Sequence record: SRR9188677_168
DNA: 64,000 nt
Strand: one strand, 5' to 3'
Shown: piece by piece, positions 1-64,000 of the stretch
Layout of the letters: the number at the start of each line of letters is the position of its first letter
Position numbering within the stretch: position 1 is the first letter of the stretch
Made by a program: the position numbers and the translations under genes
Notes under the pieces: model-generated
What the model saw: only the letters and a program-made list of their open reading frames with translations
Database searches by the model: none
What the model was told of the DNA's origin: nothing

Positions 1-25
1 AAAGGAGGCAATTGCCTCCTTTTTT
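1..25. terminator. Intrinsic terminator-like hairpin downstream of psd
   Basis: AAAGGAGGCA-at-TGCCTCCTTT inverted repeat with flanking A/T tracts; clipped by the window edge. Confidence 0.65.
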
Positions 26-46
26 ATACCCCTGCAAATATTCGTT

Positions 47-895
47 TTAGCGCCCCATGGCTTCACCCAGCCGGATCGGTTTACCCGCGTGCCAGCTGTC
101 GTTAAATTTCAATACATCTTTTTCAAACAGCATGACCACGGTAGAACCCAGCAGAAAGCGGCCCATTTCTTCACCTTGTTTCAGGCTGATGTTTCGGTCG
201 CTGTAATCCCAGTGTAGAACCTTACTTGGACGTGGCGGATTGATGATATGGTCTTTGGTGTCATGCCAAACGGTGGCCATGCTGCCGACAATGGTTGCGC
301 CGACTAACACTAGTACAAATTTTCCATGCTGTGCAGATTCGAACGTACATACTACACGTTCGTTGCGTGCAAACAGGCCGGGTACATTGGCGGCAGTGAC
401 TGGATTCACTGAAAATAAATCGCCTGGTACGTAAGTCATCTGCAACAGTTTTCCCTCGCAAGGCATATGGATGCGGTGGTAATCCTTGGGGCTTAAATAC
501 AGGCAGGCAAAGCTGCCGTTGTCAAACTTGGCGGCTAATGTGGCATCGCCACCAACTAAAGCTTGTGCCGTGTAGTGATGACCCTTGGCCTGGAAAATCT
601 GGCCTGACTTGATATCGCCAAACTGGCTGATGGCACCATCTACCGGACAGATAAAAGCATTGCTTTCCAATGGCCTGACGCCTGGCCTCAGCGGACGGGT
701 GAAAAACAGGTTGAATGAGGCGTAACTGGCAATATCACCGTTGAGCGCTTCTTCCATATTGACGTGGTACTTGCGCACAAACCAGCCGATAAAAGCCGTA
801 GTCAGGGCGCCAGCCTGCCAATGCGCCAGTTTGCCGGCAGCGGCAGTCAGCAATTGTTTGGGTGCGATGTATTGCAGCAGAATAGAGAGTTTCAC
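47..895 (-). CDS. psd: Phosphatidylserine decarboxylase proenzyme
   Basis: FFTRPL, YLSPKDYHRIH and the LGST self-cleavage motif (RFLLGSTVV). Confidence 0.95.
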   Translation of the reverse strand: MKLSILLQYIAPKQLLTAAAGKLAHWQAGALTTAFIGWFVRKYHVNMEEALNGDIASYASFNLFFTRPLRPGVRPLESNAFICPVDGAISQFGDIKSGQIFQAKGHHYTAQALVGGDATLAAKFDNGSFACLYLSPKDYHRIHMPCEGKLLQMTYVPGDLFSVNPVTAANVPGLFARNERVVCTFESAQHGKFVLVLVGATIVGSMATVWHDTKDHIINPPRPSKVLHWDYSDRNISLKQGEEMGRFLLGSTVVMLFEKDVLKFNDSWHAGKPIRLGEAMGR

Positions 896-960
896 TTCAT
901 TCCCTTATTGGCTTGTACGGTTTCAATCCCGAACAAGAAGTTTTTTGTGCGATGTTAAAT

Positions 961-999
961 AAAAAAGCACAGGCGATATTACATCGGCCTGTGCTTTTT
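961..999. terminator. Intrinsic terminator of the ilvIHC operon (possibly bidirectional)
   Basis: AAAAAGCACAGGC...GCCTGTGCTTTTT inverted repeat just past the ilvC stop. Confidence 0.8.
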
Positions 1000-1061
1000 G
1001 CCTATGGCTGGTTAATGTGTTTTAAACGCAACCATAAGGCTTGATCAATTCACCAGGAATA

Positions 1062-2093
<1,032 letters not shown>

Positions 2094-2136
2094 TCAATAC
2101 AAATGCTTTGGTATATATATGAAGAAATAGGGATAT

Positions 2137-2628
2137 TTAAACTTTGAGGATGCGGTCGCCACGACCAATGCCGGACGCGCCGGTACGCACGGTTTCCAGA
2201 ATCGCGCTGCGGTCTATGGCTTCGATAAATGCATCCAGTTTGCTGCAAGAGCCGGTAAGCTCAATGGTGTAACTATTGTCGGCCACATCGATAATACGGC
2301 CGCGGAAAATGTCGCACATACGCTTCATTTCGTCTTTATAAACGCCGGTGGCTTTAACCTTGACCAGCATCAATTCGCGCTCAATGTGCTTGCCATCGTT
2401 GAGGTCCAGCACTTTGACCACGTCAATCAACTTGTTGAGTTGCTTGATAATTTGTTCAATCACATCGTCGGAACCGGTGGTGACTATCGTCATGCGGGAC
2501 AAGGTTGGATCCTCGGTCACGGCCACGGTGAGTGATTCAATATTGTAACCACGTGCGGAGAACAGGCCTGCCACACGTGACAGGGCACCCGCTTCGTTTT
2601 CCATCAGCAGGGAGATAATGTGGCGCAT
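2137..2628 (-). CDS. ilvH: Acetolactate synthase small (regulatory) subunit
   Basis: ACT-domain start ENEAGALSRVAGLFSARGYNIESL; lies between the large subunit and ilvC. Confidence 0.96.
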   Translation of the reverse strand: MRHIISLLMENEAGALSRVAGLFSARGYNIESLTVAVTEDPTLSRMTIVTTGSDDVIEQIIKQLNKLIDVVKVLDLNDGKHIERELMLVKVKATGVYKDEMKRMCDIFRGRIIDVADNSYTIELTGSCSKLDAFIEAIDRSAILETVRTGASGIGRGDRILKV

Positions 2629-4391
2629 TATTGCTCTCCCTTCAGGCGTGAACCGCTCAATGGGCTTAAAACCATTTCTGACAAGCCTTTGCCGTTCTCA
2701 ACCATAGGGAATACGTTCTCGGCCTGGTCGGTTAAAAAGTCCATAAATACAAACTTATCTTTTCTGGCGAACGCTTCTTTCAGTGCGCCTTCCACGTCTG
2801 CCGGATTGGTGATTTGCATACCGATATGACCGTATGATTCCGCCAGTTTCACGAAATCCGGCAGGCTATCCATGTAAGACTCTGAATAGCGGTTCTCATA
2901 GAAGAACTCCTGCCACTGGCGCACCATGCCCAGGTAACGGTTATTCAACAGGATCACCTTGATCGGTAATCCGTATTGCGCACAGGTCGAGAGCTCCTGG
3001 ATATTCATCTGGATACTGCCCTCGCCGGTAATACAGGCCACTTGTGCATGCTTGTCAGCAAACTGACAGCCCATTGCGTATGGCAAGCCAACGCCCATGG
3101 TGCCGAGTCCGCCTGAGTTGATCCAGCGACGTGGCTTGTCAAATTTATAGTATTGCGCCGCCCACATCTGGTGCTGACCCACGTCAGAAGTCACGTATGC
3201 TTCGCCATTGGTCACTTCCCACAACTTCTGTACTACATACTGAGGCTTGATCACGGTGTCTGAATAAGTGTAATCCAGCGATTGCACGCCACGCCATTCA
3301 TTGATCTGGTCCCACCAGTCAGCAGTGTCTGTGGTTTTGTTTTCTTCCTGCGCCAGAATTTCTACCATATCAGCGAGCACAGACTGTACGTCACCCACGA
3401 TAGGCACATCCACTTTTACGCGTTTGGAAATGCTCGAAGGGTCTACATCAATATGAATGATGGTGCGTTTCTGGCCTGAAAAGTGTTTCGGGTTGCCGAT
3501 CACTCGGTCATCGAAACGCGCGCCAACTGCCAGCAACACGTCACAGTGCTGCATCGCCATGTTGGCTTCGTAACTGCCGTGCATACCGAGCATGCCGACA
3601 AATTGTTTGTCAGTCGCAGGGTAGCCACCCAGACCCATCAGTGTATTCGTTACCGGGAAGTTGAGCGCTTTGGCTAATCTAACCAGTTCAGCTGAACCAT
3701 TACCTAATACCAGGCCGCCGCCGGTGTAAATCATCGGACGTTTGGCACCCAGCAGCAATTTAACTGCTTTCTTGATCTGGCCGCTGTGGCCTTTCAAAAT
3801 CGGGCTGTAAGAGCGCATCTCTACCGTTTTCGGGTAGATAAAGTCGGCAATGTGCGCAGTAATGTCTTTAGGAATATCTACCACTACCGGGCCTGGACGG
3901 CCGGTTTTGGCGATAAAGAACGCCTTTTTAATCGTAGGCGCAATATCTTTAACGTGTTTAACCAGAAAGTTATGTTTTACACAGGGGCGGGTGATACCAA
4001 CCATGTCCACTTCCTGGAATGCATCCATGCCGATGGCTGGAACCGGTACCTGTCCACTGATCACAACCAAGGGAATAGAATCCATGTAAGCAGTGGCAAT
4101 GCCGGTCACGGCATTGGTGGCACCAGGACCACTGGTCACCAGGGCAACACCTACATCACCTGTCGCGCGTGAATATGCATCTGCGGCATGTACGGCAGCC
4201 TGCTCGTGACGCACCAGAATGTGCTTGAAGCCATTCTGTTTGTAGAGTGCATCATATATATGCAAGACAGCACCACCCGGGTAGCCAAATACGAATTTGA
4301 CTTTTTCTTCATTCAGGCAGTTGATGACGATATCAGCACCAGTCATAGATTTGGTGTGAGAGTCGGTCGCAGAGTGGGCTGAAGAATCCAT
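2628..4391 (-). CDS. ilvI: Acetolactate synthase large subunit
   Basis: FGYPGG, RHEQ, TSGPGATN, SGGLGTMG and TPP motif GEGS...NN. Confidence 0.96.
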   Translation of the reverse strand: MDSSAHSATDSHTKSMTGADIVINCLNEEKVKFVFGYPGGAVLHIYDALYKQNGFKHILVRHEQAAVHAADAYSRATGDVGVALVTSGPGATNAVTGIATAYMDSIPLVVISGQVPVPAIGMDAFQEVDMVGITRPCVKHNFLVKHVKDIAPTIKKAFFIAKTGRPGPVVVDIPKDITAHIADFIYPKTVEMRSYSPILKGHSGQIKKAVKLLLGAKRPMIYTGGGLVLGNGSAELVRLAKALNFPVTNTLMGLGGYPATDKQFVGMLGMHGSYEANMAMQHCDVLLAVGARFDDRVIGNPKHFSGQKRTIIHIDVDPSSISKRVKVDVPIVGDVQSVLADMVEILAQEENKTTDTADWWDQINEWRGVQSLDYTYSDTVIKPQYVVQKLWEVTNGEAYVTSDVGQHQMWAAQYYKFDKPRRWINSGGLGTMGVGLPYAMGCQFADKHAQVACITGEGSIQMNIQELSTCAQYGLPIKVILLNNRYLGMVRQWQEFFYENRYSESYMDSLPDFVKLAESYGHIGMQITNPADVEGALKEAFARKDKFVFMDFLTDQAENVFPMVENGKGLSEMVLSPLSGSRLKGEQ

Positions 4392-4539
4392 AAAATCTTG
4401 ATTATTATGCTAATTAATGTTGAACCCTATACATTAGCTTGCTTTGGTAGTTTGGTCAAGATTATCGCGGTTTACACAATGTATTTGAAACAGTGGGTGG
4501 ATAATTGCAAAGAGTTTGCAAATAATTGTTGACTTTCTA

Positions 4540-4558
4540 AATGAGAAACATTATCATT
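4540..4558. promoter_or_regulatory. Fur box overlapping promoter of the hyp-rpsD2-hemP unit
   Basis: AATGAGAAACATTATCATT matches the 9-1-9 Fur consensus AATGATAATnATTATCATT; TTGACT -35-like hexamer at 4529-4534. Confidence 0.8.
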
Positions 4559-4589
4559 TAACCACTGATTGAAGAAAGTTAACCAAACG

Positions 4590-4898
4590 ATGCAAACTGA
4601 ATTAGCTGTCGAAGCAAGTGATCTTTTTGATCCTGACCTGCCAACAGCCAGCGCAGTACTTGTATCGTTGAGTTGTGTAGCAACCCGCTATGCGGTCAAT
4701 CCTTCCGAAGACCTTGCATTGTTGGGATGCAGTTTGGCGCAGACATTAAACGCGCCAGAGTATGCGGAAAGCCATTTGATTGAATCGGCGGCGAAGCAGT
4801 TGTTACAGGATTGGCAGGCGCTTTTACAGGCGCATCGTGAATTTTCATTGCAGCAGGAAGTCACGGATTTTGTCACCCCCTCTTCAACTTTACAATAA
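4590..4898 (+). CDS. Hypothetical helical protein, first gene after the Fur box
   Basis: ORF 4569-4898; ATG at 4590 preferred; no recognised family. Confidence 0.65.
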   Translation: MQTELAVEASDLFDPDLPTASAVLVSLSCVATRYAVNPSEDLALLGCSLAQTLNAPEYAESHLIESAAKQLLQDWQALLQAHREFSLQQEVTDFVTPSSTLQ

Positions 4899-4976
4899 TA
4901 CGCTACAATATAGGGTTTACTAATTAGTAGCGACTAATTTTCTTCATTTCAGATTTTAAAGGAAAGGCTTTAAACA

Positions 4977-5591
4977 ATGAGAACCACAGGACCAAGATTA
5001 AAGATTATGCGTGCGTTAGGTATTGAATTACCTGGCTTGTCACGCAAGTCTATTGAAAACCGCCCAAATCCACCGGGCCAGCATGGCAATCAGGCAGCGC
5101 GTCGTCGCCGTTCAGATTTTGCTGTGAAATTGGTGGAAAAACAAAAGATTCGTTTTAACTACGGTGTGAGCGAAAAGCAAATGCGTGGTTTGATGCTGGA
5201 AGCCCGTAAAGGTAATGAGCCTACTGGTGAAAAATTGATGTCTTTGCTTGAGCGCCGTTTAGATAACGTTGTGTTCCGTGCAGGGTTTGCGCCAACTGGT
5301 ATTGCAGCTCGCCAATTGGTAAGCCATGGTCATATTTTGTTGAACGGTAAATCAGCAAATATTCCATCTATCCGCTTGAAAGTGGGTGATGTGGTGACGT
5401 TGAAAGAGAAAAGTCGCAAGATTCCGATGGTGGTTGAAGCGTTAGCTACACCAAGCCTGGCAATTCCTGAGTGGGTGTCTGTTGATTCGACAACTGCTTC
5501 TGTGAAAGTTGGACATTTGCCTTCGATTGAAGATGTACCATTCCCGCTGGATGTTCAGCAGGTAGTTGAATATTACGCTAACCGCGTTTAA
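4977..5591 (+). CDS. rpsD: 30S ribosomal protein S4 paralog (cysteine-free, outside the alpha operon)
   Basis: PPGQHG, EKQKIRFNYG, LERRLDNVVFRAGF, ARQLVSHGH, VVEYY; strong RBS; not flanked by rpsK/rpoA. Confidence 0.93.
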   Translation: MRTTGPRLKIMRALGIELPGLSRKSIENRPNPPGQHGNQAARRRRSDFAVKLVEKQKIRFNYGVSEKQMRGLMLEARKGNEPTGEKLMSLLERRLDNVVFRAGFAPTGIAARQLVSHGHILLNGKSANIPSIRLKVGDVVTLKEKSRKIPMVVEALATPSLAIPEWVSVDSTTASVKVGHLPSIEDVPFPLDVQQVVEYYANRV

Positions 5592-5784
5592 GAAATGCTT
5601 CGAGCAGCCCGAAGGCTGCTCGAATAAGAGTTTGAGCAATGCTCCTAACCCCAACATGTCATTGCTCAAATAGGCGTTGTTTTTTATGCGCCAAATTACC
5701 CCTGGTAAGGGTGTTCCTTGAAATCTGATGCCGCTGTGCTTTTGCATGTAAGTCGGCTTTTTTTTGGGGTCCAATCATATAGGA

Positions 5785-6015
5785 ATGAATAGCCAAATGC
5801 AACCTTTGTCTGGCAAAAACCCATCGCTGGTACAGGTTTCGGGCGCGCCTCTGGCTGTGATCGATGCCGTGCAACTTCTGGGTAATGCGTCAGGGGTGGT
5901 TATTTTGCATGGCAATGAAACCTATAAACTTACGCGCACCAAGCAAAACAAATTATTGTTAACCAAATGCCACCATGAAATTGTGGATGGCAGCCTTGGT
6001 ATTCATGAATTGTAA
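5785..6015 (+). CDS. hemP: Hemin uptake protein HemP/HmuP family
   Basis: VILHGNETYKLTRTKQNKLLLTK matches the HemP core; start uncertain (5785 or 5797). Confidence 0.82.
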   Translation: MNSQMQPLSGKNPSLVQVSGAPLAVIDAVQLLGNASGVVILHGNETYKLTRTKQNKLLLTKCHHEIVDGSLGIHEL

Positions 6016-6174
6016 GTTTTGTGATCTGATTTAATTCCTGGTTGTCTTGGTAATGTAGCCGAGAGATTGCTGCTGAATGACTAACCTTGCTCTAGTCATA
6101 GATAACGTTGTTGGGCAAAGTCACTGAATAATTTTACTTTTAACGAACTCAATGTCATTCTTTGAGTAAATTGA

Positions 6175-6193
6175 TATGATAATGATGCGCATT
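6175..6193. promoter_or_regulatory. Fur box upstream of tonB
   Basis: TATGATAATGATGCGCATT (reverse complement AATGCGCATCATTATCATA). Confidence 0.65.
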
Positions 6194-6233
6194 AACTTGC
6201 CTTCTGGCTATTTTTCTACAAGTATGAGGATGG

Positions 6234-7100
6234 GTGTGGATGTTTCAGCGTGAATTGATAACAGGGTTGCCCCTAAGGCCTGCGCAGCAACGTGTGCCCA
6301 AGGTTCCTGAGCTGAGCTTGCATCATCGTCAACCTGCACAATTGGCAGGCATTTTTAGCTGGCCAAGCTTCGCGACTGAAGCCTGGTTAAGACAAGATAA
6401 AGGCCAACGCTGGTCTATTGTAGGTTTGCTGACCGTCATTTTGCTACATGCAGCCCTGGTCTGGTGGGTGTTTATACAGGCCGAAACGCCAATCAAGCCA
6501 CCTAAACCAGAGCCGATCACGGTTTCCCTGATTACCCTGCCAGCAAAAAAAGAAGAGGCGCCTGCGCCAGAAGTAGTCCCTATCATCAAGCAAAAACCGG
6601 TTGAAAAACCTGTCATCAAACCCAAAGAAACACCGGTTAAACCAGTAGAGCGTCCAACGCCCGTGGTTGAGCGGATTGTCGAGCCTGTAGCGGATCAGCC
6701 AAAGTTTGAAGCCAGTACCCAGCCCGCAGCACCACCAATGGAAGCGCCAGTCGCGGCTTCAGCCAAACCGGCACCAGCGCCAGCTGCTCCTCCCAAGCAA
6801 GAAGTTGTTGAAGAAAAAGAAGAGCCGCCTAAATTCGGTGTGGCTTACCTGAATAATCCTCCTCCCGAATATCCCAAGCTGGCCAAACGCGCCGGCGAAG
6901 AAGGGCGTGTATTGTTAAAAGTACTGGTGTCAGCCGAAGGTCGTCCGGAAACGGTAGAGGTTTCAAAAGGCAGTGGGTTTGAACGCCTGGATACCGCGGC
7001 CTTAAATGCAGTGAAACAATGGCGGTTTGAACCGGCGCGCAAAGGTGGAAAAGCATTGAGTGCTTATGTCATTGTGCCATTAGCGTTTACGTTAAATTAA
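6234..7100 (+). CDS. tonB: Energy transducer TonB
   Basis: TM helix with LLHAAL, Pro/Lys/Glu-rich linker, C-terminal YPKLAKRAGEEGRV...WRFEPA. Confidence 0.93.
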   Translation: MWMFQRELITGLPLRPAQQRVPKVPELSLHHRQPAQLAGIFSWPSFATEAWLRQDKGQRWSIVGLLTVILLHAALVWWVFIQAETPIKPPKPEPITVSLITLPAKKEEAPAPEVVPIIKQKPVEKPVIKPKETPVKPVERPTPVVERIVEPVADQPKFEASTQPAAPPMEAPVAASAKPAPAPAAPPKQEVVEEKEEPPKFGVAYLNNPPPEYPKLAKRAGEEGRVLLKVLVSAEGRPETVEVSKGSGFERLDTAALNAVKQWRFEPARKGGKALSAYVIVPLAFTLN

Positions 7101-7151
7101 TTATCAAGTTTGTACTAAATATTAAAAGTTTGATTGGAAAGGAATTTTTTA

Positions 7152-7892
7152 ATGGAATCTACGAGCGGATTGGCTTTTATCACTGAAGGTGGCGTTGTGT
7201 CAGTGATCGTGGCGCTGATTTTACTGACGATGTCAGTATTAAGTTGGTATTTTGTGGTTGTGAAATCCTGGCAGGTATTTAAACACAAACGCCAGGTTTC
7301 CGAGTATGTGCGTCAGTTCTGGCGTAAATCGACATTGCAGGAAGCAATGCAGGAAACACAGCATCATTCCCCAGCTTATAAACTGGCGCAGACAGCCGTA
7401 GAGTCTACCCAGCATCACCAGCAATATGCGGCGCAATCATTAGGTGCTGCATGCAGCCAGGATGAGTTTATTGCCAGACAATTGCGTCGTACCTTGTCGC
7501 AAGAGCAGGCCGGACTGGAGAGCGGCCTTTCCGTACTGGCTTCAGTTGGTAGCGTGGCGCCATTTGTAGGTTTGTTTGGTACGGTGTGGGGTATTTACCA
7601 CGCGCTGACTGCCATTGGTCAATCTGGGGTTGCCACAATCGATAAAGTGGCCGGCCCGGTGGGTGAAGCATTGATTATGACGGCGATTGGTTTGGCTGTC
7701 GCTATCCCTGCAGTATTGGCATACAACGCATTTATTAAAGCGAACCGCGGCATTATGGCCGAGCTGGAAAGTTTTGCCCAGGACCTGCATACCTTGCTGA
7801 CGACAGGGGCGCCGCTGATGATAAAGCCAGGCAGTAAGTCCAATGTCCGCGAGTTACACACCAGAGTAGTGAATAAAGGTGGCAATCCATGA
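7152..7892 (+). CDS. exbB: ExbB (MotA/TolQ/ExbB family)
   Basis: APFVGLFGTVWGI and EALIMTAIGLAVAIPA; ATG 7152 preferred. Confidence 0.92.
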   Translation: MESTSGLAFITEGGVVSVIVALILLTMSVLSWYFVVVKSWQVFKHKRQVSEYVRQFWRKSTLQEAMQETQHHSPAYKLAQTAVESTQHHQQYAAQSLGAACSQDEFIARQLRRTLSQEQAGLESGLSVLASVGSVAPFVGLFGTVWGIYHALTAIGQSGVATIDKVAGPVGEALIMTAIGLAVAIPAVLAYNAFIKANRGIMAELESFAQDLHTLLTTGAPLMIKPGSKSNVRELHTRVVNKGGNP

Positions 7893-8308
7893 TCGGTAAT
7901 AATCCATTCAGCGCGGGCGAGCACACGCAGCCGATGAGCGAGATCAACACCACGCCGTTAGTGGATGTGATGCTGGTGCTGCTGGTGATTTTTATCATTA
8001 CTGCCCCTTTGCTGACGCATGCAGTAAAAATTGACCTGCCGCAGGCGACTTCACAACCGCTGGAAGAAAAGCCGGAAGTGATAGACCTGGCTGTAGATGC
8101 CGATGGCAAGATGTTCTGGAACGATACGGAAATTGATCAGGCTACCCTGGTGACGCGTATGAAGGACGAAAGCGTGAAAAAAGAGCAGCCGGAGTTGCAG
8201 ATACGTGCCGATAAAAATACCCGGTATCAGGTGCTGGCTGAAGTATTGGCACAAGCGCAAACCGCAGGGATGAAAAAAGTTGGTTTTGTCAGCCAGCCAC
8301 AGCAGTAA
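7889..8308 (+). CDS. exbD: ExbD
   Basis: EINTTPLVDVMLVLLVIFIITAP and IRADK motifs; overlaps the exbB stop. Confidence 0.93.
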   Translation: MIGNNPFSAGEHTQPMSEINTTPLVDVMLVLLVIFIITAPLLTHAVKIDLPQATSQPLEEKPEVIDLAVDADGKMFWNDTEIDQATLVTRMKDESVKKEQPELQIRADKNTRYQVLAEVLAQAQTAGMKKVGFVSQPQQ

Positions 8309-8324
8309 ATAGAATTACAGATAG

Positions 8325-9470
8325 ATGACTATGACGCAGCAATCCATCCGGCGTTGGGCCTGGATCCACAAATGGTCCAGCCTGGTTTGTACAGTATTCA
8401 TGTTATTGCTTTGCCTGACCGGATTGCCGCTGATTTTCAGCCATGAAATTCACGATTGGCTGGGCGATCATATCGTCACCCCTGATATACAGCATAACGG
8501 GACTATGGCCAGCATGGACAGCCTGGTGGCGACAGCAAAGAAACAGAATCCCGGATTTGTGCCCTTATACATGTACCGCGATGATGATGAGCCATTACAG
8601 TGGACTATCAGCATGGCCAAAACTACAGATGCCACCAGTGGTTTTAAATATGTAGTGATGGATGCCCGCACTGCAAAAGTGCTGGGTGAACCACCAGCAG
8701 AAGAAGGCTTTATGTATATCGTCTTCAAACTGCATGTCGACCTGTTTGCAGGTTTGCCAGGCATGCTGTTTTTAGGATTGATGGGTTTTCTGCTGGTGAT
8801 TGCAATTATTTCCGGCGTCGTGCTTTATGCCCCGTTCATGCGCAAACTGGCGTTCGGTGAAATCCGCCACCAGCGTGGTGAAAAACTCAAGCGGCTGGAT
8901 ATCCATAATATGCTCGGCATTGTCACCCTCAGCTGGTTTCTGGTGGTGGGCGCCACGGGTGTAATTAATGCCTGGTCAGACTTGCTGGTGAAATACTGGC
9001 AATTTGACCAGATGTCGCAAATGATTGCGCCTTATAAAAACTTGCCGCCGCCAACACAATTCGCTTCGTTACAGCAATCGCTTGAGGTTGCACAGAAAGC
9101 CGAACCAGCCATGCAATTAGGCTTTATTGCTTTCCCCGGCACGGCGTACACCAGCCAGCATCACTATGGCATCTTCATGCGCGGCGACAGCCCGCTCACC
9201 AAGCGTTTATTTAAACCGGTATTGATCGACGCCCAAAACGCTACCTTAACCGACAGCCGTCCTTTGCCATGGTATCTGGTCGCGTTACTGGTTTCGCAAC
9301 CATTGCATTTTGGTGATTACGGCGGCATGAGCCTGAAGTGGATTTGGGCGGTGTTAGATGTGCTGAGTATTATCGTTTTATGGACCGGTTTGAAACTTTG
9401 GTGGAAAAAACGGCGTCAATACCTGCCAGTGACAAGTACGCGCCCGATATTACATAAAGCCATCTCTTAA
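8325..9470 (+). CDS. PepSY-associated TM-helix protein (PiuB/FoxB-like iron-regulated membrane protein)
   Basis: IHKWSSL, KLHVDL, DIHNMLG and PLHFG conserved His segments. Confidence 0.85.
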   Translation: MTMTQQSIRRWAWIHKWSSLVCTVFMLLLCLTGLPLIFSHEIHDWLGDHIVTPDIQHNGTMASMDSLVATAKKQNPGFVPLYMYRDDDEPLQWTISMAKTTDATSGFKYVVMDARTAKVLGEPPAEEGFMYIVFKLHVDLFAGLPGMLFLGLMGFLLVIAIISGVVLYAPFMRKLAFGEIRHQRGEKLKRLDIHNMLGIVTLSWFLVVGATGVINAWSDLLVKYWQFDQMSQMIAPYKNLPPPTQFASLQQSLEVAQKAEPAMQLGFIAFPGTAYTSQHHYGIFMRGDSPLTKRLFKPVLIDAQNATLTDSRPLPWYLVALLVSQPLHFGDYGGMSLKWIWAVLDVLSIIVLWTGLKLWWKKRRQYLPVTSTRPILHKAIS

Positions 9471-9506
9471 TCGGTTTTGATCAATGAATGCTAGCAAGCA
9501 AATACC

Positions 9507-9719
9507 ATGATGGAGCGTGTATTCATGCGGAATAAGTCATTAACAAAAATTTTTTTATGGCCTACGCTGATTGCGATTGTGTCATTCACCGGCTTGTTAA
9601 CAGCGTTGCTGGTTGATGATGCACGAGAGTTGATTTCAGATGCGGCTGTGGCATTGCCGATACTGATTGCGGCTTATTACTATTGGATCAAGCCAGGCGC
9701 TAGCGCACAGAAATCTTAA
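9507..9719 (+). CDS. Small two-TM membrane protein
   Basis: IFLWPTLIAIVSFTGLLTALL..D pattern; follows the PepSY-TM gene. Confidence 0.55.
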   Translation: MMERVFMRNKSLTKIFLWPTLIAIVSFTGLLTALLVDDARELISDAAVALPILIAAYYYWIKPGASAQKS

Positions 9720-9829
9720 AGTTAATGTTGCCTGAAACATTATGCTTCGGGCAGTTTTAAAACCTGAGCCAGCCAGGAAGTGGAAACTTCGGTAGCCAGC
9801 TAATTTTTTGTTATGGATGAAACGGAGAA

Positions 9830-10306
9830 ATGATGAATTTGAAACGTACACAATGGCAACAATTACTGGCCGTGGCTGGTAGCGCAATCTGTTTGCTGCA
9901 ACAACCTGCGCAAGCGGCTGACAAATGTGATGTGAGTGTAGATGCCACTGACCAGATGACATTCAGCGTGAAAGAAATTGCTGTGCCTAAAGCCTGTAAA
10001 TCATTCACTATTAACCTGAAGCATGCTGGCGCCATGAAAAAAACAATCATGGGTCATAACCTGGTCGTGAGCAAGCAGGCTGATGAACAGGGCGTTTTGC
10101 AAGATGGTAGTAAAGCAGGAGCGGCGCAATCCTATGTGAAACCACAGGATCCACGCGTAGTCGCTGCAACGACTGTCATCGGTGGTGGTGAGACGGCAAG
10201 TACCTCTTTTGCCCCTTCCCAGTTGGATGCTGCTGGTAACTATGTATTCTTCTGTTCATTCCCTGGCCATGCTGCCTTGATGAAGGGCACGCTTAAACTG
10301 ATCTAA
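9830..10306 (+). CDS. azu: Azurin (type-1 blue copper protein)
   Basis: Signal peptide, N-terminal Cys pair, MGHN and FFCSFPGHAALM copper ligands. Confidence 0.93.
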   Translation: MMNLKRTQWQQLLAVAGSAICLLQQPAQAADKCDVSVDATDQMTFSVKEIAVPKACKSFTINLKHAGAMKKTIMGHNLVVSKQADEQGVLQDGSKAGAAQSYVKPQDPRVVAATTVIGGGETASTSFAPSQLDAAGNYVFFCSFPGHAALMKGTLKLI

Positions 10307-10342
10307 ATGTTTATTTAGCTCATCAAAAGCCAATATTGAAAA

Positions 10343-10376
10343 GCTCCGCTATCTGCCAAGGTAGTGGAGTTTTTTT
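10343..10376 (+). terminator. Intrinsic terminator after azurin
   Basis: GCTCCGCTATC/GGTAGTGGAGT stem followed by a T run. Confidence 0.75.
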
Positions 10377-10544
10377 ATATATCACTTGTCCATGGATTGT
10401 GTAGCTTCAAATTACCTGAGCAGATCCAGTTAGATGCGATCTGTATTTTGCAAGCGGCTATGTCTATGGTTCATGAATTTTTTGGCGCATACTTCATGTT
10501 AGCAATGGCAAAGACGCTGCCAGTTTTGATGTGTTCTACTTGAA

Positions 10545-10563
10545 AATGGGAATGCTTCTCATG
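10545..10563. promoter_or_regulatory. Fur box within the sigma70-like promoter of the heme utilisation operon
   Basis: AATGGGAATGCTTCTCATG between TTGAAA (10540-45) and TAGAAT (10564-69). Confidence 0.7.
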
Positions 10564-10747
10564 TAGAATAGGCTTTGTCAGAATTTATTACTATCCATCG
10601 TTAGTGACAGCTTGTCTGTCAGATTTTAGAGCTTTAACGCAACATAATTAGTCTGAATCAAACGTGCTTATCGCGCTAAACCATTACTCCCGCAGCCTTT
10701 GTCACCACATCGATGCCTCTGTAATTAATGTATTTTAAGGAAATAAG

Positions 10748-11296
10748 ATGACCGATCAGGAAAAACTTCAGTCAGTGGCTAAAGAAGCCATTGCGTTCAA
10801 AGGGCAGTTCAAAACAGTGCAACTGGCCAGCGTTAATGCGCAAGGGGTGCCTGAGGCAAGTTATGCCGCTTATGTTGAGCGTGATAACAAGTTTTATATC
10901 TATGTGAGTGAACTGGCAACACATTGTGCCAACCTGCGCGAAACCGGCCTGTGTTCCGCGATGTTTGTTGAGAGTGAAAAAGACGCGGGTCATCTTTTCG
11001 CCAGAAAACGCCTGGTGTTCAAATGCACAGCACAGGAAGTTGAACGTAGCTCAGCCAAATTTGATGAAGTGATGGCGCTTTTCTATGAAAAATTCGGCAA
11101 CTTCATGGATGCGATCGGTAAGTTGACCGATTTCCATATGATTGAGCTAATGCCAACGCATGGCAGTTACGTTGCAGGTTTTGCTAAAGCCTATCACCTG
11201 AATGGCCAAGATTTGTTACAAATCACACATCGTAATGACCAGGGCCATGCTGCACCAGACGCATCTGCACAACAGAAACTGGATGAGCTGGCATAA
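10748..11296 (+). CDS. HutZ/HugZ-like heme utilisation protein (pyridoxamine 5'-phosphate oxidase-like split barrel)
   Basis: PEASYA, YVSELATHCANL, LFARKRL, YVAGFAKAY; first gene of the heme operon. Confidence 0.82.
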   Translation: MTDQEKLQSVAKEAIAFKGQFKTVQLASVNAQGVPEASYAAYVERDNKFYIYVSELATHCANLRETGLCSAMFVESEKDAGHLFARKRLVFKCTAQEVERSSAKFDEVMALFYEKFGNFMDAIGKLTDFHMIELMPTHGSYVAGFAKAYHLNGQDLLQITHRNDQGHAAPDASAQQKLDELA

Positions 11297-11298
11297 CG

Positions 11299-12387
11299 GT
11301 GACTGAATCTCCAATCAGCATTGGCCACGCAAGCATACGTGAGCAATTTGTCATCGAACGCCAGGCGGGTAAACGTCATCGCGATATTGCTGAGAAATTG
11401 CAAATATCCGAAGGTGCGCTGATAGCTGCCCATGCCGGCGCACAAGAAGAGGCTTGGTTACTACAAGCCACCCGGCTGCAGGCAGACTGGCCAGCATTGA
11501 TGAAGTCGCTTGAGCCTCTGGGCGAGGTAATGGCGCTGACGCGCAATATTTCGTGTGTGCATGAAAAAACTGGCGTTTACAAGAAGGTAAGCGATACCGG
11601 GCATGTCGGGCTGGTGCTTGGTGGTGATATTGATTTGCGCGCGTTTTACAGTTATTGGGCGCATGGTTTTGCGGTGTCTGAGATGGGCGACAATGGTGTT
11701 CAGCAAAGCCTGCAGTTTTTTGACGCGCAAGGTACTGCCATTCACAAGGTATTTATTAAACCGCAAAGCGATGTCGAGGCTTATAAAGCCTTCGTCAAAC
11801 ACTTTGCGGATGAGAACCAGAAACCCGGTATTACCACCGTGCCTGCGCCGCCGCTGCCAGTAGATAAAGCTGATAACGAGATTGATGTTGCAGGATTTCG
11901 AGCCGCGTGGCGCGCTCTGCAAGACACGCACGACTTTTTTGGCTTACTTAAGCGGTATGGCGTTTCACGGTTACAAAGCATGCGACTTGCCGAAAAGCAG
12001 TATGTGCAGCAGGTCAACCAGCAAAGCGCACGTGAGTTGCTGGAAGCGGCGGCCAATGAAGGCGTTGCCTTGATGATCTTTGTTGCTAACCCTGGCATGG
12101 TGCAGATTCATTCCGGCATTGTTAAAAAAGTGGCGGTGATGGGTCCCTGGCTAAATGTCCTGGACCCGGGCTTTAACCTGCATTTGCGCGAAGACCATAT
12201 TGCGAGTGCCTGGGTCGTGCGCAAGCCAACGGTGGATGGCCTGGTCACTGCGCTGGAGCTTTTTGATGCTGAGGGTAATGTGATTGCCATGTTCTTTGGT
12301 GAGCGCAAGCCCGGAAAACCTGAACTTGCCGAGTGGCGTGCGCTGGTAGAAACGCTGCTCAAGGATCACGAACCATGTCTGAATTAA
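11299..12387 (+). CDS. hemS: Hemin-degrading/trafficking protein HemS/ChuS family
   Basis: LTRNISCVHEK, IDLR, AIHKVF, DTHDFF, QIHSG, FNLHL, FFGERKPG. Confidence 0.92.
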   Translation: MTESPISIGHASIREQFVIERQAGKRHRDIAEKLQISEGALIAAHAGAQEEAWLLQATRLQADWPALMKSLEPLGEVMALTRNISCVHEKTGVYKKVSDTGHVGLVLGGDIDLRAFYSYWAHGFAVSEMGDNGVQQSLQFFDAQGTAIHKVFIKPQSDVEAYKAFVKHFADENQKPGITTVPAPPLPVDKADNEIDVAGFRAAWRALQDTHDFFGLLKRYGVSRLQSMRLAEKQYVQQVNQQSARELLEAAANEGVALMIFVANPGMVQIHSGIVKKVAVMGPWLNVLDPGFNLHLREDHIASAWVVRKPTVDGLVTALELFDAEGNVIAMFFGERKPGKPELAEWRALVETLLKDHEPCLN

Positions 12388-13301
12388 AAAACCATATGCA
12401 TGATGTAGAGTCTTCACCGACCCGACGTAAATTCCTCCTGCAAGTAGGTGCGTTGGCCGCTGCCACTTGTTTGCCGCAGACTTGGGTCTGGGCCGCTGAG
12501 AGTCAGAAAAAAATGGCAAGGCGTATTGTCAGTATCGGAGGTGGCCTGACCGAAATCATTTATGCGCTGGGTGCCCATAACGAATTGGTCGGTGTTGATA
12601 CCACGTCGCTTTACCCTGAAGCGGCAACAAAACTGCCTAGTGTTGGGTATGCCAGAACATTATCCAGCGAAGGCATACTGGCACTGGCGCCCAACCATGT
12701 GCTGGCGACTGAAGATGCAGGTCCGCCAGCAGTCTTGCGGCAAATCAATGCCGCGGGTGTGCCTGTCACAGTGCTATCCGCTAATGATAAATTTGAAGGC
12801 GTGCTGGATCGGGTTACCCGCATCGGCACTTTGATAGACCGCCCTGCACAAGCCAGCCAGCTGGTGGAAAAAATGAAAGCGGACTGGCAGAAAGTGCGCG
12901 AGCCGATTATTGCGCGTAAAACGCCGGCACCGCGTGTGCTGTTTGTGCTATCGCATAGCCCAAGCCAGATCATGGTAGGCGGCAAAGGCAGCAGTGCTGA
13001 AGCGATGATGCATTATGTAGGCGCACAAAATGCGGTACAGGGATTTAATGGTTTTAAACCATTGACGCCTGAATCCGTGATCGCTGCGCAACCGGATATC
13101 GTGTTGTTTACCGATCAAGGCCTTGAAGTGGTCGGCGGCATTGATGGCGCATTGAAACTGCCGGGCCTGGCGCAAACGCCTGCCGGGCAAAAGCGTCGTA
13201 TCGCTTCGCTGGAAGCCATGTTTATGCTGGGCTTTGGTCCGCGCCTGCCGCAGGCCGTCGCAGCACTGGATAACGCACTGCTGAAAGCGATGAACGGATG
13301 A
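12375..13301 (+). CDS. hmuT: Heme ABC transporter substrate-binding protein
   Basis: GGGLTEIIYALG, VGVDTTS, VGYARTLSSEG (Tyr ligand), LGFGPR; twin-arginine-like leader TRRKFL; ATG 12375 preferred. Confidence 0.9.
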   Translation: MSELKNHMHDVESSPTRRKFLLQVGALAAATCLPQTWVWAAESQKKMARRIVSIGGGLTEIIYALGAHNELVGVDTTSLYPEAATKLPSVGYARTLSSEGILALAPNHVLATEDAGPPAVLRQINAAGVPVTVLSANDKFEGVLDRVTRIGTLIDRPAQASQLVEKMKADWQKVREPIIARKTPAPRVLFVLSHSPSQIMVGGKGSSAEAMMHYVGAQNAVQGFNGFKPLTPESVIAAQPDIVLFTDQGLEVVGGIDGALKLPGLAQTPAGQKRRIASLEAMFMLGFGPRLPQAVAALDNALLKAMNG

Positions 13302-14365
13302 GTGCCTCAACCAACGTGATGCCGTTCGCATCACGTTTAACAGCTGGCCTGATCAATCGGCCAGCTTTGTTTTTATGGGTGACCCTGATTATTTGTATCT
13401 GGGTAGCAGCGTGGGCGGGTGCAGTGAATGTAATGCCTGCCGACTGGCTGGCACTGCTGCAAGCAGGCGATGACCAACCGCTGACCGGCGGCGCCTATGT
13501 GCTGTGGAATCTGCGCCTGCCGCGTATCCTGTTTGCTGCATTGATAGGGGCTGCATTAGGGCTTTCGGGTGCGCTGACTCAAGGTTTATTCCGTAATCCT
13601 TTGGCTGACCCGGGTTTGCTGGGCGTTACCAGTGGTGCGGCTTGCGCGGCGGCTTTAACCATTGTGTTATTAGCTAACAGTGATATCCATATCCCCATCT
13701 CACTCCGCTACTGGATATTACCTGTCACGGCTTTTGCAGGCGCGATTGGTGTATGTTTTTTATTAGATACCGTCGCGCGCTGGTTAACGGCAGATTCAAT
13801 TGCCGGGCTGTTACTAACAGGTATTGCACTCAATGCTCTGGCCACGGCGGTGATTGGCTTATGTACTTACCTGGCTACCGACGAACAGCTGCGTAGCCTA
13901 ACCTTCTGGACCTTAGGCTCACTCGCTGGTGCGAGCTGGCCCCTGCTGCTGGCATTACTGGCGTTGCTGTTAGCCGCCGTCTGGTATGTACGCCGCCTGG
14001 TGAACGAGATGAATGCCCTGGCATTGGGCGAAGCCACGGCAGCGCATGTGGGTGTCAATGTGCGTCATTTGCGTGCGCGGGTCATTACACTGGTCGCTTT
14101 ATTGTGTGGCTTTGCCGTCGCCTGGTGCGGCATGATCGGCTTTATCGGCCTCGTGGCTCCCCATATTGTACGGCTGGTGATAGGGCCTGATCAGCGGCGT
14201 CTTGCGCCATTGTCAATGCTGGTCGGTGCCATTATTCTCTTGGTGGCCGATACCGCTGCGCGTACCGTGGCCATTCCAGCCGAAATCCCGGTGGGTATCT
14301 TTACCGCCTTGCTTGGTGCACCGTTCTTCCTGGTGTTGCTGGCCGGTATCCGGAAGGGAACGTAA
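13298..14365 (+). CDS. hmuU: Heme ABC transporter permease (FecCD family)
   Basis: LRLPR, QGLFRNPLADPGLLGV, IGFIGLVAPH, EIPVG. Confidence 0.92.
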   Translation: MSASTNVMPFASRLTAGLINRPALFLWVTLIICIWVAAWAGAVNVMPADWLALLQAGDDQPLTGGAYVLWNLRLPRILFAALIGAALGLSGALTQGLFRNPLADPGLLGVTSGAACAAALTIVLLANSDIHIPISLRYWILPVTAFAGAIGVCFLLDTVARWLTADSIAGLLLTGIALNALATAVIGLCTYLATDEQLRSLTFWTLGSLAGASWPLLLALLALLLAAVWYVRRLVNEMNALALGEATAAHVGVNVRHLRARVITLVALLCGFAVAWCGMIGFIGLVAPHIVRLVIGPDQRRLAPLSMLVGAIILLVADTAARTVAIPAEIPVGIFTALLGAPFFLVLLAGIRKGT

Positions 14366-14368
14366 TAC

Positions 14369-15175
14369 ATGTCTCTTTCAGCGAATCACGAGACTTTGCT
14401 TGCCCTGCAAAATGTCACTATTGATCTCGGCAAGCGTACTTTCGGCCCCTTTACATTATCGGTTAAAGCAGGTGAGCGTATTGCGATGCTGGGCCCTAGC
14501 GGCGCAGGCAAATCGACCCTACTCAAATTGCTGGCACGGGAATTAACCCCTGCCAGCGGTCAGGCTACTTTTTGCCAACGTCACCTGAGAGAATGGTCGC
14601 TGGCTGACTTAAGCCACCGCCGCGCCATTTTGCCGCAATCCCACGAAGTCGCTTTCGGACTACCCGTTGAACTGGTCATTGGCCTGGGCCGCGTTGCCAG
14701 AGCTTATGATCCTGACATCAGGAACATTGTCCGCCAGGCAGCGCAACTGGCATCTGCCGGACATTTATTAGAACGCCGCTTTGATACCTTATCCGGTGGA
14801 GAAAAGGCGCGCGTGCAAATGGCAAGGGTGTTTGCGCAGTTATGGGATGTTGAAAAAGGCCTGTTGCTGGTTGATGAACCACTCGCGGCACTGGATCCCG
14901 GGCTGCAATTCAGTTTAATGGATGCCATCTATACCTTTGCCGCACAACGCGGTCATGCCATTCTGGCAATTCTGCATGATATCAACCAGGCATTGCAGGG
15001 CTTTGAGCGGCTGATATTCATTAAGGATGGCTCTATGACGGGGGACTATACAAGCCAGCAGATGACCATTCCCCTATTAGAAACTCTTTACGACGTCAGC
15101 TTGATCAGCGCAGTCAGTGAGAGCGGTGAAGTGATCGTCGCACCTAGCAAATCGCAAAAGCATATTAGCAAATAA
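14369..15175 (+). CDS. hmuV: Heme ABC transporter ATP-binding protein
   Basis: GPSGAGKST, LSGGEKARVQMARVFAQL, DEP, LHDIN. Confidence 0.9.
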   Translation: MSLSANHETLLALQNVTIDLGKRTFGPFTLSVKAGERIAMLGPSGAGKSTLLKLLARELTPASGQATFCQRHLREWSLADLSHRRAILPQSHEVAFGLPVELVIGLGRVARAYDPDIRNIVRQAAQLASAGHLLERRFDTLSGGEKARVQMARVFAQLWDVEKGLLLVDEPLAALDPGLQFSLMDAIYTFAAQRGHAILAILHDINQALQGFERLIFIKDGSMTGDYTSQQMTIPLLETLYDVSLISAVSESGEVIVAPSKSQKHISK

Positions 15176-15239
15176 AGCTTCCATTCAAATCTTGTAGTCG
15201 AGTCTTTAGCAGGCACTCTGATACCTTCTTGAGTAATTG

Positions 15240-15258
15240 AATGATAATTGTTATCATT
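15240..15258. promoter_or_regulatory. Fur box
   Basis: AATGATAATTGTTATCATT, near-perfect consensus. Confidence 0.88.
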
Positions 15259-15330
15259 CTCAACCTTTCAAGATTTGCTCACCATAGAGTTTTACTCCAG
15301 GTGTCAGCAGACGTGTTTATCGGAGTCTTT

Positions 15331-17490
15331 ATGCACCCTCATCGTATCAATGCGATTACGTTCGCCTTAATGTTAGCGTTACCATCAATTTCAGTGCTTG
15401 CAGAAGAGCAGGTCAATAACGAAAAAGTTGATGCTTTGCCTGAAGTCAAAGTTACTTCCAAAGCCGAAAAAGACCAGCCTTCGGAAAAAACAAAGTCATA
15501 TACGGTGAAGTCTACTTCAACCGCTACCCGGTTAAATACCAGCATCCGAGAGACGCCACAATCCATCTCAGTGATCACCCGCGAGCTATTGGATGATTTT
15601 CGCGTGTTCAGTGTGAACGATGCTTTGTCCTTTGCAACGGGTATTAAAGTTGAACAGTTTGAGACTGACCGCACCGAATATACCGCGCGGGGACTCACCA
15701 TTACCAATTTCCAGATAGATGGGCTTACTACCCCAATCAGTTTTAGCGGCACCAACTATGGCGATCTGGATGTAGCCCTGTATGACCGCATTGAAGTGTT
15801 GCGCGGTGCCAATGGCTTGCTAACCGGCATCGGTAACCCTTCTGCCACTATCAACTTTATCCGCAAACGTCCTACCAGGGAATTCCAGGCAAAAGCAAAT
15901 GCTTCAGTGGGCTCGTGGGACAACCGGCGCCTGGATGCCGATGTGTCTGGCGCATTGAACGCGGACGGCAGTGTCCGCGGGCGTCTGGTGGTGGCGAACC
16001 AGAACAGGAACTCTTACCTGGACCGCTACAGTACCGAAAGGAACGTGGCTTACGGTGTGATTGAAGCCGATTTAACGGATAACACAAGCCTGGCTATTGG
16101 GCATACGTACCAGCAGAACAATGCTAGCGGTAATAACTTTGGCAGCTTACCCTTGCTTTATAGCGATGGCAGTAAGCGTCACTACAACGTGTCTGCTTCT
16201 ACCGCGCCTGACTGGAGTTATCGAAACGTAGGTACCAATATCAGTTTTGTCGAACTAACACATGAGTTTGATAACGACTGGAAGCTGAAAGGGCAGTTAA
16301 CCCATAAAGATGTAAGTTCAAAAGGACGCCATCATTATATTGAAGGTAACGAAGACCGCAGCACTGGTTTGATTACATTCAAAAGTTTTCCCTATATTTA
16401 CGACTTTGTAACGAAAGACCATGTGGCTGATGTATATGCCAATGGTCCATTTGAATTCGCAGGTCGCAAACATGAGCTGGTTGTAGGTGCTACGCTAAGC
16501 AGAACTTATATGAAAGAATATTCACGTGAGGGAGACACGCTTTTTGTTGAAGCACTCAACAATACTTTTACAAGTAGTTTTGATGATATAGGTAACTTCC
16601 CGTTGCCAACGTTTGGTAGTAAAACAACGTCGTCAGATTATAAAAGTACAAACAGCAATATTTACACCGCCGCTAAACTCAATCTGGCTGATGATCTGAA
16701 AGTGACAGTGGGCGGAAGCCTGTTAAGTTATAAGTTAAGCGGTATCAGTTATGGGGCGCCACAAGAAGCCAAGGATAACAACAGGTTCACACCTTACATG
16801 GGTGCAGTATATAACCTGGATAACACACACTCCTTGTATGCGAGTTATGCCGGTATTTACAGGCCACAAGTGGAAAAAAACCTCAGTAATAGCTTGCTTC
16901 CCGCATTAAAAGGTAAGAACTACGAGGCTGGTATTAAAAGCGAGTGGTTTAATAAAACATTAAACAGTTCATTTGCGCTCTTCAAAACTGTGCAAGAGAA
17001 CCAGGCACAGTTTGCCGCTCAAACACCAACACAGACCCTGTATGAGCCTATCAAAGCGACAACCAAAGGCTACGAGTTTGATGTATCTGGCGCGTTAACT
17101 GAAAGATTGAATGTCAATGCCGGTTATACCCGTTTGATGAGCGTGAAAGATGATGAGGATCAAAATGTGAATCCTTTCATCCCCAGGCATCTCGTTCGTT
17201 TAACGACAGTCTACAAGGTTCCGTTTATAGAAGATCTGAAGATAGGCGCAAGCGTCAACTGGCAAAGTGATGTGCACGTAGATATTGGCGATGTGCGTTA
17301 TAAACAGAATAGCTACGCCGTGTTGAATCTAATGGCTAACTACACAATTGATAAGCACTGGAATGCAGCAATCAATGTATACAACGTCACTAATGAAAAA
17401 TACATATCCAGCTTAAGGTATGCGGAAGGCGCTCAAGCTTATTATGCGCCACCGGCAAGTGCGCTGGCGACGGTCACCTGGCAATATTAA
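15331..17490 (+). CDS. TonB-dependent siderophore receptor (FhuE/FpvA-like)
   Basis: RETPQSISVIT plug, RIEVLRGANGLLTG, C-terminal TWQY; ATG 15331 follows GGAG. Confidence 0.9.
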   Translation: MHPHRINAITFALMLALPSISVLAEEQVNNEKVDALPEVKVTSKAEKDQPSEKTKSYTVKSTSTATRLNTSIRETPQSISVITRELLDDFRVFSVNDALSFATGIKVEQFETDRTEYTARGLTITNFQIDGLTTPISFSGTNYGDLDVALYDRIEVLRGANGLLTGIGNPSATINFIRKRPTREFQAKANASVGSWDNRRLDADVSGALNADGSVRGRLVVANQNRNSYLDRYSTERNVAYGVIEADLTDNTSLAIGHTYQQNNASGNNFGSLPLLYSDGSKRHYNVSASTAPDWSYRNVGTNISFVELTHEFDNDWKLKGQLTHKDVSSKGRHHYIEGNEDRSTGLITFKSFPYIYDFVTKDHVADVYANGPFEFAGRKHELVVGATLSRTYMKEYSREGDTLFVEALNNTFTSSFDDIGNFPLPTFGSKTTSSDYKSTNSNIYTAAKLNLADDLKVTVGGSLLSYKLSGISYGAPQEAKDNNRFTPYMGAVYNLDNTHSLYASYAGIYRPQVEKNLSNSLLPALKGKNYEAGIKSEWFNKTLNSSFALFKTVQENQAQFAAQTPTQTLYEPIKATTKGYEFDVSGALTERLNVNAGYTRLMSVKDDEDQNVNPFIPRHLVRLTTVYKVPFIEDLKIGASVNWQSDVHVDIGDVRYKQNSYAVLNLMANYTIDKHWNAAINVYNVTNEKYISSLRYAEGAQAYYAPPASALATVTWQY

Positions 17491-17658
17491 ACCCTCCGTA
17501 TTCATTACTTGGCGATAGTAATTTAAGGATTACGAAGCTAATGATTTACCCAGGCAGCTATAGTTCCGGGCAAGAACATTTCGGAAAATTGAATTTAATA
17601 AAAACCCCTAGATGTGCATTTAGCGATTTACTTTGTTTAAGCATTTCTTGAGGGTTGT

Positions 17659-17677
17659 AACGATAATCGTTATCATT
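17659..17677. promoter_or_regulatory. Fur box
   Basis: AACGATAATCGTTATCATT. Confidence 0.82.
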
Positions 17678-17740
17678 ACATTTTTTGGAAGCCAAAGAGT
17701 CACGACTCCAGTAGCTAGCGATCATTTATTGGAGTTTTTT

Positions 17741-19840
17741 ATGTATCTTTGCCGTGTTAATACGATTTCATTCGCTTTAATGTTAGCTTTTCCCGCCACT
17801 TCTGTTTTGGCAGAAGAACCCAATAAGGTAGAACGTACTGAGACGATGCCCGAGGTGTCTGTAAGTGCTAAAAAAGACAGCAAAAAGGATAAGTTCATTA
17901 CTCAGGATAGAGCAACCTCTGTAGGTAAAGGCCCAGTAGTAGTGCAGGACATGCCGCAATCCGTGACAGTGGTTGATGTAGAGCAGGCCCGGGAAATGGG
18001 AGCGCTGAATATTCAGGATGCTCTCACCTACAGCGCAGGCGTTTATGCGGGTAATTTTGGTTTTGATACACGTATTGATTCTGCTTCAGTGCGCGGATTG
18101 AGTCCCTCTATGTTTCTGGATGGCCTACGAAGCTTGTATGGCTTCTATAACAATGCGCGTACAGATATTTATACTCTGGAGCGTATTGAAGTCCTTAAGG
18201 GGCCATCTTCATCATTGTTTGGGCAGTCAGATTTGGGTGGCATTATCAACGCAGTTACCAAACGCCCTAAAAAAGAGGCATCTCGTGAAGTCAATGTGCA
18301 GTATGGCATGTATGATCGTAAACAAATCGGCATTGATTTTACAGGCCCCATTACTGACGATGGCGAATGGTTATATCGTCTGGTAGCCCTCAAGCGTGAC
18401 AGCGGTACACAAGTTGATCACGTCAATGACGATTCTGTGGTTTTTATGCCTTCAGTTACCTGGCAACCCAGTGATAAAACTAGCATTACACTGCAATACG
18501 TACACCAGGAAGTTAATAGTGCGGTGTCGGCTCAGTTTCTCCCTTCACGCGGTACGATTTTACCGGGTCCACAGGGAAGAATTTCTAGCAGCACTTTTGT
18601 AGGTGAACCAGGCTGGGATCGTTACAACACCAAAAAGGATGAAGTATCCCTGTTTATTGATCAGGCAATTACAACCAATATCAAGCTGATAGCGAACTTG
18701 AGAAAATCCAATACCGATAGCATCACACGTGAGCACTGGACGATAGTAGGCGCTACTCCAGACAATGCTGGCAATATCGGCCGTACCATTCATTCAGCAG
18801 ATCGCAGCACTAATGTTTTTTCAAGTGATGCCCGTCTTCAAGGCAATTTTGTGCTTGGCCAAACTAAGCATCTGATTTCTCTTGGAATGGATTATCAAGA
18901 TGCTTTATGGACCGAAAGTAATTATGCTTCGACTCCTTCGGCATTTGGTATCAACGTCTATGACCCGGTATATGGCAATGTAGATTATGCAAAACTTACG
19001 GGCGCAGAGCGTGACAACAACAAAATTGTGCAAACTGGGTTTTACCTCTCTGAATACATGGAGTGGGGGGCATGGATAGTGTCAGGTGCCCTACGCCGGG
19101 ACCATGCAACCAATACCTTGTTGAGATTTAATAATGCACAGGCAGATGTCGATTCACGTAACTCAGCAACCACAGGACGTTTAGGTGTGATGTATCGTTT
19201 TGACAACGGCATTTCGCCTTACGTGAATTACTCCGAAGCGTTTGTACCTAACCTTGGCACAGACGGCTCAGGTGGGGTATTGAAGCCTACAGAGGGAGAA
19301 CAGCGAGAAGCTGGGTTGAAGTACTTATCTCCTGATATTAATACCTCAATGGCGTTTGCCTGGTTTGAGATCGAGCAGCAGAACCGTGTTGTGCAAGGCA
19401 ACACACCAGGTGGCTTACAACAGGCAGGTTCCCTGACCAGAGGCTGGGAGCTCGAAGCCAAGCATCGTATCGGTGATCTGGAATTACTAGGTAATTACAC
19501 TCATATGAACGCCTTCAACGACACAACAAAGATTCGCCTGTCTGCTGTCGCTGAAAAGTTTGGGTCAGCTTGGGCGCAATATCGAATCAATGAACATTGG
19601 CGTATCGGTGCAGGGACACGCTACATCGGTAACAATGTTGGCAACGGTGGCGCACCTACTGTTGATGCCGTGACCTTATTCGATGCAATGGTGGGTTACT
19701 CATATGGCCCGTGGGATATACGAGCCACGATTAGAAACATAGCTGATAAGGAATTCGTTTCCTGGTGTCGTGGCATTGGCCAGGATTGCGGTTATGGCGA
19801 GCGCCAAAATGCAGTCCTTTCTGCCAATTACAAGTTCTAA
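17741..19840 (+). CDS. TonB-dependent siderophore receptor (FhuA/FoxA-like)
   Basis: PQSVTVV, ERIEVLKGPSSSLFG, C-terminal Cys pair and NYKF; ATG 17741 follows GGAG. Confidence 0.9.
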   Translation: MYLCRVNTISFALMLAFPATSVLAEEPNKVERTETMPEVSVSAKKDSKKDKFITQDRATSVGKGPVVVQDMPQSVTVVDVEQAREMGALNIQDALTYSAGVYAGNFGFDTRIDSASVRGLSPSMFLDGLRSLYGFYNNARTDIYTLERIEVLKGPSSSLFGQSDLGGIINAVTKRPKKEASREVNVQYGMYDRKQIGIDFTGPITDDGEWLYRLVALKRDSGTQVDHVNDDSVVFMPSVTWQPSDKTSITLQYVHQEVNSAVSAQFLPSRGTILPGPQGRISSSTFVGEPGWDRYNTKKDEVSLFIDQAITTNIKLIANLRKSNTDSITREHWTIVGATPDNAGNIGRTIHSADRSTNVFSSDARLQGNFVLGQTKHLISLGMDYQDALWTESNYASTPSAFGINVYDPVYGNVDYAKLTGAERDNNKIVQTGFYLSEYMEWGAWIVSGALRRDHATNTLLRFNNAQADVDSRNSATTGRLGVMYRFDNGISPYVNYSEAFVPNLGTDGSGGVLKPTEGEQREAGLKYLSPDINTSMAFAWFEIEQQNRVVQGNTPGGLQQAGSLTRGWELEAKHRIGDLELLGNYTHMNAFNDTTKIRLSAVAEKFGSAWAQYRINEHWRIGAGTRYIGNNVGNGGAPTVDAVTLFDAMVGYSYGPWDIRATIRNIADKEFVSWCRGIGQDCGYGERQNAVLSANYKF

Positions 19841-19905
19841 CATATTGTTTAAACAGGGCAAGTGATGTCTTCATGTCACTTGGTTTTCACCTATCAGGAT
19901 TCATA

Positions 19906-22101
19906 ATGCAGTTTACTTTTAAAAAACTATCGCTTGTTATTCTATCTGCCTTTTCATTAAATCAGGCCGTTGCGGAAGAAGTTAAAAAGCAGGTGTCCCA
20001 AGTGGAAACCCTGGATGAGATTAAGGTAAACGCTTCGGCAGACGCAAATGCAAAAGGGGTCATGAAGCCTTATGCAGGTGGGCAAGTGGCTCGCGGTGGG
20101 CGTGTCGGTGTATTGGGGAATCAGGACGCTATGGATACGCCATTCTCAATCAATGCTTATACCAATACACTGATTCAAGATCAACAGGCCAAGAGTGTTG
20201 GGGATGTATTGTTAAATGATCCTTCTGTACGTGTTGCGCGTGGATTTGGTAACTTCCAGGAGTCGTACTTTATTCGTGGTTATCTGGTTTTCTCTGATAG
20301 CGTTGCTTACAACGGATTGTATGGTCTATTGCCACGGCAATATATTGCCGCAGAGCTGTTTGAGCGTGTAGAAGTGTTACGTGGAGCAAGTGCATTTTTA
20401 AATGGGTCCAGCCCTAACGGAGATGGCGTTGGCGGCGCTATTTCTTTACTACCAAAACGCGCACCTAATGATCCTTTAAATCTGGTGACTGCTGGCTGGA
20501 GCTCAGGTAATCAGCAATACATCGCTGCTGACGTGGCAAGGCGTTTTGGCCCCGATGACCGCGCAGGATTTAGACTAAATGTTTCACGTCGGGATGGTGG
20601 GACTGCCATAAACAAAGAGGGAATGGAACTTGATCTTGTGTCATTGGCATTTGATTGGCGTGGAGACGATGTCAGGCTATCCGCCGATGTTGGCTATCAG
20701 GAAAACCGCTTGAAAGAAACCCGTACCAATGTCTCGCTCACTGGAGCACAAGTGACCCGTATACCCAAAGCACCTTCCAGCGACCACAATTGGGCACAAC
20801 CCTGGTCTTATTCAAATGAGCGCGATCTTTTCGGCACTGTGCGCGCCGAATGGGATATCAACAAGCATGTCATCGCTTATGGTGCGGCCGGTTCACGTCA
20901 TTCCCATGAAGCTAATTCGCTTGGTAACCTCACAGTAAACAACTCTATAAGTGGAGCGGGTACAACTTCGCGTTTCGATAATATTCGTCAGGACTCCATC
21001 GTGACTGCTGAAGCTGGTTTGAAAGGAAGTTTCAACACTGCCTCTATTGGCCATGATTGGGTATTGTCCACCAATACTTACTCTGCTATACGCAAAATCG
21101 ACTTCGCATTTACTGGTGCCATTCCTACCAACCTATACTCACCAACTTTCTACAACCAGCCCGTATTCACCGGGGCAAATGCTGCACCTATGGATGACTT
21201 TGTTAGCTATGAAGCCAATTTCCAAAGCGTATCCCTAGGTGATACGCTTTCGATGTTTGACAAACGTTTACTAGTTACTTTGGGCGCACGGCAACAGAAT
21301 TTGAAGTACCTGAACAAAAACGCTTTAGGCGTGACTACGACTAACTACGATGAAAGTAAATTAAGTCCGGTGTATGGTGTGGTCGTCAAACCCTTGGAGC
21401 AGGTTTCACTATATGCAAATTATATTGAAGCACTTACACAAGGTGACACTGCCCCTGCTTCGCTGAATAACGTGCCCTTGATCAATGCTAACCAGTCACT
21501 TGCTCCTTTTGTTTCAAAACAAAAAGAGGTGGGTGCTAAATTTGATTTTGGGAAAGTACGTTTGTCAGCCGCTTATTTCACTACTGAGAAACCGCGGGGG
21601 GTAACAGACCCAACTACACTGATATTTGCCAGTGCAGGAAGCGAAGATCATCAGGGCATAGAGCTCATGACGTATGGTGAATTGGTTCCGGGATTCCGTG
21701 TGCTAGGAGGTGTCACGTTCCTGGATGCTAAACAGAAAGATACCCGGGATGCGGCTACTGAAGGTAAACAAACCATTGGTGTTCCAGATAAGCAAGCCAA
21801 CTTTGGGGTGGAGTGGGATATCAAAGCTGTGGCTGGTTTGACAGTCGATGCACGCGTGATCGCCACTGATAGTATGTATGCCAATGCAGCGAATACACTC
21901 GAACTTCCAGGCTGGACACGATTGGATGTAGGTGCTCGCTATGTGACCAATATTAAAGGTAAACTATTCACTGTCCGTGGACGTATTGACAATGTTGCCG
22001 ACCGTGATTACTGGGCGTCCAGTGGTGGCTCTCCAGGAAGTGGATACTTGGTCATGGGCGCTCCGCGCACTATCACTGTAAGTGCACAACTTGATTTTTA
22101 A
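19906..22101 (+). CDS. TonB-dependent siderophore receptor (FcuA/BauA-like)
   Basis: YAGGQVARGGRVGVLG, ERVEVLRGASAFLNG, C-terminal GAPRT...LDF; ATG 19906 gives a signal peptide. Confidence 0.9.
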   Translation: MQFTFKKLSLVILSAFSLNQAVAEEVKKQVSQVETLDEIKVNASADANAKGVMKPYAGGQVARGGRVGVLGNQDAMDTPFSINAYTNTLIQDQQAKSVGDVLLNDPSVRVARGFGNFQESYFIRGYLVFSDSVAYNGLYGLLPRQYIAAELFERVEVLRGASAFLNGSSPNGDGVGGAISLLPKRAPNDPLNLVTAGWSSGNQQYIAADVARRFGPDDRAGFRLNVSRRDGGTAINKEGMELDLVSLAFDWRGDDVRLSADVGYQENRLKETRTNVSLTGAQVTRIPKAPSSDHNWAQPWSYSNERDLFGTVRAEWDINKHVIAYGAAGSRHSHEANSLGNLTVNNSISGAGTTSRFDNIRQDSIVTAEAGLKGSFNTASIGHDWVLSTNTYSAIRKIDFAFTGAIPTNLYSPTFYNQPVFTGANAAPMDDFVSYEANFQSVSLGDTLSMFDKRLLVTLGARQQNLKYLNKNALGVTTTNYDESKLSPVYGVVVKPLEQVSLYANYIEALTQGDTAPASLNNVPLINANQSLAPFVSKQKEVGAKFDFGKVRLSAAYFTTEKPRGVTDPTTLIFASAGSEDHQGIELMTYGELVPGFRVLGGVTFLDAKQKDTRDAATEGKQTIGVPDKQANFGVEWDIKAVAGLTVDARVIATDSMYANAANTLELPGWTRLDVGARYVTNIKGKLFTVRGRIDNVADRDYWASSGGSPGSGYLVMGAPRTITVSAQLDF

Positions 22102-22118
22102 GTATGAGGTAATTTGAT

Positions 22119-23423
22119 TTGCGTTCGTCTTTGCTGTTGATTCACCGCTGGCTGGGCCTAGCCAGCGCTCTGTTTCTGCTGATCACCGGCTTCACAGGTG
22201 CCATCATCTCCTGGGATCACGAACTTGATGAGTTGCTGAACCCGGCATGGATGCATAGCGAGTCTACCGGCTTGCATCAATCCAGTTTAGTGTTGGCCAA
22301 ACAAGTTGCAGAGCGCTACCCGCAGGTACAAGTGAGTTCTATCCCGCTGACGGTGGAGCCTGGGCATACACTGTCTTTGGGGGTGAGGCCGTTGCCTAAC
22401 CCGCCTGATGGCCTGGAACCTGTCAAATTTAACCAGGTGTTCGTTGACCCGGTGACAGGCCAGGAATTGGGCAAGCGCGAATGGGGGGCGGTTTGGCCGG
22501 TAGACCGTACCAATGTGATTTCCTTCCTATACAAACTGCATTACAGTTTGCACCTGCCTGAAATGTGGGGAATAGACCGCTGGGGGATCTGGCTGATGGG
22601 TGGAGTGGCGATCATTTGGCTGATAGATAGTTTTGTGGGCTTTTACCTGACATTGCCTAAATCCGGCAGAAAACCGCAAACGCGCCTGCATAAGGCGCAA
22701 GCGACGCATTCTGCAAATCAGGCTTCGTTCTGGAAGCGCTGGTGGCCGGCATGGAAAATGCGCTGGAACAGTAGTACCCATAAACGCTATTTCGATATGC
22801 ATCGCGCATTTGGCTTATGGACCTGGGTTCTATTAATTATTCTGGCATTCTCTGCACTTGCATTAAATCTGCGTCGCGAAGTATTTATGCCGGTGATGAA
22901 ATCTGCATTCACATTAACGCCTACCCCTTCAGACTTGCGTCCGCGTTTACCGCCAGCGCAGCAACAATCGCCAACAGTAGATTTTGAGCAGGTATTAGCT
23001 TTGGCGCTAAAAGATGCGCGTGCGCAGGGCTGGCAAGAGCCTGCGGGACGCATTTCATACAGTGCGGCTTATCAGTTATTTAACGTCGATTTTTATCGTC
23101 CGGATGCCGATCATGGCGTGGCTGGAGCTGGTCATAAGCGATTGTATTATGATGGGCTAGATGCACATTACGTCGGTAAACGTATTCCTTGGGAAGGTAC
23201 TGCTGGAGACGTCATTGTGCAGGCGCAGTTTCCCTTACACTCAGGTCGCATTTTAGGTATTCCTGGCCGTATCCTGATTTCTGTGATGGGTCTGGTAGTT
23301 GCAATGCTTTCGGTGACCGGTGTGTATCTGTGGCTGAAAAAGCGCAAGGCACGCAAAGTATCCTCACTCATCTTACAAGAGCAGGTGTTCGCATCTGAGC
23401 GTATACGTTCCATGTCACGTTAA
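22119..23423 (+). CDS. PepSY-associated TM-helix protein
   Basis: IHRWLGL, KLHYSLH, DMHRAFG, FPLHSG. Confidence 0.85.
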   Translation: MRSSLLLIHRWLGLASALFLLITGFTGAIISWDHELDELLNPAWMHSESTGLHQSSLVLAKQVAERYPQVQVSSIPLTVEPGHTLSLGVRPLPNPPDGLEPVKFNQVFVDPVTGQELGKREWGAVWPVDRTNVISFLYKLHYSLHLPEMWGIDRWGIWLMGGVAIIWLIDSFVGFYLTLPKSGRKPQTRLHKAQATHSANQASFWKRWWPAWKMRWNSSTHKRYFDMHRAFGLWTWVLLIILAFSALALNLRREVFMPVMKSAFTLTPTPSDLRPRLPPAQQQSPTVDFEQVLALALKDARAQGWQEPAGRISYSAAYQLFNVDFYRPDADHGVAGAGHKRLYYDGLDAHYVGKRIPWEGTAGDVIVQAQFPLHSGRILGIPGRILISVMGLVVAMLSVTGVYLWLKKRKARKVSSLILQEQVFASERIRSMSR

Positions 23424-23509
23424 TGCCTATTCAAGCAATCAGAACCATAGCCAAACTTAAAATATATTGAATGCAATAAATTAATGTGCTAAGTTTGATT
23501 GTTTTTAAC

Positions 23510-23528
23510 AATGAGAATTGTTATCATT
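23510..23528. promoter_or_regulatory. Fur box
   Basis: AATGAGAATTGTTATCATT. Confidence 0.85.
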
Positions 23529-23609
23529 CACGCCCTCTGTATCAACAGATATGCCGATGGGATTAATCTTCCATTAGCCACTCAATCCAAATATTAATCG
23601 GGAAGAAAT

Positions 23610-25799
23610 ATGCCAACCGGCTTTAATCAAAAAGCAATGACGGTCGCGCTGATGCTGGCTTTGCCTGCAATTGCAATCGCAGAAGAAAAAATTACAGAAA
23701 ATGCACAAACATTGAGTGAAGTGCAAATTAAATCTGATAAAGATAAAACAACTTACAACACTGAGAGTAAAGGCTATCAAGCCAAGAAAACACGTGTAGG
23801 TAAAACCTATCAAGATCCTCAAGATGTACCGCAAGCAGTTACTACCTTGACCAAAGAACTATTACATGACCAGCAGGTTGGTTCTTTGCGCGAGGCCTTG
23901 CGTAACGTAGTTGGCTTGTCTTTTAATGCCGCTGAAGGTGGCCGCGCTGGTGACAACTTTAACTTGCGTGGTTTTTACACATTTGGCGATATTTACCTTG
24001 ATAATATGCGGGATACCGCGCAATACAACCGCGAAACATTTAATCTTGAACAAGTAGATGTGCTGCGTGGTTCGGCCGCAATGCTGTTTGGTCGTGGCCA
24101 GGCTGGTGGTGTCATCAACCAGGTATCTAAGATGGCTGAGTTGCGTGATAAAAACACGATTACAGGTAGTGGAGGTGAATACGATTATCACCAATTTACC
24201 GGTGACTTCAATAAACAATTAACTGAAACTGCAGCGATTCGCGTTAATGTGATGGATAGACACGATGAGACTTATCGTAAGAATCCCACCACTGGAGACA
24301 GGCCTGAGTTTGACCGCAAAGGTATTGCTGTTAGTTTTGGTGCAGGTATCGGTACTGAAAACGAGTTCTTCCTGAATCATATTTATACCCAAACACGGGA
24401 CGTGCCTGATTTTGGTATTCGTTTTATAGCAACACATCCTCAAAATGATACGCCTAATGGCGCTAGTGACCGTACATTCTGGGGAGCTAGCAACAACTTT
24501 GATGACAGCGATACCCGTGTGACTACAGGTATTTTTACGCACAAGTTTACCGAAGATACACAGTTAAGAACACAGTTACGCAGTGGTACTTATAATCGCG
24601 CCTATTGGGCAAAACTACCGCCAAACAATACCGCAACTCCTGCATTGCCAACCGCTAATAGCAGTATTGGGCAGAATCAGGCTCGATACTTGAACTATAA
24701 CACTGTTAATTTACAGTCGGACTTTAGTACCAAGTTTGATCTTGCCGGCATGAAACATGCCGTGGTCACAGGCATCGAGTGGTTAAAAGAAGATTCTGTA
24801 CGTCGCCAATTGGTAGATTTAGATCCAACAGCGGGTGCTTTGTATGAGCGGCATGCCAAAGGCAACTTGCAAAACGCATTTAATGCCGATAACTATGCAG
24901 TGTATGCGCAGGACAGTGTTGAGTTCATGCCAAACTGGACAGTACTGGCGGGTATTCGTCGCGATGAATTGCATGCCAGATATACAAGCGTGACTTCTCC
25001 AAAATTGAGCTATGGCGAGTACAGCTACCGTAGTGGCTTGTCGTGGCAGCCGACCCCAGACAGGCACTATTACGCTACATGGAGTGACTCTTTCAGCCCG
25101 ACTGCTGACTTGTATCAGTTGACCGCAGTGCCTCAGGATCCTGAGCGTAGTAAAACTGTGGAGATTGGTTCAAAGTGGTTATTTAATGATGGTGATTTGG
25201 CTGTAAGAACTGCGTTGTTTACTACAACAAAGAACTGGGAGCGTAACTCAGACCTAGAGGCTAGTTCTGCAATTCTGACCAGAAGGCGTCGTACCAATGG
25301 CATTGAGTTTGAAGTTACCGGTAAAATCACTGATCGCTGGGATGTATTTGCCGGTGTTGCATTCTTGGATGCACGTGTCATTAAAGCAGCTCAAAACGTG
25401 GCAGCAGGTAATGTTTACTCTTATGCTGATCCACGTGTCGAAGGTCAACGTGCACGAAATACACCCATTGCTACCCTGAACGTCTGGACTACTTATGCAT
25501 TAACGGATGCATGGAAAATTGGTGGCGGTGTAGAAGCTAAAGGTGAGCGCTATGCATATAATCCAAGTTCAGCCAACCTTGGTGGTTCATTTGTAGGCGG
25601 TCACTTTAATCCTAACTCCGCACCAGGCTATGCGCGTGTAGATTTAATGGCTGCCTATGAACAACCTAAATGGGCTGTACGGCTGAACGTTAAAAACCTA
25701 CTCAATAAAGAGTATTATGATGCAGTGTACGATAATGGTGGTTTAGTGACCCCTGGTAACCGTCGCCAGGCGATTGTGACGACTGAATATAAATTCTAG
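23610..25799 (+). CDS. TonB-dependent receptor (Fiu/PiuA-like)
   Basis: LREALRNVVG, AEGG, FNLEQVDVLRG, FGRG..GGVINQVSK, C-terminal EYKF; directly upstream of piuC. Confidence 0.9.
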   Translation: MPTGFNQKAMTVALMLALPAIAIAEEKITENAQTLSEVQIKSDKDKTTYNTESKGYQAKKTRVGKTYQDPQDVPQAVTTLTKELLHDQQVGSLREALRNVVGLSFNAAEGGRAGDNFNLRGFYTFGDIYLDNMRDTAQYNRETFNLEQVDVLRGSAAMLFGRGQAGGVINQVSKMAELRDKNTITGSGGEYDYHQFTGDFNKQLTETAAIRVNVMDRHDETYRKNPTTGDRPEFDRKGIAVSFGAGIGTENEFFLNHIYTQTRDVPDFGIRFIATHPQNDTPNGASDRTFWGASNNFDDSDTRVTTGIFTHKFTEDTQLRTQLRSGTYNRAYWAKLPPNNTATPALPTANSSIGQNQARYLNYNTVNLQSDFSTKFDLAGMKHAVVTGIEWLKEDSVRRQLVDLDPTAGALYERHAKGNLQNAFNADNYAVYAQDSVEFMPNWTVLAGIRRDELHARYTSVTSPKLSYGEYSYRSGLSWQPTPDRHYYATWSDSFSPTADLYQLTAVPQDPERSKTVEIGSKWLFNDGDLAVRTALFTTTKNWERNSDLEASSAILTRRRRTNGIEFEVTGKITDRWDVFAGVAFLDARVIKAAQNVAAGNVYSYADPRVEGQRARNTPIATLNVWTTYALTDAWKIGGGVEAKGERYAYNPSSANLGGSFVGGHFNPNSAPGYARVDLMAAYEQPKWAVRLNVKNLLNKEYYDAVYDNGGLVTPGNRRQAIVTTEYKF

Positions 25800-25807
25800 G
25801 AGTTGAT

Positions 25808-26488
25808 TTGCTGCTAAGTTTGCCGGATGTTTTGCTGGATAGTGAGGTGGCATCCATACAGGCTTTGTTAAAAAAGGCACAATGGGTGGATGGACGCACA
25901 ACCGCCGGTATCCAGGCAGCAACCGTTAAAAATAACCAGCAACTGGCGGAACAAGACCAGTTGCTGGCTCAAATTCGCAGGATCGTGTTGCAAGCATTGC
26001 ATCGCGATCCTTTATTTTTTTCTGCAGTGTTACCAGATAAAATTTTGCCGCCATTTGTAAATCGTTATTCGGGTGAAACCAATCACTATGGCTTACATGT
26101 GGATAATGCCATGCGCAGCATGCCAGATGGCAGTGCGCGCGTACGGGCAGATGTGTCAGCAACCTTGTTCTTGAATGATCCTGATGAATATGATGGAGGC
26201 GAGTTAGTAGTGCAGGATGTATTTGGCGAGCAGCGCGTCAAGCTCAAAGCTGGCTCCATTGTGATTTACCCCTCCAGCTCTGTACATTCCGTCACACCCG
26301 TCACACGGGGAGAACGTCTTGCCAGTTTTATGTTTATACAGAGTATGGTTCGGGATGTCTCACATAGACGCATGCTGTTTGATATGGATATGGCTTTGGT
26401 AAAATTACGCCAACAATATGGCGAAACTTCAGAAGTTGTGCAATTAACAGGTATTTACCATAATTTGTTAAGGCAGTGGGCATTATAA
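25808..26488 (+). CDS. piuC: PKHD-type Fe(II)/2-oxoglutarate hydroxylase (PiuC/YbiX)
   Basis: WVDGRTTAG, HVDNA, SATLFL, YDGGEL, HSVTPVTRGERLAS, YHNLLRQW. Confidence 0.9.
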   Translation: MLLSLPDVLLDSEVASIQALLKKAQWVDGRTTAGIQAATVKNNQQLAEQDQLLAQIRRIVLQALHRDPLFFSAVLPDKILPPFVNRYSGETNHYGLHVDNAMRSMPDGSARVRADVSATLFLNDPDEYDGGELVVQDVFGEQRVKLKAGSIVIYPSSSVHSVTPVTRGERLASFMFIQSMVRDVSHRRMLFDMDMALVKLRQQYGETSEVVQLTGIYHNLLRQWAL

Positions 26489-26602
26489 AAGCTGATGGCT
26501 TGAGCGCCATAGGTGACGAACCCATCATAAATATAACCACTGAATACAAAGCCTGCTGATAAAATTCACATGATCTATTAAAGCAATTCCTATCGGCCCT
26601 GT

Positions 26603-27649
26603 ATGCAATCACTGCCACTTTTATCCCATTATGCACAACAAGCGCAGGCCAAACTGCCGGCGGCAATCTGGCATTATCTGCAATCTGATGCTGGCAATGG
26701 ATATCAGCTGAATACGAACGAAGTTGCTTGGCAGGCACGCAAGCTAGTACCACGGCCTTTGCGCGCACTGCAAAACGCCAATACGGTCTGCGAGATGTTT
26801 GGTGAGCGTTGGGCACACCCGCTATTGCTGGCACCCGTGGCCTATCAAAAGCTATTTCATTCGGATGGGGAAATAGGCGCCGCAATCGCCTGTAATGCCC
26901 AGCAAGGGCAAATGATGGTAAGCAGTCTTGCCAGCCAGCCCGTTGAAGTGATAATCCAACAAGCACAACAACCACTCTGGTTCCAGCTTTACTGGCAAGG
27001 GGATCGCGACCGTACCTTGCTGCTATTGCAAAAAGTAATCGCCAGTGGCGCAAGCGCAATAGTCTTCACGGTAGATGCCCCGGTAAAACAGTCATTGATG
27101 GATCTGCCTGAAGGGATTTCGGCAGTCAACCTCGTGCAAGCATTAGCTCCAAGGCCAATCGCTGCCGGACAAAGCAATGTATTTGATGGCTGGATGTCCC
27201 AGGCACCTACCTGGGAAGATGTGGAGTGGTTACGAAAACAGCTGACGGTGCCTCTATTAGTAAAAGGATTGATGCATGTAGACGACGCAAGACGCGCTGT
27301 TGATTTGGGCTGTGACGGCATTGTTGTGTCTAATCACGGAGGGCGTGTGCTCGACAACACGCCTACTGTCGCGGCAATGTTGCCAGAGGTTGTGAGCGAA
27401 GTTGGCGGGCAATGCAAAATTCTGGTGGATAGTGGTATCCGCAGTGGTCAGGATGTATTCAAAGCGCTGGCGATGGGCGCAGATGCAGTATGTATTGGCC
27501 GACCTTATGTGTGGGGACTTGCGACTGAAGGCGCAATGGGTGTTGCAAAAGTGATTCGCTGGATCAGAGATGAATTGGAAATGACGATGGCGCTGACTGG
27601 TGTATCCAATTTAAGCGACATTCGTCAGGTTGATTTGTATCAGTCATAA
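26603..27649 (+). CDS. FMN-dependent alpha-hydroxy-acid oxidase/dehydrogenase family protein
   Basis: LLAPV, WFQLY, TVDAP, VKG, VSNHGGR, DSGIRSG.DV.KALA.GA, GRP. Confidence 0.88.
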   Translation: MQSLPLLSHYAQQAQAKLPAAIWHYLQSDAGNGYQLNTNEVAWQARKLVPRPLRALQNANTVCEMFGERWAHPLLLAPVAYQKLFHSDGEIGAAIACNAQQGQMMVSSLASQPVEVIIQQAQQPLWFQLYWQGDRDRTLLLLQKVIASGASAIVFTVDAPVKQSLMDLPEGISAVNLVQALAPRPIAAGQSNVFDGWMSQAPTWEDVEWLRKQLTVPLLVKGLMHVDDARRAVDLGCDGIVVSNHGGRVLDNTPTVAAMLPEVVSEVGGQCKILVDSGIRSGQDVFKALAMGADAVCIGRPYVWGLATEGAMGVAKVIRWIRDELEMTMALTGVSNLSDIRQVDLYQS

Positions 27650-27662
27650 TTAGGAAAAAACG

Positions 27663-27941
27663 ATGAAAAAATTTAGCTTTTATGTGGCGATGGTGGCCTG
27701 TTTATTCACTGCCACTTCTGCATTTGCAGCCGCTGATTGTAAAGTCTACTCAAAAGAAGAGTGGGCTTCTGAAGATAGCTTGAAAGAAGCGCTGGAGGCA
27801 GAGGGGTATACCATCAAGAAATTCAAGGTTGATGGCAATTGTTACGAAATTTACGGGCGCAATAAAGAGGGTAAGAAAGTTGAAATCTACTTCGATATGA
27901 AAACGCTTGCGATCGTCAAAGCAATCGGCTTGAAAGACTAA
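27663..27941 (+). CDS. Small periplasmic PepSY-domain protein
   Basis: Signal peptide; GY.IKKFK.DGNCYEIYG....GKKVEIYFD pattern. Confidence 0.8.
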   Translation: MKKFSFYVAMVACLFTATSAFAAADCKVYSKEEWASEDSLKEALEAEGYTIKKFKVDGNCYEIYGRNKEGKKVEIYFDMKTLAIVKAIGLKD

Positions 27942-27951
27942 CCGGTCATCT

Positions 27952-28497
27952 ATGGACTCAAGTATTATATGGCCGTGGTGGGTAAGACTTAGTCATTGGC
28001 TGGTGGCCAGCGGTGTTATTGCCTTATGGCTTATGAGTTACCTCTGGTATGAAACGGACTTCATACATCGTTCACTTGGCTATTCGATTGTGGTTGCTAT
28101 TTTCGGGCGGATATTGCTAGGCAACATCACTCAATTTGAACCGGCAAGGTTTTATTGGCCAGGCATTGATGCTATCCGCTTGCATCTCACAGAGATACGG
28201 CGGAGGCAGATGCAATCACATAAAGGCCATAATCCGCTTGGGCAATGGGCAGTCTATCTAATGTGGTTTTTGATTGCAGCGCTTGCAATCACCGGATGGC
28301 TAAGTCGTACGGATGCATTATGGGGGGAGGATTGGCCCGTGCAAGTACACACTGTCTTAAGTTACAGCCTGTTGGCGCTGGTTTCTTTGCATGTACTGGC
28401 TGTTTTCTGCATTTCAAAATTATCAGGTCAACATTTATTGTCACAAATGATACATGGCCGTTATGCTCATTTAAATCAAACAAAAGCAGAAAATTAA
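27952..28497 (+). CDS. Cytochrome b/b6-like di-heme membrane protein
   Basis: VRLSHW, IHRSLGY, GHNPLG, VH...LHV heme-ligand His pattern. Confidence 0.85.
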   Translation: MDSSIIWPWWVRLSHWLVASGVIALWLMSYLWYETDFIHRSLGYSIVVAIFGRILLGNITQFEPARFYWPGIDAIRLHLTEIRRRQMQSHKGHNPLGQWAVYLMWFLIAALAITGWLSRTDALWGEDWPVQVHTVLSYSLLALVSLHVLAVFCISKLSGQHLLSQMIHGRYAHLNQTKAEN

Positions 28498-28561
28498 GAA
28501 TTCTATTGAAGCTTTGCGTTTCCAGTAACCTTGTTGAAAATTGCGTAAAGGCAATTAGCAC

Positions 28562-30352
28562 CTAATCCATTTCAATCGGCGGTGCGACTTTTAAAACCTC
28601 AGCTACCGTGGTCATGCCAGCGGCAACCTTTTCGGCGCCGTTCAACATTAATGGCTGCAACCCGGCCTGTGTCGCTGCTTGGCGCAGTTGTAATAAATCA
28701 GTCTCTGGTGTAATCAGTTTGCGGATGGCTGGCGTGAGCGTGAGCATTTCATAAATGCCGGTGCGCCCGCGATAGCCAGTATGACGACATTCCTGGCAAC
28801 CAACCGCTTTCATGACTTTGTTTGGCTTGGCTGCTTTAAACGGGCGCGTGATGCTTGCCCATTCGGCACTGGAAATCTCGCCTTCGGTTTTGCAATGCGG
28901 ACACAATGTGCGTACCAAGCGTTGCGCCATGATGCCGAGCACGCTGGAGTGGATCAGGTAGGCAGGCACGCCCAGGTCCAGCAAGCGCGTGATGGCAGAA
29001 GGCGCGTCGTTAGTGTGTAAGGTTGAAAGTACCAGGTGCCCGGTCAGTGCCGCCTGAATCGCCATATCTGCGGTTTGCTGGTCGCGGATTTCGCCGACCA
29101 TAATAATGTCAGGGTCCTGGCGCATCAGCGTGCGTATGCCTTCGGCAAACCCCAGCCCTATATTCTGAGTCACCTGCATCTGATTGAATGCGGGTTCTAT
29201 CATCTCTATCGGGTCTTCCACCGTACACACATTCACTTCATCGGTGGCTAGTTGTTTGAGTGTGGTGTACAGCGTGGTGGTTTTGCCGGAGCCGGTCGGA
29301 CCTGTGACCAAAATAATCCCATTGGGATGGCTTGTCCATTGCGCCCATTGTTCGCCCTGACGTTTGGAAAATCCCAACATCTGGAAATCCTGTACCAGCA
29401 CATCCGGTTTGAAAATCCGCATCACCAGCTTTTCACCAAAAGCGGTAGGCATGGTCGATAAACGTAATTCGATTTCCTTGCCATCAGTGTCCACGGTTTT
29501 AACGCGCCCATCCTGGGGGCGGCGTTTTTCTACCATGTCCATACGTCCCAGCAGTTTAATGCGGCTGGTAATCGCGTTCATGATGTTGCTGGGCAACTGG
29601 TAAACCTGGTGCAATACGCCGTCGATACGTAAACGCATCAAGCCTAGATTTCGGCGCGGTTCAAGATGGATATCACTGGCGCGCTGTTCAAACGCATATT
29701 TAAATAACCAGTCAACGATATTCACTACATGCTGTTCATTGGCATCCAGCTGGCGGTCTTTGCCTAGCTCGATCAGTTGCTCAAAATTCTGTACGCCGAC
29801 AATTTGGCCAGCTTTGGCGACGTTGGCCGACTGGATGGCGGAAGACAGCTTGTATAGTTCGGGCAAGTATCTCTGCAAATCCAGTGGGTTGACCATGACC
29901 ACTTCAATCCGCAAATTATGTATGCGCTCAAGGTCAAACACCCAATTTTGGTGGAAAGGATCGGCAGTCGCAATTTTAGCTACTCCGTCCTTGACCGAAA
30001 TCGGCATAATGCGTAAACGCTCGGCGTAAGCCTGAGACACGATTTGGGTAGCCGAACTAAAGTCGAGTTTCAGGGGATCTATCTGATAGAAAGGTACTTT
30101 AGCCTTATAAGCGACATAGCGGCTAAGGTTATCGACAGTGAGTATTTGTGCGGGCTCACGCTGGTCTTGCCACTTTTGCTCTGCGACAACAACAATCGGG
30201 TGGGTCTTTGAGCTATCGCGCTTGCGGTCTTGATGCAGTTTTTCAGCCCAGGCCTTTTCGATGCGACCATCTGAGACCAGCATGCGCAGCAAATCACCCA
30301 GACGCAGACTTTCTAGGGATTTAGGTAATGAAAATGGGGCTGGAGTATTCAT
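28562..30352 (-). CDS. GspE/PilB-family secretion ATPase
   Basis: ASDIHLEP, GPTGSGKTTT, VEDPIE, RQDPD, CxxC...CxxC, GYRGRTG; ATG 30352 preferred. Confidence 0.9.
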   Translation of the reverse strand: MNTPAPFSLPKSLESLRLGDLLRMLVSDGRIEKAWAEKLHQDRKRDSSKTHPIVVVAEQKWQDQREPAQILTVDNLSRYVAYKAKVPFYQIDPLKLDFSSATQIVSQAYAERLRIMPISVKDGVAKIATADPFHQNWVFDLERIHNLRIEVVMVNPLDLQRYLPELYKLSSAIQSANVAKAGQIVGVQNFEQLIELGKDRQLDANEQHVVNIVDWLFKYAFEQRASDIHLEPRRNLGLMRLRIDGVLHQVYQLPSNIMNAITSRIKLLGRMDMVEKRRPQDGRVKTVDTDGKEIELRLSTMPTAFGEKLVMRIFKPDVLVQDFQMLGFSKRQGEQWAQWTSHPNGIILVTGPTGSGKTTTLYTTLKQLATDEVNVCTVEDPIEMIEPAFNQMQVTQNIGLGFAEGIRTLMRQDPDIIMVGEIRDQQTADMAIQAALTGHLVLSTLHTNDAPSAITRLLDLGVPAYLIHSSVLGIMAQRLVRTLCPHCKTEGEISSAEWASITRPFKAAKPNKVMKAVGCQECRHTGYRGRTGIYEMLTLTPAIRKLITPETDLLQLRQAATQAGLQPLMLNGAEKVAAGMTTVAEVLKVAPPIEMD

Positions 30353-30437
30353 GACACTTCTAGGCTTAAGTATTAGCCTATGGTGCAAAAAGCATGCCAC
30401 TGAAATATGGCAAGATTGGTCACTTTCCTGGGCTGAC

Positions 30438-31310
30438 TCAGATCTGCATCTGAATACGCATACTCAAATCAACAGCCTGAATATGCTTGGTCAGCCCGCC
30501 AATTGAAATCCGGTCAACGCCAGTTTCTGCAATCGCGCGCACTGTAGTCAGATCCACATTGCCAGACGCTTCCAGCAAGGCACGTTTCTGGGTCGTTGTG
30601 ACCGCTTTACGCAAATCATTCAGCGTAAAATTATCCAGAAGAATACTTTTCGCTCCGGCATCCAGTGCTTGTTGCAGTTCATCCAGTGTCTCGACCTCAA
30701 TCTGGATATTCTCGGTCTCGCAGATATCAAATGCGGCTTTCAGCACAGACGCGATGGAGCCTGCGGCAGTAATATGATTTTCTTTGATTAATATGCCATC
30801 GTAGAGCGCGAGTCGCTGGTTGGCACCGCCCCCTGTGAGTACTGCATATTTTTGCGCCAGCCGCAGACCGGGCAAGGTCTTGCGCGTATCCAATACCTTG
30901 GCAGGCAAATCCGCAATGAGTTCGGCATATTGCCGGGTGTGGGTAGCAACCGCAGATAATGTTTGCAGGAAGTTTAACGCCGGGCGCTCGGCACTCAGCA
31001 TGGCACGGGCATCGCCTTCTATGGCTACCAGCGTCTGATTTGGCTGCACGAGGTCGCCATCCTTAACGTACCAATTTAAGGTGATTGTCGGGTCCAACTG
31101 CATAAAACATTGCTCTACCCAGGCACATCCACAAATTACAGCCTTTTCACGACTGATGATGGTCGCTGAAGCACGTGTGCCTGAAGGAATGAGGTCCGCA
31201 GTAAGATCACCTTTGCCTATGTCTTCCTGCAAAATCGCTTTAACCTGCTCGGCAATTAACACTGCATTCAGGTAAGGTGGCAAGGTTTGGTAGATCGAAG
31301 ATTGTGTCAT
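30438..31310 (-). CDS. nadC: Nicotinate-nucleotide diphosphorylase (carboxylating)
   Basis: DTRKTLPGLR, IKENHI, EVE, LLDN, EASG; ATG 31310 preferred. Confidence 0.95.
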   Translation of the reverse strand: MTQSSIYQTLPPYLNAVLIAEQVKAILQEDIGKGDLTADLIPSGTRASATIISREKAVICGCAWVEQCFMQLDPTITLNWYVKDGDLVQPNQTLVAIEGDARAMLSAERPALNFLQTLSAVATHTRQYAELIADLPAKVLDTRKTLPGLRLAQKYAVLTGGGANQRLALYDGILIKENHITAAGSIASVLKAAFDICETENIQIEVETLDELQQALDAGAKSILLDNFTLNDLRKAVTTTQKRALLEASGNVDLTTVRAIAETGVDRISIGGLTKHIQAVDLSMRIQMQI

Positions 31311-31453
31311 GAGGGTATCTACATGATTGAAAATTATGCATGGGACAATTTTAAGCCCATGCCAAAAGCTATTATAATAAATAGCGACCCGGGACATCAG
31401 TTTTTGTGACCGGCTTTTTTTCTTAAACAGCACCTTTCATTGGCAAACACACT

Positions 31454-32077
31454 ATGCAGCTTTTATATACGGTTAACAGTCCTTATGCACGCAAGGTTCG
31501 CATCGTTGCCATCGAAAAACACATTGATCTCACATTAACTAGTGTCGTGCTGGCTGAGCCTGACTGTCCTGTCAGTCAATTCAACCCGCTGGGCAAAGTG
31601 CCGGTGCTGGTGCTGGATGATGGTGAAAGCCTTTATGACTCGCGTGTCATCGTCGAATACCTGGATCACCGTACGCCAGTGGCTCATTTGATTCCACAGG
31701 ATCATCTGGCCAAAATCAAAGTGCGTCGCTGGGAGGCCTTGGCTGATGGTGTCTGTGATGCAGCGGTTGCGGTGATGCAGGAACAGCGTAAACCTGAAGC
31801 GCAGCAAACAAGCGCCTGGATAGAGAAGCAAATGGCTAAAGTAGTCGCCGGCCTGACGGCATTAGATAACGATCTCCTCAAGAAAAAGTGGTGTGTCAAT
31901 GAAACATTCAGCCTCGCCGATATTGCCTTGGGTACCACGCTGGGTTATATCGATTTGCGTTTCAAGAGTACCCAATTAGAGGGTAAATACTGGCAGGAGA
32001 AGTTTCCTAACCTTGCCAAACATTATGGCGTGCTGGTCAAGCGCCCAAGCTTCAAACAGACCATGCCGCAACCGTAG
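31454..32077 (+). CDS. Glutathione S-transferase family protein
   Basis: SPYARKVR, NPLGKVPVL, LYDSRVI. Confidence 0.9.
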   Translation: MQLLYTVNSPYARKVRIVAIEKHIDLTLTSVVLAEPDCPVSQFNPLGKVPVLVLDDGESLYDSRVIVEYLDHRTPVAHLIPQDHLAKIKVRRWEALADGVCDAAVAVMQEQRKPEAQQTSAWIEKQMAKVVAGLTALDNDLLKKKWCVNETFSLADIALGTTLGYIDLRFKSTQLEGKYWQEKFPNLAKHYGVLVKRPSFKQTMPQP

Positions 32078-32271
32078 AAAAACAGCTTCCAGACAATAAC
32101 AGTCTTGAAGCTATTATCTTTTTTGTTGCAGTCAAGACTGCAATCACATTTAGCTAAGTTGAATTGTCATTTCAATTTAGCTGTCATTAAGCCGCTAGCC
32201 ACCGGTCACGTTAAATGTTGTAAAAAGTTCCATTGATCACTATAAGTCTTAAATTTCCCGTTGATAATACA

Positions 32272-32290
32272 AATGATAATTGTTATCATT
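32272..32290. promoter_or_regulatory. Fur box at the promoter of the orphan/PEP-CTERM unit
   Basis: AATGATAATTGTTATCATT inside the palindrome CAAATGATAATTGTTATCATTTG; TTGATA -35-like at 32261-66; identical to the box at 15240. Confidence 0.9.
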
Positions 32291-32325
32291 TGAGAATACA
32301 GTATTAATTAACGGTTAAAAACTTC

Positions 32326-32526
32326 GTGATGGATGCCAGCGTGCCACTAAAAAAAAGATTGCTTGAATTAGTCGATGAGCTAATTGCGCATGATGGTTTT
32401 GGCAGCATCAAGGTAGATATTCGTCTTTTAAAGCGCGGTCAGAAGGAAGTGATTATTGATTGCGGAAAGCAGTATCGATTTGTGGTGGATTTTCAGCCTG
32501 CTGCAGAACTAGCTGACAGCAAATAG
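32326..32526 (+). CDS. Small hypothetical protein (66 aa; helix followed by beta strands)
   Basis: First ORF after the Fur box; protein-like sequence HDGFGSIKVDIRLLKRGQKEVIIDCGKQYRFVVD; weak RBS; start 32326 or 32329. Confidence 0.7.
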   Translation: MMDASVPLKKRLLELVDELIAHDGFGSIKVDIRLLKRGQKEVIIDCGKQYRFVVDFQPAAELADSK

Positions 32527-32550
32527 CTCGCTGGTTGGTTGAATTAAATC

Positions 32551-32880
32551 GGGGATATTTCCCCAAAAGTTCCGACGGCATGGGGCCGTGGAAATGTTGA
32601 GTTGAGTAGTTCGCCCGCAAGCGCCTTCATGAGGAAGGGTCAACGGCATTATCCATGGCACCTTGTTTCTACTTGGGTTTCTACCTAGGTTTCTACGTGG
32701 TATTGCATGCTTATGTTCATAAGCATCATCTCGCCTCTGATTACATACTCAACAAGACATTAAAAGATTCGTTTATCTGCAGGACTTATGTCTTGTAGAG
32801 CAGCATATGCTGCAAACGAGCATGCCAGCTACCTCTAACTAGGAGAAGAGGGGTAGCCGGTTTAATGGGCTTGTGCCCGT
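32551..32880 (+). ncRNA. Candidate structured cis-regulatory RNA or ncRNA of unknown family
   Basis: Non-coding gap packed with stems, several with G-U pairs and nested closure (see findings); folding judged by eye. Confidence 0.5.
32665..32700 (+). repeat. 3 x 12-bp imperfect tandem repeat (GTTTCTACnTrG)
   Basis: GTTTCTACTTGG / GTTTCTACCTAG / GTTTCTACGTGG. Confidence 0.9.
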
Positions 32881-32900
32881 ATGACTATGGAGAAGAAAAA

Positions 32901-33827
32901 ATGATGAATCAACTAAGTTTCAAACCACTTTCAATCGTTGCATTGACTGCTTTCAGTCTGAATATTGGCTCGGCTTTCGCTGCGATACCTACCGGTATTC
33001 AGGATGCTATCCCTGTCGCTAAATCGCTGAATGGTACTAAAAAGGATGACGGCTGGTATAACCTGAGCGCAGCTTCTCAAACCAAAACGGTGGATGGTAC
33101 GCCGGTTACGATCGCTGGTATCCCTGGTGGTGGCTTCCCGGGTACAGCACCACTGCCTAATGTGGTCTCACAGGTTAAATCTGACACTGACAATTCAGCG
33201 ACTTTCAGAAAGGTGAGCAATGGTGCCGCAGGTGGCGCTTTCCCATCAAGTGAAAGTCTATATGCCGGCTCTTTCAGCGGTGCTTACAATTTTAACGGCG
33301 GCAAGCTGGGTGTGTTTGAAACTGCGCCTGTTGAGAATCTGGCCAACGTAGTATTTCAGGTAGAGCTTGGCGGCGCCAATGGTTATGATTTTTACCAACC
33401 TTCTGTCGGGGCTACAATTACAGCGGGCGGGGCTTCAGCCTTGTCGGTAGGTGCTTTAACCGTGACCAACTACTTCCCTACACTCAACCTGACATTTGGA
33501 GATAACACAACAACCCAGTTATCTGCCAACTGGGCTGAACTGAGCACCAAAGGCCAGAACGGTACAACAAGTGCTGGCGGTACTGAAGAGCCGATTTACA
33601 TCAACCTGTATGCATTCCAATGGGATCTGAGCGGCTACAGCAATATTTCATCGTTCAATGTGATTTTCGATGTGGTCGCTCACAGTCAAACCTACGCAGC
33701 CCGCCTGACACAGAGCGACACGTTCAATCAAGTGGTTGCGGTACCAGTGCCTGAACCAGAGTCATATGCAATGATCCTTGCGGGATTAGGCTTGATCGGC
33801 TTTGCAGCACGCCGCCGTCAGGTTTGA
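32901..33827 (+). CDS. PEP-CTERM sorting-domain surface protein 1
   Basis: Signal peptide; C-terminal VPEPESYAMILAGLGLIGFAARRRQV; ATG 32901 follows GGAG. Confidence 0.9.
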   Translation: MMNQLSFKPLSIVALTAFSLNIGSAFAAIPTGIQDAIPVAKSLNGTKKDDGWYNLSAASQTKTVDGTPVTIAGIPGGGFPGTAPLPNVVSQVKSDTDNSATFRKVSNGAAGGAFPSSESLYAGSFSGAYNFNGGKLGVFETAPVENLANVVFQVELGGANGYDFYQPSVGATITAGGASALSVGALTVTNYFPTLNLTFGDNTTTQLSANWAELSTKGQNGTTSAGGTEEPIYINLYAFQWDLSGYSNISSFNVIFDVVAHSQTYAARLTQSDTFNQVVAVPVPEPESYAMILAGLGLIGFAARRRQV

Positions 33828-34066
33828 TACAAGAGCCAACGTTGAGAGATAAAAGACCTGTTGTCATTTGAAGGTCTTTATCTCGCTCTAGGCAACCCTC
33901 CGAAAGTCGCTGGTTGCCCACATAAGCGTTAAAGGTGTTTGTCCATGCTTAACAAGCATGGAAATTAAATACTCGACGGTGTGAGTCCGTGAGGCTTATT
34001 TTGAGGTAAATGGCGTATCACCTTCAAGAGGAAGGGACTTATGCGCTGTAAGAGGAGACTTATAAA

Positions 34067-34726
34067 ATGAAATTATCAGCTTTAGCTTTGGCTTTGGGTA
34101 TGGCATTCAGTGGTTCTGCATTTGCTGCAGCGGCTACCTGGAACTCCGCAACACCATGGGGTAGCGATGCTACTGCATCTTTTGCGCAGTGGAGTGCTAT
34201 TGAATCTATCAATGACACTACTCCGGATGCCGGTTTTAGCGGTGCCACTTCTGCTTCGTTGCGTGAAACATCCGGCAACGGATTCGTGACTGGTGGCGGC
34301 CTGGGTGGCAACATCTACAGTTTTACAGGCACAACAACGTTCACCGCTACTTTGGGTGGCGGCGCGACTACGGGTTTATTTGATGTGTACCTGCGCATCG
34401 GTACCATTGGTGAGGTTGCAGGTACATCAGCAACTTTAAATGGTACTGCAGCCACTTCAGTCGTGTGGGATGGTGGTGCAGCAGGTGGTCCATTTGGTGG
34501 TGCTGCGCAAGAGGTGTACTGGAAATGGGAAGACGTTACAGCATCCAGCCTGTATACATTTAACTTCGCTGCTATTGGTCCTCACATGAGTCTGGATCAA
34601 GTGGCGCTGGCAACAGTTTCTGTGCCGACAGTCACTCCTGTACCAGAACCAGAAGCGTTCAGCATGATGGCACTGGGCCTGGGTCTGATGGCATTTGTTG
34701 CACGTCGTTCTTCCAAAAAAGCCTAA
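34067..34726 (+). CDS. PEP-CTERM sorting-domain surface protein 2
   Basis: Signal peptide; C-terminal VPEPEAFSMMALGLGLMAFVARRSSKKA; GAGGAG RBS. Confidence 0.9.
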   Translation: MKLSALALALGMAFSGSAFAAAATWNSATPWGSDATASFAQWSAIESINDTTPDAGFSGATSASLRETSGNGFVTGGGLGGNIYSFTGTTTFTATLGGGATTGLFDVYLRIGTIGEVAGTSATLNGTAATSVVWDGGAAGGPFGGAAQEVYWKWEDVTASSLYTFNFAAIGPHMSLDQVALATVSVPTVTPVPEPEAFSMMALGLGLMAFVARRSSKKA

Positions 34727-34747
34727 TTCCGGTTAGTAGCTTTCATA

Positions 34748-34777
34748 ACAAAGGGGCTTTTATAGCCCTTTTGTTTT
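34748..34777 (+). terminator. Intrinsic terminator between PEP-CTERM gene 2 and the TonB receptor
   Basis: ACAAAGGGGCT...AGCCCTTTTGT stem ending in T-rich sequence. Confidence 0.65.
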
Positions 34778-34809
34778 ACCTGAATATTAACGAATAAGTA
34801 AAACACCCC

Positions 34810-37143
34810 ATGTTGGCAAGCCTTAAATATTACTGGCAATTCACAAAAACAAAGAACATTCCAACTATGTGGCTTTGTGGTCTGGTCGTTTTAGCGACAT
34901 TGTTAATTACCAGTCCGCATGTATCAGCAGCAGAAGATGCTGCACAAGAAGAGTCGCAAACTAAAGCGGTAAACACGCTCTCGCCAGCGGTGCCTCAACA
35001 GACTGAAACGGACAAGTTAGAGACCTTACCTGAGGTATCTGTCAAAGACAAAAGAGTCATTGAAAATTCAGGCATCAACCGGACACTTCCAATTACAACT
35101 ATCACGTCTGACCAGTTACAGCGTAGTCAGCCTAGCAATATCTTTGATGCCGTGCGATCAGCTCCAGGCGTATCTATCAACGGCGGTCCCCGCCCAAGTG
35201 GTATGTCATTCAATATTCGAGGCTATGAGGACAATGAAGATGTGCTGGTCAAGGTCGATGGAGTACCTAAAGGGTTTGAGAAGTACCGGATGGGTGGCAC
35301 ATTTATTGAGCCAGAATTACTTAAAAGTATAGAGATTCAACGCGGTCCGCAAATTGCCAGCGGATCAGGCTCGTTGGGGGGAACCGTCATCGCAAATACT
35401 AAGGATGCCGAAGATTTTTTGAAGCCTGGTCAGAAATATGGCGCAAAAGTCAAATTCGGCTATGGTAATAATAGTGATGAGTATTCCCGATCCTATTTAC
35501 TGTATGCCAGGCCTGATGAGCGAGTGGATATTCTTTACAACTATTCAAACAGGACTGCCAATAACATTACATTAGGTGATAATTCCAAGCTGGCAAATTC
35601 AGCGATACAGTCAGTTTCTCATCTACTGAAATTCAGTCTTTTTCCGACTGAGGATTTGCAGTTGGTCACTTCTATAGTTAAGTTTGAGGATTCAGGACTG
35701 CAGCAATATGATGTGAATTCCGCGACGCCAGGTTTCTTTGGTAAAACTATTCGCTCCGTGGACGATTTCACATGGTCTGAAACCGTAAAGTACAATCCAG
35801 ACCATCCATGGGTGAACCTTAAAGCTATTGTAGGTGCTGGACACTCGGATGTTGAGGATTTTTTCCCGCCAGGATTCTCTGATGTGGTAAACCGGGCTCA
35901 ACCTGATTGTAACGGGATTATTTACATACCTGATCCAAGCAACACTGGAATATGCAGGGGTAATGCCACGGATACTTACAACTTCAAAACCAGGACTGTC
36001 GATATTAGTAATGAGGCGATTTTTGCCGAGAAGGGGTTTTTCAATGTCTCATTATTAACTGGTTATCAATATAATTTCAGTCATCGCGATGTGACTCGCG
36101 TTTTTGATAATGCGGTGATTAGCCCTGTCGGTGGCTTTAATCCTGCTGTCCCACCCGGAACGAAAACCTTTCATGCGATTTATATCCAGCCAAAATTTGA
36201 AATTGGCCAGGTAAGTATCATTCCTGGCTATAGGCAGGATATATATAAAGTAGAGGCAGATGGCGGCACATTAGCTTTGCTGAGACGCTTTGGTCAAGAA
36301 AGTAAAATAGAGTTCAAAGAAGAAACCTGGAGTTTAGGGTTGGCCTATGATTTTTTTGATAGAAAAAATCCAGAGAAACTGACGCTTTACAGCAATTATG
36401 GACAGGGATTCCGTCCGCCTTTGATCGATGAGTATTTCACACAAGGCCCATTTGGTTTTTGCAGATCAGCATTTATGCCGACACAGGGAAGACCTTCAGA
36501 AATTTGTGGTGATTACTACAAACCACAATTGTCCGAATCGACGGAGGCCGGCGTAAGTTATCAAACCCCACATCTGCTTGGCACCGATGTATTTTTCACC
36601 GGCAAGCTTAATTTCTTTCATATCAATACTTCAAGATTGCTCTCATCTTTAGGTGAGGATAATGGGCGTGTGACGCAGGATGGCTGGGAGCGCAGAAATG
36701 GGGTTGAGATCGAAAGCTTTGTCCAATACAAAAGCTTATATGCGCGTGCCGGATACTCTCGGATTACAGGAGAGCAGGTCACAGGTCATCTCGATTTGAT
36801 TAATACGCCACTTTTCACTGCGCCTGGTAATACCTTCAATTTGAATGTCGGCGCTGAATTAAGCAAGAGTGTCGATATCAACTTAACTTACAGGAGGGTC
36901 TCAGAGAGGGACATCATTGTCGGTGGTTCTGGGACACTCCTTAATCCCTACAGATTTGGTATCCAGGATGGATATGAATTATGGAATGCCGGTGTCCGTT
37001 GGAAGGCCAGCGAACAACTAACGTTCAGATTGATCGGGGAAAATCTGAAGAATGAGTTTTATAACCTGAATGGTTCATTCGGATCTCTTGGTTTGCCAGC
37101 GCCTGGCCGTAATGTCAAATTTCTGGTCGAGCTGACATATTAA
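34810..37143 (+). CDS. TonB-dependent receptor, heme/hemoglobin-receptor-like
   Basis: PGVSINGGPRPSGMSFNIRG plug, FIEPELLKSIEI.RGP, FRPP (FRAP-like), C-terminal PAPGRNVKF.VELTY. Confidence 0.85.
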   Translation: MLASLKYYWQFTKTKNIPTMWLCGLVVLATLLITSPHVSAAEDAAQEESQTKAVNTLSPAVPQQTETDKLETLPEVSVKDKRVIENSGINRTLPITTITSDQLQRSQPSNIFDAVRSAPGVSINGGPRPSGMSFNIRGYEDNEDVLVKVDGVPKGFEKYRMGGTFIEPELLKSIEIQRGPQIASGSGSLGGTVIANTKDAEDFLKPGQKYGAKVKFGYGNNSDEYSRSYLLYARPDERVDILYNYSNRTANNITLGDNSKLANSAIQSVSHLLKFSLFPTEDLQLVTSIVKFEDSGLQQYDVNSATPGFFGKTIRSVDDFTWSETVKYNPDHPWVNLKAIVGAGHSDVEDFFPPGFSDVVNRAQPDCNGIIYIPDPSNTGICRGNATDTYNFKTRTVDISNEAIFAEKGFFNVSLLTGYQYNFSHRDVTRVFDNAVISPVGGFNPAVPPGTKTFHAIYIQPKFEIGQVSIIPGYRQDIYKVEADGGTLALLRRFGQESKIEFKEETWSLGLAYDFFDRKNPEKLTLYSNYGQGFRPPLIDEYFTQGPFGFCRSAFMPTQGRPSEICGDYYKPQLSESTEAGVSYQTPHLLGTDVFFTGKLNFFHINTSRLLSSLGEDNGRVTQDGWERRNGVEIESFVQYKSLYARAGYSRITGEQVTGHLDLINTPLFTAPGNTFNLNVGAELSKSVDINLTYRRVSERDIIVGGSGTLLNPYRFGIQDGYELWNAGVRWKASEQLTFRLIGENLKNEFYNLNGSFGSLGLPAPGRNVKFLVELTY

Positions 37144-37159
37144 ATCCAGTTTCATAGTT

Positions 37160-37198
37160 AAAAAATAAAGCCCCAGTTACTAATGGGGCTTTTTCTTT
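37160..37198. terminator. Bidirectional terminator between the convergent Fur-boxed units
   Basis: AAAGCCCCA-gttactaa-TGGGGCTTT with an A tract upstream and a T tract downstream. Confidence 0.8.
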
Positions 37199-37203
37199 AA
37201 ATC

Positions 37204-38154
37204 TTATGGCTGTTCTTGTTTTATAGAATGCCTACGGCGTGCAGCCAAACTAATTAGTCCTAAACCCGTTACTAACATAAGAAAGTTGCCCGGTTCCGGC
37301 ACTGCGGAGACATTTACTTGCCAACCGATATCTTTAAACGCTGCGTAGTCCAGAACAGTCGGCAATTCACGTTGGCCTCTTACTGTACTTGGATCCATCA
37401 GTGTTTCCTGTGTGACGCCGTTGTAGGTGCTCGAAACACCTGGTGCCCAGTGACTACGATATTGGTCTACAGGAACCGCACTACCATAGCTTGCAACGGA
37501 TGCTGCGCCAGTGAAGTAGCCGTTATCGATTTGCGCTAGCCATGAATCTGCTTCGCCGAAACCAAGAATATGCCCTATTTCGTGTGTTGCTGTGGTGAGA
37601 AAATCCGGGCGCTCAACGGTCAAACCACCAACATCACTGCCGAAGTACCAATCGTTGGCGGCATTGAACCAGATCATGCCACCCCATACAGCATAATCCG
37701 TTGCTGCAGGACCGGTTGTATTGGCTTGTCCGCGGGTTGTCACTGAATCTACAAATGCATCAGACCCGGTGGCGATAAGGTTGTAACCAGTATCGGCGAA
37801 GCCTAATACTCCTGGTGCCGAGGAGGAGCCACCTACATAAATGCGCAATGTGTCTGAAGCGATGTTGAGGTTGTTTAAGGTGATAGGTGCACCTGCCAAG
37901 CTGGGGTGCGTCATTTGTACAGACCAGACGTCACCGGCCTGTGGTGTGATTGCCGTCAATGTATCGGTAAATGTGTTGTAAAAGGAAGCAGCTCGATCAA
38001 GGATCGCTCTACGCTCAAGAAGTGGTGTTCCCGTGACAAGGTCTGTAAAAAAGCCTCTGGTATCGTACGTGTAGTCAAATTCGATGGTAAGCGCTTGTGC
38101 TGGTATGGTGGCAAGTAACCCTACAGCTGCCGCTGATATGTGCAATTTTTTCAT
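37204..38154 (-). CDS. PEP-CTERM-anchored zinc metalloprotease (metzincin, leishmanolysin/M8-like arrangement)
   Basis: Signal peptide MKKLHISAAAVG; HEIGHILGF...SHW...TLMDP; C-terminal VPEPGNFLMLVTGLGLISLAARRR; ATGA overlap with the upstream gene. Confidence 0.82.
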   Translation of the reverse strand: MKKLHISAAAVGLLATIPAQALTIEFDYTYDTRGFFTDLVTGTPLLERRAILDRAASFYNTFTDTLTAITPQAGDVWSVQMTHPSLAGAPITLNNLNIASDTLRIYVGGSSSAPGVLGFADTGYNLIATGSDAFVDSVTTRGQANTTGPAATDYAVWGGMIWFNAANDWYFGSDVGGLTVERPDFLTTATHEIGHILGFGEADSWLAQIDNGYFTGAASVASYGSAVPVDQYRSHWAPGVSSTYNGVTQETLMDPSTVRGQRELPTVLDYAAFKDIGWQVNVSAVPEPGNFLMLVTGLGLISLAARRRHSIKQEQP

Positions 38155-38891
38155 GTGTTTTTTCTTCCTTTTAACAGCAGGATTGATAACCCCCCCAGCA
38201 ACAATGCCCATGTACCAGGTTCAGGCACTGGTATTGCGGATAGTGGTGTGACAGCACCTGTACCTGTACCATACACATCTTGTAGTGTGGCGATCATCAT
38301 GTTATTTAACGGGAAAACCGGGCCGGTATAGGCAGAGTTCGACAGTATTGAATTCCCAGGGTCATCTGAGTCAATGTAATGCCCCATACCTAGCGAGTGG
38401 CCCAATTCATGCTGTGCGACTGCATAGAATAAAACCTGGCTCCAGCCAAAACCGAAACGCTGTCCATTGAATATCACATCGCCAGCTAATCCACTGGTGT
38501 CGGTGTCCTGGGGGAAATAAGCATAGGCATTGGCATCATCCACATGCGGCACCACCCCGATCCGGATATCAGCCAGGCCAGTAGGATCGTATTGCCCTGT
38601 TTCCGGTAGCGGGCCATGATCAGCCACTTCTACAAAGTGAATAGGCAACACTGCAGCATAGTCAGCAAATGCCTGTTCGAATGCGCTGCGCATAATGTCT
38701 GTTGAAAGCGATTGTCCGGCAGTGCTGATAATCCCGCCATCAAATAAATTGCTGTAGCTGTATGTCAGGGTAATTGGGGAACCTATGCCATCAGGCTGGT
38801 CCCAACTTGCATACATGGGATAATAGCCCCCCCAGGCAGTGCCCGATACCAGGCAAGCCAGTACCGTTGCACGATGTAAATGCTTGAACAT
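38151..38891 (-). CDS. PEP-CTERM-anchored matrixin (M10)-like metalloprotease
   Basis: Signal peptide; ADIRIG, AYAYFP, GDVIFN, HELGHSLGMGH, LQDVYG; C-terminal VPEPGTWALLLGGLSILLLKGRK. Confidence 0.85.
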   Translation of the reverse strand: MFKHLHRATVLACLVSGTAWGGYYPMYASWDQPDGIGSPITLTYSYSNLFDGGIISTAGQSLSTDIMRSAFEQAFADYAAVLPIHFVEVADHGPLPETGQYDPTGLADIRIGVVPHVDDANAYAYFPQDTDTSGLAGDVIFNGQRFGFGWSQVLFYAVAQHELGHSLGMGHYIDSDDPGNSILSNSAYTGPVFPLNNMMIATLQDVYGTGTGAVTPLSAIPVPEPGTWALLLGGLSILLLKGRKNT

Positions 38892-38950
38892 GCTTCATCC
38901 TCTCAAAACTATTAAATTTATTGTCTGGTGATTTTACCTCATTAAATGTT

Positions 38951-38969
38951 AATGAGAATTATTATCAAC
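38951..38969. promoter_or_regulatory. Fur box upstream of the protease pair
   Basis: AATGAGAATTATTATCAAC about 60 bp upstream of the minus-strand ATG at 38891. Confidence 0.75.
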
Positions 38970-39201
38970 ATAAATTTATAAGTTTTTATAGTGAAAAAAA
39001 CTATATTCAGAGAGGTAAGCTGAAGTTGTAAATGAAGCTTTGCAAGCAGGAGTTTTTGCTTGATAAATAAATTATCTAACGTGGATGGATAGCTTAATCT
39101 GCAAATAGAACGGAGCTTTTAAATACGGGGGTGGAGTGTATCCACTGGCTTTTTCTCGACGCCTTAAAATTCCAGCACCGAGTTATTCTGATGAGTCTGT
39201 T

Positions 39202-39534
39202 TTAGAGTGGCGCGACGTCATCGTCGTTAATCAATGTATGCAGATTGTTCTTTTGGCGTAAGGTCTGGCGTTCGTTCAGGCGTTTCTGCGCGGCACTCGG
39301 GAAATCAGTATAACTGATCAGGTTGCGCTCGATCAGAATGCTGATCAGGTCTTCCAGCACGCGTGCCAATTGAATGTCACTTTCGCGGAAAGTGTGGTGC
39401 TTTTTGAGTTCTTCGTCCAGAAAGTGTAGATAGTCGGTATCTGAATTTTCTACTTCTATCCAATCAGCAGACACTTGTGTATCCGGGCTTGCGGCAATAA
39501 TTGCACCTTCTTTATTTTTGAGTATGTAGGCCAT
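39202..39534 (-). CDS. Hypothetical protein
   Basis: Good RBS (AAGGAA); SDIQLARVLEDLISILIE..LI.YTDFP.AAQ motif; function unknown. Confidence 0.75.
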   Translation of the reverse strand: MAYILKNKEGAIIAASPDTQVSADWIEVENSDTDYLHFLDEELKKHHTFRESDIQLARVLEDLISILIERNLISYTDFPSAAQKRLNERQTLRQKNNLHTLINDDDVAPL

Positions 39535-39614
39535 CAGGTGTCATTCCTTGTCACTTTAGGTGTGAGTTATTGTTTATCAGGAAAGCAAAAGCAATAACCA
39601 TGCCTTTTGATTGC

Positions 39615-40709
39615 TTAAATCGCGCCATTAATGATGCCACCACCCAGGCAAACATTGCTTTCATAAACGACCACACTTTGTCCTGGCGTAATCGCCCATT
39701 GATGCTGACCAAAGCGGATGGTCGCTTCCTCGTCATTCACCGCATCGACTTCGCATGGCGCATCCGGCTGGCGGTAGCGGGTTTTGGCCGCATAAACCCA
39801 GTTGGTACGTGGCTGTTCGCCGCTGATCCAATGCAATTGCCCGGCAGTCAGGCCGTCACTTTGCAGCAGTGGGTGATCGTGTCCTTGCACTACAATCAGT
39901 TCATTGCTGACCATGTCTTTGCCTGCTACAAACCAGGGTTCGCCGTTACTGTCGCGGCTGCCACCAATTTTCAGGCCCTGACGCTGCCCGAGCGTGTAAT
40001 ACATCAAGCCTTCATGTTCACCGACGACTTTACCTTCAGGTGTACGCATGATGCCAGGCTGCCTTGGTAGATAACGTTGCAGGAATTCCTGGAACGGGCG
40101 TTCGCCGATAAAACAAATACCGGTGGAGTCCTTTTTTTCGGCATTGATCAGCCCATGCTCGCGCGCGATCTCACGCACTTCACGCTTCAGATATTTACCC
40201 AAAGGAAATAATGTTTTGGATAACTGTGCCTGGTTCAGGCGTGACAGGAAATAGCTTTGATCCTTGCTGCCGTCATCTGCTTTCAGCAGCTGATAGTTGC
40301 CCGGTTGAATCGGGTTCTCACGTACCTGGGCATAATGACCAGTGGCAATTAAATCCGCACCCAGGCTCATCGCATGGTCTAAAAATGCCTTGAATTTGAT
40401 CTCGGCATTACACAGGATGTCAGGGTTAGGTGTACGGCCAGCCTGGTACTCTTCCAGAAAGTTAGTGAATACTCGCTCTTTGTATTCCTCACTAAAATTC
40501 ACGGCTTCAATGTCGATCCCTATCTTGTCAGCGACAGACACGGCATCGATCAAATCCTGCTTCGAAGAACAGTATTCATCAGTGTCATCGTCTTCCCAGT
40601 TTTTCATAAACAAACCGGTGACATGGTAGCCTTGTTGCTTTAACAACAAAGCGGTAACGGAAGAATCAACGCCGCCGGACAGGCCGACGATTACATGTGG
40701 CTTACTCAT
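39615..40709 (-). CDS. mnmA: tRNA-specific 2-thiouridylase MnmA
   Basis: [43 protein letters not shown] 40709. Confidence 0.97.
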
Positions 40710-41191
40710 AATGCCTGGCCCAAATGTTTCAAAATATCTAAAGAATAACGTTTGCCCGCAAGGTAATCCTGCACGCATAACAACACCTGCGGACTGCGCA
40801 TCAACTCGCCATCGGCAGCAATCTCGGCTTCAGTTTTCCATACGGTGCGGAGGATGCCGTCATCTAATGCACGCTCCGGGTAATGTGCTCCCAGCTTGCC
40901 GGTAAATGCAAAACGCAAATAGGTGATGCCATTAACCGGATGCTGCCAATGGTAAATGCCTACCAGGGCTTCTGGTGTAAAATCATACGCAGTTTCTTCC
41001 AGCGTTTCCCGAATCGTCGCTTCTATAATTGTTTCGTTTTCTTCGAGGTGACCGGCTGGCTGGTTAAAGCGATTGCCACGGTCAGTGGTTTCTTCAACCA
41101 GCAAAAACTTGCCGTGTTGTTCGATAATTGCCGCCACGGTGACGTTGGGTTTCCACTGCTGAGAGGACTTGGAAGAGGCAGGTGAATTCAA
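40706..41191 (-). CDS. nudJ: Nudix hydrolase (NudJ-like)
   Basis: [17 protein letters not shown]....RETLEET Nudix box; adjacent to mnmA. Confidence 0.85.
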
Positions 41192-41247
41192 AATACGCGG
41201 GTTTCGTTAAAAGCGCTATTTTAACGCTAAGTGATTGATTGGGGTAA

Positions 41248-41931
41248 TTATCTTAAAGCCTCGGACCACTGCCATGCACTTGTCGTTATGCTGTCATCAA
41301 CCGCCAGCTGCGGAAACAAACCAGTCAATCCATGCGCAATAAACTCTACTGACATGGCCGCCAAAATCAGCCCCATCAGGCGGGTCACGATATTGATCCC
41401 GATAGGGCCCAGGTAATGGGTGATGGCATCAGAAAGTAATAACAAGCCCCAGATAAACAGTGAAATCAAAGCCACGGGTATTATCAGGCTTAAATGCCCC
41501 CAAAAGCCAGGATGCTGTTGCGCAGTGATAATCATGCTGGAAATCGCGCCTGGTCCGGCAAGTAACGGAATACTCAATGGCACAATCGCAATCACTTCAC
41601 GCTCTGCCAAGTCTTGCGCTTCTTCGGCTGTTTGGCGAGTGCCACTTTGCTTGCCATGCATCATTGAGATAGAAATCAGTAGCAGCAAAATACCGCCACC
41701 GACCTGGAATGAAGGAATGTCGATGCCGAAAAAGTCTAATACTCTGTCGCCGATAAAAGCCGAGACGCAAAGCACAATCATCACAGTCATGCCGACCGTG
41801 CGAGCGGTTCGGGCACGTTCCTTTTTGCTCCAGCCACTAGTGGCACTGATGAAGATTGGCAGGCTGCCGATGGGATTCACAATCGCCAGCAAGGCAATTG
41901 CGACTTTAAGCAGGTAGGTATATTCGTTCAT
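41248..41931 (-). CDS. MarC-family membrane protein
   Basis: IVNPIGSLPIF, AIVPLSIPLLAGPGAI, TRLMGLILAA. Confidence 0.9.
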   Translation of the reverse strand: MNEYTYLLKVAIALLAIVNPIGSLPIFISATSGWSKKERARTARTVGMTVMIVLCVSAFIGDRVLDFFGIDIPSFQVGGGILLLLISISMMHGKQSGTRQTAEEAQDLAEREVIAIVPLSIPLLAGPGAISSMIITAQQHPGFWGHLSLIIPVALISLFIWGLLLLSDAITHYLGPIGINIVTRLMGLILAAMSVEFIAHGLTGLFPQLAVDDSITTSAWQWSEALR

Positions 41932-42013
41932 GGCGGTCACTTTTTGGCATCAGTCTTGTCGCCAAGCTTGCCTGAAAAAAAATGGTCGGGACAAATTGCC
42001 AAGGCCATTTTAT

Positions 42014-43948
42014 TTATGCCGGACGTTTGTCAAAAAACGCAATTGGCTGCGGTGGCGCCATTTGCAGGATATGTTTGCGCACTTTGCCCATCACATGCAT
42101 TTCACAGGGCTTACAATCAAATTTGAGTGTGTACCTGTCATTGCCGCTGATCAGCGTCATAGGTTCGGCCGTCACCGTGCCTTGCACACCTATCACGCCT
42201 TTGGCTTCTTTCGGACACAAGCCGTGGCTGAAACGCAGGCAATGTTTGGTGATCATCACCGGCACTTCATCCAGTTCTTCATTGGATTCATAAGCACTGG
42301 CAATCAGCTTCACACCGTGCTTGTGATAAAAATCACGTGCTTTCTGGTTATAGACATTTGCCAGGTAGCTCAAAGTATCTTCAGGATAAATAGCGGGTGG
42401 CTCGGCAGCCGCACGCAATGGCGGGCGGTTATAGCCTAATGTTCTGATGGCAATTAATTCTTCCACGGCATCACGGCGTAGCTGGTTCACAACAGAAGCG
42501 GGCAGGAACCAAGGCTGGGTCAATTCCAGGCCGATATCTCTGGCAGAAAAATCGGTATTTCCCAGTTTTGCCAGATTCTCCCTCAACGATACCTCGGCTT
42601 TTTCTGTATCGTTCGCAGGCTGCTTTGCGGTAGTGCATTGGGTGGTGGCGCTAAAGCCTTGTTCATCCGTCAGTGTCAGTGCAAAGCCGTCTGCCGTTTC
42701 GTAAAGTACAACATCAAGCGCTATTTTTCGTGAAGCTGAATCCTTTTCCAGCAAGCGCATAAAAGCGTGGTCACGATTGCGGTAGAGTTGGGTGTTGTTG
42801 CGGATATCCGCAGGCATTTCATTCGGGAACAGGCGTTGCGTATGGTTATCCAGCGCTTGCACCGTGTTCACGCGCAGGCCGACCAGCTCTTTATGTACAT
42901 CAAAAAAGCACACGCCATCGCCATTGTGTAATACAACTTCTGTCGCCACATCGATAAAGTCCTTACCGACTTTACGCACTTTACCCAGTTCTTCACCTGA
43001 AAATTTTGGGGTATCAAAGGCGCCGATATCGGCCTGGCGGCCATTGGTAAAATAGTCGGTGGCACTGCGGTTAAAGGTTTTTTCAGGCTGTGGCGTAAAT
43101 GTGTAGCTGGCATGCCCGGCTGAGGATTTAGCGTAATCCGGCATCTCTTCCAGAATCTCATCCAGCAGCTGACGGTAATGGGCAGTGGCGTTTTTCACAT
43201 AAGGCAGGTCTTTGTAACGGCCTTCGATTTTAAAACTGCTGACACCGGCAGCAATCAGCGCACGCAGGTTGGCACTCTGGTCGTTATCTTTCATCGATAA
43301 GTAATGTTTGTCTTTACCCAGGATGCGACCTTTCTGGTCTTCCAGCGTATAGGGCAACCGGCACTCTTGTGAGCACTCACCCCGGTTGGCACTGCGGCCT
43401 GTGTGGGCATGACTGATAAAACATTGCCCGCTAAAAGCAACACATAAGGCGCCATGGATAAAATATTCCAGGTTGGCCGTCGTGGCATCAGCAATCTTTT
43501 TCACCGTCGCGATATCCAGCTCGCGCGCCAGTACAATCTGGCTGAACCCGACCTGGTCCAAAAACTGCGCTTTTTGCGCAGTGCGGATATCGGTTTGTGT
43601 GCTGGCATGTAGTTGTATCGGCGGTAGATCCAGTTCCAGCAAGCCCATGTCCTGCACGATCAGCGCATCTACGCCTGAGTCATACAGCTGATGTACCAGC
43701 TGGCGTACACCTTCCAGCTCGTTGTCATGAAAAATCGTATTCAGCGCGACAAACACTTCGGCATGAAACTTGTGCGCATGCTGCACCAGCCTGGCAATAT
43801 CCTGTACGGTATTCGGCGCTTTGGCGCGCGCACCAAATGCCGGGCCACCAATATATACGGCATCAGCCCCGTGATTAATGGCTTCAATGCCAAAATCTGC
43901 GTTTTTGGCAGGTGAAAGCAGTTCCAGATGTTTGCGGGTTTTTTGCAT
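42014..43948 (-). CDS. rlhA: U32-family protein, RlhA-like (23S rRNA C2501 hydroxylation)
   Basis: ELLSPA, GADAVYIG, HASTQ, HGALCVAFSGQC, RSANRGECSQECR, KIEGR; 644 aa with a long C-terminal extension. Confidence 0.8.
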   Translation of the reverse strand: MQKTRKHLELLSPAKNADFGIEAINHGADAVYIGGPAFGARAKAPNTVQDIARLVQHAHKFHAEVFVALNTIFHDNELEGVRQLVHQLYDSGVDALIVQDMGLLELDLPPIQLHASTQTDIRTAQKAQFLDQVGFSQIVLARELDIATVKKIADATTANLEYFIHGALCVAFSGQCFISHAHTGRSANRGECSQECRLPYTLEDQKGRILGKDKHYLSMKDNDQSANLRALIAAGVSSFKIEGRYKDLPYVKNATAHYRQLLDEILEEMPDYAKSSAGHASYTFTPQPEKTFNRSATDYFTNGRQADIGAFDTPKFSGEELGKVRKVGKDFIDVATEVVLHNGDGVCFFDVHKELVGLRVNTVQALDNHTQRLFPNEMPADIRNNTQLYRNRDHAFMRLLEKDSASRKIALDVVLYETADGFALTLTDEQGFSATTQCTTAKQPANDTEKAEVSLRENLAKLGNTDFSARDIGLELTQPWFLPASVVNQLRRDAVEELIAIRTLGYNRPPLRAAAEPPAIYPEDTLSYLANVYNQKARDFYHKHGVKLIASAYESNEELDEVPVMITKHCLRFSHGLCPKEAKGVIGVQGTVTAEPMTLISGNDRYTLKFDCKPCEMHVMGKVRKHILQMAPPQPIAFFDKRPA

Positions 43949-44034
43949 GCGGGATGTATCTACAGTGTAACGACTTGATTTAAGACGCTATTTTAAACGA
44001 AGCATGCATTTTGCGCTTGGTTTAAAATAGCGTC

Positions 44035-45360
44035 ATGAGTGGAAATCAGGATTTATTACAACGCAGCCACAATCACGTGTGGCATCCATGTACGCAGATG
44101 AAGCATCACGAACGCACGCCGCTGGTTCCGATTGCCAGAGGTGATGGAGCCTGGCTATTTGATACCGATGGCAAAGGCTACTTGGATGCCGTCAGCAGCT
44201 GGTGGGTCAATCTGTTTGGGCACAACCGGTCGGAGATTAAAGATGCGATTAAGGCCCAGTTAGACCAGCTTGAGCATGTAATGCTGGCCGGGTTTACCCA
44301 TGCGCCGGTGGTGGAGCTATCAGAGAAACTTTCATCCTTAACTGGCCTGGGTCACGCTTTTTATGGTTCAGATGGTGCCAGTGCTACCGAGATCGCACTT
44401 AAGATGAGTTTTCACTATTGGCGTAATCGCGGGCAAGCGCAAAAAACCAGATTTATCAGTTTGCAGAACAGTTATCACGGTGAAACCTTGGGTGCGTTAA
44501 GCGTGACCGATGTCGCCATTTTTAAAGACACTTATGCGCCGCTGATTTTACAGTCGGCACAAATGCCCAGTCCGGATAGTCGACTGGCTGCAGCCGGTGA
44601 ATCTGAAGAAGCTTTTGCCTTACGCTGCGCTGAGGCGCTCGAGGTTTATGCAGCCGAGCATCACGCTGAATTGGCAGCCTTTATTATTGAGCCATTGGTG
44701 CAAGGGGCGGCTGGTATGGCGATGTATCATGCTGCCTATCTGCGTCGTGCACGCGAGATTTGCAGCCGTTATGATATCCACTTGATTGCAGATGAAATTG
44801 CTGTCGGTTTTGGCCGCACCGGCACCTTGTTTGCCTGTGAGCAGGCGGGTGGAACAGTCAGTGATATTGCTGATTTTGTGTGTCTTTCCAAAGGCATTAC
44901 CGGCGGTTATTTGCCGTTATCTGTGGTACTCACGACCGATGATGTTTATCAGGCTTTTTACCATGACCAAGCTGCCAAGGGTTTTTTGCACAGCCATAGT
45001 TACACCGGCAATCCGTTAGCGTGCAGTGCGGCACTGGCAACGCTGAAATTGTTCGAAACCTCTGACGTGTTGGGCAATAACCAGAAGACCGCACAGCAAC
45101 TTTGGACAGCAGTGCAGGCATATGACTTGCCGCTACAGCATGTCCGCCAGCGGGGCATGATCACTGCGTTTGAGGTTGATAACAAAAATCCACAATTTGC
45201 CCGCGATTGTTATGCGGCGGCGTTGCGGCATGGCTTATTGCTGCGCCCGATAGCTAATACAGTGTACTGGATGCCGCCATATTGTCTGAATGCGGCAGAG
45301 ATTGATCATCTGATACAGGCGACACAAACCACGATTCTCGAAAGTATGGCATGCAGCTAA
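44035..45360 (+). CDS. bioA: Adenosylmethionine-8-amino-7-oxononanoate aminotransferase
   Basis: VWHPCTQM, SSWWVN, YHGET, DEIAVGFGRTG, SKGITGG. Confidence 0.95.
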   Translation: MSGNQDLLQRSHNHVWHPCTQMKHHERTPLVPIARGDGAWLFDTDGKGYLDAVSSWWVNLFGHNRSEIKDAIKAQLDQLEHVMLAGFTHAPVVELSEKLSSLTGLGHAFYGSDGASATEIALKMSFHYWRNRGQAQKTRFISLQNSYHGETLGALSVTDVAIFKDTYAPLILQSAQMPSPDSRLAAAGESEEAFALRCAEALEVYAAEHHAELAAFIIEPLVQGAAGMAMYHAAYLRRAREICSRYDIHLIADEIAVGFGRTGTLFACEQAGGTVSDIADFVCLSKGITGGYLPLSVVLTTDDVYQAFYHDQAAKGFLHSHSYTGNPLACSAALATLKLFETSDVLGNNQKTAQQLWTAVQAYDLPLQHVRQRGMITAFEVDNKNPQFARDCYAAALRHGLLLRPIANTVYWMPPYCLNAAEIDHLIQATQTTILESMACS

Positions 45361-46772
45361 TTATGCGCTGGTGCCTGTTCTTTTGTTGCTTATGGACCGG
45401 CGTTGCGCAGGCGGCTTTGCCCGTTTCATTGCAAGAAGCGCTCACTAAAGCGAAATTACCGCTGGATAGCGTTGCGATTGTGGTGCAACCCCTTGATGGT
45501 GTTTCGCCGCTCATCAGCCATAACCAGACCAAGGCCATGAACCCGGCCAGTGTCATGAAAGTGGTGACCGCTTACGCCGCACTGGAAGCCCTTACGCCCG
45601 CTTATCGCTGGAAAACAGAAGTCTATAAAAACGGGTCAGTGAATCAGGGTGTGCTTGATGGTGATCTCATTATCAAAGGCTACGGTGACCCGGCCCTGAA
45701 CAATGCCGAGCTTTGGCGGTTGTTGCAGCAGATCCAGCAACAGGGGATTAAACATATCAAAGGTAACCTGGTACTTGATGCTTCCATTTATACGCCGGAA
45801 GTAACTCAACGTCCGATACTGGATGACGAGCCATGGCGCGCTTACAACGTCAATCCGTATGCATTGCTGGTGAATGGCGGTCATACCAGTTTCAGGTTTG
45901 GCGTATCCAGAGAAGGCGGCAAGCCTGTTGTGAGTGTCACACAAGAGTTTGAGTTGCCACAGATTAAAGTGCTGAATGCCATGCAGGTCAGCAAAGGCGC
46001 TTGCGGGGATTGGCGTAGTAACCTGGGTTATGGAGTGTCTGCGACACCAGAAGGCGCAACGGTGACTTTTAGCGGCACATTACCTGAACAATGCGAGGAG
46101 CGCTATCTTGAATTAAGCGCGCTTAGCCAGCATCAGTACGCGGTGAATACCTTCAAAAAATTATGGACGCAATTGGGCGGGCGGCTGGATGGCCAGGCCG
46201 TCGCTGCCGTGTTGCCAGCCTCCGCAACATTGGTCACTACCTGGTGGTCTGCGCCGCTGGATGAGGTGATTCGTGATATAAACAAATGGAGCAATAATGT
46301 CATGGCGCGGCAGTTGATGCTGACCATAGGCGTGGAAGCAGGGCATGTCCCAGCTGACGAAAATAGCAGTGCGTTGGTGGTAAGGGAATTATTAAGCAAA
46401 AGCGGGCTGTCTTTTACTGAACTGGTGCTGGAAAATGGGTCCGGGCTTTCACGCAACGAGCGTATCAGTGCGGAACATCTTGCACAATTACTCGTCACAG
46501 CGTATCAGCGGCCGGTGATGCCTGTGCTGATGGCTTCCCTGCCGATTCTTGGATTAGATGGTACGCTCAAAAAGCGCTTGCCTGAGGCTCCCAGCCGGGG
46601 CATGGCTTACTTGAAAACGGGGTCTCTGGAAGGTGTCAGCAGCATTGCCGGTTATGTGCAGGATGTTCAGGGTAAACGCTATGTGCTGGTCATGCTGGTC
46701 AATCACAATAATGCTTCAGCAGCACGTTCCATCCAGGATGGCCTGATTAAAGCGTTGATTGAAGGCCGCTAG
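45351..46772 (+). CDS. dacB: D-alanyl-D-alanine carboxypeptidase/endopeptidase (PBP4)
   Basis: PASVMK, SNN, NGSGLSR, KTGSL. Confidence 0.93.
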   Translation: MQLIMRWCLFFCCLWTGVAQAALPVSLQEALTKAKLPLDSVAIVVQPLDGVSPLISHNQTKAMNPASVMKVVTAYAALEALTPAYRWKTEVYKNGSVNQGVLDGDLIIKGYGDPALNNAELWRLLQQIQQQGIKHIKGNLVLDASIYTPEVTQRPILDDEPWRAYNVNPYALLVNGGHTSFRFGVSREGGKPVVSVTQEFELPQIKVLNAMQVSKGACGDWRSNLGYGVSATPEGATVTFSGTLPEQCEERYLELSALSQHQYAVNTFKKLWTQLGGRLDGQAVAAVLPASATLVTTWWSAPLDEVIRDINKWSNNVMARQLMLTIGVEAGHVPADENSSALVVRELLSKSGLSFTELVLENGSGLSRNERISAEHLAQLLVTAYQRPVMPVLMASLPILGLDGTLKKRLPEAPSRGMAYLKTGSLEGVSSIAGYVQDVQGKRYVLVMLVNHNNASAARSIQDGLIKALIEGR

Positions 46773-46838
46773 CCAGCCGGCAACTGAGAATTTTTAATAA
46801 AAACCGCGTATGATAATGGTCGTTTTCAAGGAGCAAAT

Positions 46839-47303
46839 GTGAAATCAGGAATGAAAAAAATAAGCTTGGGCATGGTGTTACTGTTATCGATAGCGGGTTG
46901 CCAGGCGCAATCCAACTCACCCAATTCAAAGGAAAATACCCAAATGACTGCCAATGTGACTGAGCTGCAAAAAATTGATACTGTGGTAGGCGATGGCCGC
47001 GAAGCCGAAATCGGTTTCAACGTGACCGTGCATTACACCGGCTGGTTGTACGATGCCAATGCCAAAGACTTTAAAGGCAAAAAGTTTGATAGCAGCTTGG
47101 ACCGTAATTCCCCGTTCAACTTTTTCCTGGGCGGTGGCCAGGTCATCCAGGGCTGGGACGAAGGTGTGCAAGGTATGAAGATTGGCGGCAAACGTACGCT
47201 GATTATCCCTTCTGAACTGGGTTACGGCGCACGCGGTGCCGGTGGCGTGATTCCGCCAAATGCGACACTGGTATTTGACGTTGAATTGCTCGGCGTCAAA
47301 TAG
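46839..47303 (+). CDS. FKBP-type peptidyl-prolyl isomerase (possible lipoprotein)
   Basis: [38 protein letters not shown] lipobox-like leader. Confidence 0.93.
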
Positions 47304-47439
47304 AAAGTGATTTTTCGGGTGTATGGTGCTCTTAATTAAGCACCATGGTGACGGAAGCTAGGCATTCTTGCAGTGTGCCAGCTCCGCCCTCAAGTGATTG
47401 ATGTTGGTCACAAATTAAAAACGATTGGAAAAATCAGCA

Positions 47440-47865
47440 ATGCAAGTCAAAGTGAAATGGATAGACGGCGTCAGTTTTGTTGGCGAGTCTGAAACCGGTC
47501 ACGCAGTCGTACTGGATGGCGCGCCTGAGAATGGCGGCCGTAATATCGGCATGCGCCCAATGGAAATGCTGCTGATCGGCATGGGTTCATGCACGGCATT
47601 TGATGTAGTGACTATCCTCAAAAAATCACGCCAGCCGATTGTGGATTGCGCGGCAGAAATTGCAGCTGAACGCGCCGATACCATCCCGAAAGTATTCACC
47701 AAGATTCACGTGCACTTTGTAGTGACCGGTGAAAACCTGAACGAGCAACAAGTCTCGCGTGCGATAAACCTTTCTGCTGAAAAATATTGTTCAGCCAGTA
47801 TCATGCTGCAAAAAGCCTGTGAAATTACGCATGATTTTGAAATCAGAACGCCAACTACTGAGTAA
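47440..47865 (+). CDS. OsmC/YhfA-family protein
   Basis: RPMEMLL.G.GSCT, LSAEKYCSAS. Confidence 0.88.
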   Translation: MQVKVKWIDGVSFVGESETGHAVVLDGAPENGGRNIGMRPMEMLLIGMGSCTAFDVVTILKKSRQPIVDCAAEIAAERADTIPKVFTKIHVHFVVTGENLNEQQVSRAINLSAEKYCSASIMLQKACEITHDFEIRTPTTE

Positions 47866-48282
47866 ATGATGACAACTCCTGCCGGTATGTTAGGTATTCG
47901 CCACGTGGCGCTTTTTATCAAAGAACTGGAGTCGGCGATAGACTTCTACACGCGCATTGTTGGCATGCAGATCGAATGGCAGCCAGACCCGGACAATGTT
48001 TACCTGACCAATCATGGCGATGTATTTGCCTTGCATCGGGTTGATTACAAGGCTGATCCGCTACAGCGTCTTGACCACATCGGGTTTGCATTGACGGATG
48101 AAGCGGCAGTAGATGGCTGGTATTCGCATATGGTGGAGCAAGGCGTACGGATTACCGAAGCGCCTAAAACACACAGAGATGGCTCACGCGGCTTTTATTG
48201 CCTGGACAGCGTCGGTCATTTGCTTGAGTTTATTTACCATCCGCCAATTAGCCGTCATGTTAAAGGCATGTCGGGTAACTAA
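47866..48282 (+). CDS. VOC/glyoxalase-family protein
   Basis: IRHVAL, FYT..VGM, LDHIGF, HRDGSRGFY..D..G...E. Confidence 0.85.
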   Translation: MMTTPAGMLGIRHVALFIKELESAIDFYTRIVGMQIEWQPDPDNVYLTNHGDVFALHRVDYKADPLQRLDHIGFALTDEAAVDGWYSHMVEQGVRITEAPKTHRDGSRGFYCLDSVGHLLEFIYHPPISRHVKGMSGN

Positions 48283-48306
48283 ATTTGGATACTTTTTTCA
48301 AAAGCA

Positions 48307-48331
48307 TAAAGCCTCCTTGATGGAGGCTTTA
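48307..48331. terminator. Bidirectional terminator-like hairpin
   Basis: TAAAGCCTCC-ttgat-GGAGGCTTTA between convergent genes. Confidence 0.7.
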
Positions 48332-48355
48332 CTTGTTAAGAGGATTTAAAGCTAG

Positions 48356-48673
48356 CTATTCGCTTACGACTTTGATCGACAATGTTTGCTCTTTATCCAG
48401 CACAGTCAGCAAACGGTCTATGTTCGGATGTTTGCCTGGGTGATTCTCGGCATCTTCTGTATGTTCTGCGTACAGCGCCAATCCCTCTACGGCAGCATCG
48501 CTGTTGATTTCACCATATATTTTGAATAAATGATGATAAACCTTAATCGAGCCCTGGGTGCCGGGTTTATTTTCAATCTGGCCGGCCGGCTGGCTTTGCT
48601 CATCGAAGAGCTCAATGCGTTTCACATGATCCGCATTGTCCAGGGTGAGTAAGTTGTCACTAAATTTTTGCAT
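48356..48673 (-). CDS. DUF2322-like protein
   Basis: IENKPG.QGS..VY, EHTEDA..HPGKHPNIDRL. Confidence 0.75.
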   Translation of the reverse strand: MQKFSDNLLTLDNADHVKRIELFDEQSQPAGQIENKPGTQGSIKVYHHLFKIYGEINSDAAVEGLALYAEHTEDAENHPGKHPNIDRLLTVLDKEQTLSIKVVSE

Positions 48674-48698
48674 GGTTGACTCTAGGTTAATACGAATA

Positions 48699-49340
48699 CT
48701 ATAAGTGATACGCGGTTCGCGTCATCACTTTGGAAGCCAGGCGCATGGCCAGTTTCACCGGGGCGGGTAGCGCAGCACCGCCAAGATGCTCTGCAGTCTG
48801 CGCATGCTGTTCTTCATCTTGCTTCATTTGCGTCACTATTGCGCGTGAAGCGAGATCTTGCGCCGGTAATTGCTGCAGATGACTCCCTAAGTGAGACGAC
48901 ACCTGGTGCTCGGTTTCGGCCAAAAATCCAAGGTTCCATTTGTCACCAAGTAAACCTGCTGTGACACCCAGGCCAAAACTCGCACCAAACCATAATGGGT
49001 TAAGCAGGCTTTTGCGGCCACCAAGTTCGTCGATTCGTCGTTCACACCATGCAAGGTGATCGACTTCTTCACGGGAGGCTTCTTTGAGCGCTTCAACATT
49101 GGCCGGATTACGTGATACTAACGCCTGGCCGCTGTATAAGGCCTGTGCACAGACTTCACCCACATGATTGACGCGCATCAGGGCTGCGGCATGCTTGCGC
49201 TCTTTATCAGATAAAGAGTTATCGTTAGACGCTTCTGCTTTTGGATAAGGGCGGCTAGGACTCGGTTGGCTAAATACCGTACGTAAGCCCATGTCGATGA
49301 CGGCAATAGCCTTGTCCAATGTCAATCTCGGCATAGTCAT
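48699..49340 (-). CDS. coq7: Demethoxyubiquinone hydroxylase Coq7
   Basis: [34 protein letters not shown] di-iron motifs. Confidence 0.93.
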
Positions 49341-49404
49341 TGATTACTCCCTGTAAAGCACCATTGCCTGCTGGCTGTGAGGCTTGCAGACAATGGCATG
49401 ATCA

Positions 49405-50874
49405 TTATTTCTTCACTGGTTTCTCAGCGCCGGCTGGTTTTTCAGTGCTGGCTGGCTTGTCTGTTGCAGCTTTCACCGCTTCAGGTGCTTTTTGCACTGG
49501 CAAGCCTTTAAGTTGATTCAACGCTTGTACAAACTGGAAGTCATCTTTGCTGGCGGGTTCAATAGGGCCGCGGGTTTCAGCAAATTTTTCATCCTTAGGT
49601 TTATCACCACCAACGCGGGCTTTCACTTCTTCAGCTTTTTCAGCGTTGGCTTTAGCAATGTCGCTAGGGTTGGATAAATGGCGCTTCAAATCCGCCTCAT
49701 GCAAGCTCAGGCTTGGGTCTGAACCATCATCCACAATCGTATCCGGCACAATGCCTTTCGCCTGGATTGAGCGGCCATTAGGCGTGAAATAACGTGCAGT
49801 GGTCAATTTAATCGCACTACCGTTGTTCATAGGCAGGATTGTTTGTACTGAACCCTTACCAAAGCTCTGGATGCCCATGATGGTGGCACGTTTATGATCC
49901 TGCAATGCACCGGCCACAATTTCTGAAGCAGATGCAGAGCCTGCATTGATCAACACCACGATTGGTACTGTTTTATACTCTTCAGGCAAATCTTTCAGGT
50001 AGTCAGATTTACCACGGCGTGCATAATCCATGGGTGTCGCATTCAGGCGCATTTTAGAGTCCGCTACACGGCCTTCGGTATAAACCACCAAGTCATCTTT
50101 TGGCAGGAAAGCGGCAGAGACGCCAACCGCGGCATCCAGCAAGCCGCCCGGGTTGTTACGCAAATCCAACACCAAGCCTTTAAACGGGCCTTTGTTATCA
50201 GCACGTAAGGTTTTCAGGGCCTTGGCAAGGTCTTCACCAGTACGCTCCTGGAATTGTGTAATACGTACATAAGCATAGCCTGGCTCAATCAATTTGCTCT
50301 TAACGCTTTGCGCCTTGATGATGGCACGGGTCAGGGTAAAGGTAAGCGGTTTGTCTTCGCCTTTACGCACAACGGTTAGCGTGATTTTAGTATCCGGTAC
50401 ACCGCGCATGCGTTTCACGGCATCGTTCAGGGTCAAACCACGCACTTGCGTGTCATCGAGTTTCATAATCAAGTCACCGGATTTTAAGCCAGCTTTATAA
50501 GCAGGGCTGTCTTCAATCGGTGTCACTACTTTCACCAGGCCGTCTTCCATGGCGACTTCAATACCCAGCCCGCCAAATTCACCTTGGGTGCCAGCCTGCA
50601 ACTCTTTGTAGGCATCTGCATCCATAAAGGTTGAGTGAGGGTCGAGGCCTTGCAACATGCCGGCCAATGCTTCATTGATCAGTTTTTTATCTTCAACCGG
50701 TTCGACATAGTCAGATTTGACTTTGGCGAATACTTCTGCAAAGACGCGCAGCTCGTCGATCGGCAGTTGCGAAACAGAGGTTCTATCCGCCCAGGCAGAA
50801 ATATTGATACTTACCAGAATACCTACAAAAACGCCTGCACCAAGCAAGCTAAATTTTTCAAATTTGGAACGCAT
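49405..50874 (-). CDS. ctpA: Carboxyl-terminal processing protease (S41)
   Basis: LDPHS, PDZ GGLGIEV, DLRNNPGG, SASASEI, FGKGSVQ. Confidence 0.92.
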   Translation of the reverse strand: MRSKFEKFSLLGAGVFVGILVSINISAWADRTSVSQLPIDELRVFAEVFAKVKSDYVEPVEDKKLINEALAGMLQGLDPHSTFMDADAYKELQAGTQGEFGGLGIEVAMEDGLVKVVTPIEDSPAYKAGLKSGDLIMKLDDTQVRGLTLNDAVKRMRGVPDTKITLTVVRKGEDKPLTFTLTRAIIKAQSVKSKLIEPGYAYVRITQFQERTGEDLAKALKTLRADNKGPFKGLVLDLRNNPGGLLDAAVGVSAAFLPKDDLVVYTEGRVADSKMRLNATPMDYARRGKSDYLKDLPEEYKTVPIVVLINAGSASASEIVAGALQDHKRATIMGIQSFGKGSVQTILPMNNGSAIKLTTARYFTPNGRSIQAKGIVPDTIVDDGSDPSLSLHEADLKRHLSNPSDIAKANAEKAEEVKARVGGDKPKDEKFAETRGPIEPASKDDFQFVQALNQLKGLPVQKAPEAVKAATDKPASTEKPAGAEKPVKK

Positions 50875-51061
50875 ACCAGCCTTGTATGATCAATTAAGCG
50901 AAGAATACTATTGTATGAAGATTACTGTAATAAAAGATTCAAGTGACATCAGTGATGTCAGCCTGTTTTGAGAGAGTGGAAACAATCACGTTAAGTTCAT
51001 TTTCCGCTATTTCAATAAAATTGACTATACTCTTCACGCAAATAGTTTATTAGAGTGCAAT

Positions 51062-51361
51062 ATGCAAAAGCCTATCGTAGAAATCGAGTTTTGTACACAG
51101 TGTCGTTGGCTATTACGCGCAGCCTGGTTGGCGCAAGAGCTGCTCACCACATTTGATACTGATCTGGGATCGGTCAATCTGGTGCCCGGCACCGGAGGTA
51201 TTCTGGACATTAGCTGTGATGGAAAAGTGATTTTTTCACGTAAAGAAGCAGGGCGGTTTCCTGAAGCAAAAGAATTAAAACAGCTGATAAGGGATTTGAT
51301 TGATCCGGAGCGCTCGCTTGGACACAGTGATAGTCCGGTAAAAAGTGCGGGTGATAATTGA
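51062..51361 (+). CDS. SelT/SelW/SelH (Rdx) family protein
   Basis: FCTQCRWLLRAAWLAQELL, GRFPE..ELK, LGHSD. Confidence 0.88.
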   Translation: MQKPIVEIEFCTQCRWLLRAAWLAQELLTTFDTDLGSVNLVPGTGGILDISCDGKVIFSRKEAGRFPEAKELKQLIRDLIDPERSLGHSDSPVKSAGDN

Positions 51362-51393
51362 GTAGATAGGAAGCTTGTTTTTACGTCTAAGCT

Positions 51394-51969
51394 TTAATTC
51401 CCGGTTTCCACTTCTATGCGTTTGGCGCCGTTGTAACGGGTACGCCAGTAGCGCTCATCCATGTTTTCAACACGTACTTTAGCGCCCGCTCGCGGCGCAT
51501 GTATAAACTGATTGTTGCCAACGTAAATGCCGACATGAGAGAAGGCTGACTTAAGTGTGTTGAAAAATACCAAATCGCCTGGCTGCAAATCATCGCGCTT
51601 AACAGTATCACCCAACTCACTGATGGTGCGGGCGGATGGCGGCAGGGAAATTTGTGCTGCGTGCTTGAACACGTATTGTACAAACCCGCTGCAATCAAAA
51701 CCGGTTTCAGGAGACCGCCCACCGTATTTGTAACCTACACCGGTCAGGCTCAGCGCCCGAATCATGATCTCTTCAACTTTTTCTGACCACGAACCGGAAA
51801 GTCCGGTTTGGCTGTCTAACACCTCTTCTTGCGAATAGCTATAGGCATTCTGCCAACGCTTGTCCTCACCTGGGGCGGCGTGGCCTTGGGAGATGCAAAG
51901 GGTGCTGATCAGAGGTGCACTGATAAGTAGTGCAGCGAGTCGAAGAACTAGATTATTCATCACAATCAA
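51394..51969 (-). CDS. NlpC/P60 (C40) peptidoglycan endopeptidase
   Basis: YKYGG, GFDCSGFV, PGDLVFF, SHVGIY, FIHA. Confidence 0.92.
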   Translation of the reverse strand: MIVMNNLVLRLAALLISAPLISTLCISQGHAAPGEDKRWQNAYSYSQEEVLDSQTGLSGSWSEKVEEIMIRALSLTGVGYKYGGRSPETGFDCSGFVQYVFKHAAQISLPPSARTISELGDTVKRDDLQPGDLVFFNTLKSAFSHVGIYVGNNQFIHAPRAGAKVRVENMDERYWRTRYNGAKRIEVETGN

Positions 51970-52132
51970 AGCTTGGTTATAATTCTTGTTGTGTCAGAAA
52001 TAAGTATAACGGCCTAAACCTTGCCATACTTCAATGGCAGATGCAAGTTTTCATGAAAATTTAAGCATGCAGCTCATATTGAAATCAGCAAAAAACTGCA
52101 TTATTTTTAGTGGTCCGTGGGATAATTGACGG

Positions 52133-54097
52133 ATGTCTTTAATGCAACAAGTCACGTCAGCATTTTCAGAAAGCGGTTGTCTGGTACAAACCATGCCCGG
52201 TTTCAGAAGCCGCCCGCAACAACAGGAAATGGCGCAGGCAATTGCCGATGCCATCGATAACCAGCAGCAATTGGTAGCCGAAGCGGGAACAGGCACTGGC
52301 AAAACTTACGCCTACCTGGTGCCGGCGCTTTTGTCTGGCGGAAAAGTCATTATTTCAACCGGCACCAAAACCCTGCAAGACCAGCTTTACCAGCGTGATT
52401 TACCTGCCGTGCGCGAAGCACTGAAAGTGCCGGTATCCGTAGCTATGCTCAAAGGCCGCGCAAACTACATTTGCCATTACCATTTGCAGCGTGCCAGCCA
52501 GGAAGGTCGTTTCCAGTCACGTGAAGACGCGCAATATATCCCCATCCTGCAAAGCTTTGCCGAAAACAGCCAAACCGGTGACAAGGCCGAACTCATAGAA
52601 GTGCCAGAGCAAGCAACCGTCTGGCAGCAAGTCACTTCGACCCGAGATAACTGCGTCGGCCAGGATTGCCAGTATTACAAACAATGCTTTGTGATGGAAG
52701 CACGCAAGCAGGCGCTGGCGGCCGATGTAGTGGTTGTGAATCATCACCTTTTCTTTGCCGATGTGATGCTCCGAGACGAAGGTGTGGCTGAACTGTTGCC
52801 TAGCGCCAACACGATAGTGTTTGATGAAGCGCACCAGTTACCTGAAGTCGCCGGTCTGTTTTTTGGTGAAGATATTTCTACCTCGCAATTAATGGACCTG
52901 GCCAGAGATAGTCAAATGGCTTATCTCACAATAGCCAAAGACTGTGTCGCACTGGCTGAAGCCGTGACTCCACTGGAAAAGGCCTGCCGTGATTTCCGCC
53001 TGGTATTCCAGTATGAAGGCGCGCGCATGCCGGTGCAAAAGGCACAATCATTAAAGAATTTTGCTGATGCCTATCAACACATGCTGGAAACCCTGGCGGC
53101 ACTGACCAAAGTGCTGGAGACACAGGCCGCGCGCGATCCATTGCTGGAAAAATGCTGGCAACGCGGCGAGGCCTTACTCGCCTTGCTGGAAGCGTGGCAA
53201 AAAGGAAATCACGCCAACCTAGTGCGCTGGGTGGAAGTATTTACGCAAAGTGTCCAATTACATGCGACCCCGCTCAGTGTGGCCGATGGCTTCGGCAAAC
53301 AGCTGAATGCACAGCCAAGGGCCTGGATTTTCACTTCCGCCACTTTGGCAGTGAAAAGTGACTTCAATCACTACCAGGGACAAATGGGCCTGCTGGCCGC
53401 ACAAACCCGGCATTGGCAAAGCCCGTTCGATTATGACCAGCAAGCGTTGCTGTATGTGCCAGAAGGCATGCCAGAGCCGAATAGCATTGCTTACCCGGCA
53501 GCCGTAGCCGCCATCGCCTTACCGGTACTGCAAGCCAGTAAGGGGCGGGCTTTTGTGCTGTGCACTTCACTGAGAGCTATGCGCGAAGTACATGCCTTGT
53601 TAAAGCAGGCATTTGAAGAGCAGGGCATGGAGTACCCATTGCTGATGCAAGGTGAAAGCAACCGTACGGAATTGCTGGATAGATTCCGCGCGCATGGCAA
53701 TGCGGTGCTTGTAGGCTCGCAAAGTTTTTGGGAGGGCGTGGATGTGCGTGGAGAAGCGCTTTCCTGTGTGATTATTGACAAGCTACCATTTGCGCCACCG
53801 GATGATCCGGTACTTGCGGCGCGCATCGACAAAATGAATACCGAAGGCAAAAATGCCTTTATGGAATATCAGTTACCGTATGCCGTGATCACACTCAAGC
53901 AGGGCGCAGGTCGTTTGATCCGCGATGAGAGTGATTCAGGTGTATTGGTCATTTGTGATCCTCGATTAGTAGACAAACCTTATGGACGGCGCATCTGGCA
54001 AAGTTTGCCGCCATTTAAGCGCACGCGGAAACTGGATGAAGTGCAGGCGTTTTTCGAGCGTGTGGATGAAAAGCCCGAGCCAGTCCAGGGTAGCTAA
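52133..54097 (+). CDS. DinG/YoaA-family Fe-S DNA helicase
   Basis: EAGTGTGKT, KGRANYIC, Cys cluster, DEAH, SATL, FWEGVD, KQGAGRLIR. Confidence 0.92.
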   Translation: MSLMQQVTSAFSESGCLVQTMPGFRSRPQQQEMAQAIADAIDNQQQLVAEAGTGTGKTYAYLVPALLSGGKVIISTGTKTLQDQLYQRDLPAVREALKVPVSVAMLKGRANYICHYHLQRASQEGRFQSREDAQYIPILQSFAENSQTGDKAELIEVPEQATVWQQVTSTRDNCVGQDCQYYKQCFVMEARKQALAADVVVVNHHLFFADVMLRDEGVAELLPSANTIVFDEAHQLPEVAGLFFGEDISTSQLMDLARDSQMAYLTIAKDCVALAEAVTPLEKACRDFRLVFQYEGARMPVQKAQSLKNFADAYQHMLETLAALTKVLETQAARDPLLEKCWQRGEALLALLEAWQKGNHANLVRWVEVFTQSVQLHATPLSVADGFGKQLNAQPRAWIFTSATLAVKSDFNHYQGQMGLLAAQTRHWQSPFDYDQQALLYVPEGMPEPNSIAYPAAVAAIALPVLQASKGRAFVLCTSLRAMREVHALLKQAFEEQGMEYPLLMQGESNRTELLDRFRAHGNAVLVGSQSFWEGVDVRGEALSCVIIDKLPFAPPDDPVLAARIDKMNTEGKNAFMEYQLPYAVITLKQGAGRLIRDESDSGVLVICDPRLVDKPYGRRIWQSLPPFKRTRKLDEVQAFFERVDEKPEPVQGS

Positions 54098-54102
54098 TCA
54101 AC

Positions 54103-54504
54103 ATGGTAATTGTTCCTGCAAATGAATACACCTTGACCGCTATCCGCGCGCAAGGGGCTGGTGGGCAGAACGTGAATAAAGTCTCTTCTGCCATTCATCT
54201 GCGTTTCGATATCGAGGCCTCAAGCCTGAATGAGGCTGTGAAATCCCGATTGCTAAGTAGTAAAGACCAGCGCATTACTGCTGAGGGCGTACTCATTATT
54301 AAAGCGCAACAATATCGTACACAAGAAGCGAATAAAAGAGATGCAATTGCCAGATTGCAGGCAATTGTAGAAGCGGCTTTTCATGTGCATGCGACGCGAT
54401 ATGCGACAAGGCCGACCCGGGCTTCGCAGAAGCGCAGGGTGGCGGGGAAGATTCAGCGGGGAGTGATTAAGCAGGGGCGGGGGCGAGTGATTGAGGATCA
54501 TTAG
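54103..54504 (+). CDS. arfB: Alternative ribosome-rescue factor B
   Basis: GAGGQNVNKV and basic C-terminal tail (TRPTRAS..RR). Confidence 0.92.
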   Translation: MVIVPANEYTLTAIRAQGAGGQNVNKVSSAIHLRFDIEASSLNEAVKSRLLSSKDQRITAEGVLIIKAQQYRTQEANKRDAIARLQAIVEAAFHVHATRYATRPTRASQKRRVAGKIQRGVIKQGRGRVIEDH

Positions 54505-54606
54505 AAATGAGACTCTTAAATACAGTTAAATACAGCGCGCGCTGTTTTTGAGTGAGCTGTATCCCCGTAGTTTGGTATGCAGATACTTAACTACCTGCAA
54601 CTGACA

Positions 54607-54631
54607 GTCATTCTGGCGTAGGCCAGAATCT
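54607..54631. repeat. REP/dRS3-like short palindrome
   Basis: GTCATTCTGGC-GTAG-GCCAGAATCT; only one copy seen in the window. Confidence 0.45.
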
Positions 54632-54680
54632 GGGCGAGGTAGATGTTTGGCTTTGTTACTTACGAAGATACTGGTTGATC

Positions 54681-55907
54681 CTACGATCTATAATCCGCAT
54701 TAATCTTCACATAATCATATGAAAAATCGCATGTCCATACCGTAGCGTCGGCCAATCCGCGATTAAGCACTACCCGCACTAAAATATCACTTTCCTTCAT
54801 GACCGCTGCCCCTTGCTCTTCGACATAGCTAGCAGCTCGTCCACCTTTTTCCGCAACAAGCACATCGCCAAGATACAGCTGCATTGTGTTGACATCCAGG
54901 TCATCAATCCCCGCATATCCAATCGCTGCCAGAATACGTCCAAGGTTAGGGTCAGAAGCAAAAAATGCAGTTTTAATCAGCGGTGAATGCGCAATCGCGT
55001 AGGCAACCTTGCGGCACTCTTCCTCATCTTTACCAGCTTCAACCTGAATGGTCATAAACTTGGTTGCGCCTTCACCATCGCGCACGATGGCTTGCGCCAG
55101 CTCTGTGGCTACATCTGTCAGCGCATCACGCAAGGTGATAAATTCAGCATTTTCTTCAGTGACTGCAGCATTTCCGGCCTGGCCGGTCGCCATCAGAATC
55201 AGGCTGTCATTGGTGCTGGTGTCGCCATCCACAGTGATACAGTTAAACGATTTGTTCACTGCGTGTTGAATGATTTTATCTAACGCGCTTTGACTAATCG
55301 CGGCATCAGTTGCAATGTAGCCCAGCATGGTCGCCATATTAGGGTGAATCATACCTGAGCCTTTGCTGATGCCGGTAATCGTCACGGTTTTTCCCTCAAT
55401 GCTTAGCGTGCGTGAAGTCCCTTTAGCAACAATATCTGTTGTCATAATCGCTTCTGCAGCATTGAGCCAGCTATCTGTTTGCAAGTTGGCGACTGCATTT
55501 GGAATGCCTGCCAGCAGTCTTTCCATCGGAAGTGTTTCCAGGATTACGCCAGTAGAGAATGGTAATACCTGCTCCGGGCTGATATTTAATTCCTGCGCGA
55601 CGGCTATGCAACTAGCATGCGCGTCATCTAATCCTTGCTGACCTGTACCAGCATTGGCACAGCCGGTATTTACCAACAGGGCGCGAATACCTTTGTTTTT
55701 CTCCAGGTGGTCTTTGCACACGGTCACTGGTGCAGCGCAAAAACGATTCAAGGTAAATACGCCGGCTACGCTGCTGCCTTCAGGCAATGTCATCACCAGC
55801 ACGTCTTTACGATTGGGTTTGCGGATATGCGCTTGAGCGAAGCCAAGTTGTACGCCGTTAACGGGCAATAAATCTTTGGCGAGAGGGGCGTTTAATTTAA
55901 CGGGCAT
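54681..55907 (-). CDS. argJ: Bifunctional ornithine acetyltransferase/N-acetylglutamate synthase
   Basis: [39 protein letters not shown]. Confidence 0.96.
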
Positions 55908-55945
55908 CCGTTTTCCTTGAGAATTTCAAAAGAATAGATTGGTGG

Positions 55946-57307
55946 TTAGGCACGACGCCAGGTTGTACCTTGTGCAGTATCTTCCAGCACAATGCCTGCA
56001 TCAGACAATAGTTTGCGGATACGGTCAGCCTCAGCAAAGTCTTTGCCTTTTTTCGCAGCGATACGGGCCGTGATAAGGTTGTCGATATCCAGTACGCCGC
56101 CAAGGTCTTCGCCTTGCATAAAAGCTTCCGGGTCACGTTGCAACAGGCCGACAATACTTGCCAATTGTTTCAATAATGCGGCAGTTTGCTGGGATTTGTC
56201 TTTGTTCAAATCATTTGCCAGCTCAAACAGTATGGCTATCGCTTCGGGTGTATTGAAGTCATCGTCCATGGCTGATTTGAATTTAGCCGCTTGTGGCTGC
56301 TGCCAGTCAATGTCGCTGTCGGGCACATTTACACCACGCAATGCAGTATATAAGCGCGTCAGTGAAGCTTTCGCATCATCCAGATGCTTGTCGGAATAAT
56401 TGAGCGGGCTGCGGTAATGTGCGCGCAGGATAAAAAAGCGCACGACTTCGGGATCGTACTTTTCCAGCACTTCACGGATAGTGAAAAAGTTGCCCAACGA
56501 TTTGGACATTTTCTCATCATCCACGCGTACAAATCCATTATGCATCCAGTAGTTCGCCATGGTGCAGCCATGTGTCGCTTCGGATTGTGCAATCTCGTTT
56601 TCATGGTGCGGAAACTGCAAATCCTGACCGCCGCCATGGATGTCAAAGTGTTCCCCAAGAAGCTCTGCGCTCATGGCTGAGCATTCAATATGCCAGCCAG
56701 GGCGGCCGTTGCCCCATGGCGATTCCCAAAAAGGCTCGCCCTGCTTTGCTGATTTCCACAACACGAAATCCAGCGGGTCCTCTTTGTGACCATCGACATC
56801 CACGCGTTCACCGGCGCGCAGGTCATCCAGTGTTTTGCCGGATAATTTGCCGTAATCGTTAAAGCTACGCACTTTATAAAATACGTCGCCATTATTTGCC
56901 TGGTAGGCAAACCCTTTTTCAATCAGTTTGCTGATCATGTCCAGCATGCCTTGTACATGCTCGGTGGCACGCGGCTCGATGTCCGGGCGAATAATGCCTA
57001 GTTTGGCCGAGTCTTCGTCCATTGCGGTAATAAAGCGCTGAGTAAGGCTTTGGATGGATTCTTTGTTTTCGTTTGCACGTTTGATGATTTTGTCATCAAT
57101 ATCGGTGATGTTGCGTACGTATGTGACTTCGTAACCACTGGCGCGGAGCCAGCGTGCGACCATGTCAAATACCACCATTACGCGCGCATGTCCCAGATGG
57201 CAAAAGTCATAGACTGTCATTCCGCAGACATACATGCGTACTTTATTAGGTTGGATTGGCTTGAAATCTTGTTTGCTGCGGGTAAGGGTGTTGTGTAGTT
57301 TTAACAT
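55946..57307 (-). CDS. cysS: Cysteine--tRNA ligase
   Basis: [31 protein letters not shown]. Confidence 0.98.
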
Positions 57308-57565
57308 GCTAACAAATGTAATGTGGATAATGCGTGATAAAATTAGCAGCAGTAAGGGAATGCTCTAAAATGTTAAGGAGATAGCCTTTGTGTAGGCCAG
57401 CTGAACATTGGTAATAATTCAAGTTGTTATCTTGTCAGGCAAATGATTAAAACGCGAATTGATCTGGAAATCATTGCGTATTATTCACCTATATTTGCAC
57501 TGTCTCTTGTACAATTAAAGTATAACATACTGCTAAAAATCAACGATTGCTCAGGTAATTAACTC

Positions 57566-58654
57566 ATGAATGCAACATTAAAAAAATATTTGCTGGTAGT
57601 AGGGATCATTTTCAGTCAGGCGGCACTATCCAATAGTGTGATGGCCGGTCAAACAAACGTAGAACTTCGCGAAATTAATCAGCTTTCAGAACAGGGCAAT
57701 CAGGCAGCCGCGCTGGATAAAGTGAACACTTATTTGTCGGCTAACCCAAAAAATGCCGAAGCGATGTTCATGCGTGGCGTCATTCTGGTTGAGCTCGGCA
57801 AGCGTGATGAGGCGATTAAAGCATTTACTGATTTGTCTGAGAAGTATCCAAACCTGCCAGAGCCATACAATAATCTTGCGGTGTTATATGCTGACCAGGG
57901 TCAGTATGATAAAGCCCGCAAAGCGCTGGAATCTGCGATTAAAACCCACCCAAGCTACGCCACAGCGCATGAGAACCTGGGTGATATTTATGCGCGTATG
58001 GCTTCTGAAGCTTATGACAAGGCATTGAAGCTGGATACTTCGAATAGCCGTGCACAAAATAAACTGGCCATGATCACCGATTTATTTGGTGGCAAGCGTG
58101 CAGTTGCGCGTCCTGCGACGACTGTACCGCCATCTGCACCTGCTTCTACAGTTATGCCTCCTAACAGCAATGCACCTACGGTGACGCCGCCAGCGACACC
58201 GGCGCCTGCAACAGCAACACCGCCTGTCGCAGAAACCAAAAAACCGGTAGTGGTAGAAACTAAACCTATTGAAGCCAAACTGGTAGAAACCAAGCCAGTG
58301 GTTGATAATCAGGAACAAGTGGTAATTGATGCAGTCAATGCCTGGGCGGATGCCTGGGCAGCGCAAAATGTTGATCGTTACCTCGATAGTTACGCAAAAG
58401 ACTTTAAGACACCAGGTGGTGAAACACGCAAACAATGGGAAGCTACACGTCGTGATCGTGTCAGCCGTCCGGCAAAAATTTCCGTCAATCTGCAAAATAT
58501 TGCTGTGAAAATGGAAAGCCAGACCTCTGCGAAAGTCACATTCAGGCAGATTTACAAGGCAACTGGCCTGGATGCTAACTCCAATAAAACCTTGAATCTG
58601 GTCAAAGAAGGTTCACGCTGGCTGATCAAGCAGGAGCGCGTAGGCAAGTTCTAA
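57566..58654 (+). CDS. Exported TPR protein with Pro/Thr linker and C-terminal NTF2-like (Csd6/Cds6-type) domain
   Basis: Signal peptide, TPR (PEPYNNLAVLYA, AHENLGDIY), W..AW...NVD.YL..Y..DF domain. Confidence 0.8.
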   Translation: MNATLKKYLLVVGIIFSQAALSNSVMAGQTNVELREINQLSEQGNQAAALDKVNTYLSANPKNAEAMFMRGVILVELGKRDEAIKAFTDLSEKYPNLPEPYNNLAVLYADQGQYDKARKALESAIKTHPSYATAHENLGDIYARMASEAYDKALKLDTSNSRAQNKLAMITDLFGGKRAVARPATTVPPSAPASTVMPPNSNAPTVTPPATPAPATATPPVAETKKPVVVETKPIEAKLVETKPVVDNQEQVVIDAVNAWADAWAAQNVDRYLDSYAKDFKTPGGETRKQWEATRRDRVSRPAKISVNLQNIAVKMESQTSAKVTFRQIYKATGLDANSNKTLNLVKEGSRWLIKQERVGKF

Positions 58655-58737
58655 TGGATGTCTTGCGCTGAATTTGGTAGTAAACTCGTGAATAACGAGC
58701 AAATTCAGCGAGTTAGCGCGCAGTTTTGAATTAACGA

Positions 58738-59985
58738 ATGTATAATATTGGCATGAGAAGTTTGAGAAAATATTGCTGTATCGCATTTGTGAGCGCAGCG
58801 CTACTGCCATGGAATGCCACAGCGGTGAATCACGAGGCGTTAACCGCACGCCTGTTTATACAAAATAAAAACACCGGTACTGTCGAACGCATGCTGGTGC
58901 AGACCTTGCAGTCTATCAAAGAAGGGCGCTTGCAACAGGCGCTGGACTATGTAGACCAGCTCCTCGCAATTTCCCCTAATTTCGCATTGGCTCATCTGAT
59001 TCATGGTGACCTGCTATCTGCCAAGGCGCGTATCCTCAATGGTTTTGGCGATGTGAACCCCGCCAATTTAAACCGCATCCAGGATCTCAAAGATGAAGCT
59101 GAAATCCGTATCCGTAATTACTTTGATCGCAACCGTGGGTTGACCCAGCCAAATCTTCTGGTAGAGCTTTCAGAAAAACAAAGTCACGTGCTGTTTGTGG
59201 ATACGGCGCGGTCCAGGCTTTACGTATATGAAAAAAGCCAGAATGACACTTTGAAGTATGTCGCAGACTATTATGTGACCATCGGAAAAAACGGCACTGG
59301 CAAAAAAGACCAAGGCGATAAACGCACGCCTATCGGTGTTTACTTTGCGTCGAAGAAACTAAATCGACCTCTACCTGATCTATATGGTGACGCAGCCTAC
59401 CCGCTGAATTATCCGAATGAGATGGATAGCTATGAACGCAAGACCGGTTCAGGCATCTGGATTCATGGTACTCCTCGAGATACTTATAGTCGTCCGCCGC
59501 GTGCCAGCGATGGTTGCGTAGTGCTTTCTAACCCTGATGTAAAAGCGTTGCAGGACATACTGCAAGTAGGCAGTACACCAGTGGTGATCGGAGTGAACTT
59601 TGAGTGGATCAGCCCTGAATCTCTGAAACAGCAGGAGAAGACAAAATCTGCGTTAAAGGTTGCGCTGGAGGATTGGCGTAGAGACTGGGTATCGCAGAAC
59701 ACGGACGCCTATTTGGCGCATTACGCCGGCGATTTCTTTTATTCAGAAGGTGGCTTATCAAAATGGTCTGGCTACAAGCGTCAGATTCAGGCGTCTAAAC
59801 CTAAAGTGAGTATTAATTTGTCAGAAGTCAGCATGTTTACCTATCCTAATTCAACCAAGAATATGGTAGTGGTGGATTTTGAGCAGGAATATATCAGCCC
59901 TGCACTTCGTGAAGTGATGAAGAAGCGCCAGTACTGGGTGCAAGAAAATGGGCAATGGAAAATTTTATATGAAGGATCAGCTTAA
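58738..59985 (+). CDS. L,D-transpeptidase/carboxypeptidase (YkuD; Csd6/Pgp2-like)
   Basis: [16 protein letters not shown]...SDGCVV catalytic His/Cys, C-terminal NTF2-like domain. Confidence 0.85.
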
Positions 59986-60554
59986 TGCGTAAACTGTTAG
60001 CGCTCTCTTTGTTATGCATGATGACTGTCGTTTCGTCTGTAAATGCGGCCACACAAGTCACCTTTGAAACTAACCAGGGCAACTTTACCGTTGAAGTGTA
60101 TGCCGATAAAGCCCCTAAAACGGTGGAAAATTTTCTGCAATACGTGAAAGATGGTTTTTACACCAATACTGTTTTTCACCGCGTGATTAGCCGCTTTATG
60201 ATCCAGGGCGGCGGTTTTGATCGTGAATTAACCGAGAAACCGACACGCGCACCGATTATTAATGAATCCAATAATGGCCTGCTAAACCAGACCGGTACCA
60301 TCGCCATGGCGCGCACCCAGGATCCTAATTCTGCGACGGCACAATTTTTTGTGAATGTGGCAGATAACCAGTTCCTCAATTACACCAGCCCGGAAGCAAG
60401 CATGATCGGCTATTGCGTGTTTGGTAAAGTGGTTTCCGGCATGGACGTAGTGTTCAAAATCAGTAATTTGCCTACCGGTAATCAACGCGGTTTTTCCGAC
60501 GTTCCGATTCGTACTGTCATTATCAAGCGCGCGACCATCGTCAGCGGCAAGTAA
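59985..60554 (+). CDS. ppiA: Periplasmic cyclophilin PPIase
   Basis: Signal peptide; FHRVI..FMIQGGG, AMART, QFFVN. Confidence 0.9.
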
Positions 60555-60591
60555 TTTTTTTCAGCCTTTAAATCAATAAACGGAGAATGTT

Positions 60592-61086
60592 TTGGTAAAA
60601 CTCACTACCAACTTTGGCGATATCACTATCGAACTTTATGCTGAAAAAGCACCTATCACAGTAGCTAACTTTATCAGCTATGTTGAAAAAGGTTTTTACG
60701 ATGGGGTGATTTTTCACCGCGTGATTAAGGATTTTATGATTCAAGGTGGTGGCTTTGATGTCAACATGAAACAAAAAGCTACTGATGCCACCATCAAAAA
60801 TGAAGCCGACAATGGTTTATCTAATGATAAATACACACTGGCAATGGCGCGCACCATGGTGCCTGACTCCGCATCAGCACAGTTCTTCATCAACGTAAAA
60901 GACAATGACTTTTTGAACTTCACTTCTGCGACAACACAGGGCTGGGGCTACTGTGTATTTGGTAAAGTAGTTGAAGGTACGGATGTTGTCGATAAAATCA
61001 AAGCGGTTGCCACTGGTAACCGCGCCGGTCACCAGGATGTGCCCGTAGAGCCAGTGATTATCGAAAAAGCAGTTGTAGTCGCTTAA
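60592..61086 (+). CDS. ppiB: Cytoplasmic cyclophilin PPIase
   Basis: [27 protein letters not shown] start after GGAG; precedes lpxH. Confidence 0.92.
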
Positions 61087-61089
61087 GGC

Positions 61090-61836
61090 ATGACCACCTG
61101 GATCATTTCTGATCTGCACTTGAGTGCGCAAAGGCCTGCGGTAACGCAGGCTTTTTTGCATTGGCTGAAAGCAGAAGTCGCTCACGCAGAAGCGCTCTAT
61201 ATTCTCGGTGATTTTTTTGAGGTGTGGGTGGGTGATGATGTTTTGAAAAACGCTCAGCATGGCGCTGAATTTCTTCCTGTTGTACAAGCGTTACGCACAT
61301 TGTCTGATAGTGGCGTCAAACTGTATTTCATGCATGGCAACCGTGATTTCTTAATCGGTGACGATTTTGCCAAGGCATCAGGCTTGCAATTACTTGCAGA
61401 TCCCACCTTAATTAAGATGAGCAACAAACTCATTCTTTTGTCGCATGGCGATGCATTGTGCACGGATGATACAGCTTATCAGCAATTCCGTAGCCAGGTG
61501 CGCAGCCCGCAGTGGCAACACGCCTTTCTGGCACAGCCGTTAGCGGAGCGGATCGTCTTTGCCGAACAAGCGCGTAGCCAAAGCGCACAGAACAAAGTTA
61601 TGCAGTCCATAGATATCATGGATGTTAACCAGTCCGCGGTTGAGCAACTTTTAAACGAATTTGAGTACCCAGAGGTTTTATTGCATGGGCATACACACAG
61701 GCCGGATATGCACACCATAGTGTTTGATGGCCATATGTGTGAACGATGGGTGCTAGGGGATTGGCATGACACAGCTGTCGTCTGTCGAATGGATGACGAC
61801 AGGATTGAACTAGTCACATTGCAATTAAATCCCTGA
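61090..61836 (+). CDS. lpxH: UDP-2,3-diacylglucosamine diphosphatase
   Basis: ISDLHL, LGDFFE.W.GDD, GNRDF, HGD, HGHTHRP, LGDW. Confidence 0.95.
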   Translation: MTTWIISDLHLSAQRPAVTQAFLHWLKAEVAHAEALYILGDFFEVWVGDDVLKNAQHGAEFLPVVQALRTLSDSGVKLYFMHGNRDFLIGDDFAKASGLQLLADPTLIKMSNKLILLSHGDALCTDDTAYQQFRSQVRSPQWQHAFLAQPLAERIVFAEQARSQSAQNKVMQSIDIMDVNQSAVEQLLNEFEYPEVLLHGHTHRPDMHTIVFDGHMCERWVLGDWHDTAVVCRMDDDRIELVTLQLNP

Positions 61837-61860
61837 ATTTAGTTTCTGTAATATCAATAC

Positions 61861-61896
61861 AAAAAAAGCGCTCATTGAAATTGAGCGCTATTTTTT
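61861..61896. terminator. Bidirectional terminator between lpxH and nusB
   Basis: A7-GCGCTCA...TGAGCGCT-AT6. Confidence 0.8.
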
Positions 61897-61934
61897 GGGG
61901 AGCGGCTTTGTAAGCCTCAAAATGATTCATTGAA

Positions 61935-62474
61935 TTACTTTTTGATCTGATTTCCGAACTCTTGCGGCCTGACTTGCGCTGCAATTTTATCCAGGACGCC
62001 ATTGATGTATTTGTGCCCATCAATGCCACCGTACGATTTGGCCAGTTCCACGCCTTCATTGATTGCTACGCGGTATGGAATGCTCATGTCAAACATTAAT
62101 TCGTAACCGGAAATACGCAATACTGCATGTTCGATCGGGCTAAGTTCTTCAAGTTGACGGTCAATAAACTGGCTGATCATGGCATCAATATCAGCCGTAT
62201 GCTCAAGCACGCCTGTCAGTAATTGTTTGAAGTAGCCTTCGTCCGCTTTGGTGTAATCCGGGTCATCCAGACTATCAAACCGTAACTGTTTTACATCGCC
62301 GGCATTCATGCGGTTGCGATACAGCGCTTTTAATGCCAGTTCGCGTGATTTACGACGATTTTTAGTGCCTCTGCTTCTTGCTGAAGAGCCCTGCGGCTTA
62401 TCAGATGACTTGCTTGACGGGTCTTGATTGCCTGAGGCGTTCTCCCGACTCCCTGGGGTCTTTTCCTGACTCAT
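61935..62474 (-). CDS. nusB: Transcription antitermination factor NusB
   Basis: [27 protein letters not shown]...[10 protein letters not shown]; follows ribH. Confidence 0.95.
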
Positions 62475-62920
62475 AGTGCGTTTACCAGGTTGGCCATTTC
62501 GATGGCTACCTGCGCCGCTTCGGCGCCTTTAACCGCAACGCGTTCTTCTGCCTGCTCATCGTTTTCAGTAGTGAGAATCGCATTCGCCACCGGCACGCCG
62601 GTATCACGTTGCACTTCAGAAATGCCTCGTGCGGATTCATTGGAAACCACTTCGAAGTGGTAGGTTTCACCTCGGATAATGGCACCGAGCGCTATCAATG
62701 CATCATAGGTTTCAGTCAATGCCATATGCTGCAGCACCAGCGGGCTTTCCAAGGCGCCAGGTACGGTTGCCAGGGTGATGTCTTCGGCTTTAACACCCAG
62801 CTTCAACAACTCCTGTTCACAAGCGTGCAGCAGGCCTGTACCGATGTTTTCATTAAAACGTGAAAGAACGATACCGATTTTTTTGCCGGTACCGTCCAGA
62901 TTTGGGGAGATTTTATTCAC
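62471..62920 (-). CDS. ribH: 6,7-dimethyl-8-ribityllumazine synthase
   Basis: [19 protein letters not shown]. Confidence 0.96.
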
Positions 62921-62997
62921 TTGGAAATCCGTAGGCTAATACTTAAAACGTGTATTTTAACCCAAACCGCAGGTATCGCGTTTGATTGAATGGTGAG

Positions 62998-63036
62998 CAG
63001 GCTAAAAAGTGTTTGCTGATGCTACTTTTTAGCCTG
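62998..63036. terminator. Hairpin downstream of the MFS gene
   Basis: CAGGCTAAAAAGT...ACTTTTTAGCCTG perfect 13-bp inverted repeat. Confidence 0.55.
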
Positions 63037-63079
63037 TTTCTAGTCTTGCCTTATGAGGTTTTATTGCCGGCGAATTAGC

Positions 63080-64000
63080 CTAGGCAAACAGCGCCCAAGC
63101 CTTTTGTACCGTCATCGAGATGCCATAGGTGATTGGAATTAAAACTGCCAGCCAGGCCAGTCTGACCAGCCATGGCGAGCTAGGCTTGCCATCATTGATA
63201 GGCTTAACGTTTGTTGCGCCAGTTTCTTTGGATTTACCCAGGGATTGTTCAACAGCAAGTTCGGCATCGGTCATGAAGTATTTACTATCCACCGGCCTCA
63301 CCAGCAGATTGGCAACAAAACCAATGCCTAATAGCGCTGCAAGTGTCAGGAAAATCGGTGCATAGATGTCTGCAAACGGTACTTTCGCTTCCAGGCGTAC
63401 ATCATGCATGTAATTGACGATGACAGGCCCAACGATGCCTGCTGTGGACCATGCCGTGAGCAAACGGCCGTGAATTGCCCCTACAAACTGGGTGCCAAAC
63501 AGATCAGCAAGATAGGCAGGAATGGTAGCAAAACCGCCACCGTACATGGAAGCAATCACGCAGAATGCGATCAAAAACAGCGCAAGCTGGTGATGGTTGG
63601 CAGCATAGGTGGCGGTGATATACATGAATGCGCCGAGTACAAAAAAGATGAAATAGGTATTACGCCGTCCCAGTTTGTCTGAAGATGTTGCCCAGCCAAT
63701 GCGGCCGAAGATATTAAATACCGAAATCAGTCCGACAAAACCGGCACCTACAGCGGCTGCCGCAGCAGTCAATGACTCATCCGCTTTGATATCGGCAAAA
63801 GTCAGTGATGGTTGTGCGATCAGTTTGCCGCCAAAAGTTTCCTGGAGCATAGGTGCCGCAGCGCCAATAATACCAATCGCTGCTGACACGTTCATGCACA
63901 AGATCAGCCACAGTAGCCAGAATTGCGGTGTTTTATGTGCATTTTTCAGGTGTACATGTTTGTTCACCACCATACGTTTATGCTGCTGGTCTGGTGGTGT
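63080..64000 (-). CDS. OFA-family MFS transporter (5' end outside the window)
   Basis: Frame is open to the window edge; SMYGGGFATIPAYLADLFG, IHGRLLTAWS. Confidence 0.88.
   Translation of the reverse strand, partial: TPPDQQHKRMVVNKHVHLKNAHKTPQFWLLWLILCMNVSAAIGIIGAAAPMLQETFGGKLIAQPSLTFADIKADESLTAAAAAVGAGFVGLISVFNIFGRIGWATSSDKLGRRNTYFIFFVLGAFMYITATYAANHHQLALFLIAFCVIASMYGGGFATIPAYLADLFGTQFVGAIHGRLLTAWSTAGIVGPVIVNYMHDVRLEAKVPFADIYAPIFLTLAALLGIGFVANLLVRPVDSKYFMTDAELAVEQSLGKSKETGATNVKPINDGKPSSPWLVRLAWLAVLIPITYGISMTVQKAWALFA

Follow-up and report, generated by a model that had tools for sequence, protein, structure and literature searches.

A cysteine-free paralog of ribosomal protein S4 behind a Fur-type operator in Methylophilaceae, a probable iron-sparing replacement for the canonical protein

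The stretch of DNA analyzed here (64,000 nt from sequence record SRR9188677_168; hereafter, the window) encodes a paralog of ribosomal protein uS4, which we denote S4p, next to genes of iron uptake (Table 1). Upstream of S4p lie a small ORF and the divergently oriented ilvI gene, whereas downstream the gene is followed by a hairpin, hemP, and the tonB-exbB-exbD genes, beyond which the window holds a long series of heme and TonB-dependent receptor genes. The original prediction of a full-length S4 devoid of cysteines, with neither rpsK nor rpoA next to it, agrees with the ORF, its domains, and its equivalog scores, and all the neighbours are indeed non-ribosomal. The same prediction placed S4p between a Fur box and hemP-tonB; both flanks are correct, but the small ORF in between had been missed, so that S4p is the second gene behind the Fur-type box rather than the first.

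Table 1. Features of the S4p locus, given as feature, positions in the window, strand, and remarks
Zur-like palindrome TTGCAAAGAGTTTGCAA	4505-4521		just upstream of the -35 element; 2 mismatches to the putative Zur operator
Predicted sigma-70 promoter	4529-4557	+	-35 TTGACT at 4529-4534, 17-nt spacer, -10 TATCAT at 4552-4557; 10/12 matches
Fur-type operator	4537-4561	+	overlaps the -10 element; family consensus AAATGAGAATCATTATCATTT
Small ORF (orf109/orf102)	4590-4898	+	conserved, no known family; first gene of a two-gene unit
Promoter-like match	4870-4899	+	TTGTCA, 18 nt, AATAAT; 10/12 matches; within the end of the small ORF
S4p, ribosomal protein uS4 paralog	4977-5591	+	204 aa, full-length, ATG start, without Cys
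Hairpin	5598-5624		G+C-rich, 11 pairs; directly after the S4p stop codon
hemP (hemin uptake protein)	5764-6015	+	PF10636, 44 bits; true start probably internal
Second Fur-type box	6172-6196	+	upstream of tonB; matrix score 13.3 bits; consensus 15/19
tonB	6234-7100	+	downstream of hemP
exbB	7134-7892	+	after tonB
exbD	7889-8308	+	after exbB

The S4p protein, whose N-terminus (MRTTGPRLKIMRALGIELPGL) is the one originally described, has the domain order and the approximate length (~200 aa) of uS4 (rpsD), with matches to PF00163 (Ribosomal_S4; residues 2-92, 66.8 bits) and PF01479 (S4; residues 93-140, 61.7 bits), and it scores above the cut-offs of the rpsD equivalog NF003717 of NCBIfam (237.3 bits; cut-off, 116) and of TIGR01017 (225.2 bits; cut-off, 177.2). 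The nearest PDB chains, which match its N-terminal part, are the roughly 200-aa S4 proteins of the ribosome entries 8fmw, 8crx, and 32nj. Strong purifying selection acts on the gene, as shown by dN/dS of 0.04-0.05 in comparisons with orthologs from the same genus (at dS near saturation), and in the alignment of orthologs conservation spans the whole length of the protein. S4p is almost certainly a functional S4. Because its closest named relatives come from Methyloradius sp. (98%) and Methylophilus species (84-94%), the host organism can be assigned to the family Methylophilaceae.

The small ORF is listed as 109 aa starting from TTG, and alignment of its orthologs puts the start at Met8, yielding a protein of 102 aa; its dN/dS is about 0.05 in comparison with the L004 locus. 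Searches against Pfam, NCBIfam, and the ESM Atlas gave it no identity (the best Atlas score, 0.88, is a lead only), and none of its 33 database relatives has more than a hypothetical-protein annotation, the sole taxon label among them being Methylophilus. The spacer between the small ORF and S4p is 78 nt in the window and about 12-50 nt in most loci of the family. RNA contigs come from four metatranscriptome runs, three of which belong to one study and the fourth to another. They begin at 4573-4583, some 15-25 nt past the -10 element, which is consistent with the predicted promoter but amounts to a weak hint, and two of the contigs, X6 (4583-5281) and X12 (4582-5064), cross the junction between the ORF and S4p. 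By their nature, such contigs cannot prove a single transcript, a start site, or regulation, and the holes in their cover at 5462-5789 and upstream of 4573 are uninformative. On the question of a promoter private to S4p in the 4899-4976 interval, what was found is the promoter-like match at the very end of the small ORF, a region that aligns with the closest relative only; it is a possible secondary, Fur-independent promoter that would leave room for some independent transcription of S4p. The hairpin behind S4p is terminator-like in the scan on the minus strand only, with no plus-strand T-run after it, and it is the only RNA element detected in the interval from S4p to hemP.

The box overlapping the -10 element matches a generic 19-nt Fur consensus at 14 of 19 positions. 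In the 64-kb window, this consensus is matched at 14 or more positions in 12 places, which represent 7 sites, whereas 30 shuffles gave 1.4 places on average and never more than 4; the sites picked in this way include those before tonB and before the receptor genes at 15241, 17633, and 23610. We also built a Fur matrix from 23 family boxes read from the loci, on which 20 shuffles scored no higher than 15.0. On this matrix, the box of the S4p unit scores 33 bits, a value that is partly circular, because orthologs of the box built the matrix; the next-best sites, at 15237, 17660, and 23511, lie before the same three receptor genes. A site at 10542, seen with the matrix alone and not with the generic consensus, precedes the heme-utilisation gene at 10748, and further matrix sites are located at 32269 and 38948. 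As judged from the sequence, the motif of the S4p operator is the motif of the window's own iron-uptake genes, and control of the S4p unit by Fur is highly probable. The originally proposed Fur-type, rather than Zur-type, nature of the operator is upheld by the occurrence of the motif before tonB, the receptor genes, and the heme gene.

The genome nearest to the window, G001, with which it has 52% of sampled words in common, allows a comparison with zinc regulation in the same lineage. G001 carries two Fur-family genes. The product of one is a typical Fur (PF01475, 158 bits); the other encodes a 150-aa paralog and shares its operon with a Cys-poor dksA-like gene and a gene for a COG0523 GTPase. 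We take the latter two genes to be the usual company of Zur, which marks the paralog as a putative zur. The corresponding putative Zur operator, TTGCAAC-N3-GTTGCAA, a motif derived from two loci only, is intergenic in the zur-type operon and is found again upstream of a His-rich ORF and of a receptor gene. The Fur matrix found no site in the zur-type locus of G001, and the Fur-type box of S4p is unlike the putative Zur palindrome. With respect to control by zinc alone, the search returned the Zur-like palindrome just upstream of the S4p promoter, which is the only match in the window with at most two mismatches and is seen in close relatives only; its significance is uncertain.

The canonical S4 of the host was deduced from G001. 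The S4p of this genome is 100% identical to that of the window, and its canonical S4 (209 aa; 40% identical to S4p) is encoded in the rpsM-rpsK-rpsD-rpoA-rplQ cluster; thus, the alpha-operon rpsD that the original prediction asked to confirm is present in the nearest genome alongside an identical S4p. Each of the six other genomes of the genus in our sample also gives two S4 matches. The motif CxxC...CxxxxC is present in all 45 alpha-operon S4 genes sampled (from G001, 20 family genomes with S4p, 20 without it, and 4 genomes of other families) and in none of the 46 S4p locus rows (39 distinct places), which have 0-1 Cys each. The Cys-motif and Cys-free forms coexist in G001 and in all 20 of the two-copy family genomes that were sampled. 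The canonical S4 aligns with Thermus S4 over the full length (236 bits), and its alignments with the S4 chains of 7unr and 6v39, and with the Thermus-type chain 10px_1d, which represents many entries, likewise run from end to end.

The S4 family has been divided into C+ and C- forms, as laid out in the available part of the study by Chen, Roberts, and Luthey-Schulten (2009; PMC3087516). We constructed a FastTree phylogeny of 174 rows, comprising 37 S4p, 13 canonical S4, and 124 of 150 library representatives; another 31 distinct canonical rows, chosen at random, were omitted to keep the tree legible, and 26 representatives were omitted because their lengths fall outside 190-215 aa. The S4p proteins of genomes of the order Burkholderiales form one clade (support 98) nested within an all-C- clade of 67 rows (support 99), whereas the canonical S4 proteins form a separate clade (support 99) distant from S4p. 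Cyanobacterial S4 proteins are 45-48% identical to S4p. The phylogeny, one of the checks proposed at the outset, accordingly places S4p among the C- forms and apart from the canonical protein, in line with the claim of a second S4 of foreign type.

A gene of the S4p type (at least 60% identity) was found in 54 of the 121 Methylophilaceae genomes sampled, and in 14 of these 54 genomes, 10 of which are at least 95% complete, the S4p query found the S4p type alone. Inspection of the alpha operon in six genomes (G002, G017, G029, G043, G052, and G108) showed the order rpsM-rpsK-rpoA, in which rpsD is missing and rpsK is separated from rpoA by 60-90 nt only. When the canonical S4 was used to search G002, G017, G029, G052, and G108, the S4p type (69-71% identical) was the sole homolog identified. 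Because it is the only S4 in relatives whose alpha operon is devoid of rpsD, S4p can be considered a working ribosomal protein; on this genomic evidence, provided by orthologs that serve as the only S4, the S4p type is competent for the ribosomal role, and its incorporation into the 30S subunits of the host is what the iron-sparing reading developed below predicts. Another genome, G098, one of the ten that are at least 95% complete, in which a Fur-like box is located 600 nt upstream, initially appeared to be S4p-only and would have been a counter-example; rpsK is missing from it as well, so the alpha operon was regarded as unassembled, and the genome was removed from the S4p-only count.

All seven genomes of the genus g17 are S4p-only, as are a few other genomes. 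Among the 30 family loci fetched, the small ORF precedes S4p in 23 and is absent from the seven g17 loci. The Fur-type box is present in each of the 23 loci bearing the small ORF and missing from exactly the same seven, and the complete arrangement of a TTGACA-like hexamer, 5 nt, and AAATGAGAATCATTATCATTT is kept in 23 of the 30. Thus, in two-S4 genomes of the family, the box, the small ORF, and S4p always occur together, and in g17 the box and the ORF were lost together. In place of the operator and the small ORF, the S4p-only genomes have a strong constitutive-looking promoter and a structured leader, in which an Rfam scan yielded chance matches only. The missing box in S4p-only g17 fits a loss of repression once S4p became essential. 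The small ORF, which we refer to below as the partner ORF, is present only where two S4 forms coexist. Downstream of S4p, hemP follows in 16 of the 30 family loci and a tonB homolog is found in 22.

In an order-level sample, S4p-type genes (58-65% identical) were detected in 4 of 293 genomes from outside the family, all four of which also encode a C+ S4. Among named records, the S4p-type gene of Methyloversatilis universalis comes after tonB-exbB-exbD and before genes for a PEP-CTERM protein and a receptor; in Azovibrio restrictus, a pair of bacterioferritin genes follows it; in a Dechloromonas MAG, it comes after a receptor gene, with a class-II fumarase-like gene 1.7 kb away; and in Uliginosibacterium aquaticum, it is located after hemP and before a ferritin-like gene. 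Hence, the neighbourhoods are iron-related in all four genera examined outside the family, even though their gene content differs. A TTGACA hexamer together with a Fur-like palindrome lies upstream of the gene in two of the four, Methyloversatilis and Dechloromonas. In these four genomes and in G242, an ORF of 81-99 aa is found directly upstream of S4p or, in Uliginosibacterium, upstream of hemP-S4p. Comparison of the small ORF of the family with these upstream ORFs gave a best hmmsearch E value of 0.0033 (L119, among 218 ORFs), with all others above 0.5, and an hhalign E value of 0.023 over 30 columns; given such weak likeness, they are best described as positionally equivalent to the small ORF, not as proven kin. 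No Fur-like box was found upstream of the gene in three class-level homologs (48-49% identical). Among eight loci from Myxococcota, Zetaproteobacteria, Oligoflexales, and similar groups, clear iron-transport neighbours are present in Nannocystis only, and a hemerythrin is encoded in one Kofleriaceae locus. The iron link of the S4p-type genes was thus seen in Betaproteobacteria, and the pattern fades further out.

The Cys site of S4 is reported to have been zinc-binding in early structures of the Thermus ribosome. The same site is treated as a zinc ribbon, and the pair of forms is framed as zinc versus non-zinc, in the available part of PMC3087516, which describes Nitrosomonas europaea as having C+ plus C-(IV), and Methylobacillus flagellatus as having C-(IV) only, outside the alpha operon, and infers that the C-(IV) S4 was horizontally transferred and that Methylobacillus lost its C+ gene. 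Zur sites were sought near S4 paralogs and not found, according to the same part of that study, and the words iron, Fur, and TonB are absent from its main text. S4p may belong to the C-(IV) class, being located outside the alpha operon and within the 67-row C- clade, a likeness of position and ancestry rather than an application of the class definitions of that paper. More recently, Helena-Bueno et al. (2023; PMC10450194) described, in the portion at hand, uS4 of T. thermophilus as holding Fe4S4 via (CXXC)-(CXXXXC), citing PDB 4Y4Y, while the C- isoforms were still assumed to be zinc-responsive. A full-text search of the literature, confined to main texts, found no link of an S4 paralog to Fur or iron. 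The C+/C- family of S4 and its patchy distribution were already known; what appears to be new within the literature searched is the Fur operator of S4p, together with its iron context, its partner ORF, and the logic of iron sparing.

The reading that best accommodates these observations, and that we consider probable, is an iron-sparing switch, derepressed through Fur, from an Fe-S S4 to a metal-free one. Under this reading, S4p would be a metal-free, functional uS4 encoded in a two-gene operon behind the small ORF, a layout that is conserved in the family. The Fur-type operator is conserved over the -10 element, and Fur bound there would occlude the operon promoter when iron is plentiful. The housekeeping S4 of the alpha operon carries CxxC...CxxxxC, the motif that holds a 4Fe-4S cluster in Thermus ribosomes; in the canonical S4 of these mesophiles, an Fe-S cluster rather than Zn is presumed, the cluster being documented for Thermus alone. 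When iron is scarce, Fur would free the promoter and S4p would be made, so that new 30S subunits would take up the Cys-free S4, a type that suffices in S4p-only relatives, in place of the Fe-S form. Iron and Fe-S assembly capacity would be spared in this manner, much as the Zur-controlled Cys-free L31, L36, and S14 spare zinc. The iron-uptake neighbourhoods of S4p in several lineages fit this reading as well. The Fe4S4 reported for the Cys4 motif of canonical S4 in Thermus makes control by Fur the expected logic and not an oddity. The contrast that the original prediction drew with zinc-driven paralog swaps largely dissolves with this report. What persists of that prediction is a second S4 of foreign type, a Fur-type operator, and a ribosomal role, while the zinc contrast falls away for the most part and the alternative of an RNA regulator is disfavoured.

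Other explanations differ in what they make of the promoter, the metal, or the protein itself. S4p could be a constitutive spare or co-housekeeping S4 transcribed mainly from its own promoter near 4870-4899, with the Fur box serving the small ORF or providing a modest boost, and with the adjacency to tonB being an inherited accident of insertion. Besides the promoter-like match in this region, the S4p-only relatives speak for such a scenario: they use a strong constitutive-looking promoter, yet a tonB homolog still adjoins S4p, so that adjacency to tonB alone is no proof of iron control. Nevertheless, we consider it unlikely, given that in most family loci the spacer between the ORF and S4p is too short for a separate intergenic promoter, that the box, the small ORF, and S4p co-occur in two-S4 genomes and the first two are jointly lost in g17, that the RNA contigs start just past the Fur-box promoter and bridge into S4p, and that four other genera with differing gene content all have iron-related neighbourhoods around the gene. 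By far the least probable alternative is a mainly extraribosomal function of S4p, which under iron starvation would bind RNA to regulate iron-uptake or ribosomal operons, through either antitermination or translational repression. E. coli S4 has extraribosomal roles, and S4p is directly upstream of hemP-tonB, as might befit a regulator. Such a role, which had been raised as an alternative in the original prediction, is disfavoured by the S4p type being the sole S4 in relatives (with six alpha operons lacking rpsD), by the full length of the protein, its scores above equivalog cut-offs, and its conservation from end to end, and by the finding of only one hairpin and no other RNA element between S4p and hemP.

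Alternatively, the swap might be real but driven by zinc economy or protection from oxidants, in which case the Cys4 site of the canonical protein would bind Zn, and control by Fur would reflect a link to stress or dual regulation by Fur and Zur. The Fur box is conserved, whereas the Zur-like palindrome, which could be taken to indicate such dual control, is limited to close relatives. Zinc-sparing logic is present in the lineage, as the putative zur gene, the Cys-poor dksA-like gene, and the COG0523 gene in one operon of G001 attest, but the same genome has one L31 gene only and, hence, no classical zinc-sparing L31 paralog. The view of the S4 Cys site as a zinc ribbon, to which the early Thermus structures reportedly conform, has to be set against the later Thermus structure reported with Fe4S4 in uS4, and the study that adopted this view found, in the part considered here, no Zur sites near S4 paralogs. 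All told, a zinc- or oxidant-driven swap appears improbable to us.

Ribosomal paralog switching has so far been a zinc story in which S4 is the odd one out, with C- paralogs catalogued in 2009 and no regulator found. The Fur operator, the iron neighbourhoods, and the report of Fe4S4 together suggest a simple and testable answer, namely, that the S4 switch is an iron switch. If so, ribosomes would be a sizeable sink of iron and Fe-S clusters in bacteria with C+ S4, iron limitation would remodel the small subunit at the first step of its assembly, and iron economy would explain why the Cys motif has been lost repeatedly, and completely in Methylobacillus-like lineages. An uncharacterised family of small proteins is, in addition, nominated as a factor tied to the alternative S4. 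Members of the Methylophilaceae are readily cultivated and non-pathogenic, which makes the scheme accessible to direct experiment. A broader generalization, which we offer tentatively and rate at somewhat less than an even chance, is that many bacteria carry Fe4S4 in each of their ribosomes via uS4, and that the betaproteobacterial Fur-derepressed two-gene module replaces the Fe-S uS4 under iron starvation, with the partner ORF acting as an exchange or assembly factor. If correct, this would be the first iron-responsive switch between ribosomal protein paralogs, and the ribosome would be a managed reservoir of iron.

Among the closest known systems is the C-(IV) S4 of PMC3087516, apparently the same type of protein in the same lineage as S4p in the part of the paper considered, and genus g17 behaves as is described there for Methylobacillus, the C+ gene being gone. 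To this, the present analysis adds a Fur box, a partner ORF, iron-related neighbourhoods, and a distribution covering 54 of 121 Methylophilaceae genomes. The Zur-controlled paralogs L31B/YkgM, L36B/YkgO, S14, S18, L28, and L33, to the extent covered by the available sections of PMC10931766 and PMC3087516, resemble the S4 pair in combining a Cys-bearing housekeeping copy with a Cys-free copy encoded elsewhere, in having an operator for a Fur-family sensor over the promoter, and, under the reading proposed here, in the logic of metal sparing by replacement in the ribosome. Unlike in these cases, the operator of S4p is of the Fur type, common to iron-uptake genes, a conserved partner ORF precedes the gene, and the metal reported at the Cys site of S4 is Fe4S4, not Zn; furthermore, whereas those paralogs are small and peripheral, S4 is a primary 16S rRNA-binding assembly protein. 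The uS4 of Thermus thermophilus has the same (CXXC)-(CXXXXC) as the canonical S4 of the lineage, which S4p does not have. Fur-linked iron-sparing swaps are classically represented by flavodoxin for ferredoxin, FumC for FumA, and SodA for SodB; the class-II fumarase-like gene near S4p in the Dechloromonas MAG may be noted in this context. The proposed S4 switch resembles these in that an iron-free isofunctional protein made when Fur is inactive would replace an Fe or Fe-S protein, but the classical swaps concern metabolic enzymes, whereas that of S4p would concern a stoichiometric component of the ribosome.

The gene for S4p, the cysteine-free ribosomal protein uS4 paralog, marks one boundary of an extensive gene island for iron and heme, which encodes hemP-tonB-exbBD, two PepSY_TM proteins, an azurin-like cupredoxin, a PNPOx-like heme-utilisation protein, HemS/ChuX, a heme-type ABC transporter (Peripla_BP_2, FecCD, and ATPase), four TonB-dependent receptors, and a PKHD-type 2OG-Fe(II) hydroxylase. 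Within the island, Fur-type boxes are predicted at window positions 6172, 10542, 15237, 17660, and 23511, and two more strong predicted boxes accompany genes for PEP-CTERM proteins (Table). In Methyloversatilis (L119), genes for a PEP-CTERM protein and a receptor are likewise found downstream of S4p.

Directly upstream of the -35 element of the Fur-box promoter, the window carries a palindrome, TTGCAAAGAGTTTGCAA, with two mismatches to a palindrome of G001, the genome nearest to the window's organism. The G001 reference palindrome occurs in the intergenic region between the zur and dksA-like genes, and also before a His-rich ORF followed by a receptor gene. The window palindrome, which is kept in close relatives only, could provide an additional input linked to zinc, or its similarity could be due to chance. 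In the G001 operon in question, the gene for a Zur-like Fur-family paralog of 150 aa is accompanied by genes for a dksA-like protein of 141 aa and a COG0523-type GTPase, and two TTGCAAC-N3-GTTGCAA palindromes lie between the paralog and dksA-like genes. L31 is encoded by a single gene in G001.

Small ORFs of 81-99 aa are located immediately 5' of S4p-type genes in five Betaproteobacteria outside Methylophilaceae, a position equivalent to that of the window's small ORF. The five share a loose pattern, namely, a hydrophobic helix followed by L..W and a C-terminal His. Their homology to the window's small ORF has weak support.

Coordinates of the features discussed (locus coordinates are local)
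Feature	Locus	Position	Strand	Context
Iron/heme island	window	5764-26500		S4p at its edge
Palindrome	window	4505-4521		
Fur-type box	window	32269-32295		before PEP-CTERM-tagged protein genes 32865-33827 and 34067-34726, then receptor gene at 34810
Fur-type box	window	38948-38972		before PEP-CTERM matrixin-like peptidase gene 38151-38891(-)
Zur-like operon	L044 (G001:C5)	1-1746	-	
Small ORF	L119	2684-2926		upstream of S4p-type gene
Small ORF	L120	2678-2968		upstream of S4p-type gene
Small ORF	L121	2708-2971		upstream of S4p-type gene
Small ORF	L122	2365-2661		upstream of S4p-type gene
Small ORF	L051	1216-1479		upstream of S4p-type gene
Promoter and leader	L032	2101-2345	-	sole-S4 locus
Promoter and leader	L033/L034	1195-1437	+	sole-S4 loci
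Promoter and leader	L020-L023	1258-1500	+	sole-S4 loci
Promoter and leader	L025/L030	2110-2352	-	sole-S4 loci

Two records titled 'MAG: Acidovorax caeni' have content at odds with the name: one (L117) contains an S4p that shares 89% identity with that of the window, preceded by the Methylophilaceae box at -447, and the other (L180) matches at the cyanobacterial level (46%). These bins or labels appear to be mixed. Genome G043, from another genus, has an alpha operon without rpsD and its own S4p, 69% identical to the window's; its 2.3-kb contig C96 (L003) carries a second S4p (98%) and an ilvI 99% identical to that of the window. With contamination of G043 at 4%, this contig probably derives from a contaminating window-like organism.

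In genomes where the cysteine-free S4 is the only S4, its gene is preceded by htpG. The extended -10 promoter, TTGTATAAT, is conserved at these loci, as is a 5' leader (~170 nt) containing several hairpins. For nine leader sequences from three genera, RNAalifold predicted 36 pairs, of which 9 show compensatory changes. The leader matched no Rfam family and is a candidate for a new S4 autoregulatory leader.

Follow-up and report, generated by a model that had tools for sequence, protein, structure and literature searches.

The locus described here raises the question of why genes for PEP-CTERM proteins, predicted metalloproteases among them, stand with a TonB-dependent receptor of the heme/hemoglobin clade behind Fur boxes. 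It lies in a stretch of 64,000 nucleotides (the window) from Methylophilus, a methanol-using bacterium, and the reading that we consider reasonably probable is a Fur-repressed system for acquisition of heme (or hemoprotein iron), built as a hemPRSTUV-type operon with orf66 replacing HemP and PEP-CTERM proteins inserted. A literature search found no published description of a Fur-controlled arrangement of PEP-CTERM proteins, receptor and proteases, and if this reading is true the set, which recurs beside heme import genes in many bacteria, would represent a previously undescribed heme-capture route. The results computed in silico are the gene content, the sorting signals and Fur boxes, synteny together with heme-gene linkage, covariation in the leader, and inheritance of PEP2 jointly with the receptor.

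On the + strand of the window the order is orf66 (32326–32526), which encodes a small cytoplasmic protein, a conserved leader, PEP1 (32901–33827; the ATG at 32901 is preceded by a GGAGAAG ribosome-binding site), PEP2 (34067–34726) and the receptor gene (34810–37143; Plug and barrel domains). Convergent with this unit on the – strand are the genes for two PEP-CTERM metalloproteases, MP_A (37204–38157) and MP_B (38151–38891), and a bidirectional intrinsic terminator (37167–37192), with a 9-pair stem and T runs on both strands, is common to both units. An earlier note on this DNA had described two convergent units, each headed by a Fur box and sharing one terminator, and all of these parts are in place. 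All of the genes are under purifying selection, with dN/dS of 0.03–0.13. The same window contains hemSTUV with hutZ (10748–15175), 17 kb upstream of the module; the module and hemSTUV are not adjacent in Methylophilus.

Both Fur boxes overlap promoter-like sites and both are conserved. The box of the orf66 unit (32261–32293, + strand, with the box itself at 32263–32293) matches 13–14 positions of the 19-bp consensus against which sites were scored and overlaps TTGATA-17-TATCAT (10/12), and that of the protease unit (38931–38972, – strand, with the box itself at 38948–38972) matches 14–16 of 19 and overlaps TTCTCA-16-TAAAAT. The window as a whole has 31 Fur-like sites at 13/19 or better, versus 11.1 in 50 shuffles (shuffle maximum 19), and every site of at least 14/19 is 5′ of an iron gene: 4537, 6178 (tonB), 15237, 17656 and 23507 (siderophore receptors), and the two module boxes. 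The motif at the module is also found in front of tonB and three siderophore receptor genes. Elsewhere, the same AATGATAATTGTTATC core is present 50–90 nt 5′ of orf66 in 20/20 Methylophilaceae loci, a box of at least 14/19 accompanies orf66 in 39 of 76 metagenome loci (versus 1 of 332 control windows), and the protease-unit box is kept at 16/19 at 7/7 orthologous Methylophilus loci. Homologues of MP_A in Methylobacillus, which are unlinked to the module, have Fur boxes too. Under iron limitation Fur would be expected to leave both boxes.

Co-occurrence in other genomes was set by the earlier note as the decisive test, and the outcome is favourable for a core consisting of orf66, one to three copies of PEP2, and the receptor, which is found in Methylophilaceae, other Burkholderiales and metagenomes. 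The window and 20 orf66-holding Methylophilaceae loci have the order orf66-(PEP1)-PEP2-receptor, as do all five non-Methylophilaceae matches among 401 genomes sampled evenly across the order. In metagenomes PEP2 comes next after orf66 in 54 of the 65 loci that extend 1.5 kb or more downstream, and the receptor follows in 39 of the 46 that extend 3.5 kb or more. The linkage to heme genes takes several forms: hemS-T-U-(V) directly adjoins the module in 11 genome loci (L107–L111, L113, L161–L165), with hemSTUV placed after the receptor in sister taxa, 25 of 80 metagenome loci contain hemS, and in Roseateles a heme oxygenase gene (PF01126) lies between two orf66 copies, downstream of PEP1-PEP2-receptor. 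In one distant genome (G367) there is a co-directional row of hemSTUV, orf66, a PEP-CTERM gene, MP_B, MP_A, PEP2 and receptor. PEP1 and the proteases lie outside this core; they are accessory, recurring with the module and absent from many loci. Only 8 of 361 Methylophilaceae genomes encode PEP1, and of the 14 Methylophilus genome loci compared, 7 lack the proteases.

The first gene, initially regarded as an orphan, is nothing of the kind, and it is newly established here that orf66 belongs to a conserved family outside the HemP family. The family has 386 clusters, is unnamed and contains no Pfam domain; 18 positions of its alignment are invariant, H22, C46 and Y50 among them, and dN/dS of orf66 is 0.04–0.13. 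Membership of the HemP family was considered and rejected (no match to PF10636; hhalign probability of 0.1% against the true HemP). The true HemP is encoded elsewhere in the window, and orf66 therefore need not be its equivalent. In at least five metagenome loci prepilin-type proteins, instead of PEP-CTERM proteins, are encoded 3′ of orf66. By position, orf66 takes the place of HemP/ChuP in hemPRSTUV-type operons. As far as these are described in the parts of the sources at hand, the module shares with the hemPRSTUV, chuPRSTUV and hmuRSTUV operons of Yersinia and Chromobacterium violaceum (10.1101/2022.02.10.479982, PMC6158557) Fur control, a small first gene and a heme-clade TonB receptor, and also hemS and the hemTUV genes for an ABC importer, which in sister taxa adjoin the module, and a conserved 5′ leader element of receptor-side genes (10.1101/2022.02.10.479982). 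It differs in a first gene outside HemP/HmuP, in a receptor without conserved His, and in its core insertion, one to three exosortase-sorted PEP-CTERM jelly-roll proteins (PEP2, with PEP1 in some lineages) encoded between orf66 and the heme-clade receptor.

A covarying two-hairpin leader 5′ of each PEP gene is also newly established. Copy 1 (32560–32674, + strand; hairpins P1 and P2), identified by pattern matches and a covariance model score of 69.9 bits, is inside the 338-nt leader between orf66 and PEP1, and copy 2 (33961–34070, + strand; 102 bits) ends at the PEP2 start codon. The orf66-PEP1 leader has a folding z of –4.98 and is almost invariant over 7 loci, and hairpin P1 has 20 double-change cells versus 7.0 ± 2.2 in shuffles (0/500). 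At the loci aligned in A4 and A6 the motif lies ~45 nt 5′ of PEP2, and a search of 475 kb found no PEP2 leader motif elsewhere. A single transcript would run from orf66 to the receptor gene through these leaders, and orf66, which we propose as a regulator, may act on them as HemP/HmuP/ChuP do on 5′UTR elements. The leader is unlike the HPRE sequences quoted in the available part of 10.1101/2022.02.10.479982, with the exception of G367, where an HPRE-like GCCAGCCAG repeat 5′ of PEP2 agrees with the element quoted there for chuR/vbuA.

PEP-CTERM tails had been assigned to both PEP proteins and both proteases, and the assignments hold. PF07589 (cut-off 20.7 bits) scores PEP1 at 38.6, PEP2 at 28.5 and MP_B at 23.7; MP_A falls slightly short with this model (19.1) and passes with TIGR02595 (18.2, cut-off 16). 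Presence of an exosortase, proposed as a check, is confirmed in the nearest genome, G001 (XrtB, 327.5 bits versus a cut-off of 275), and exosortases are found in 32 of 35 orf66-positive Methylophilaceae genomes versus 136 of 361 overall. PEP1 has a signal peptide, a two-part beta jelly roll and the tail, and its AlphaFold2 model (pLDDT 84) has no clear fold match; PEP2 has a signal peptide, a single jelly-roll domain and the tail (model pLDDT 83), with W25, P30, W31, W42, Y84, E149, W154 and D177 invariant, and its family has 306 representatives at E ≤ 1e-10. Both proteins would be exported by Sec, processed by an exosortase (in the nearest genome, one of XrtB type) and delivered to the cell surface or matrix, where they would catch heme itself or a protein that carries it, for transfer to the receptor, with uptake and use by hemSTUV/hutZ. 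We propose PEP2, the core partner of the receptor, as a capture or co-receptor protein for heme or hemoproteins. Sequence and structure comparison of PEP1 and PEP2 found no heme-binding signature or known hemophore fold, and each has one His (H261 of PEP1 is invariant, that of PEP2 variable). The models most resemble carbohydrate-binding modules and parts of phages, with similarity no higher than background (Z ≤ 8.5), and Foldseek with the PEP2 model gave no match at E ≤ 1e-3. Because the folds are generic jelly rolls without a heme-ligand His, we can only infer heme binding by these proteins.

The same features could be read as an ordinary heme receptor operon with passenger matrix proteins, in which PEP1 and PEP2 are structural or polysaccharide-binding components of an exopolysaccharide or floc layer, switched on under iron stress as part of a change to biofilm lifestyle, with no role in heme. 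PEP-CTERM proteins are classically linked to exopolysaccharide and floc formation, and there are weak NCBIfam floc_PepA matches; PEP2 has carbohydrate-binding modules as its sole structural neighbours (Z ~8), neither protein has a heme-ligand motif, and PEP2 paralogues with 30% identity occur elsewhere without iron genes. We regard this as unlikely, however, as PEP2 keeps its position between orf66 and the receptor in hosts spanning ~42% to ~70% G+C, has its own conserved leader, and has been exchanged jointly with the receptor as old, diverged alleles. Pairwise identities of PEP2 and receptor are correlated at r = 0.67 (Mantel 0/2000), a value that adjacency alone could explain, versus r ~0.2 with the flanks, and the two trees have common starred clades in conflict with the mnmA tree. 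PEP1 is also linked to heme genes in another phylum: its family is small (28 loci among 185,579 species genomes, in Proteobacteria, Verrucomicrobia and Planctomycetes; with PEP2-receptor at 7 Burkholderiales loci), and in an Opitutaceae MAG (Verrucomicrobia) two PEP1 copies precede genes for HemS and a periplasmic binding protein (hemS-hemT), with no receptor alongside.

The receptor had been described as heme-type, which is upheld by its best NCBIfam models (TIGR01785, heme/hemoglobin, 241 bits; TIGR01786, 227 bits) and its nearest solved structures (ShuA, a heme/hemoglobin receptor, PhuR and HasR, with TbpA also among the matches), but both scores are under the curated cut-offs (317 and 324), and the conserved His residues typical of classical heme receptors are lacking, with no His conserved across 30 orthologues, including the FRPP-to-KPQL interval. 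HasA-HasR, HmuY-HmuR, hemophilin HphA-HphR, HpuA-HpuB and TbpB-TbpA are two-part receptors for heme or iron in which an accessory gene directly precedes that of the receptor. The module resembles these in a small exported protein encoded directly 5′ of a heme/transferrin-clade TonB receptor, and in a partner and receptor that co-vary between strains. The PEP proteins, in contrast, are jelly rolls that gave no match to those proteins in structure comparison, their predicted route is Sec plus exosortase rather than T1SS, lipoprotein/Slam or T9SS, and their binding and docking to the receptor would be by analogy. A rather improbable alternative is that the receptor ligand is not free heme but some other metal complex, or a metal bound to protein, PEP2 and PEP1 serving as secreted protein 'metallophores'; the hemSTUV linkage would then reflect a common iron regulon and not a common substrate. 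The sub-threshold receptor scores and the missing His pair favour it, as does ZepA of Anabaena (PLoS Biol 2024, PMC10957091), a PEP-CTERM exoprotein for zinc uptake regulated by Zur, of the FUR family, whose neighbours include TonB transporters and further PEP-CTERM genes and whose reported taxonomic spread is like that of PEP1. ZepA is the closest precedent, and a metal-regulated PEP-CTERM protein that works with TonB transporters is no longer without parallel. The two share a proposed hand-over to an outer-membrane receptor; compared by description, however, ZepA serves zinc under Zur and carries His ligands as well as an N-terminus rich in His. PEP1 and PEP2 contain a single His apiece, the module has heme genes and Fur-type boxes common to siderophore receptors, and the part of the ZepA account available (PMC10957091) describes neither a fixed receptor operon nor proteases. 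The adjacency of hemS, hemT, hemU and hemV in 11 genome loci, the heme oxygenase and the HPRE-like element in G367 also argue for heme.

The optional proteases, under predicted Fur control, would probably degrade carrier proteins near the cell. MP_B (HELGHSLGMGH) was correctly classed as M10-like: it scores 32.1 bits with PF00413 (Peptidase_M10; cut-off 24), its nearest solved structures are MMP catalytic domains (E = 4e-6), and HELGHSLG[ML]GH is invariant in 8 orthologues; it is a matrixin-like metzincin. The label 'M8-like' for MP_A (HEIGHILGFGE) finds no database support, with weak metzincin-like matches only (NF038122, 46.6 versus a cut-off of 80; M10, 19.9 versus 24); HExxHxxGxG is kept in 19 homologues and the third-ligand position is variable. 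Gingipains with HmuY-HmuR are an example of protease-assisted heme capture, and Isd proteins are sortase-anchored. The module has in common with these a C-terminal surface-sorting signal on proteases and capture proteins and co-regulation with heme transporters, whereas its enzymes are of metzincin type with PEP-CTERM tails (gingipains are cysteine proteases with T9SS tails) and it has a Gram-negative exosortase and no NEAT domains (Isd uses sortase). It is very unlikely that the proteases instead process their own PEP-CTERM proteins (e.g. shedding PEP1/PEP2 into a diffusible form) or scavenge nutrients under starvation, with no release of heme from foreign proteins. In favour of this reading, they are optional, homologues in Methylobacillus are unlinked to the module, and both carry the sorting tail of PEP1/PEP2 and are therefore expected in the same compartment; nothing is decisive against it, the Fur boxes on unlinked homologues and the in-operon placement in G367 indicating iron control and linkage that fit either role. 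In favour of the proteases as part of the system, 7 further Methylophilus species genomes have the pair at the corresponding site, and an MP_A-like gene adjoins the module in G394 and L230.

The closest proteins to those of the window have Methylophilus as their source name, and 52% of the words in the window recur in G001, the nearest genome. The locus at 32.2-39.0 kb, flanked by a glutathione S-transferase (GST) gene and by orf110-mnmA, contains all of the elements listed in an earlier note (open reading frames, tails, Fur boxes, leader and terminator). There are two convergent units, one with orf66 (32326-32526, +), the PEP-CTERM genes PEP1 (32901-33827, +) and PEP2 (34067-34726, +) and a TonB receptor gene (34810-37143, +), and the other with the metalloprotease genes MP_B (38151-38891, -) and MP_A (37204-38157, -); each is headed by a Fur box, and they have a clean bidirectional terminator in common. 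Both Fur boxes overlap promoter-like hexamers and have the same core as the boxes 5' of tonB and three siderophore receptor genes in the window. The consensus is at the promoter, common to known iron genes and kept in orthologues, and Fur control of both units is predicted from these boxes. No RNA run was listed for this stretch, and four RNA runs with the species label of its best-matching DNA run gave 0 reads, which is not to be taken as evidence on expression. The 110-residue orf110 (39202-39534, -) is conserved, has no family match, and in Methylophilus is always the neighbour of the locus towards mnmA.

An iron island occupies 4.5-28 kb of the window, where hemSTUV is 17 kb away from the module. 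It is headed by a ribosomal protein S4 paralogue (4977-5591, +; Fur-box-like site upstream at 4537-4561), and includes hemP, tonB-exbB-exbD, a PepSY_TM protein and a cupredoxin, hutZ-hemS-hemT-hemU-hemV, and four siderophore-type TonB receptors with a PiuC-type dioxygenase. The distant genome G394 likewise has an S4 paralogue (L161 10831-11532), placed between orf66 and an MP_A-like gene. The two PepSY_TM proteins of the window (8325-9470, + and 22119-23423, +), of the kind often called siderophore-interacting reductases, are placed one 3' of exbD and the other between siderophore receptors.

PEP-CTERM tails had been proposed for PEP1, PEP2 and both proteases, and are recognizable in all four. 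PF07589 (cut-off 20.7) scores 38.6 bits in PEP1, 28.5 in PEP2 and 23.7 in MP_B; in MP_A it scores 19.1, below the cut-off, and the tail is identified by TIGR02595 (18.2, cut-off 16). Sec signal peptides, with cleavage read by eye from the translations, are present in each (GSAFA/A in PEP1 and PEP2, IPAQA/L in MP_A and GTAWG/G in MP_B). G001 encodes an XrtB exosortase (327.5 bits, cut-off 275), and a PF09721 exosortase is present in 32 of the 35 Methylophilaceae genomes with orf66.

Those 35 are among 361 Methylophilaceae species genomes, in just eight of which the PEP1 protein as query finds full-length relatives. In all 14 Methylophilus genome loci fetched, orf66-(PEP1)-PEP2-receptor lies between GST and orf110-mnmA. 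In other Methylophilaceae genera, six of the seven loci fetched (L107-L111, L113) have one to three PEP2 genes in tandem 3' of orf66, and then the receptor and hemS-hemT-hemU-(hemV); in the seventh, L112, no hem gene was found within the stretch fetched. PEP2 is present in 10 genomes of an even sample of 401 from the order, and all five of these outside the Methylophilaceae have orf66-PEP2-receptor adjoining hemSTUV; the genome loci in which hemSTUV adjoins the module are L107-L111, L113 and L161-L165. A scan based on PEP1 gave 28 loci among 185,579 species genomes. PEP1-PEP2-receptor is kept in seven Burkholderiales loci (L052, L053, L059, L062, L063, L065, L067), and in an eighth, L057, PEP1-PEP2 are present but no receptor was matched. 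In L065, from a Roseateles, the three genes are followed by a lipoprotein gene, orf66, a heme oxygenase gene and a second orf66. That lipoprotein (L065 11731-12987, Roseateles agri), directly 3' of the receptor, is 418 residues long; it contains a long linker of Pro/Ala/Ser and matches no Pfam domain. An Opitutaceae MAG (Verrucomicrobia) has two PEP1 genes followed by those for HemS and a periplasmic binding protein, and in Luteolibacter PEP1 is two genes 5' of a TonB receptor; iron genes were not found in the other Verrucomicrobia and Armatimonadetes PEP1 contexts. PEP1-like domains also occur in Verrucomicrobium inside proteins of more than 1300 residues with PATR (autotransporter passenger) repeats (L066 7764-11699, L070 7632-11741).

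A metagenome scan with an orf66 profile identified 281 relatives, and the analysis covered the best 80 loci. Of these, 65 extend at least 1.5 kb downstream, and PEP2 follows orf66 on the same strand in 54 of them; 46 extend at least 3.5 kb, and 39 of those have the receptor following. HemS is encoded in 25 of the 80. One exception to the module order is L195, where orf66 is followed directly by hemS-hemT. In at least five others (L229, L234, L245, L247, L248) it precedes two or three prepilin-type (N_methyl, T2SSG-like) proteins and there is no PEP-CTERM protein; these may represent the same control circuit with a different kind of surface display. The orf66-prepilin loci are of one lineage. 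The co-occurrence that the earlier proposal called for is borne out, as orf66-PEP2-receptor recurs in the Methylophilaceae, in other members of the order and in metagenomes, in loci that are phylogenetically dependent and with several metagenome contigs probably of the same species as the genomes. Four metagenome loci (L205, L215, L222, L225) have on one strand a weak PEP1-like PEP-CTERM protein (27% identity), the receptor, orf66, PEP2 and hemSTUV; MP_B matches in these four are not proteases, being C-terminal overlaps with the weak PEP1-like gene. We note that PEP2 paralogues (~30% identity, some in tandem) are present elsewhere (G001 C1:705587-706948; G341 C7 and C10), and at those of G001 and G341 there are no iron genes, Fur boxes or leader.

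The receptor was previously described as heme-type, and this stands in part. TIGR01785 and TIGR01786 are its two best models by far, and among solved structures it is nearest to ShuA (a heme/hemoglobin receptor), PhuR and HasR, then to FrpB and TbpA; however, both scores are below the curated cut-offs (241.4 against 316.85 and 226.7 against 323.75, respectively). Heme/hemoglobin receptors have a conserved His in the plug and another in the FRAP-NPNL box. No His column conserved at 80% or more was found in 30 orthologues of this receptor, and its FRPP...KPQL stretch is without His; Y159, Y218 and the cysteine pair C382/C566 are kept in the 30. The receptor is linked in the genome to heme import and degradation genes, with hemSTUV in the loci described and the heme oxygenase in L065.

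PEP2 and the receptor fall into allele classes. The flanking proteins are 99-100% identical among the window, G001, G123 and G147, whereas PEP2 and the receptor of the window are 99-100% identical to those of G123 and only 57-63% identical to those of G001 and G147. Pairwise identities of PEP2 and receptor are correlated (r = 0.67; Mantel 0/2000), compared with r = 0.22-0.26 for either against mnmA or GST, and 0.91 for mnmA against GST. Four well-supported groupings are common to the PEP2 and receptor trees ({window, G123, G154}, {G153, G132}, {G146, G143} and {G124, G152}); the mnmA tree disagrees with the first two. The pattern is consistent with surface-exposed partner proteins, although the adjacency of the two genes could by itself produce it. 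These are old alleles that recombination has exchanged and do not stem from rapid evolution in recent times; fast positive selection is rejected as the cause of the divergence by dN/dS values of 0.03-0.11 with dS saturated between allele classes (the mnmA value for the window and L041 is left out as a script artefact).

PEP1 and PEP2 are predicted to be all-beta jelly rolls (model pLDDT 84 and 83, respectively), and have in common a C-terminal segment of ~70 residues (29-33% identity by tblastn). Nine PEP1 residues are invariant in 21 aligned homologues (W52, K104, Y121, Q153, D163, W241, D242, H261, Q271), as are eight PEP2 residues in 35 (W25, P30, W31, W42, Y84, E149, W154, D177), with no invariant His among the latter. 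Of 1.84 billion searched, the PEP2 profile matches 40 representatives at E <= 1e-30; at E <= 1e-10 the number rises to 306. Foldseek of PEP2 against the PDB gave nothing at E <= 1e-3, a wide VIA search gave carbohydrate-binding modules, ephrin-receptor and phage parts, all at background level (best Z 8.5), and in the protein atlas the matches are exclusively to other PEP-CTERM clusters (best score 0.78). Foldseek of PEP1 gave low-TM birnavirus capsid and tailspike rows alone. No function can be derived from these results.

Of the two protease assignments in the earlier note, that of MP_B as M10-like is sustained, with PF00413 at 32.1 bits (cut-off 24), an HExxHxxGxxH motif (HELGHSLGMGH in the window, HELGHSLG[ML]GH in 8/8 orthologues) and MMP catalytic domains as the nearest solved structures. 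The M8-like assignment of MP_A is unsupported, as there is no Peptidase_M8 match and NF038122 scores 46.6 (cut-off 80); all 19 homologues have HExxHxxGxG, with E, S, L, A, T or I at the position of the third His. The protease pair is at the same site in seven other Methylophilus species genomes (G123, G154, G129, G147, G143, G138, G130), with the same 16-of-19 Fur box in each. Among 14 Methylophilus genome loci that were compared, 7 lack the pair (genomes named: G001, G146, G125, G153, G126, G132, G124 and G152), which is therefore optional. It nonetheless recurs with the module in several independent contexts. One example is G367, from a different family of the order, with hemSTUV, orf66, a gene for a 251-aa PEP-CTERM protein, MP_B (61% identity to the window protein), MP_A (68%), PEP2, the receptor and a second receptor in a row on a single strand. 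G394 encodes a PEP-CTERM protein resembling MP_A 1.7 kb upstream of orf66, and in the metagenome locus L230 MP_A is 5' of orf66. Methylobacillus has distant MP_A homologues (40-51% identity) far from the module; a Fur-type site matching at 14-16 of 19 positions is just 5' of six (L123-L127, L133), and no upstream site at that level was found for L128-L132.

The leader between orf66 and PEP1 is 338 nt long and nearly invariant across seven loci, despite divergence of up to 40% in the genes downstream. A motif of ~110 nt is present twice in the window (32560-32674 and 33961-34070) and elsewhere once per operon, 5' of the first PEP2 gene. Its predicted hairpin P1 (CUC-A-ACGG ... CCGU-GAG) has compensatory changes in three pairs, with 20 double-change cells compared with 7.0 +/- 2.2 in 500 shuffles (0/500 reach it) and at most four with slid partners. 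The second, P2 (CCUUC-NNGRG-GAAGG), is invariant within the Methylophilaceae and is replaced at the same place in high-GC genomes by CCUCC-GAGGY-GGAGG or CGUCC-AGGGC-GGACG. We claim covariation for the putative P1 helix and, by direct reading in the high-GC genomes, for P2. An outer helix, P2a, forms in 27 of 29 differing sequences and was rejected, as its energy is not significantly different from that with shuffled flanks (mean z -0.48). A covariance model run over 475 kb of window and loci found no further copies beyond two weak matches, both at the right places (L165, E = 0.06; L053, E = 0.82), and Rfam 15 has no match at E <= 1 over 31000-40000.

Linkage of the genes and their regulatory sites are shown here; we infer the heme physiology of the system, including its ligand, binding and protease targets. 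It is possible, if somewhat less than probable, that PEP2, with PEP1, represents a new class of exosortase-routed capture proteins for heme or hemoproteins, which would pass their cargo to the co-inherited TonB receptor, assisted by iron-regulated PEP-CTERM metzincins. Orf66, as a new small regulator, would control them through a new cis-regulatory RNA in front of each capture gene. If true, this would provide a physiological role for the large and mostly function-less PEP-CTERM class in environmental Betaproteobacteria and Verrucomicrobia; to our knowledge, the function of a PEP-CTERM/exosortase substrate is known in very few cases, and work on heme capture has elucidated systems almost exclusively from pathogens. 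The locus would link exosortase sorting with nutrient uptake in a compact, genetically tractable system of free-living methylotrophs (a single promoter, small regulator, leader and receptor, together with one or two capture proteins and optional proteases), and the old co-inherited PEP2/receptor allele classes offer a natural experiment on partner specificity. Confirmation would add a new hemophore or co-receptor fold, a HemP-like regulator family and a candidate regulatory RNA, and would bear on how non-pathogens in methane- or methanol-fed communities get iron from the hemoproteins of their neighbours. The nearest published idea is ZepA (UniProt Q8YRD3), described as a Zur-regulated PEP-CTERM exoprotein supplying zinc, with TonB transporters and other PEP-CTERM genes nearby (PMC10957091); the comparison is with that description, in which ZepA has His ligands, and PEP1 and PEP2 have one His each. 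Confirmation would widen the precedent from zinc to heme. An incomplete survey of the literature on PEP-CTERM or exosortase with TonB receptors, heme, hemophores and Fur or iron limitation turned up no account of such a system for heme or under Fur.

The layout is the same as that of hemPRSTUV/chuPRSTUV operons, but the first gene is not hemP, the PEP-CTERM capture candidates have their own leader, and there are optional PEP-CTERM metzincins. Orf66 is highly conserved among genomes with G+C contents from about 40% up to about 70%, and has no signal peptide. A relationship to HemP was rejected, as three members have no PF10636 match at E <= 10 and hhalign against true HemP gives a probability of 0.1%; the profile has chance-level rows alone against the PDB. 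A hemP family search of five genomes matched solely the true hemP of G001. According to the ChuP preprint (10.1101/2022.02.10.479982), HmuP/ChuP have as their targets the HPRE elements within the 5'UTR of genes for heme receptors, and by analogy orf66 would act on the PEP-gene leader. The true HemP of the window (5764-6015, +; PF10636, 44.1 bits) is encoded just upstream of tonB-exbBD, and an HPRE-like GCCAGCCAG motif at 9768-9776 is 5' of the cupredoxin gene (9830-10306), itself 5' of hutZ-hemSTUV; heme genes in this organism may therefore be under two small-protein/leader circuits. Upstream of PEP2 in G367, the leader motif is replaced by a GCCAGCCAG repeat resembling the HPRE.

Follow-up and report, generated by a model that had tools for sequence, protein, structure and literature searches.

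The spacer between a gene for a 66-aa protein and a PEP-CTERM protein gene is a structured 5' leader of the latter, built of two layers: a widespread twin-hairpin motif of about 100 nt, apparently undescribed so far, and a clade-specific extension that follows it. The spacer occupies positions 32527–32900 of the window, by which we mean the whole stretch of 64,000 nt analysed here, from Methylophilus, and belongs to a gene cluster that starts at a promoter with a Fur-box-like site. The motif is a candidate RNA family missing from Rfam 15, and probably sets the amount of cell-surface protein made.

Gene order at the locus

The spacer extends from the stop codon of the 66-aa ORF (32326–32526) to the ATG of the PEP-CTERM gene at 32901, and all features described below lie on the + strand. 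A promoter scan placed a sigma-70-like promoter (TTGATA-17-TATCAT, 10/12) with an overlapping Fur-box-like palindrome at 32261–32292, 5' of the small gene; the region contains a perfect 10-nt inverted repeat (32270–32279/32283–32292), and the best match of the Fur-box-like site to the 19-nt Fur consensus was 14/19. The gene following the spacer encodes a PEP-CTERM protein of 308 aa (PEP1, 32901–33827). The presumed remainder of the operon (34067–37143) comprises the gene of a 219-aa PEP-CTERM protein (34067–34726) and that of a TonB-dependent receptor (34810–37143; Pfam Plug and TonB_dep_Rec). Both PEP-CTERM proteins carry the C-terminal sorting signal, scoring 38.7 and 28.5 bits with PF07589 (cut-off 20.7). 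Among the NCBIfam models, no named PEP-CTERM subfamily reached its cut-off with either of them, and the generic TIGR02595 passed for the 308-aa protein only (19 bits, cut-off 16). The receptor scored 241 bits with the heme/hemoglobin receptor subfamily, under the 317-bit cut-off.

A folded, non-coding leader

A sequence-only reading of this DNA had proposed a densely structured non-coding leader between the two genes, and both parts of that proposal were borne out. The + strand of the spacer folded with a minimum free energy of -136.8 kcal/mol, compared to -106.95 ± 5.56 kcal/mol for 100 shuffled sequences (z = -5.37), and 0 of the 100 shuffles folded as well; for the - strand z was -3.26. Open reading frames were not kept in relatives. 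A 47-aa ORF (32655–32798) was rejected as a gene, having a length and frame that vary from relative to relative and nucleotides that do not change even at third codon positions, and TTG-initiated ORFs over the motif were rejected on the same grounds. Indels of 2, 24, and 36 nt in the 12-nt repeats of the spacer also count against coding. Conservation of the spacer was equal to or above that of most flanking sequence.

Searches against Rfam 15 gave no family match at gathering score across the 64-kb window. With the threshold relaxed to E ≤ 10 the spacer still had no match (the three rows obtained, all at chance level, lay outside it), and 14 related loci had no match at E ≤ 0.1. The spacer is not a repeat element, since it matched only once per genome, in 7 of the 41 genomes of the genus. 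The promoter scan detected no promoter-like site inside the spacer; no intrinsic terminator or attenuator was found on the + strand between 32000 and 33100, where the sole terminator-like site is on the - strand.

The 84 pairs of the long form were compared in eight sequences, where 93.9% were paired, against 37–47% when the 3' partner was slid. Seven of the 84 pairs had changed on both sides, a count given by only 1 of 500 shuffles, and six of the 84 are G-U pairs in the leader of the window. In the divergent long-form relative L139 the leader folded no better than shuffles (z = -1.57). The observations that the sequence-only reading had named as speaking against it (a match to Rfam or to a known repeat, absence of covariation, folding at the level of shuffles) did not occur, which supports a putative new cis-regulatory RNA of unknown class; a regulatory role is suggested by the anatomy of the locus. 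That reading had further treated the ~370 nt as a single unit. The 374 nt instead divide in two, with the widespread motif in the first ~100 nt and clade-specific sequence after it, and a second copy of the motif lies beyond the spacer (33970–34066).

The twin-hairpin motif

The first copy of the motif (32569–32669) scored 70.5 bits with our covariance model, R1 (E = 1.3e-19). It consists of P1 (32571–32592), a hairpin with a bulged purine and the loop C-AUGGG-G, and, after a linker, of P2 (32624–32638), CCUUC-AUGAG-GAAGG, so that both hairpins display a common R-N-G-R-G pentaloop. The second copy (P1 33972–33993, P2 34021–34035) scored 86.4 bits (E = 1.1e-24; fold z = -3.40) and is located directly 5' of the Shine-Dalgarno sequence and ATG of the second PEP-CTERM gene.

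Among 36 sequences, P1 was paired in 100% of cells, four of its seven pairs had changed on both sides, and its covariation score was reached in 0 of 500 shuffles. When 58 distinct sequences were fitted to the model, 99.1% were paired, and changes on both sides were seen in five of seven P1 pairs and four of five P2 pairs. The stems are variable, the loops fixed, which is the opposite of the pattern of a DNA operator. The inner loop of P1 reads G/A-Y-G-R-G, with G at two positions in 55/55, and the loop of P2 reads R-N-G-R-G, with G3 in 54/54. Loop length is also kept (5 nt in 54/58 for P2; a 7-nt loop region with a 5-nt core in 55/58 for P1), and the linker between the hairpins ranges from 3 to 52 nt. 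All 70 matches of the R1 model were on the gene strand.

Alternative pairings that compete with P1 occur in several subgroups. The GGGGCCGTGGA/TCCATGGCACC helix, already noticed in the sequence-only reading, is possible and is the choice of RNAalifold; it is mutually exclusive with P1, to which the cross-genus covariation belongs. The GCCGUGGA.../...UCCAUGGC helix competes with P1. Closure of a domain by GGCATG/CATGCC, proposed in the same reading, did not hold: GGCATG lies within the covarying P1, and CATGCC changes without compensation in two genomes, G004 and G036.

The flanking hairpin and the clade-specific extension

Just 3' of the stop codon, the leader begins with the GC-rich hairpin H0 (32551–32564), which has no U-run and whose GGGGA/UCCCC arms are kept in 8/8 clade sequences; in other genera, GC-rich hairpins of differing sequence occupy this position. 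The extension (32663–32900, ~240 nt) was found only in seven Methylophilus genomes and in two metagenome or MAG contigs with a readable leader. The long leader was seen only with PEP1, relatives of which occur in 8 of 361 genomes of the family, namely the seven long-leader Methylophilus and G132, whose contig begins inside PEP1.

A long-range helix, P3, joins GUUGAGUA (32601–32608) with UACUCAAC (32746–32753; inverted repeat I5) and encloses P2, the repeat hairpin and H4. It is invariant in the clade and reads GUUGAGUU/AACUCAAC in L139, an A-U to U-A swap that is also present in the L139 centroid. P3 has a competitor in the proximal UCAAC (32640); the linker GUUGAG can pair with either UCAAC or the distal ACUCAAC. 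Next comes a variable hairpin of 12-nt tandem repeats (32660–32701; repeat family D2) with three copies of GUUUCUACNNNG at 32665–32700; there is one copy in L138 and in two overlapping contigs of G036, three in most sequences and five in G004, and the base helix ACCWUG/CRUGGU is kept. H4 (AUGCUUAU/AUAAGCAU, 32707–32726) was 98.1% paired with one pair changed on both sides; L139 has GCGCUCAAUUGAGCGC in its place. The three-way junction (32769–32819), closed by UCGUUU/AAACGA, contains H5 (32776–32799) and H6 (32800–32813). Three pairs of H5 had changed on both sides, besides several G-C/G-U changes; H5 is missing in L138, and the junction region of L139 forms different hairpins, among them GCCCUUCGGGC. 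H7 (CCAGCUACCUCU/AGGGGUAGCCGG, 32825–32860) has a 12-nt loop with AGGAG and was 92.6% paired, with two pairs changed on both sides and five on one side; at its site L139 has CCUCC-AUGAG-GGAGG, a third RNGRG pentaloop hairpin. The last hairpin, H8 (GGGC-UUGU-GCCC), has a stem without variation except for one G-U in L139 and is followed by the Shine-Dalgarno sequence GGAGAAG at 32889–32895 (32867–32895 together). A possible anti-Shine-Dalgarno pairing of CUACGUGGU (32693–32701) with ACUAUGGAG (32884–32892) appeared in the RNAalifold consensus, and the helices near the 3' end of the leader touch the Shine-Dalgarno sequence.

Several of these helices had been picked out by eye beforehand. GGGGA/TCCCC (H0), CCTTC/GAAGG (P2), GGGC/GCCC and TCGTTT/AAACGA with its two inner hairpins are all present and kept in relatives, as are the ATGCTT.../...AAGCAT, GCTACCTCT/AGGGGTAGC and GTTGAGTA/TACTCAAC pairings; the long-range pairing suggested between 32601–32608 and 32746–32753 was recovered as the clade-invariant P3.

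Distribution of the motif and linkage to the small gene

Homologues of the 66-aa gene are followed by the motif in beta- and gammaproteobacteria as well as in a Nitrospira MAG, mostly with a Fur-box-like site upstream. Linkage was counted on 80 of 139 species-level loci; these were gathered through the small protein, and the apparent linkage is therefore inflated outside the whole-genome tests. A full-length motif match was located just 3' of the small gene in 54 of the 80 loci. At least two RNGRG hairpins within 330 nt were present in 50/80, compared to 1.7% of 2034 background windows, and a Fur-box-like site of at least 13/19 in 56/80, compared to 3.2% of 1268 control windows. The motif was not found in six Aquabacterium-type loci that have the small gene; in loci of this type (L052) the gene lies directly 5' of hemS, the usual place of hemP.

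Within Methylophilaceae, one sample of 151 genomes gave 22 with the motif and 21 with the protein, and none of these 21 lacked the motif. The one extra genome, with the motif only, is G132, an assembly of 76% completeness with a contig that begins inside the upstream gene. In G026 the small gene contains stop codons and the motif scored merely 38 bits. Whole-genome motif searches in five genomes gave 1–2 matches each, all at this locus. An order-wide sample, also of 151 genomes, contained eight protein-positive genomes, four of them without an R1 match under strict filters; divergent hairpins were seen in two of three inspected. The same sample gave one weak motif match in a genome without the small protein. 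In Methylobacillus, one motif copy stands at the head of a unit of its own with a Fur-box-like site, 3.2 kb 5' of the small gene. Five weak BLAST matches were also obtained in other genera (E = 0.006–0.0095), and one of these genomes, G183, has a strong model match elsewhere.

The small protein

The 66-aa protein belongs to a very conserved family with invariant His21, Cys45, and Tyr49. It had 495 relatives at E ≤ 0.001; among the 120 listed, those with a name were nearly all “hypothetical protein”, with three other automatic JGI labels besides. Pfam and NCBIfam contained no match. No recognisable RNA-binding domain was found with domain profiles or a PDB sequence search, the profiles detected neither an ANTAR nor a CsrA domain, and the ESM Atlas returned unnamed clusters only. 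The best hit of the PDB sequence search, a zinc-finger fragment at E = 0.13, was judged to be chance.

The AF2 model (pLDDT 83.4) shows one helix and three strands. Its best Foldseek neighbour was a DGCR8 chain of the Drosha-DGCR8/pri-miRNA complex, a weak match (E = 0.031, probability 0.99) in a search where no neighbour reached E ≤ 0.001. Structural Z scores were 4.4–4.6 for SRP9/14 and 3.4–3.9 for the dsRBDs of R2D2 and Staufen (rmsd 1.4–1.7 over 45–46 residues), all below 5. The closest structural neighbours of the model are RNA-binding alpha-beta-beta-beta folds, and Z and E values of this size can reflect a common arrangement only. With 11 K/R and 11 D/E, counted by hand, the protein is not basic. 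The invariant His and Cys suggest heme or iron sensing.

Comparison with known RNA systems

ANTAR targets are two hairpins with hexanucleotide loops (A1/G4), the second of which overlaps a terminator, and CsrA-bound hairpins carry GGA loops. Compared with such dual-hairpin leaders, as generally defined, the present motif has in common the tandem hairpins, covarying stems, conserved loop positions and a 5' leader location near the Shine-Dalgarno sequence, an arrangement that suits a dimeric binder. It differs from both in its R-N-G-R-G pentaloops, and no terminator overlaps it; by the usual definition of ANTAR targets it also departs in loop size, P2 having a 5-nt loop and P1 a 7-nt region. The iron-responsive elements of the aconitase/IRP system, which have a C bulge and a CAGUGN loop, occur in the UTRs of iron-related mRNAs. 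The motif shares with them a bulged base beneath a conserved loop in untranslated regions, whereas its bulge is a purine, its loop RNGRG and its hairpins come in pairs. Like the riboswitch and RNA-motif classes of Rfam 15, it is part of a structured, covarying 5' leader tied to one gene family; none of these classes matches, even at permissive E-values.

The nearest counterpart in genomic setting is the HemP/HmuP/ChuP family. ChuP/HmuP small proteins have been proposed as positive post-transcriptional regulators acting on 5'-UTR elements, and ChuP binds heme (PMC9131926). For Bradyrhizobium and Burkholderia the same study cites HemP/HmuP as activators that bind DNA; with transcriptional and post-transcriptional modes both cited, the mechanism is unsettled and the analogy cuts both ways. 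There as here, a Fur-type iron-uptake cluster opens with the gene of a small protein, and the leader of the gene that follows carries conserved elements (HPRE in the former); at the present locus the cluster has a promoter with a Fur-box-like site and a TonB-dependent receptor downstream. The proteins themselves showed no kinship: PF10636 (HemP/HmuP) gave no match at E ≤ 10 for six members of the small-protein family, and hhalign of their alignment (A6) against nine HemP sequences gave a probability of 2.7% over 20 aligned columns. A canonical hemP elsewhere in the window (5794–5967) scored 45.3 bits with the same profile library. The HPRE sequences that PMC9131926 quotes for C. violaceum chuR and vbuA are GCCAGCC-type repeats and not RNGRG hairpins; a comparison by eye with these two gave only one shared 9-nt identity, CCCGCAAGC at 32614 (estimated chance p ~0.03). 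The genes served also differ, being PEP-CTERM genes here and heme-receptor genes for HPRE. A literature search for “HPRE” or “HmuP-responsive” in the relevant sense matched the ChuP paper only, and among the matches listed none joined PEP-CTERM with an RNA motif or riboswitch, or with Fur, iron, TonB or Methylophilus.

Proposed mode of action and alternatives

We propose that this is the leader of a Fur-controlled operon and that a trans-acting factor, likeliest the co-encoded small protein, docks on the twin hairpins and would thereby control PEP-CTERM synthesis post-transcriptionally; we regard this as falling just short of probable. In its favour are the covarying stems with fixed loops, the linkage to the small gene, the iron and heme setting, the ChuP/HmuP precedent and the RNA-binding fold neighbours. 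Fur would repress the cluster promoter as a first, transcriptional layer, on which a post-transcriptional layer would be added. The small protein might sense heme or iron through its invariant His and Cys and dock on the twin loops, likeliest as a dimer, an idea based on the twin loops only. Docking would then alter the folding of the leader and thereby how translation of the PEP-CTERM genes starts, how stable their mRNA is, or both. In the Methylophilus clade the motif is 263 nt from the start codon, so that any effect would have to be relayed via the 240-nt extension; the choice of partner by the GUUGAG linker (UCAAC or P3) and the 3' helices touching the Shine-Dalgarno sequence could serve as the relay. 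Action in trans is plausible, given the copies 5' of each of two PEP-CTERM genes and the separate copy in Methylobacillus. The scheme resembles HmuP/HPRE without sequence kinship.

When P1 was forced in the modelling, mean Shine-Dalgarno accessibility over 36 leaders rose from 0.37 to 0.44, an effect that stood out only for the short forms of Methylophilus and for copy 2; a uniform P1-versus-Shine-Dalgarno switch did not emerge from thermodynamic modelling of these leaders. Some P2 probabilities near 0 in GC-rich leaders show such accessibility predictions to be fragile. Also counting against the proposal are the weak fold matches, the non-basic composition of the small protein, the Aquabacterium-type loci and order-wide genomes that have the small gene but gave no motif match, the weak motif match in a genome without the protein, and the L139 leader that folds no better than shuffles.

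Other explanations were weighed against this proposal. The motif might be a riboswitch, in which a P1-P2 aptamer binds a small ligand (for instance heme, Fe2+, or a different metal or metabolite linked to the PEP-CTERM/TonB system) and the small protein is a co-regulated neighbour. A conserved, covarying module in the 5' UTR, beside the Shine-Dalgarno sequence in short forms, would fit such a role, as would the pairings that compete with P1 in several subgroups and a small protein without a recognisable RNA-binding domain. The conserved nucleotides, however, are in two simple, similar terminal loops and not in junctions or internal loops, the linker length varies widely, the same loop consensus returns in the third hairpin of L139, and in Methylophilaceae the motif follows the small gene genome by genome, and we consider a riboswitch unlikely. 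It is more doubtful still that H0, P1, and P2 are merely entry or blocking sites for RNases, which as a processing or stability element would uncouple the mRNA amounts of the small protein and the PEP-CTERM proteins with no dedicated sensor. The position of H0 after the stop codon without a U-run, and the differing hairpins there in other genera, agree with this idea, and two metatranscriptome contigs from one study end beside H0, at 32548 and 32553, with another spanning 32779–32926. These RNA data, however, are too thin to show transcription, ends or processing: they amount to one short, low-depth contig from each of three runs, possibly DNA carry-over, and a raw-read run gave 0 reads; moreover, plain stabilisers need neither invariant loop bases and a bulge nor a strict twin layout conserved in organisms as far apart as Betaproteobacteria and a Nitrospira MAG.

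The leader might also be the target of a trans-acting sRNA or a general RNA-binding protein, for instance an iron-sparing sRNA with a chaperone, or give rise to a stable sRNA cut from it. The sequence-invariant P2 arms CCUUC/GAAGG do resemble a Shine-Dalgarno/anti-Shine-Dalgarno pair, and the leader sits in an iron-regulated cluster; but whole-genome searches of five genomes place the motif at this locus only, so there is no wider regulon, and the joint loss with the small gene in G026 is left unexplained, which makes this explanation quite improbable. Least of all do we expect an element acting at the DNA level, whose inverted repeats would be operators for a transcription factor, perhaps the small protein itself, or an internal promoter region. 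The DNA-binding HemP/HmuP activators cited in PMC9131926 lend it a precedent, but the arms covary around a conserved centre, G-U pairs are used, the spacer is free of promoter-like sites in the scan, and the motif is always oriented with the genes.

Returning to docking by the small protein, the RNA signature is unusually clean, with two covarying hairpins and identical invariant loops, so that short RNAs and point mutants would put the RNA-binding hypothesis to a direct test. Tentatively, and with less confidence than in the docking itself, we suggest a new and broad form of iron/heme control: a ~65-aa His/Cys protein of an unrecognised RNA-binding type would read twin R-N-G-R-G leader hairpins and switch on exosortase-sorted (PEP-CTERM/VPLPA-CTERM) surface proteins alongside TonB-dependent receptors, as an analogue of HemP/HPRE unrelated in sequence, to which the Methylophilus clade would have added a 240-nt relay domain. 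The locus in any case offers a second small-protein family, unrelated to HemP, in the same genomic role at the head of iron/heme operons, and it ties a large family of PEP-CTERM surface proteins that has gone unstudied to iron-regulated TonB systems in methylotrophs, relatives of Aquabacterium and Leptothrix, and a Nitrospira MAG.

Results

A conserved, structured spacer in front of a PEP-CTERM gene

The window is Methylophilus DNA, and among named records Methylophilus sp. Leaf416 is closest to it. The spacer at 32527-32900 (+ strand) separates a 66-aa ORF (the small gene, 32326-32526) from a 308-aa PEP-CTERM gene starting at 32901; next come a second PEP-CTERM gene, of 219 aa (34067-34726), and one for a TonB-dependent receptor (34810-37143). 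A sigma-70-like promoter (32261-32289) precedes the small ORF and is overlapped by a perfect 10-nt inverted repeat, which matches the Fur-box consensus at 14 of 19 positions.

The spacer is a real, conserved, structured leader. Its + strand folded at -136.8 kcal/mol, well below shuffled sequences (-106.95 ± 5.56; z = -5.37), and the - strand gave a z of -3.26. Rfam 15 yielded no family across the window at gathering score, no match inside the spacer at E ≤ 10 and none in 14 related loci at E ≤ 0.1, which upholds the unknown class assigned by the sequence-only reading. A repeat element was rejected as the explanation, since 7 of the 41 genus genomes matched the spacer, each at a single place. 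Spacer identity was 88% to each of two relatives, G030 and G004, compared with 82% for the GST gene in both, 82 and 70% for the 308-aa gene, 89 and 86% for the small gene, and 65-66% for the intergenic region 5' of the small gene; conservation of the spacer is equal to or above that of most flanking sequence. ORFs within the spacer vary in frame and length among relatives, and together with the folding energy and the Rfam result this bears out the earlier claim of a structured non-coding leader. An ATG at 32865 opens a frame (MGLCPY...) across H8, the hairpin in the 32867-32895 region, and in the window shares the frame of the PEP-CTERM gene (32865-32903). The corresponding ORF ends at a TGA overlapping the main ATG in G030 and just past the main ATG in G004; it could be a short upstream ORF or a mere by-product of the conserved hairpin.

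The twin-hairpin motif

When 361 genomes of the family were searched by BLAST, only the 5' part of the spacer (~32571-32653) was matched outside the genus; in other genera just ~60-130 nt lie between the small gene and the SD and ATG of a PEP-CTERM gene of ~220 aa. Loci gathered via the small protein comprised 171 stretches, 139 of them confirmed, and the best 80 of the 139 were analyzed. A ~100-nt motif of two hairpins, P1 and P2, joined by a linker (32569-32669 in the window) was found downstream of the small gene in Methylophilus, Methylobacillus, Methylovorus, Methyloversatilis, Aquabacterium, and Leptothrix. The alignment covered 36 of 46 distinct instances, leaving out near-identical sequences (L027 copy 1, L028 copies 1 and 2, L031 copy 1, L040, L079, L080) and long-linker forms (L055, L069, L071). 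All cells of P1 (100%) were paired, and both partners had changed in 4 of its 7 pairs (CG 21/UA 15; UA 20/CG 16; CG 35/UA 1; AU 29/GC 7); slid controls were 43-59% paired and none of 500 shuffles reached the covariation score.

R1, the covariance model of the motif, gave 70 matches in the window and the best 80 of 139 loci, all on the gene strand; 54 of these loci carried the full-length motif, 5 P2 only, 1 a weak match, and 20 none. Matches extended to Methylomonas, a Methylococcaceae MAG, a Chromatiales MAG, and a Nitrospira MAG (two copies). In 58 distinct R1-fitted sequences 99.1% of cells were paired and 9 of 12 pairs, including 4 of the 5 of P2, had changed on both sides, in an alignment that leans to the model structure. 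The loops are the fixed part of the motif: the P1 inner loop reads G/A-Y-G-R-G, with G at two positions in 55/55, and the P2 loop R-N-G-R-G, with G3 in 54/54; the linker ranges from 3 to 52 nt. A model-free count found at least two RNGRG-loop hairpins within 330 nt past the small gene in 50 of the best 80 of 139 loci (an Ammonifex locus included), vs. 1.7% of 2034 background windows.

R1 also matched a second copy in the window (33970-34066, 86.4 bits), which runs up to the SD of the gene for the 219-aa PEP-CTERM protein. In 19 of 24 loci with a script-derived ORF the gene 3' of the motif encodes a 207-247-aa protein whose N-terminal W(D/N)...PW...AEW region is conserved and whose tail is PEP-CTERM-like or VPLPA-like; for the remaining 5, which are GC-rich, the script ORF was a spurious overlapping frame. 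Pfam detected the PEP-CTERM signal in one further post-motif protein and in none of the Nitrospira and Methylomonas proteins, the tails of which are VPLPA-like. The N-terminal region, W(D/N)..PW...(Y)AEW(N), is common to the exosortase-sorted proteins encoded at 34067-34726 and in L043, L054, L071, L091, L096, and others, and corresponds to no Pfam domain. Methylobacillus has an additional copy at the head of a separate PEP-CTERM/receptor unit, which lies 3.2 kb 5' of the small gene and has its own Fur-box-like sequence. One such locus (L127, G178:C1, 860-1067 and 4140-4590) consists of two units, and a Fur-box-like site, a motif, and a PEP-CTERM gene are present in both; the small gene is confined to the second, where three PEP-CTERM paralogues and a second receptor gene lie 3' of it.

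The clade-specific extension

The remainder of the leader (32663-32900) was found only with the 308-aa gene, which has relatives in 8 of the 361 genomes of the family. A single metagenome scan contributed two more loci, L138 and the divergent L139 (protein 63% identical). Across eight sequences the 84 proposed pairs were 93.9% paired, vs. 37-47% when slid. Both partners had changed in 7 pairs, and 1 of 500 shuffles attained this number; these counts are conservative because MAFFT misaligns parts of L139. In L139 the architecture is kept with different sequences: P3 (32601-08/32746-53) changes from GUUGAGUA/UACUCAAC to GUUGAGUU/AACUCAAC, H4 (32707-32726) is replaced by GCGCUCAAUUGAGCGC, and a hairpin CCUCC-AUGAG-GGAGG is gained. 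The 12-nt tandem repeat GUUUCUACNNNG (32665-32700) is present once in G036 and L138, three times in most genomes, about three times with a 2-nt deletion in G030, and five times in G004, and behaves like a length-variable hairpin within a conserved RNA. The break in the G036 assembly falls exactly at this repeat. RNAalifold preferred a GCCGUGGAAAUGUUGA/UCAACGGCAUUAUCCAUGGC helix competing with P1 and also paired CUACGUGGU with the SD region; the segments involved are invariant within the clade.

The small protein and its linkage to the motif

Whole-genome R1 searches of five genomes returned one or two matches each, all at the motif/small-gene locus. Of 151 sampled Methylophilaceae genomes, 22 carried the motif and 21 the protein, every protein-positive genome being among the 22; the additional genome is 76% complete and its contig starts inside the upstream gene. 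G026, a Methylophilus, has a small gene with TAG/TAA stop codons adjoining a weak 38-bit motif (G026:C5:78157-78626), and the two seem to be decaying together. Linkage is weaker outside the family. Among 151 genomes order-wide, the protein was found in 8 and an R1 match in 5, namely four Methylophilaceae and one 25.9-bit match without the protein; of four outside-family protein loci in this sample three were readable, two showing divergent hairpins 5' of a PEP-CTERM gene. Among the best 80 of 139 loci, the motif was absent from six Aquabacterium-type loci in which the small gene lies directly 5' of hemS (PF05171, E 2e-75).

The small protein belongs to no family in Pfam or NCBIfam and has no PDB relative by sequence; the Atlas holds it in unnamed clusters only, and among 120 listed of its 495 relatives those bearing a name are almost all "hypothetical protein". 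Its conservation between phyla is strong, and His21, Cys45, and Tyr49 are invariant. Its AF2 model (pLDDT 83.4) consists of one helix plus a sheet of three strands, with RNA-binding alpha-beta-beta-beta folds as closest, weak structural neighbors (Foldseek E 0.031, Z ≤ 4.6).

Discussion

HemP/HmuP/ChuP proteins are small regulators of heme uptake; for ChuP, which binds heme, an action on HPRE elements of 5' UTRs has been proposed (PMC9131926). The small protein is not detectable as a HemP (profile-profile probability 2.7%), and the HPREs quoted in that paper are unlike the twin-hairpin motif. A canonical hemP (PF10636, 45.3 bits) lies at 5794-5967, before tonB-exbB-exbD, so that the genome encodes a true HemP in addition to the small protein, which is unrelated to it. 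Within 5764-8308, hemP precedes tonB (6234-7100, TonB_C confirmed by Pfam), and the ORFs at 7134-7892 and 7889-8308 were assigned as exbB and exbD solely by their position and sequence. A Burkholderiales genome has a canonical hemP match and a small-protein gene ~4 kb apart on the same strand (G394:C1:68331-72735). The stretch CCCGCAAGC (32614-32622) is identical to the opening 9 nt of the Chromobacterium violaceum chuR HPRE as given in PMC9131926 (rough chance estimate 0.03), an identity that may be devoid of meaning.

A uniform switch in which P1 frees the SD was unsupported by modelling. Fixed identical loops on covarying stems, module duplication, strict locus specificity, and co-inheritance with the small gene lead us to infer that a trans factor would dock on the leader RNA, for which the co-encoded small protein is the natural candidate; an involvement of iron or heme would be indicated by the Fur-box-like sites together with the hemS and TonB surroundings. 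Evidence from RNA libraries amounted to three short contigs. Our literature search returned no description of the motif or the small protein, and supplementary lists of RNA motifs could still mention the former. The leader is ordinary in kind, a probable cis-regulatory 5' UTR, but it contains an RNA motif that appears to be undescribed and is coupled to a small-protein family likewise undescribed.
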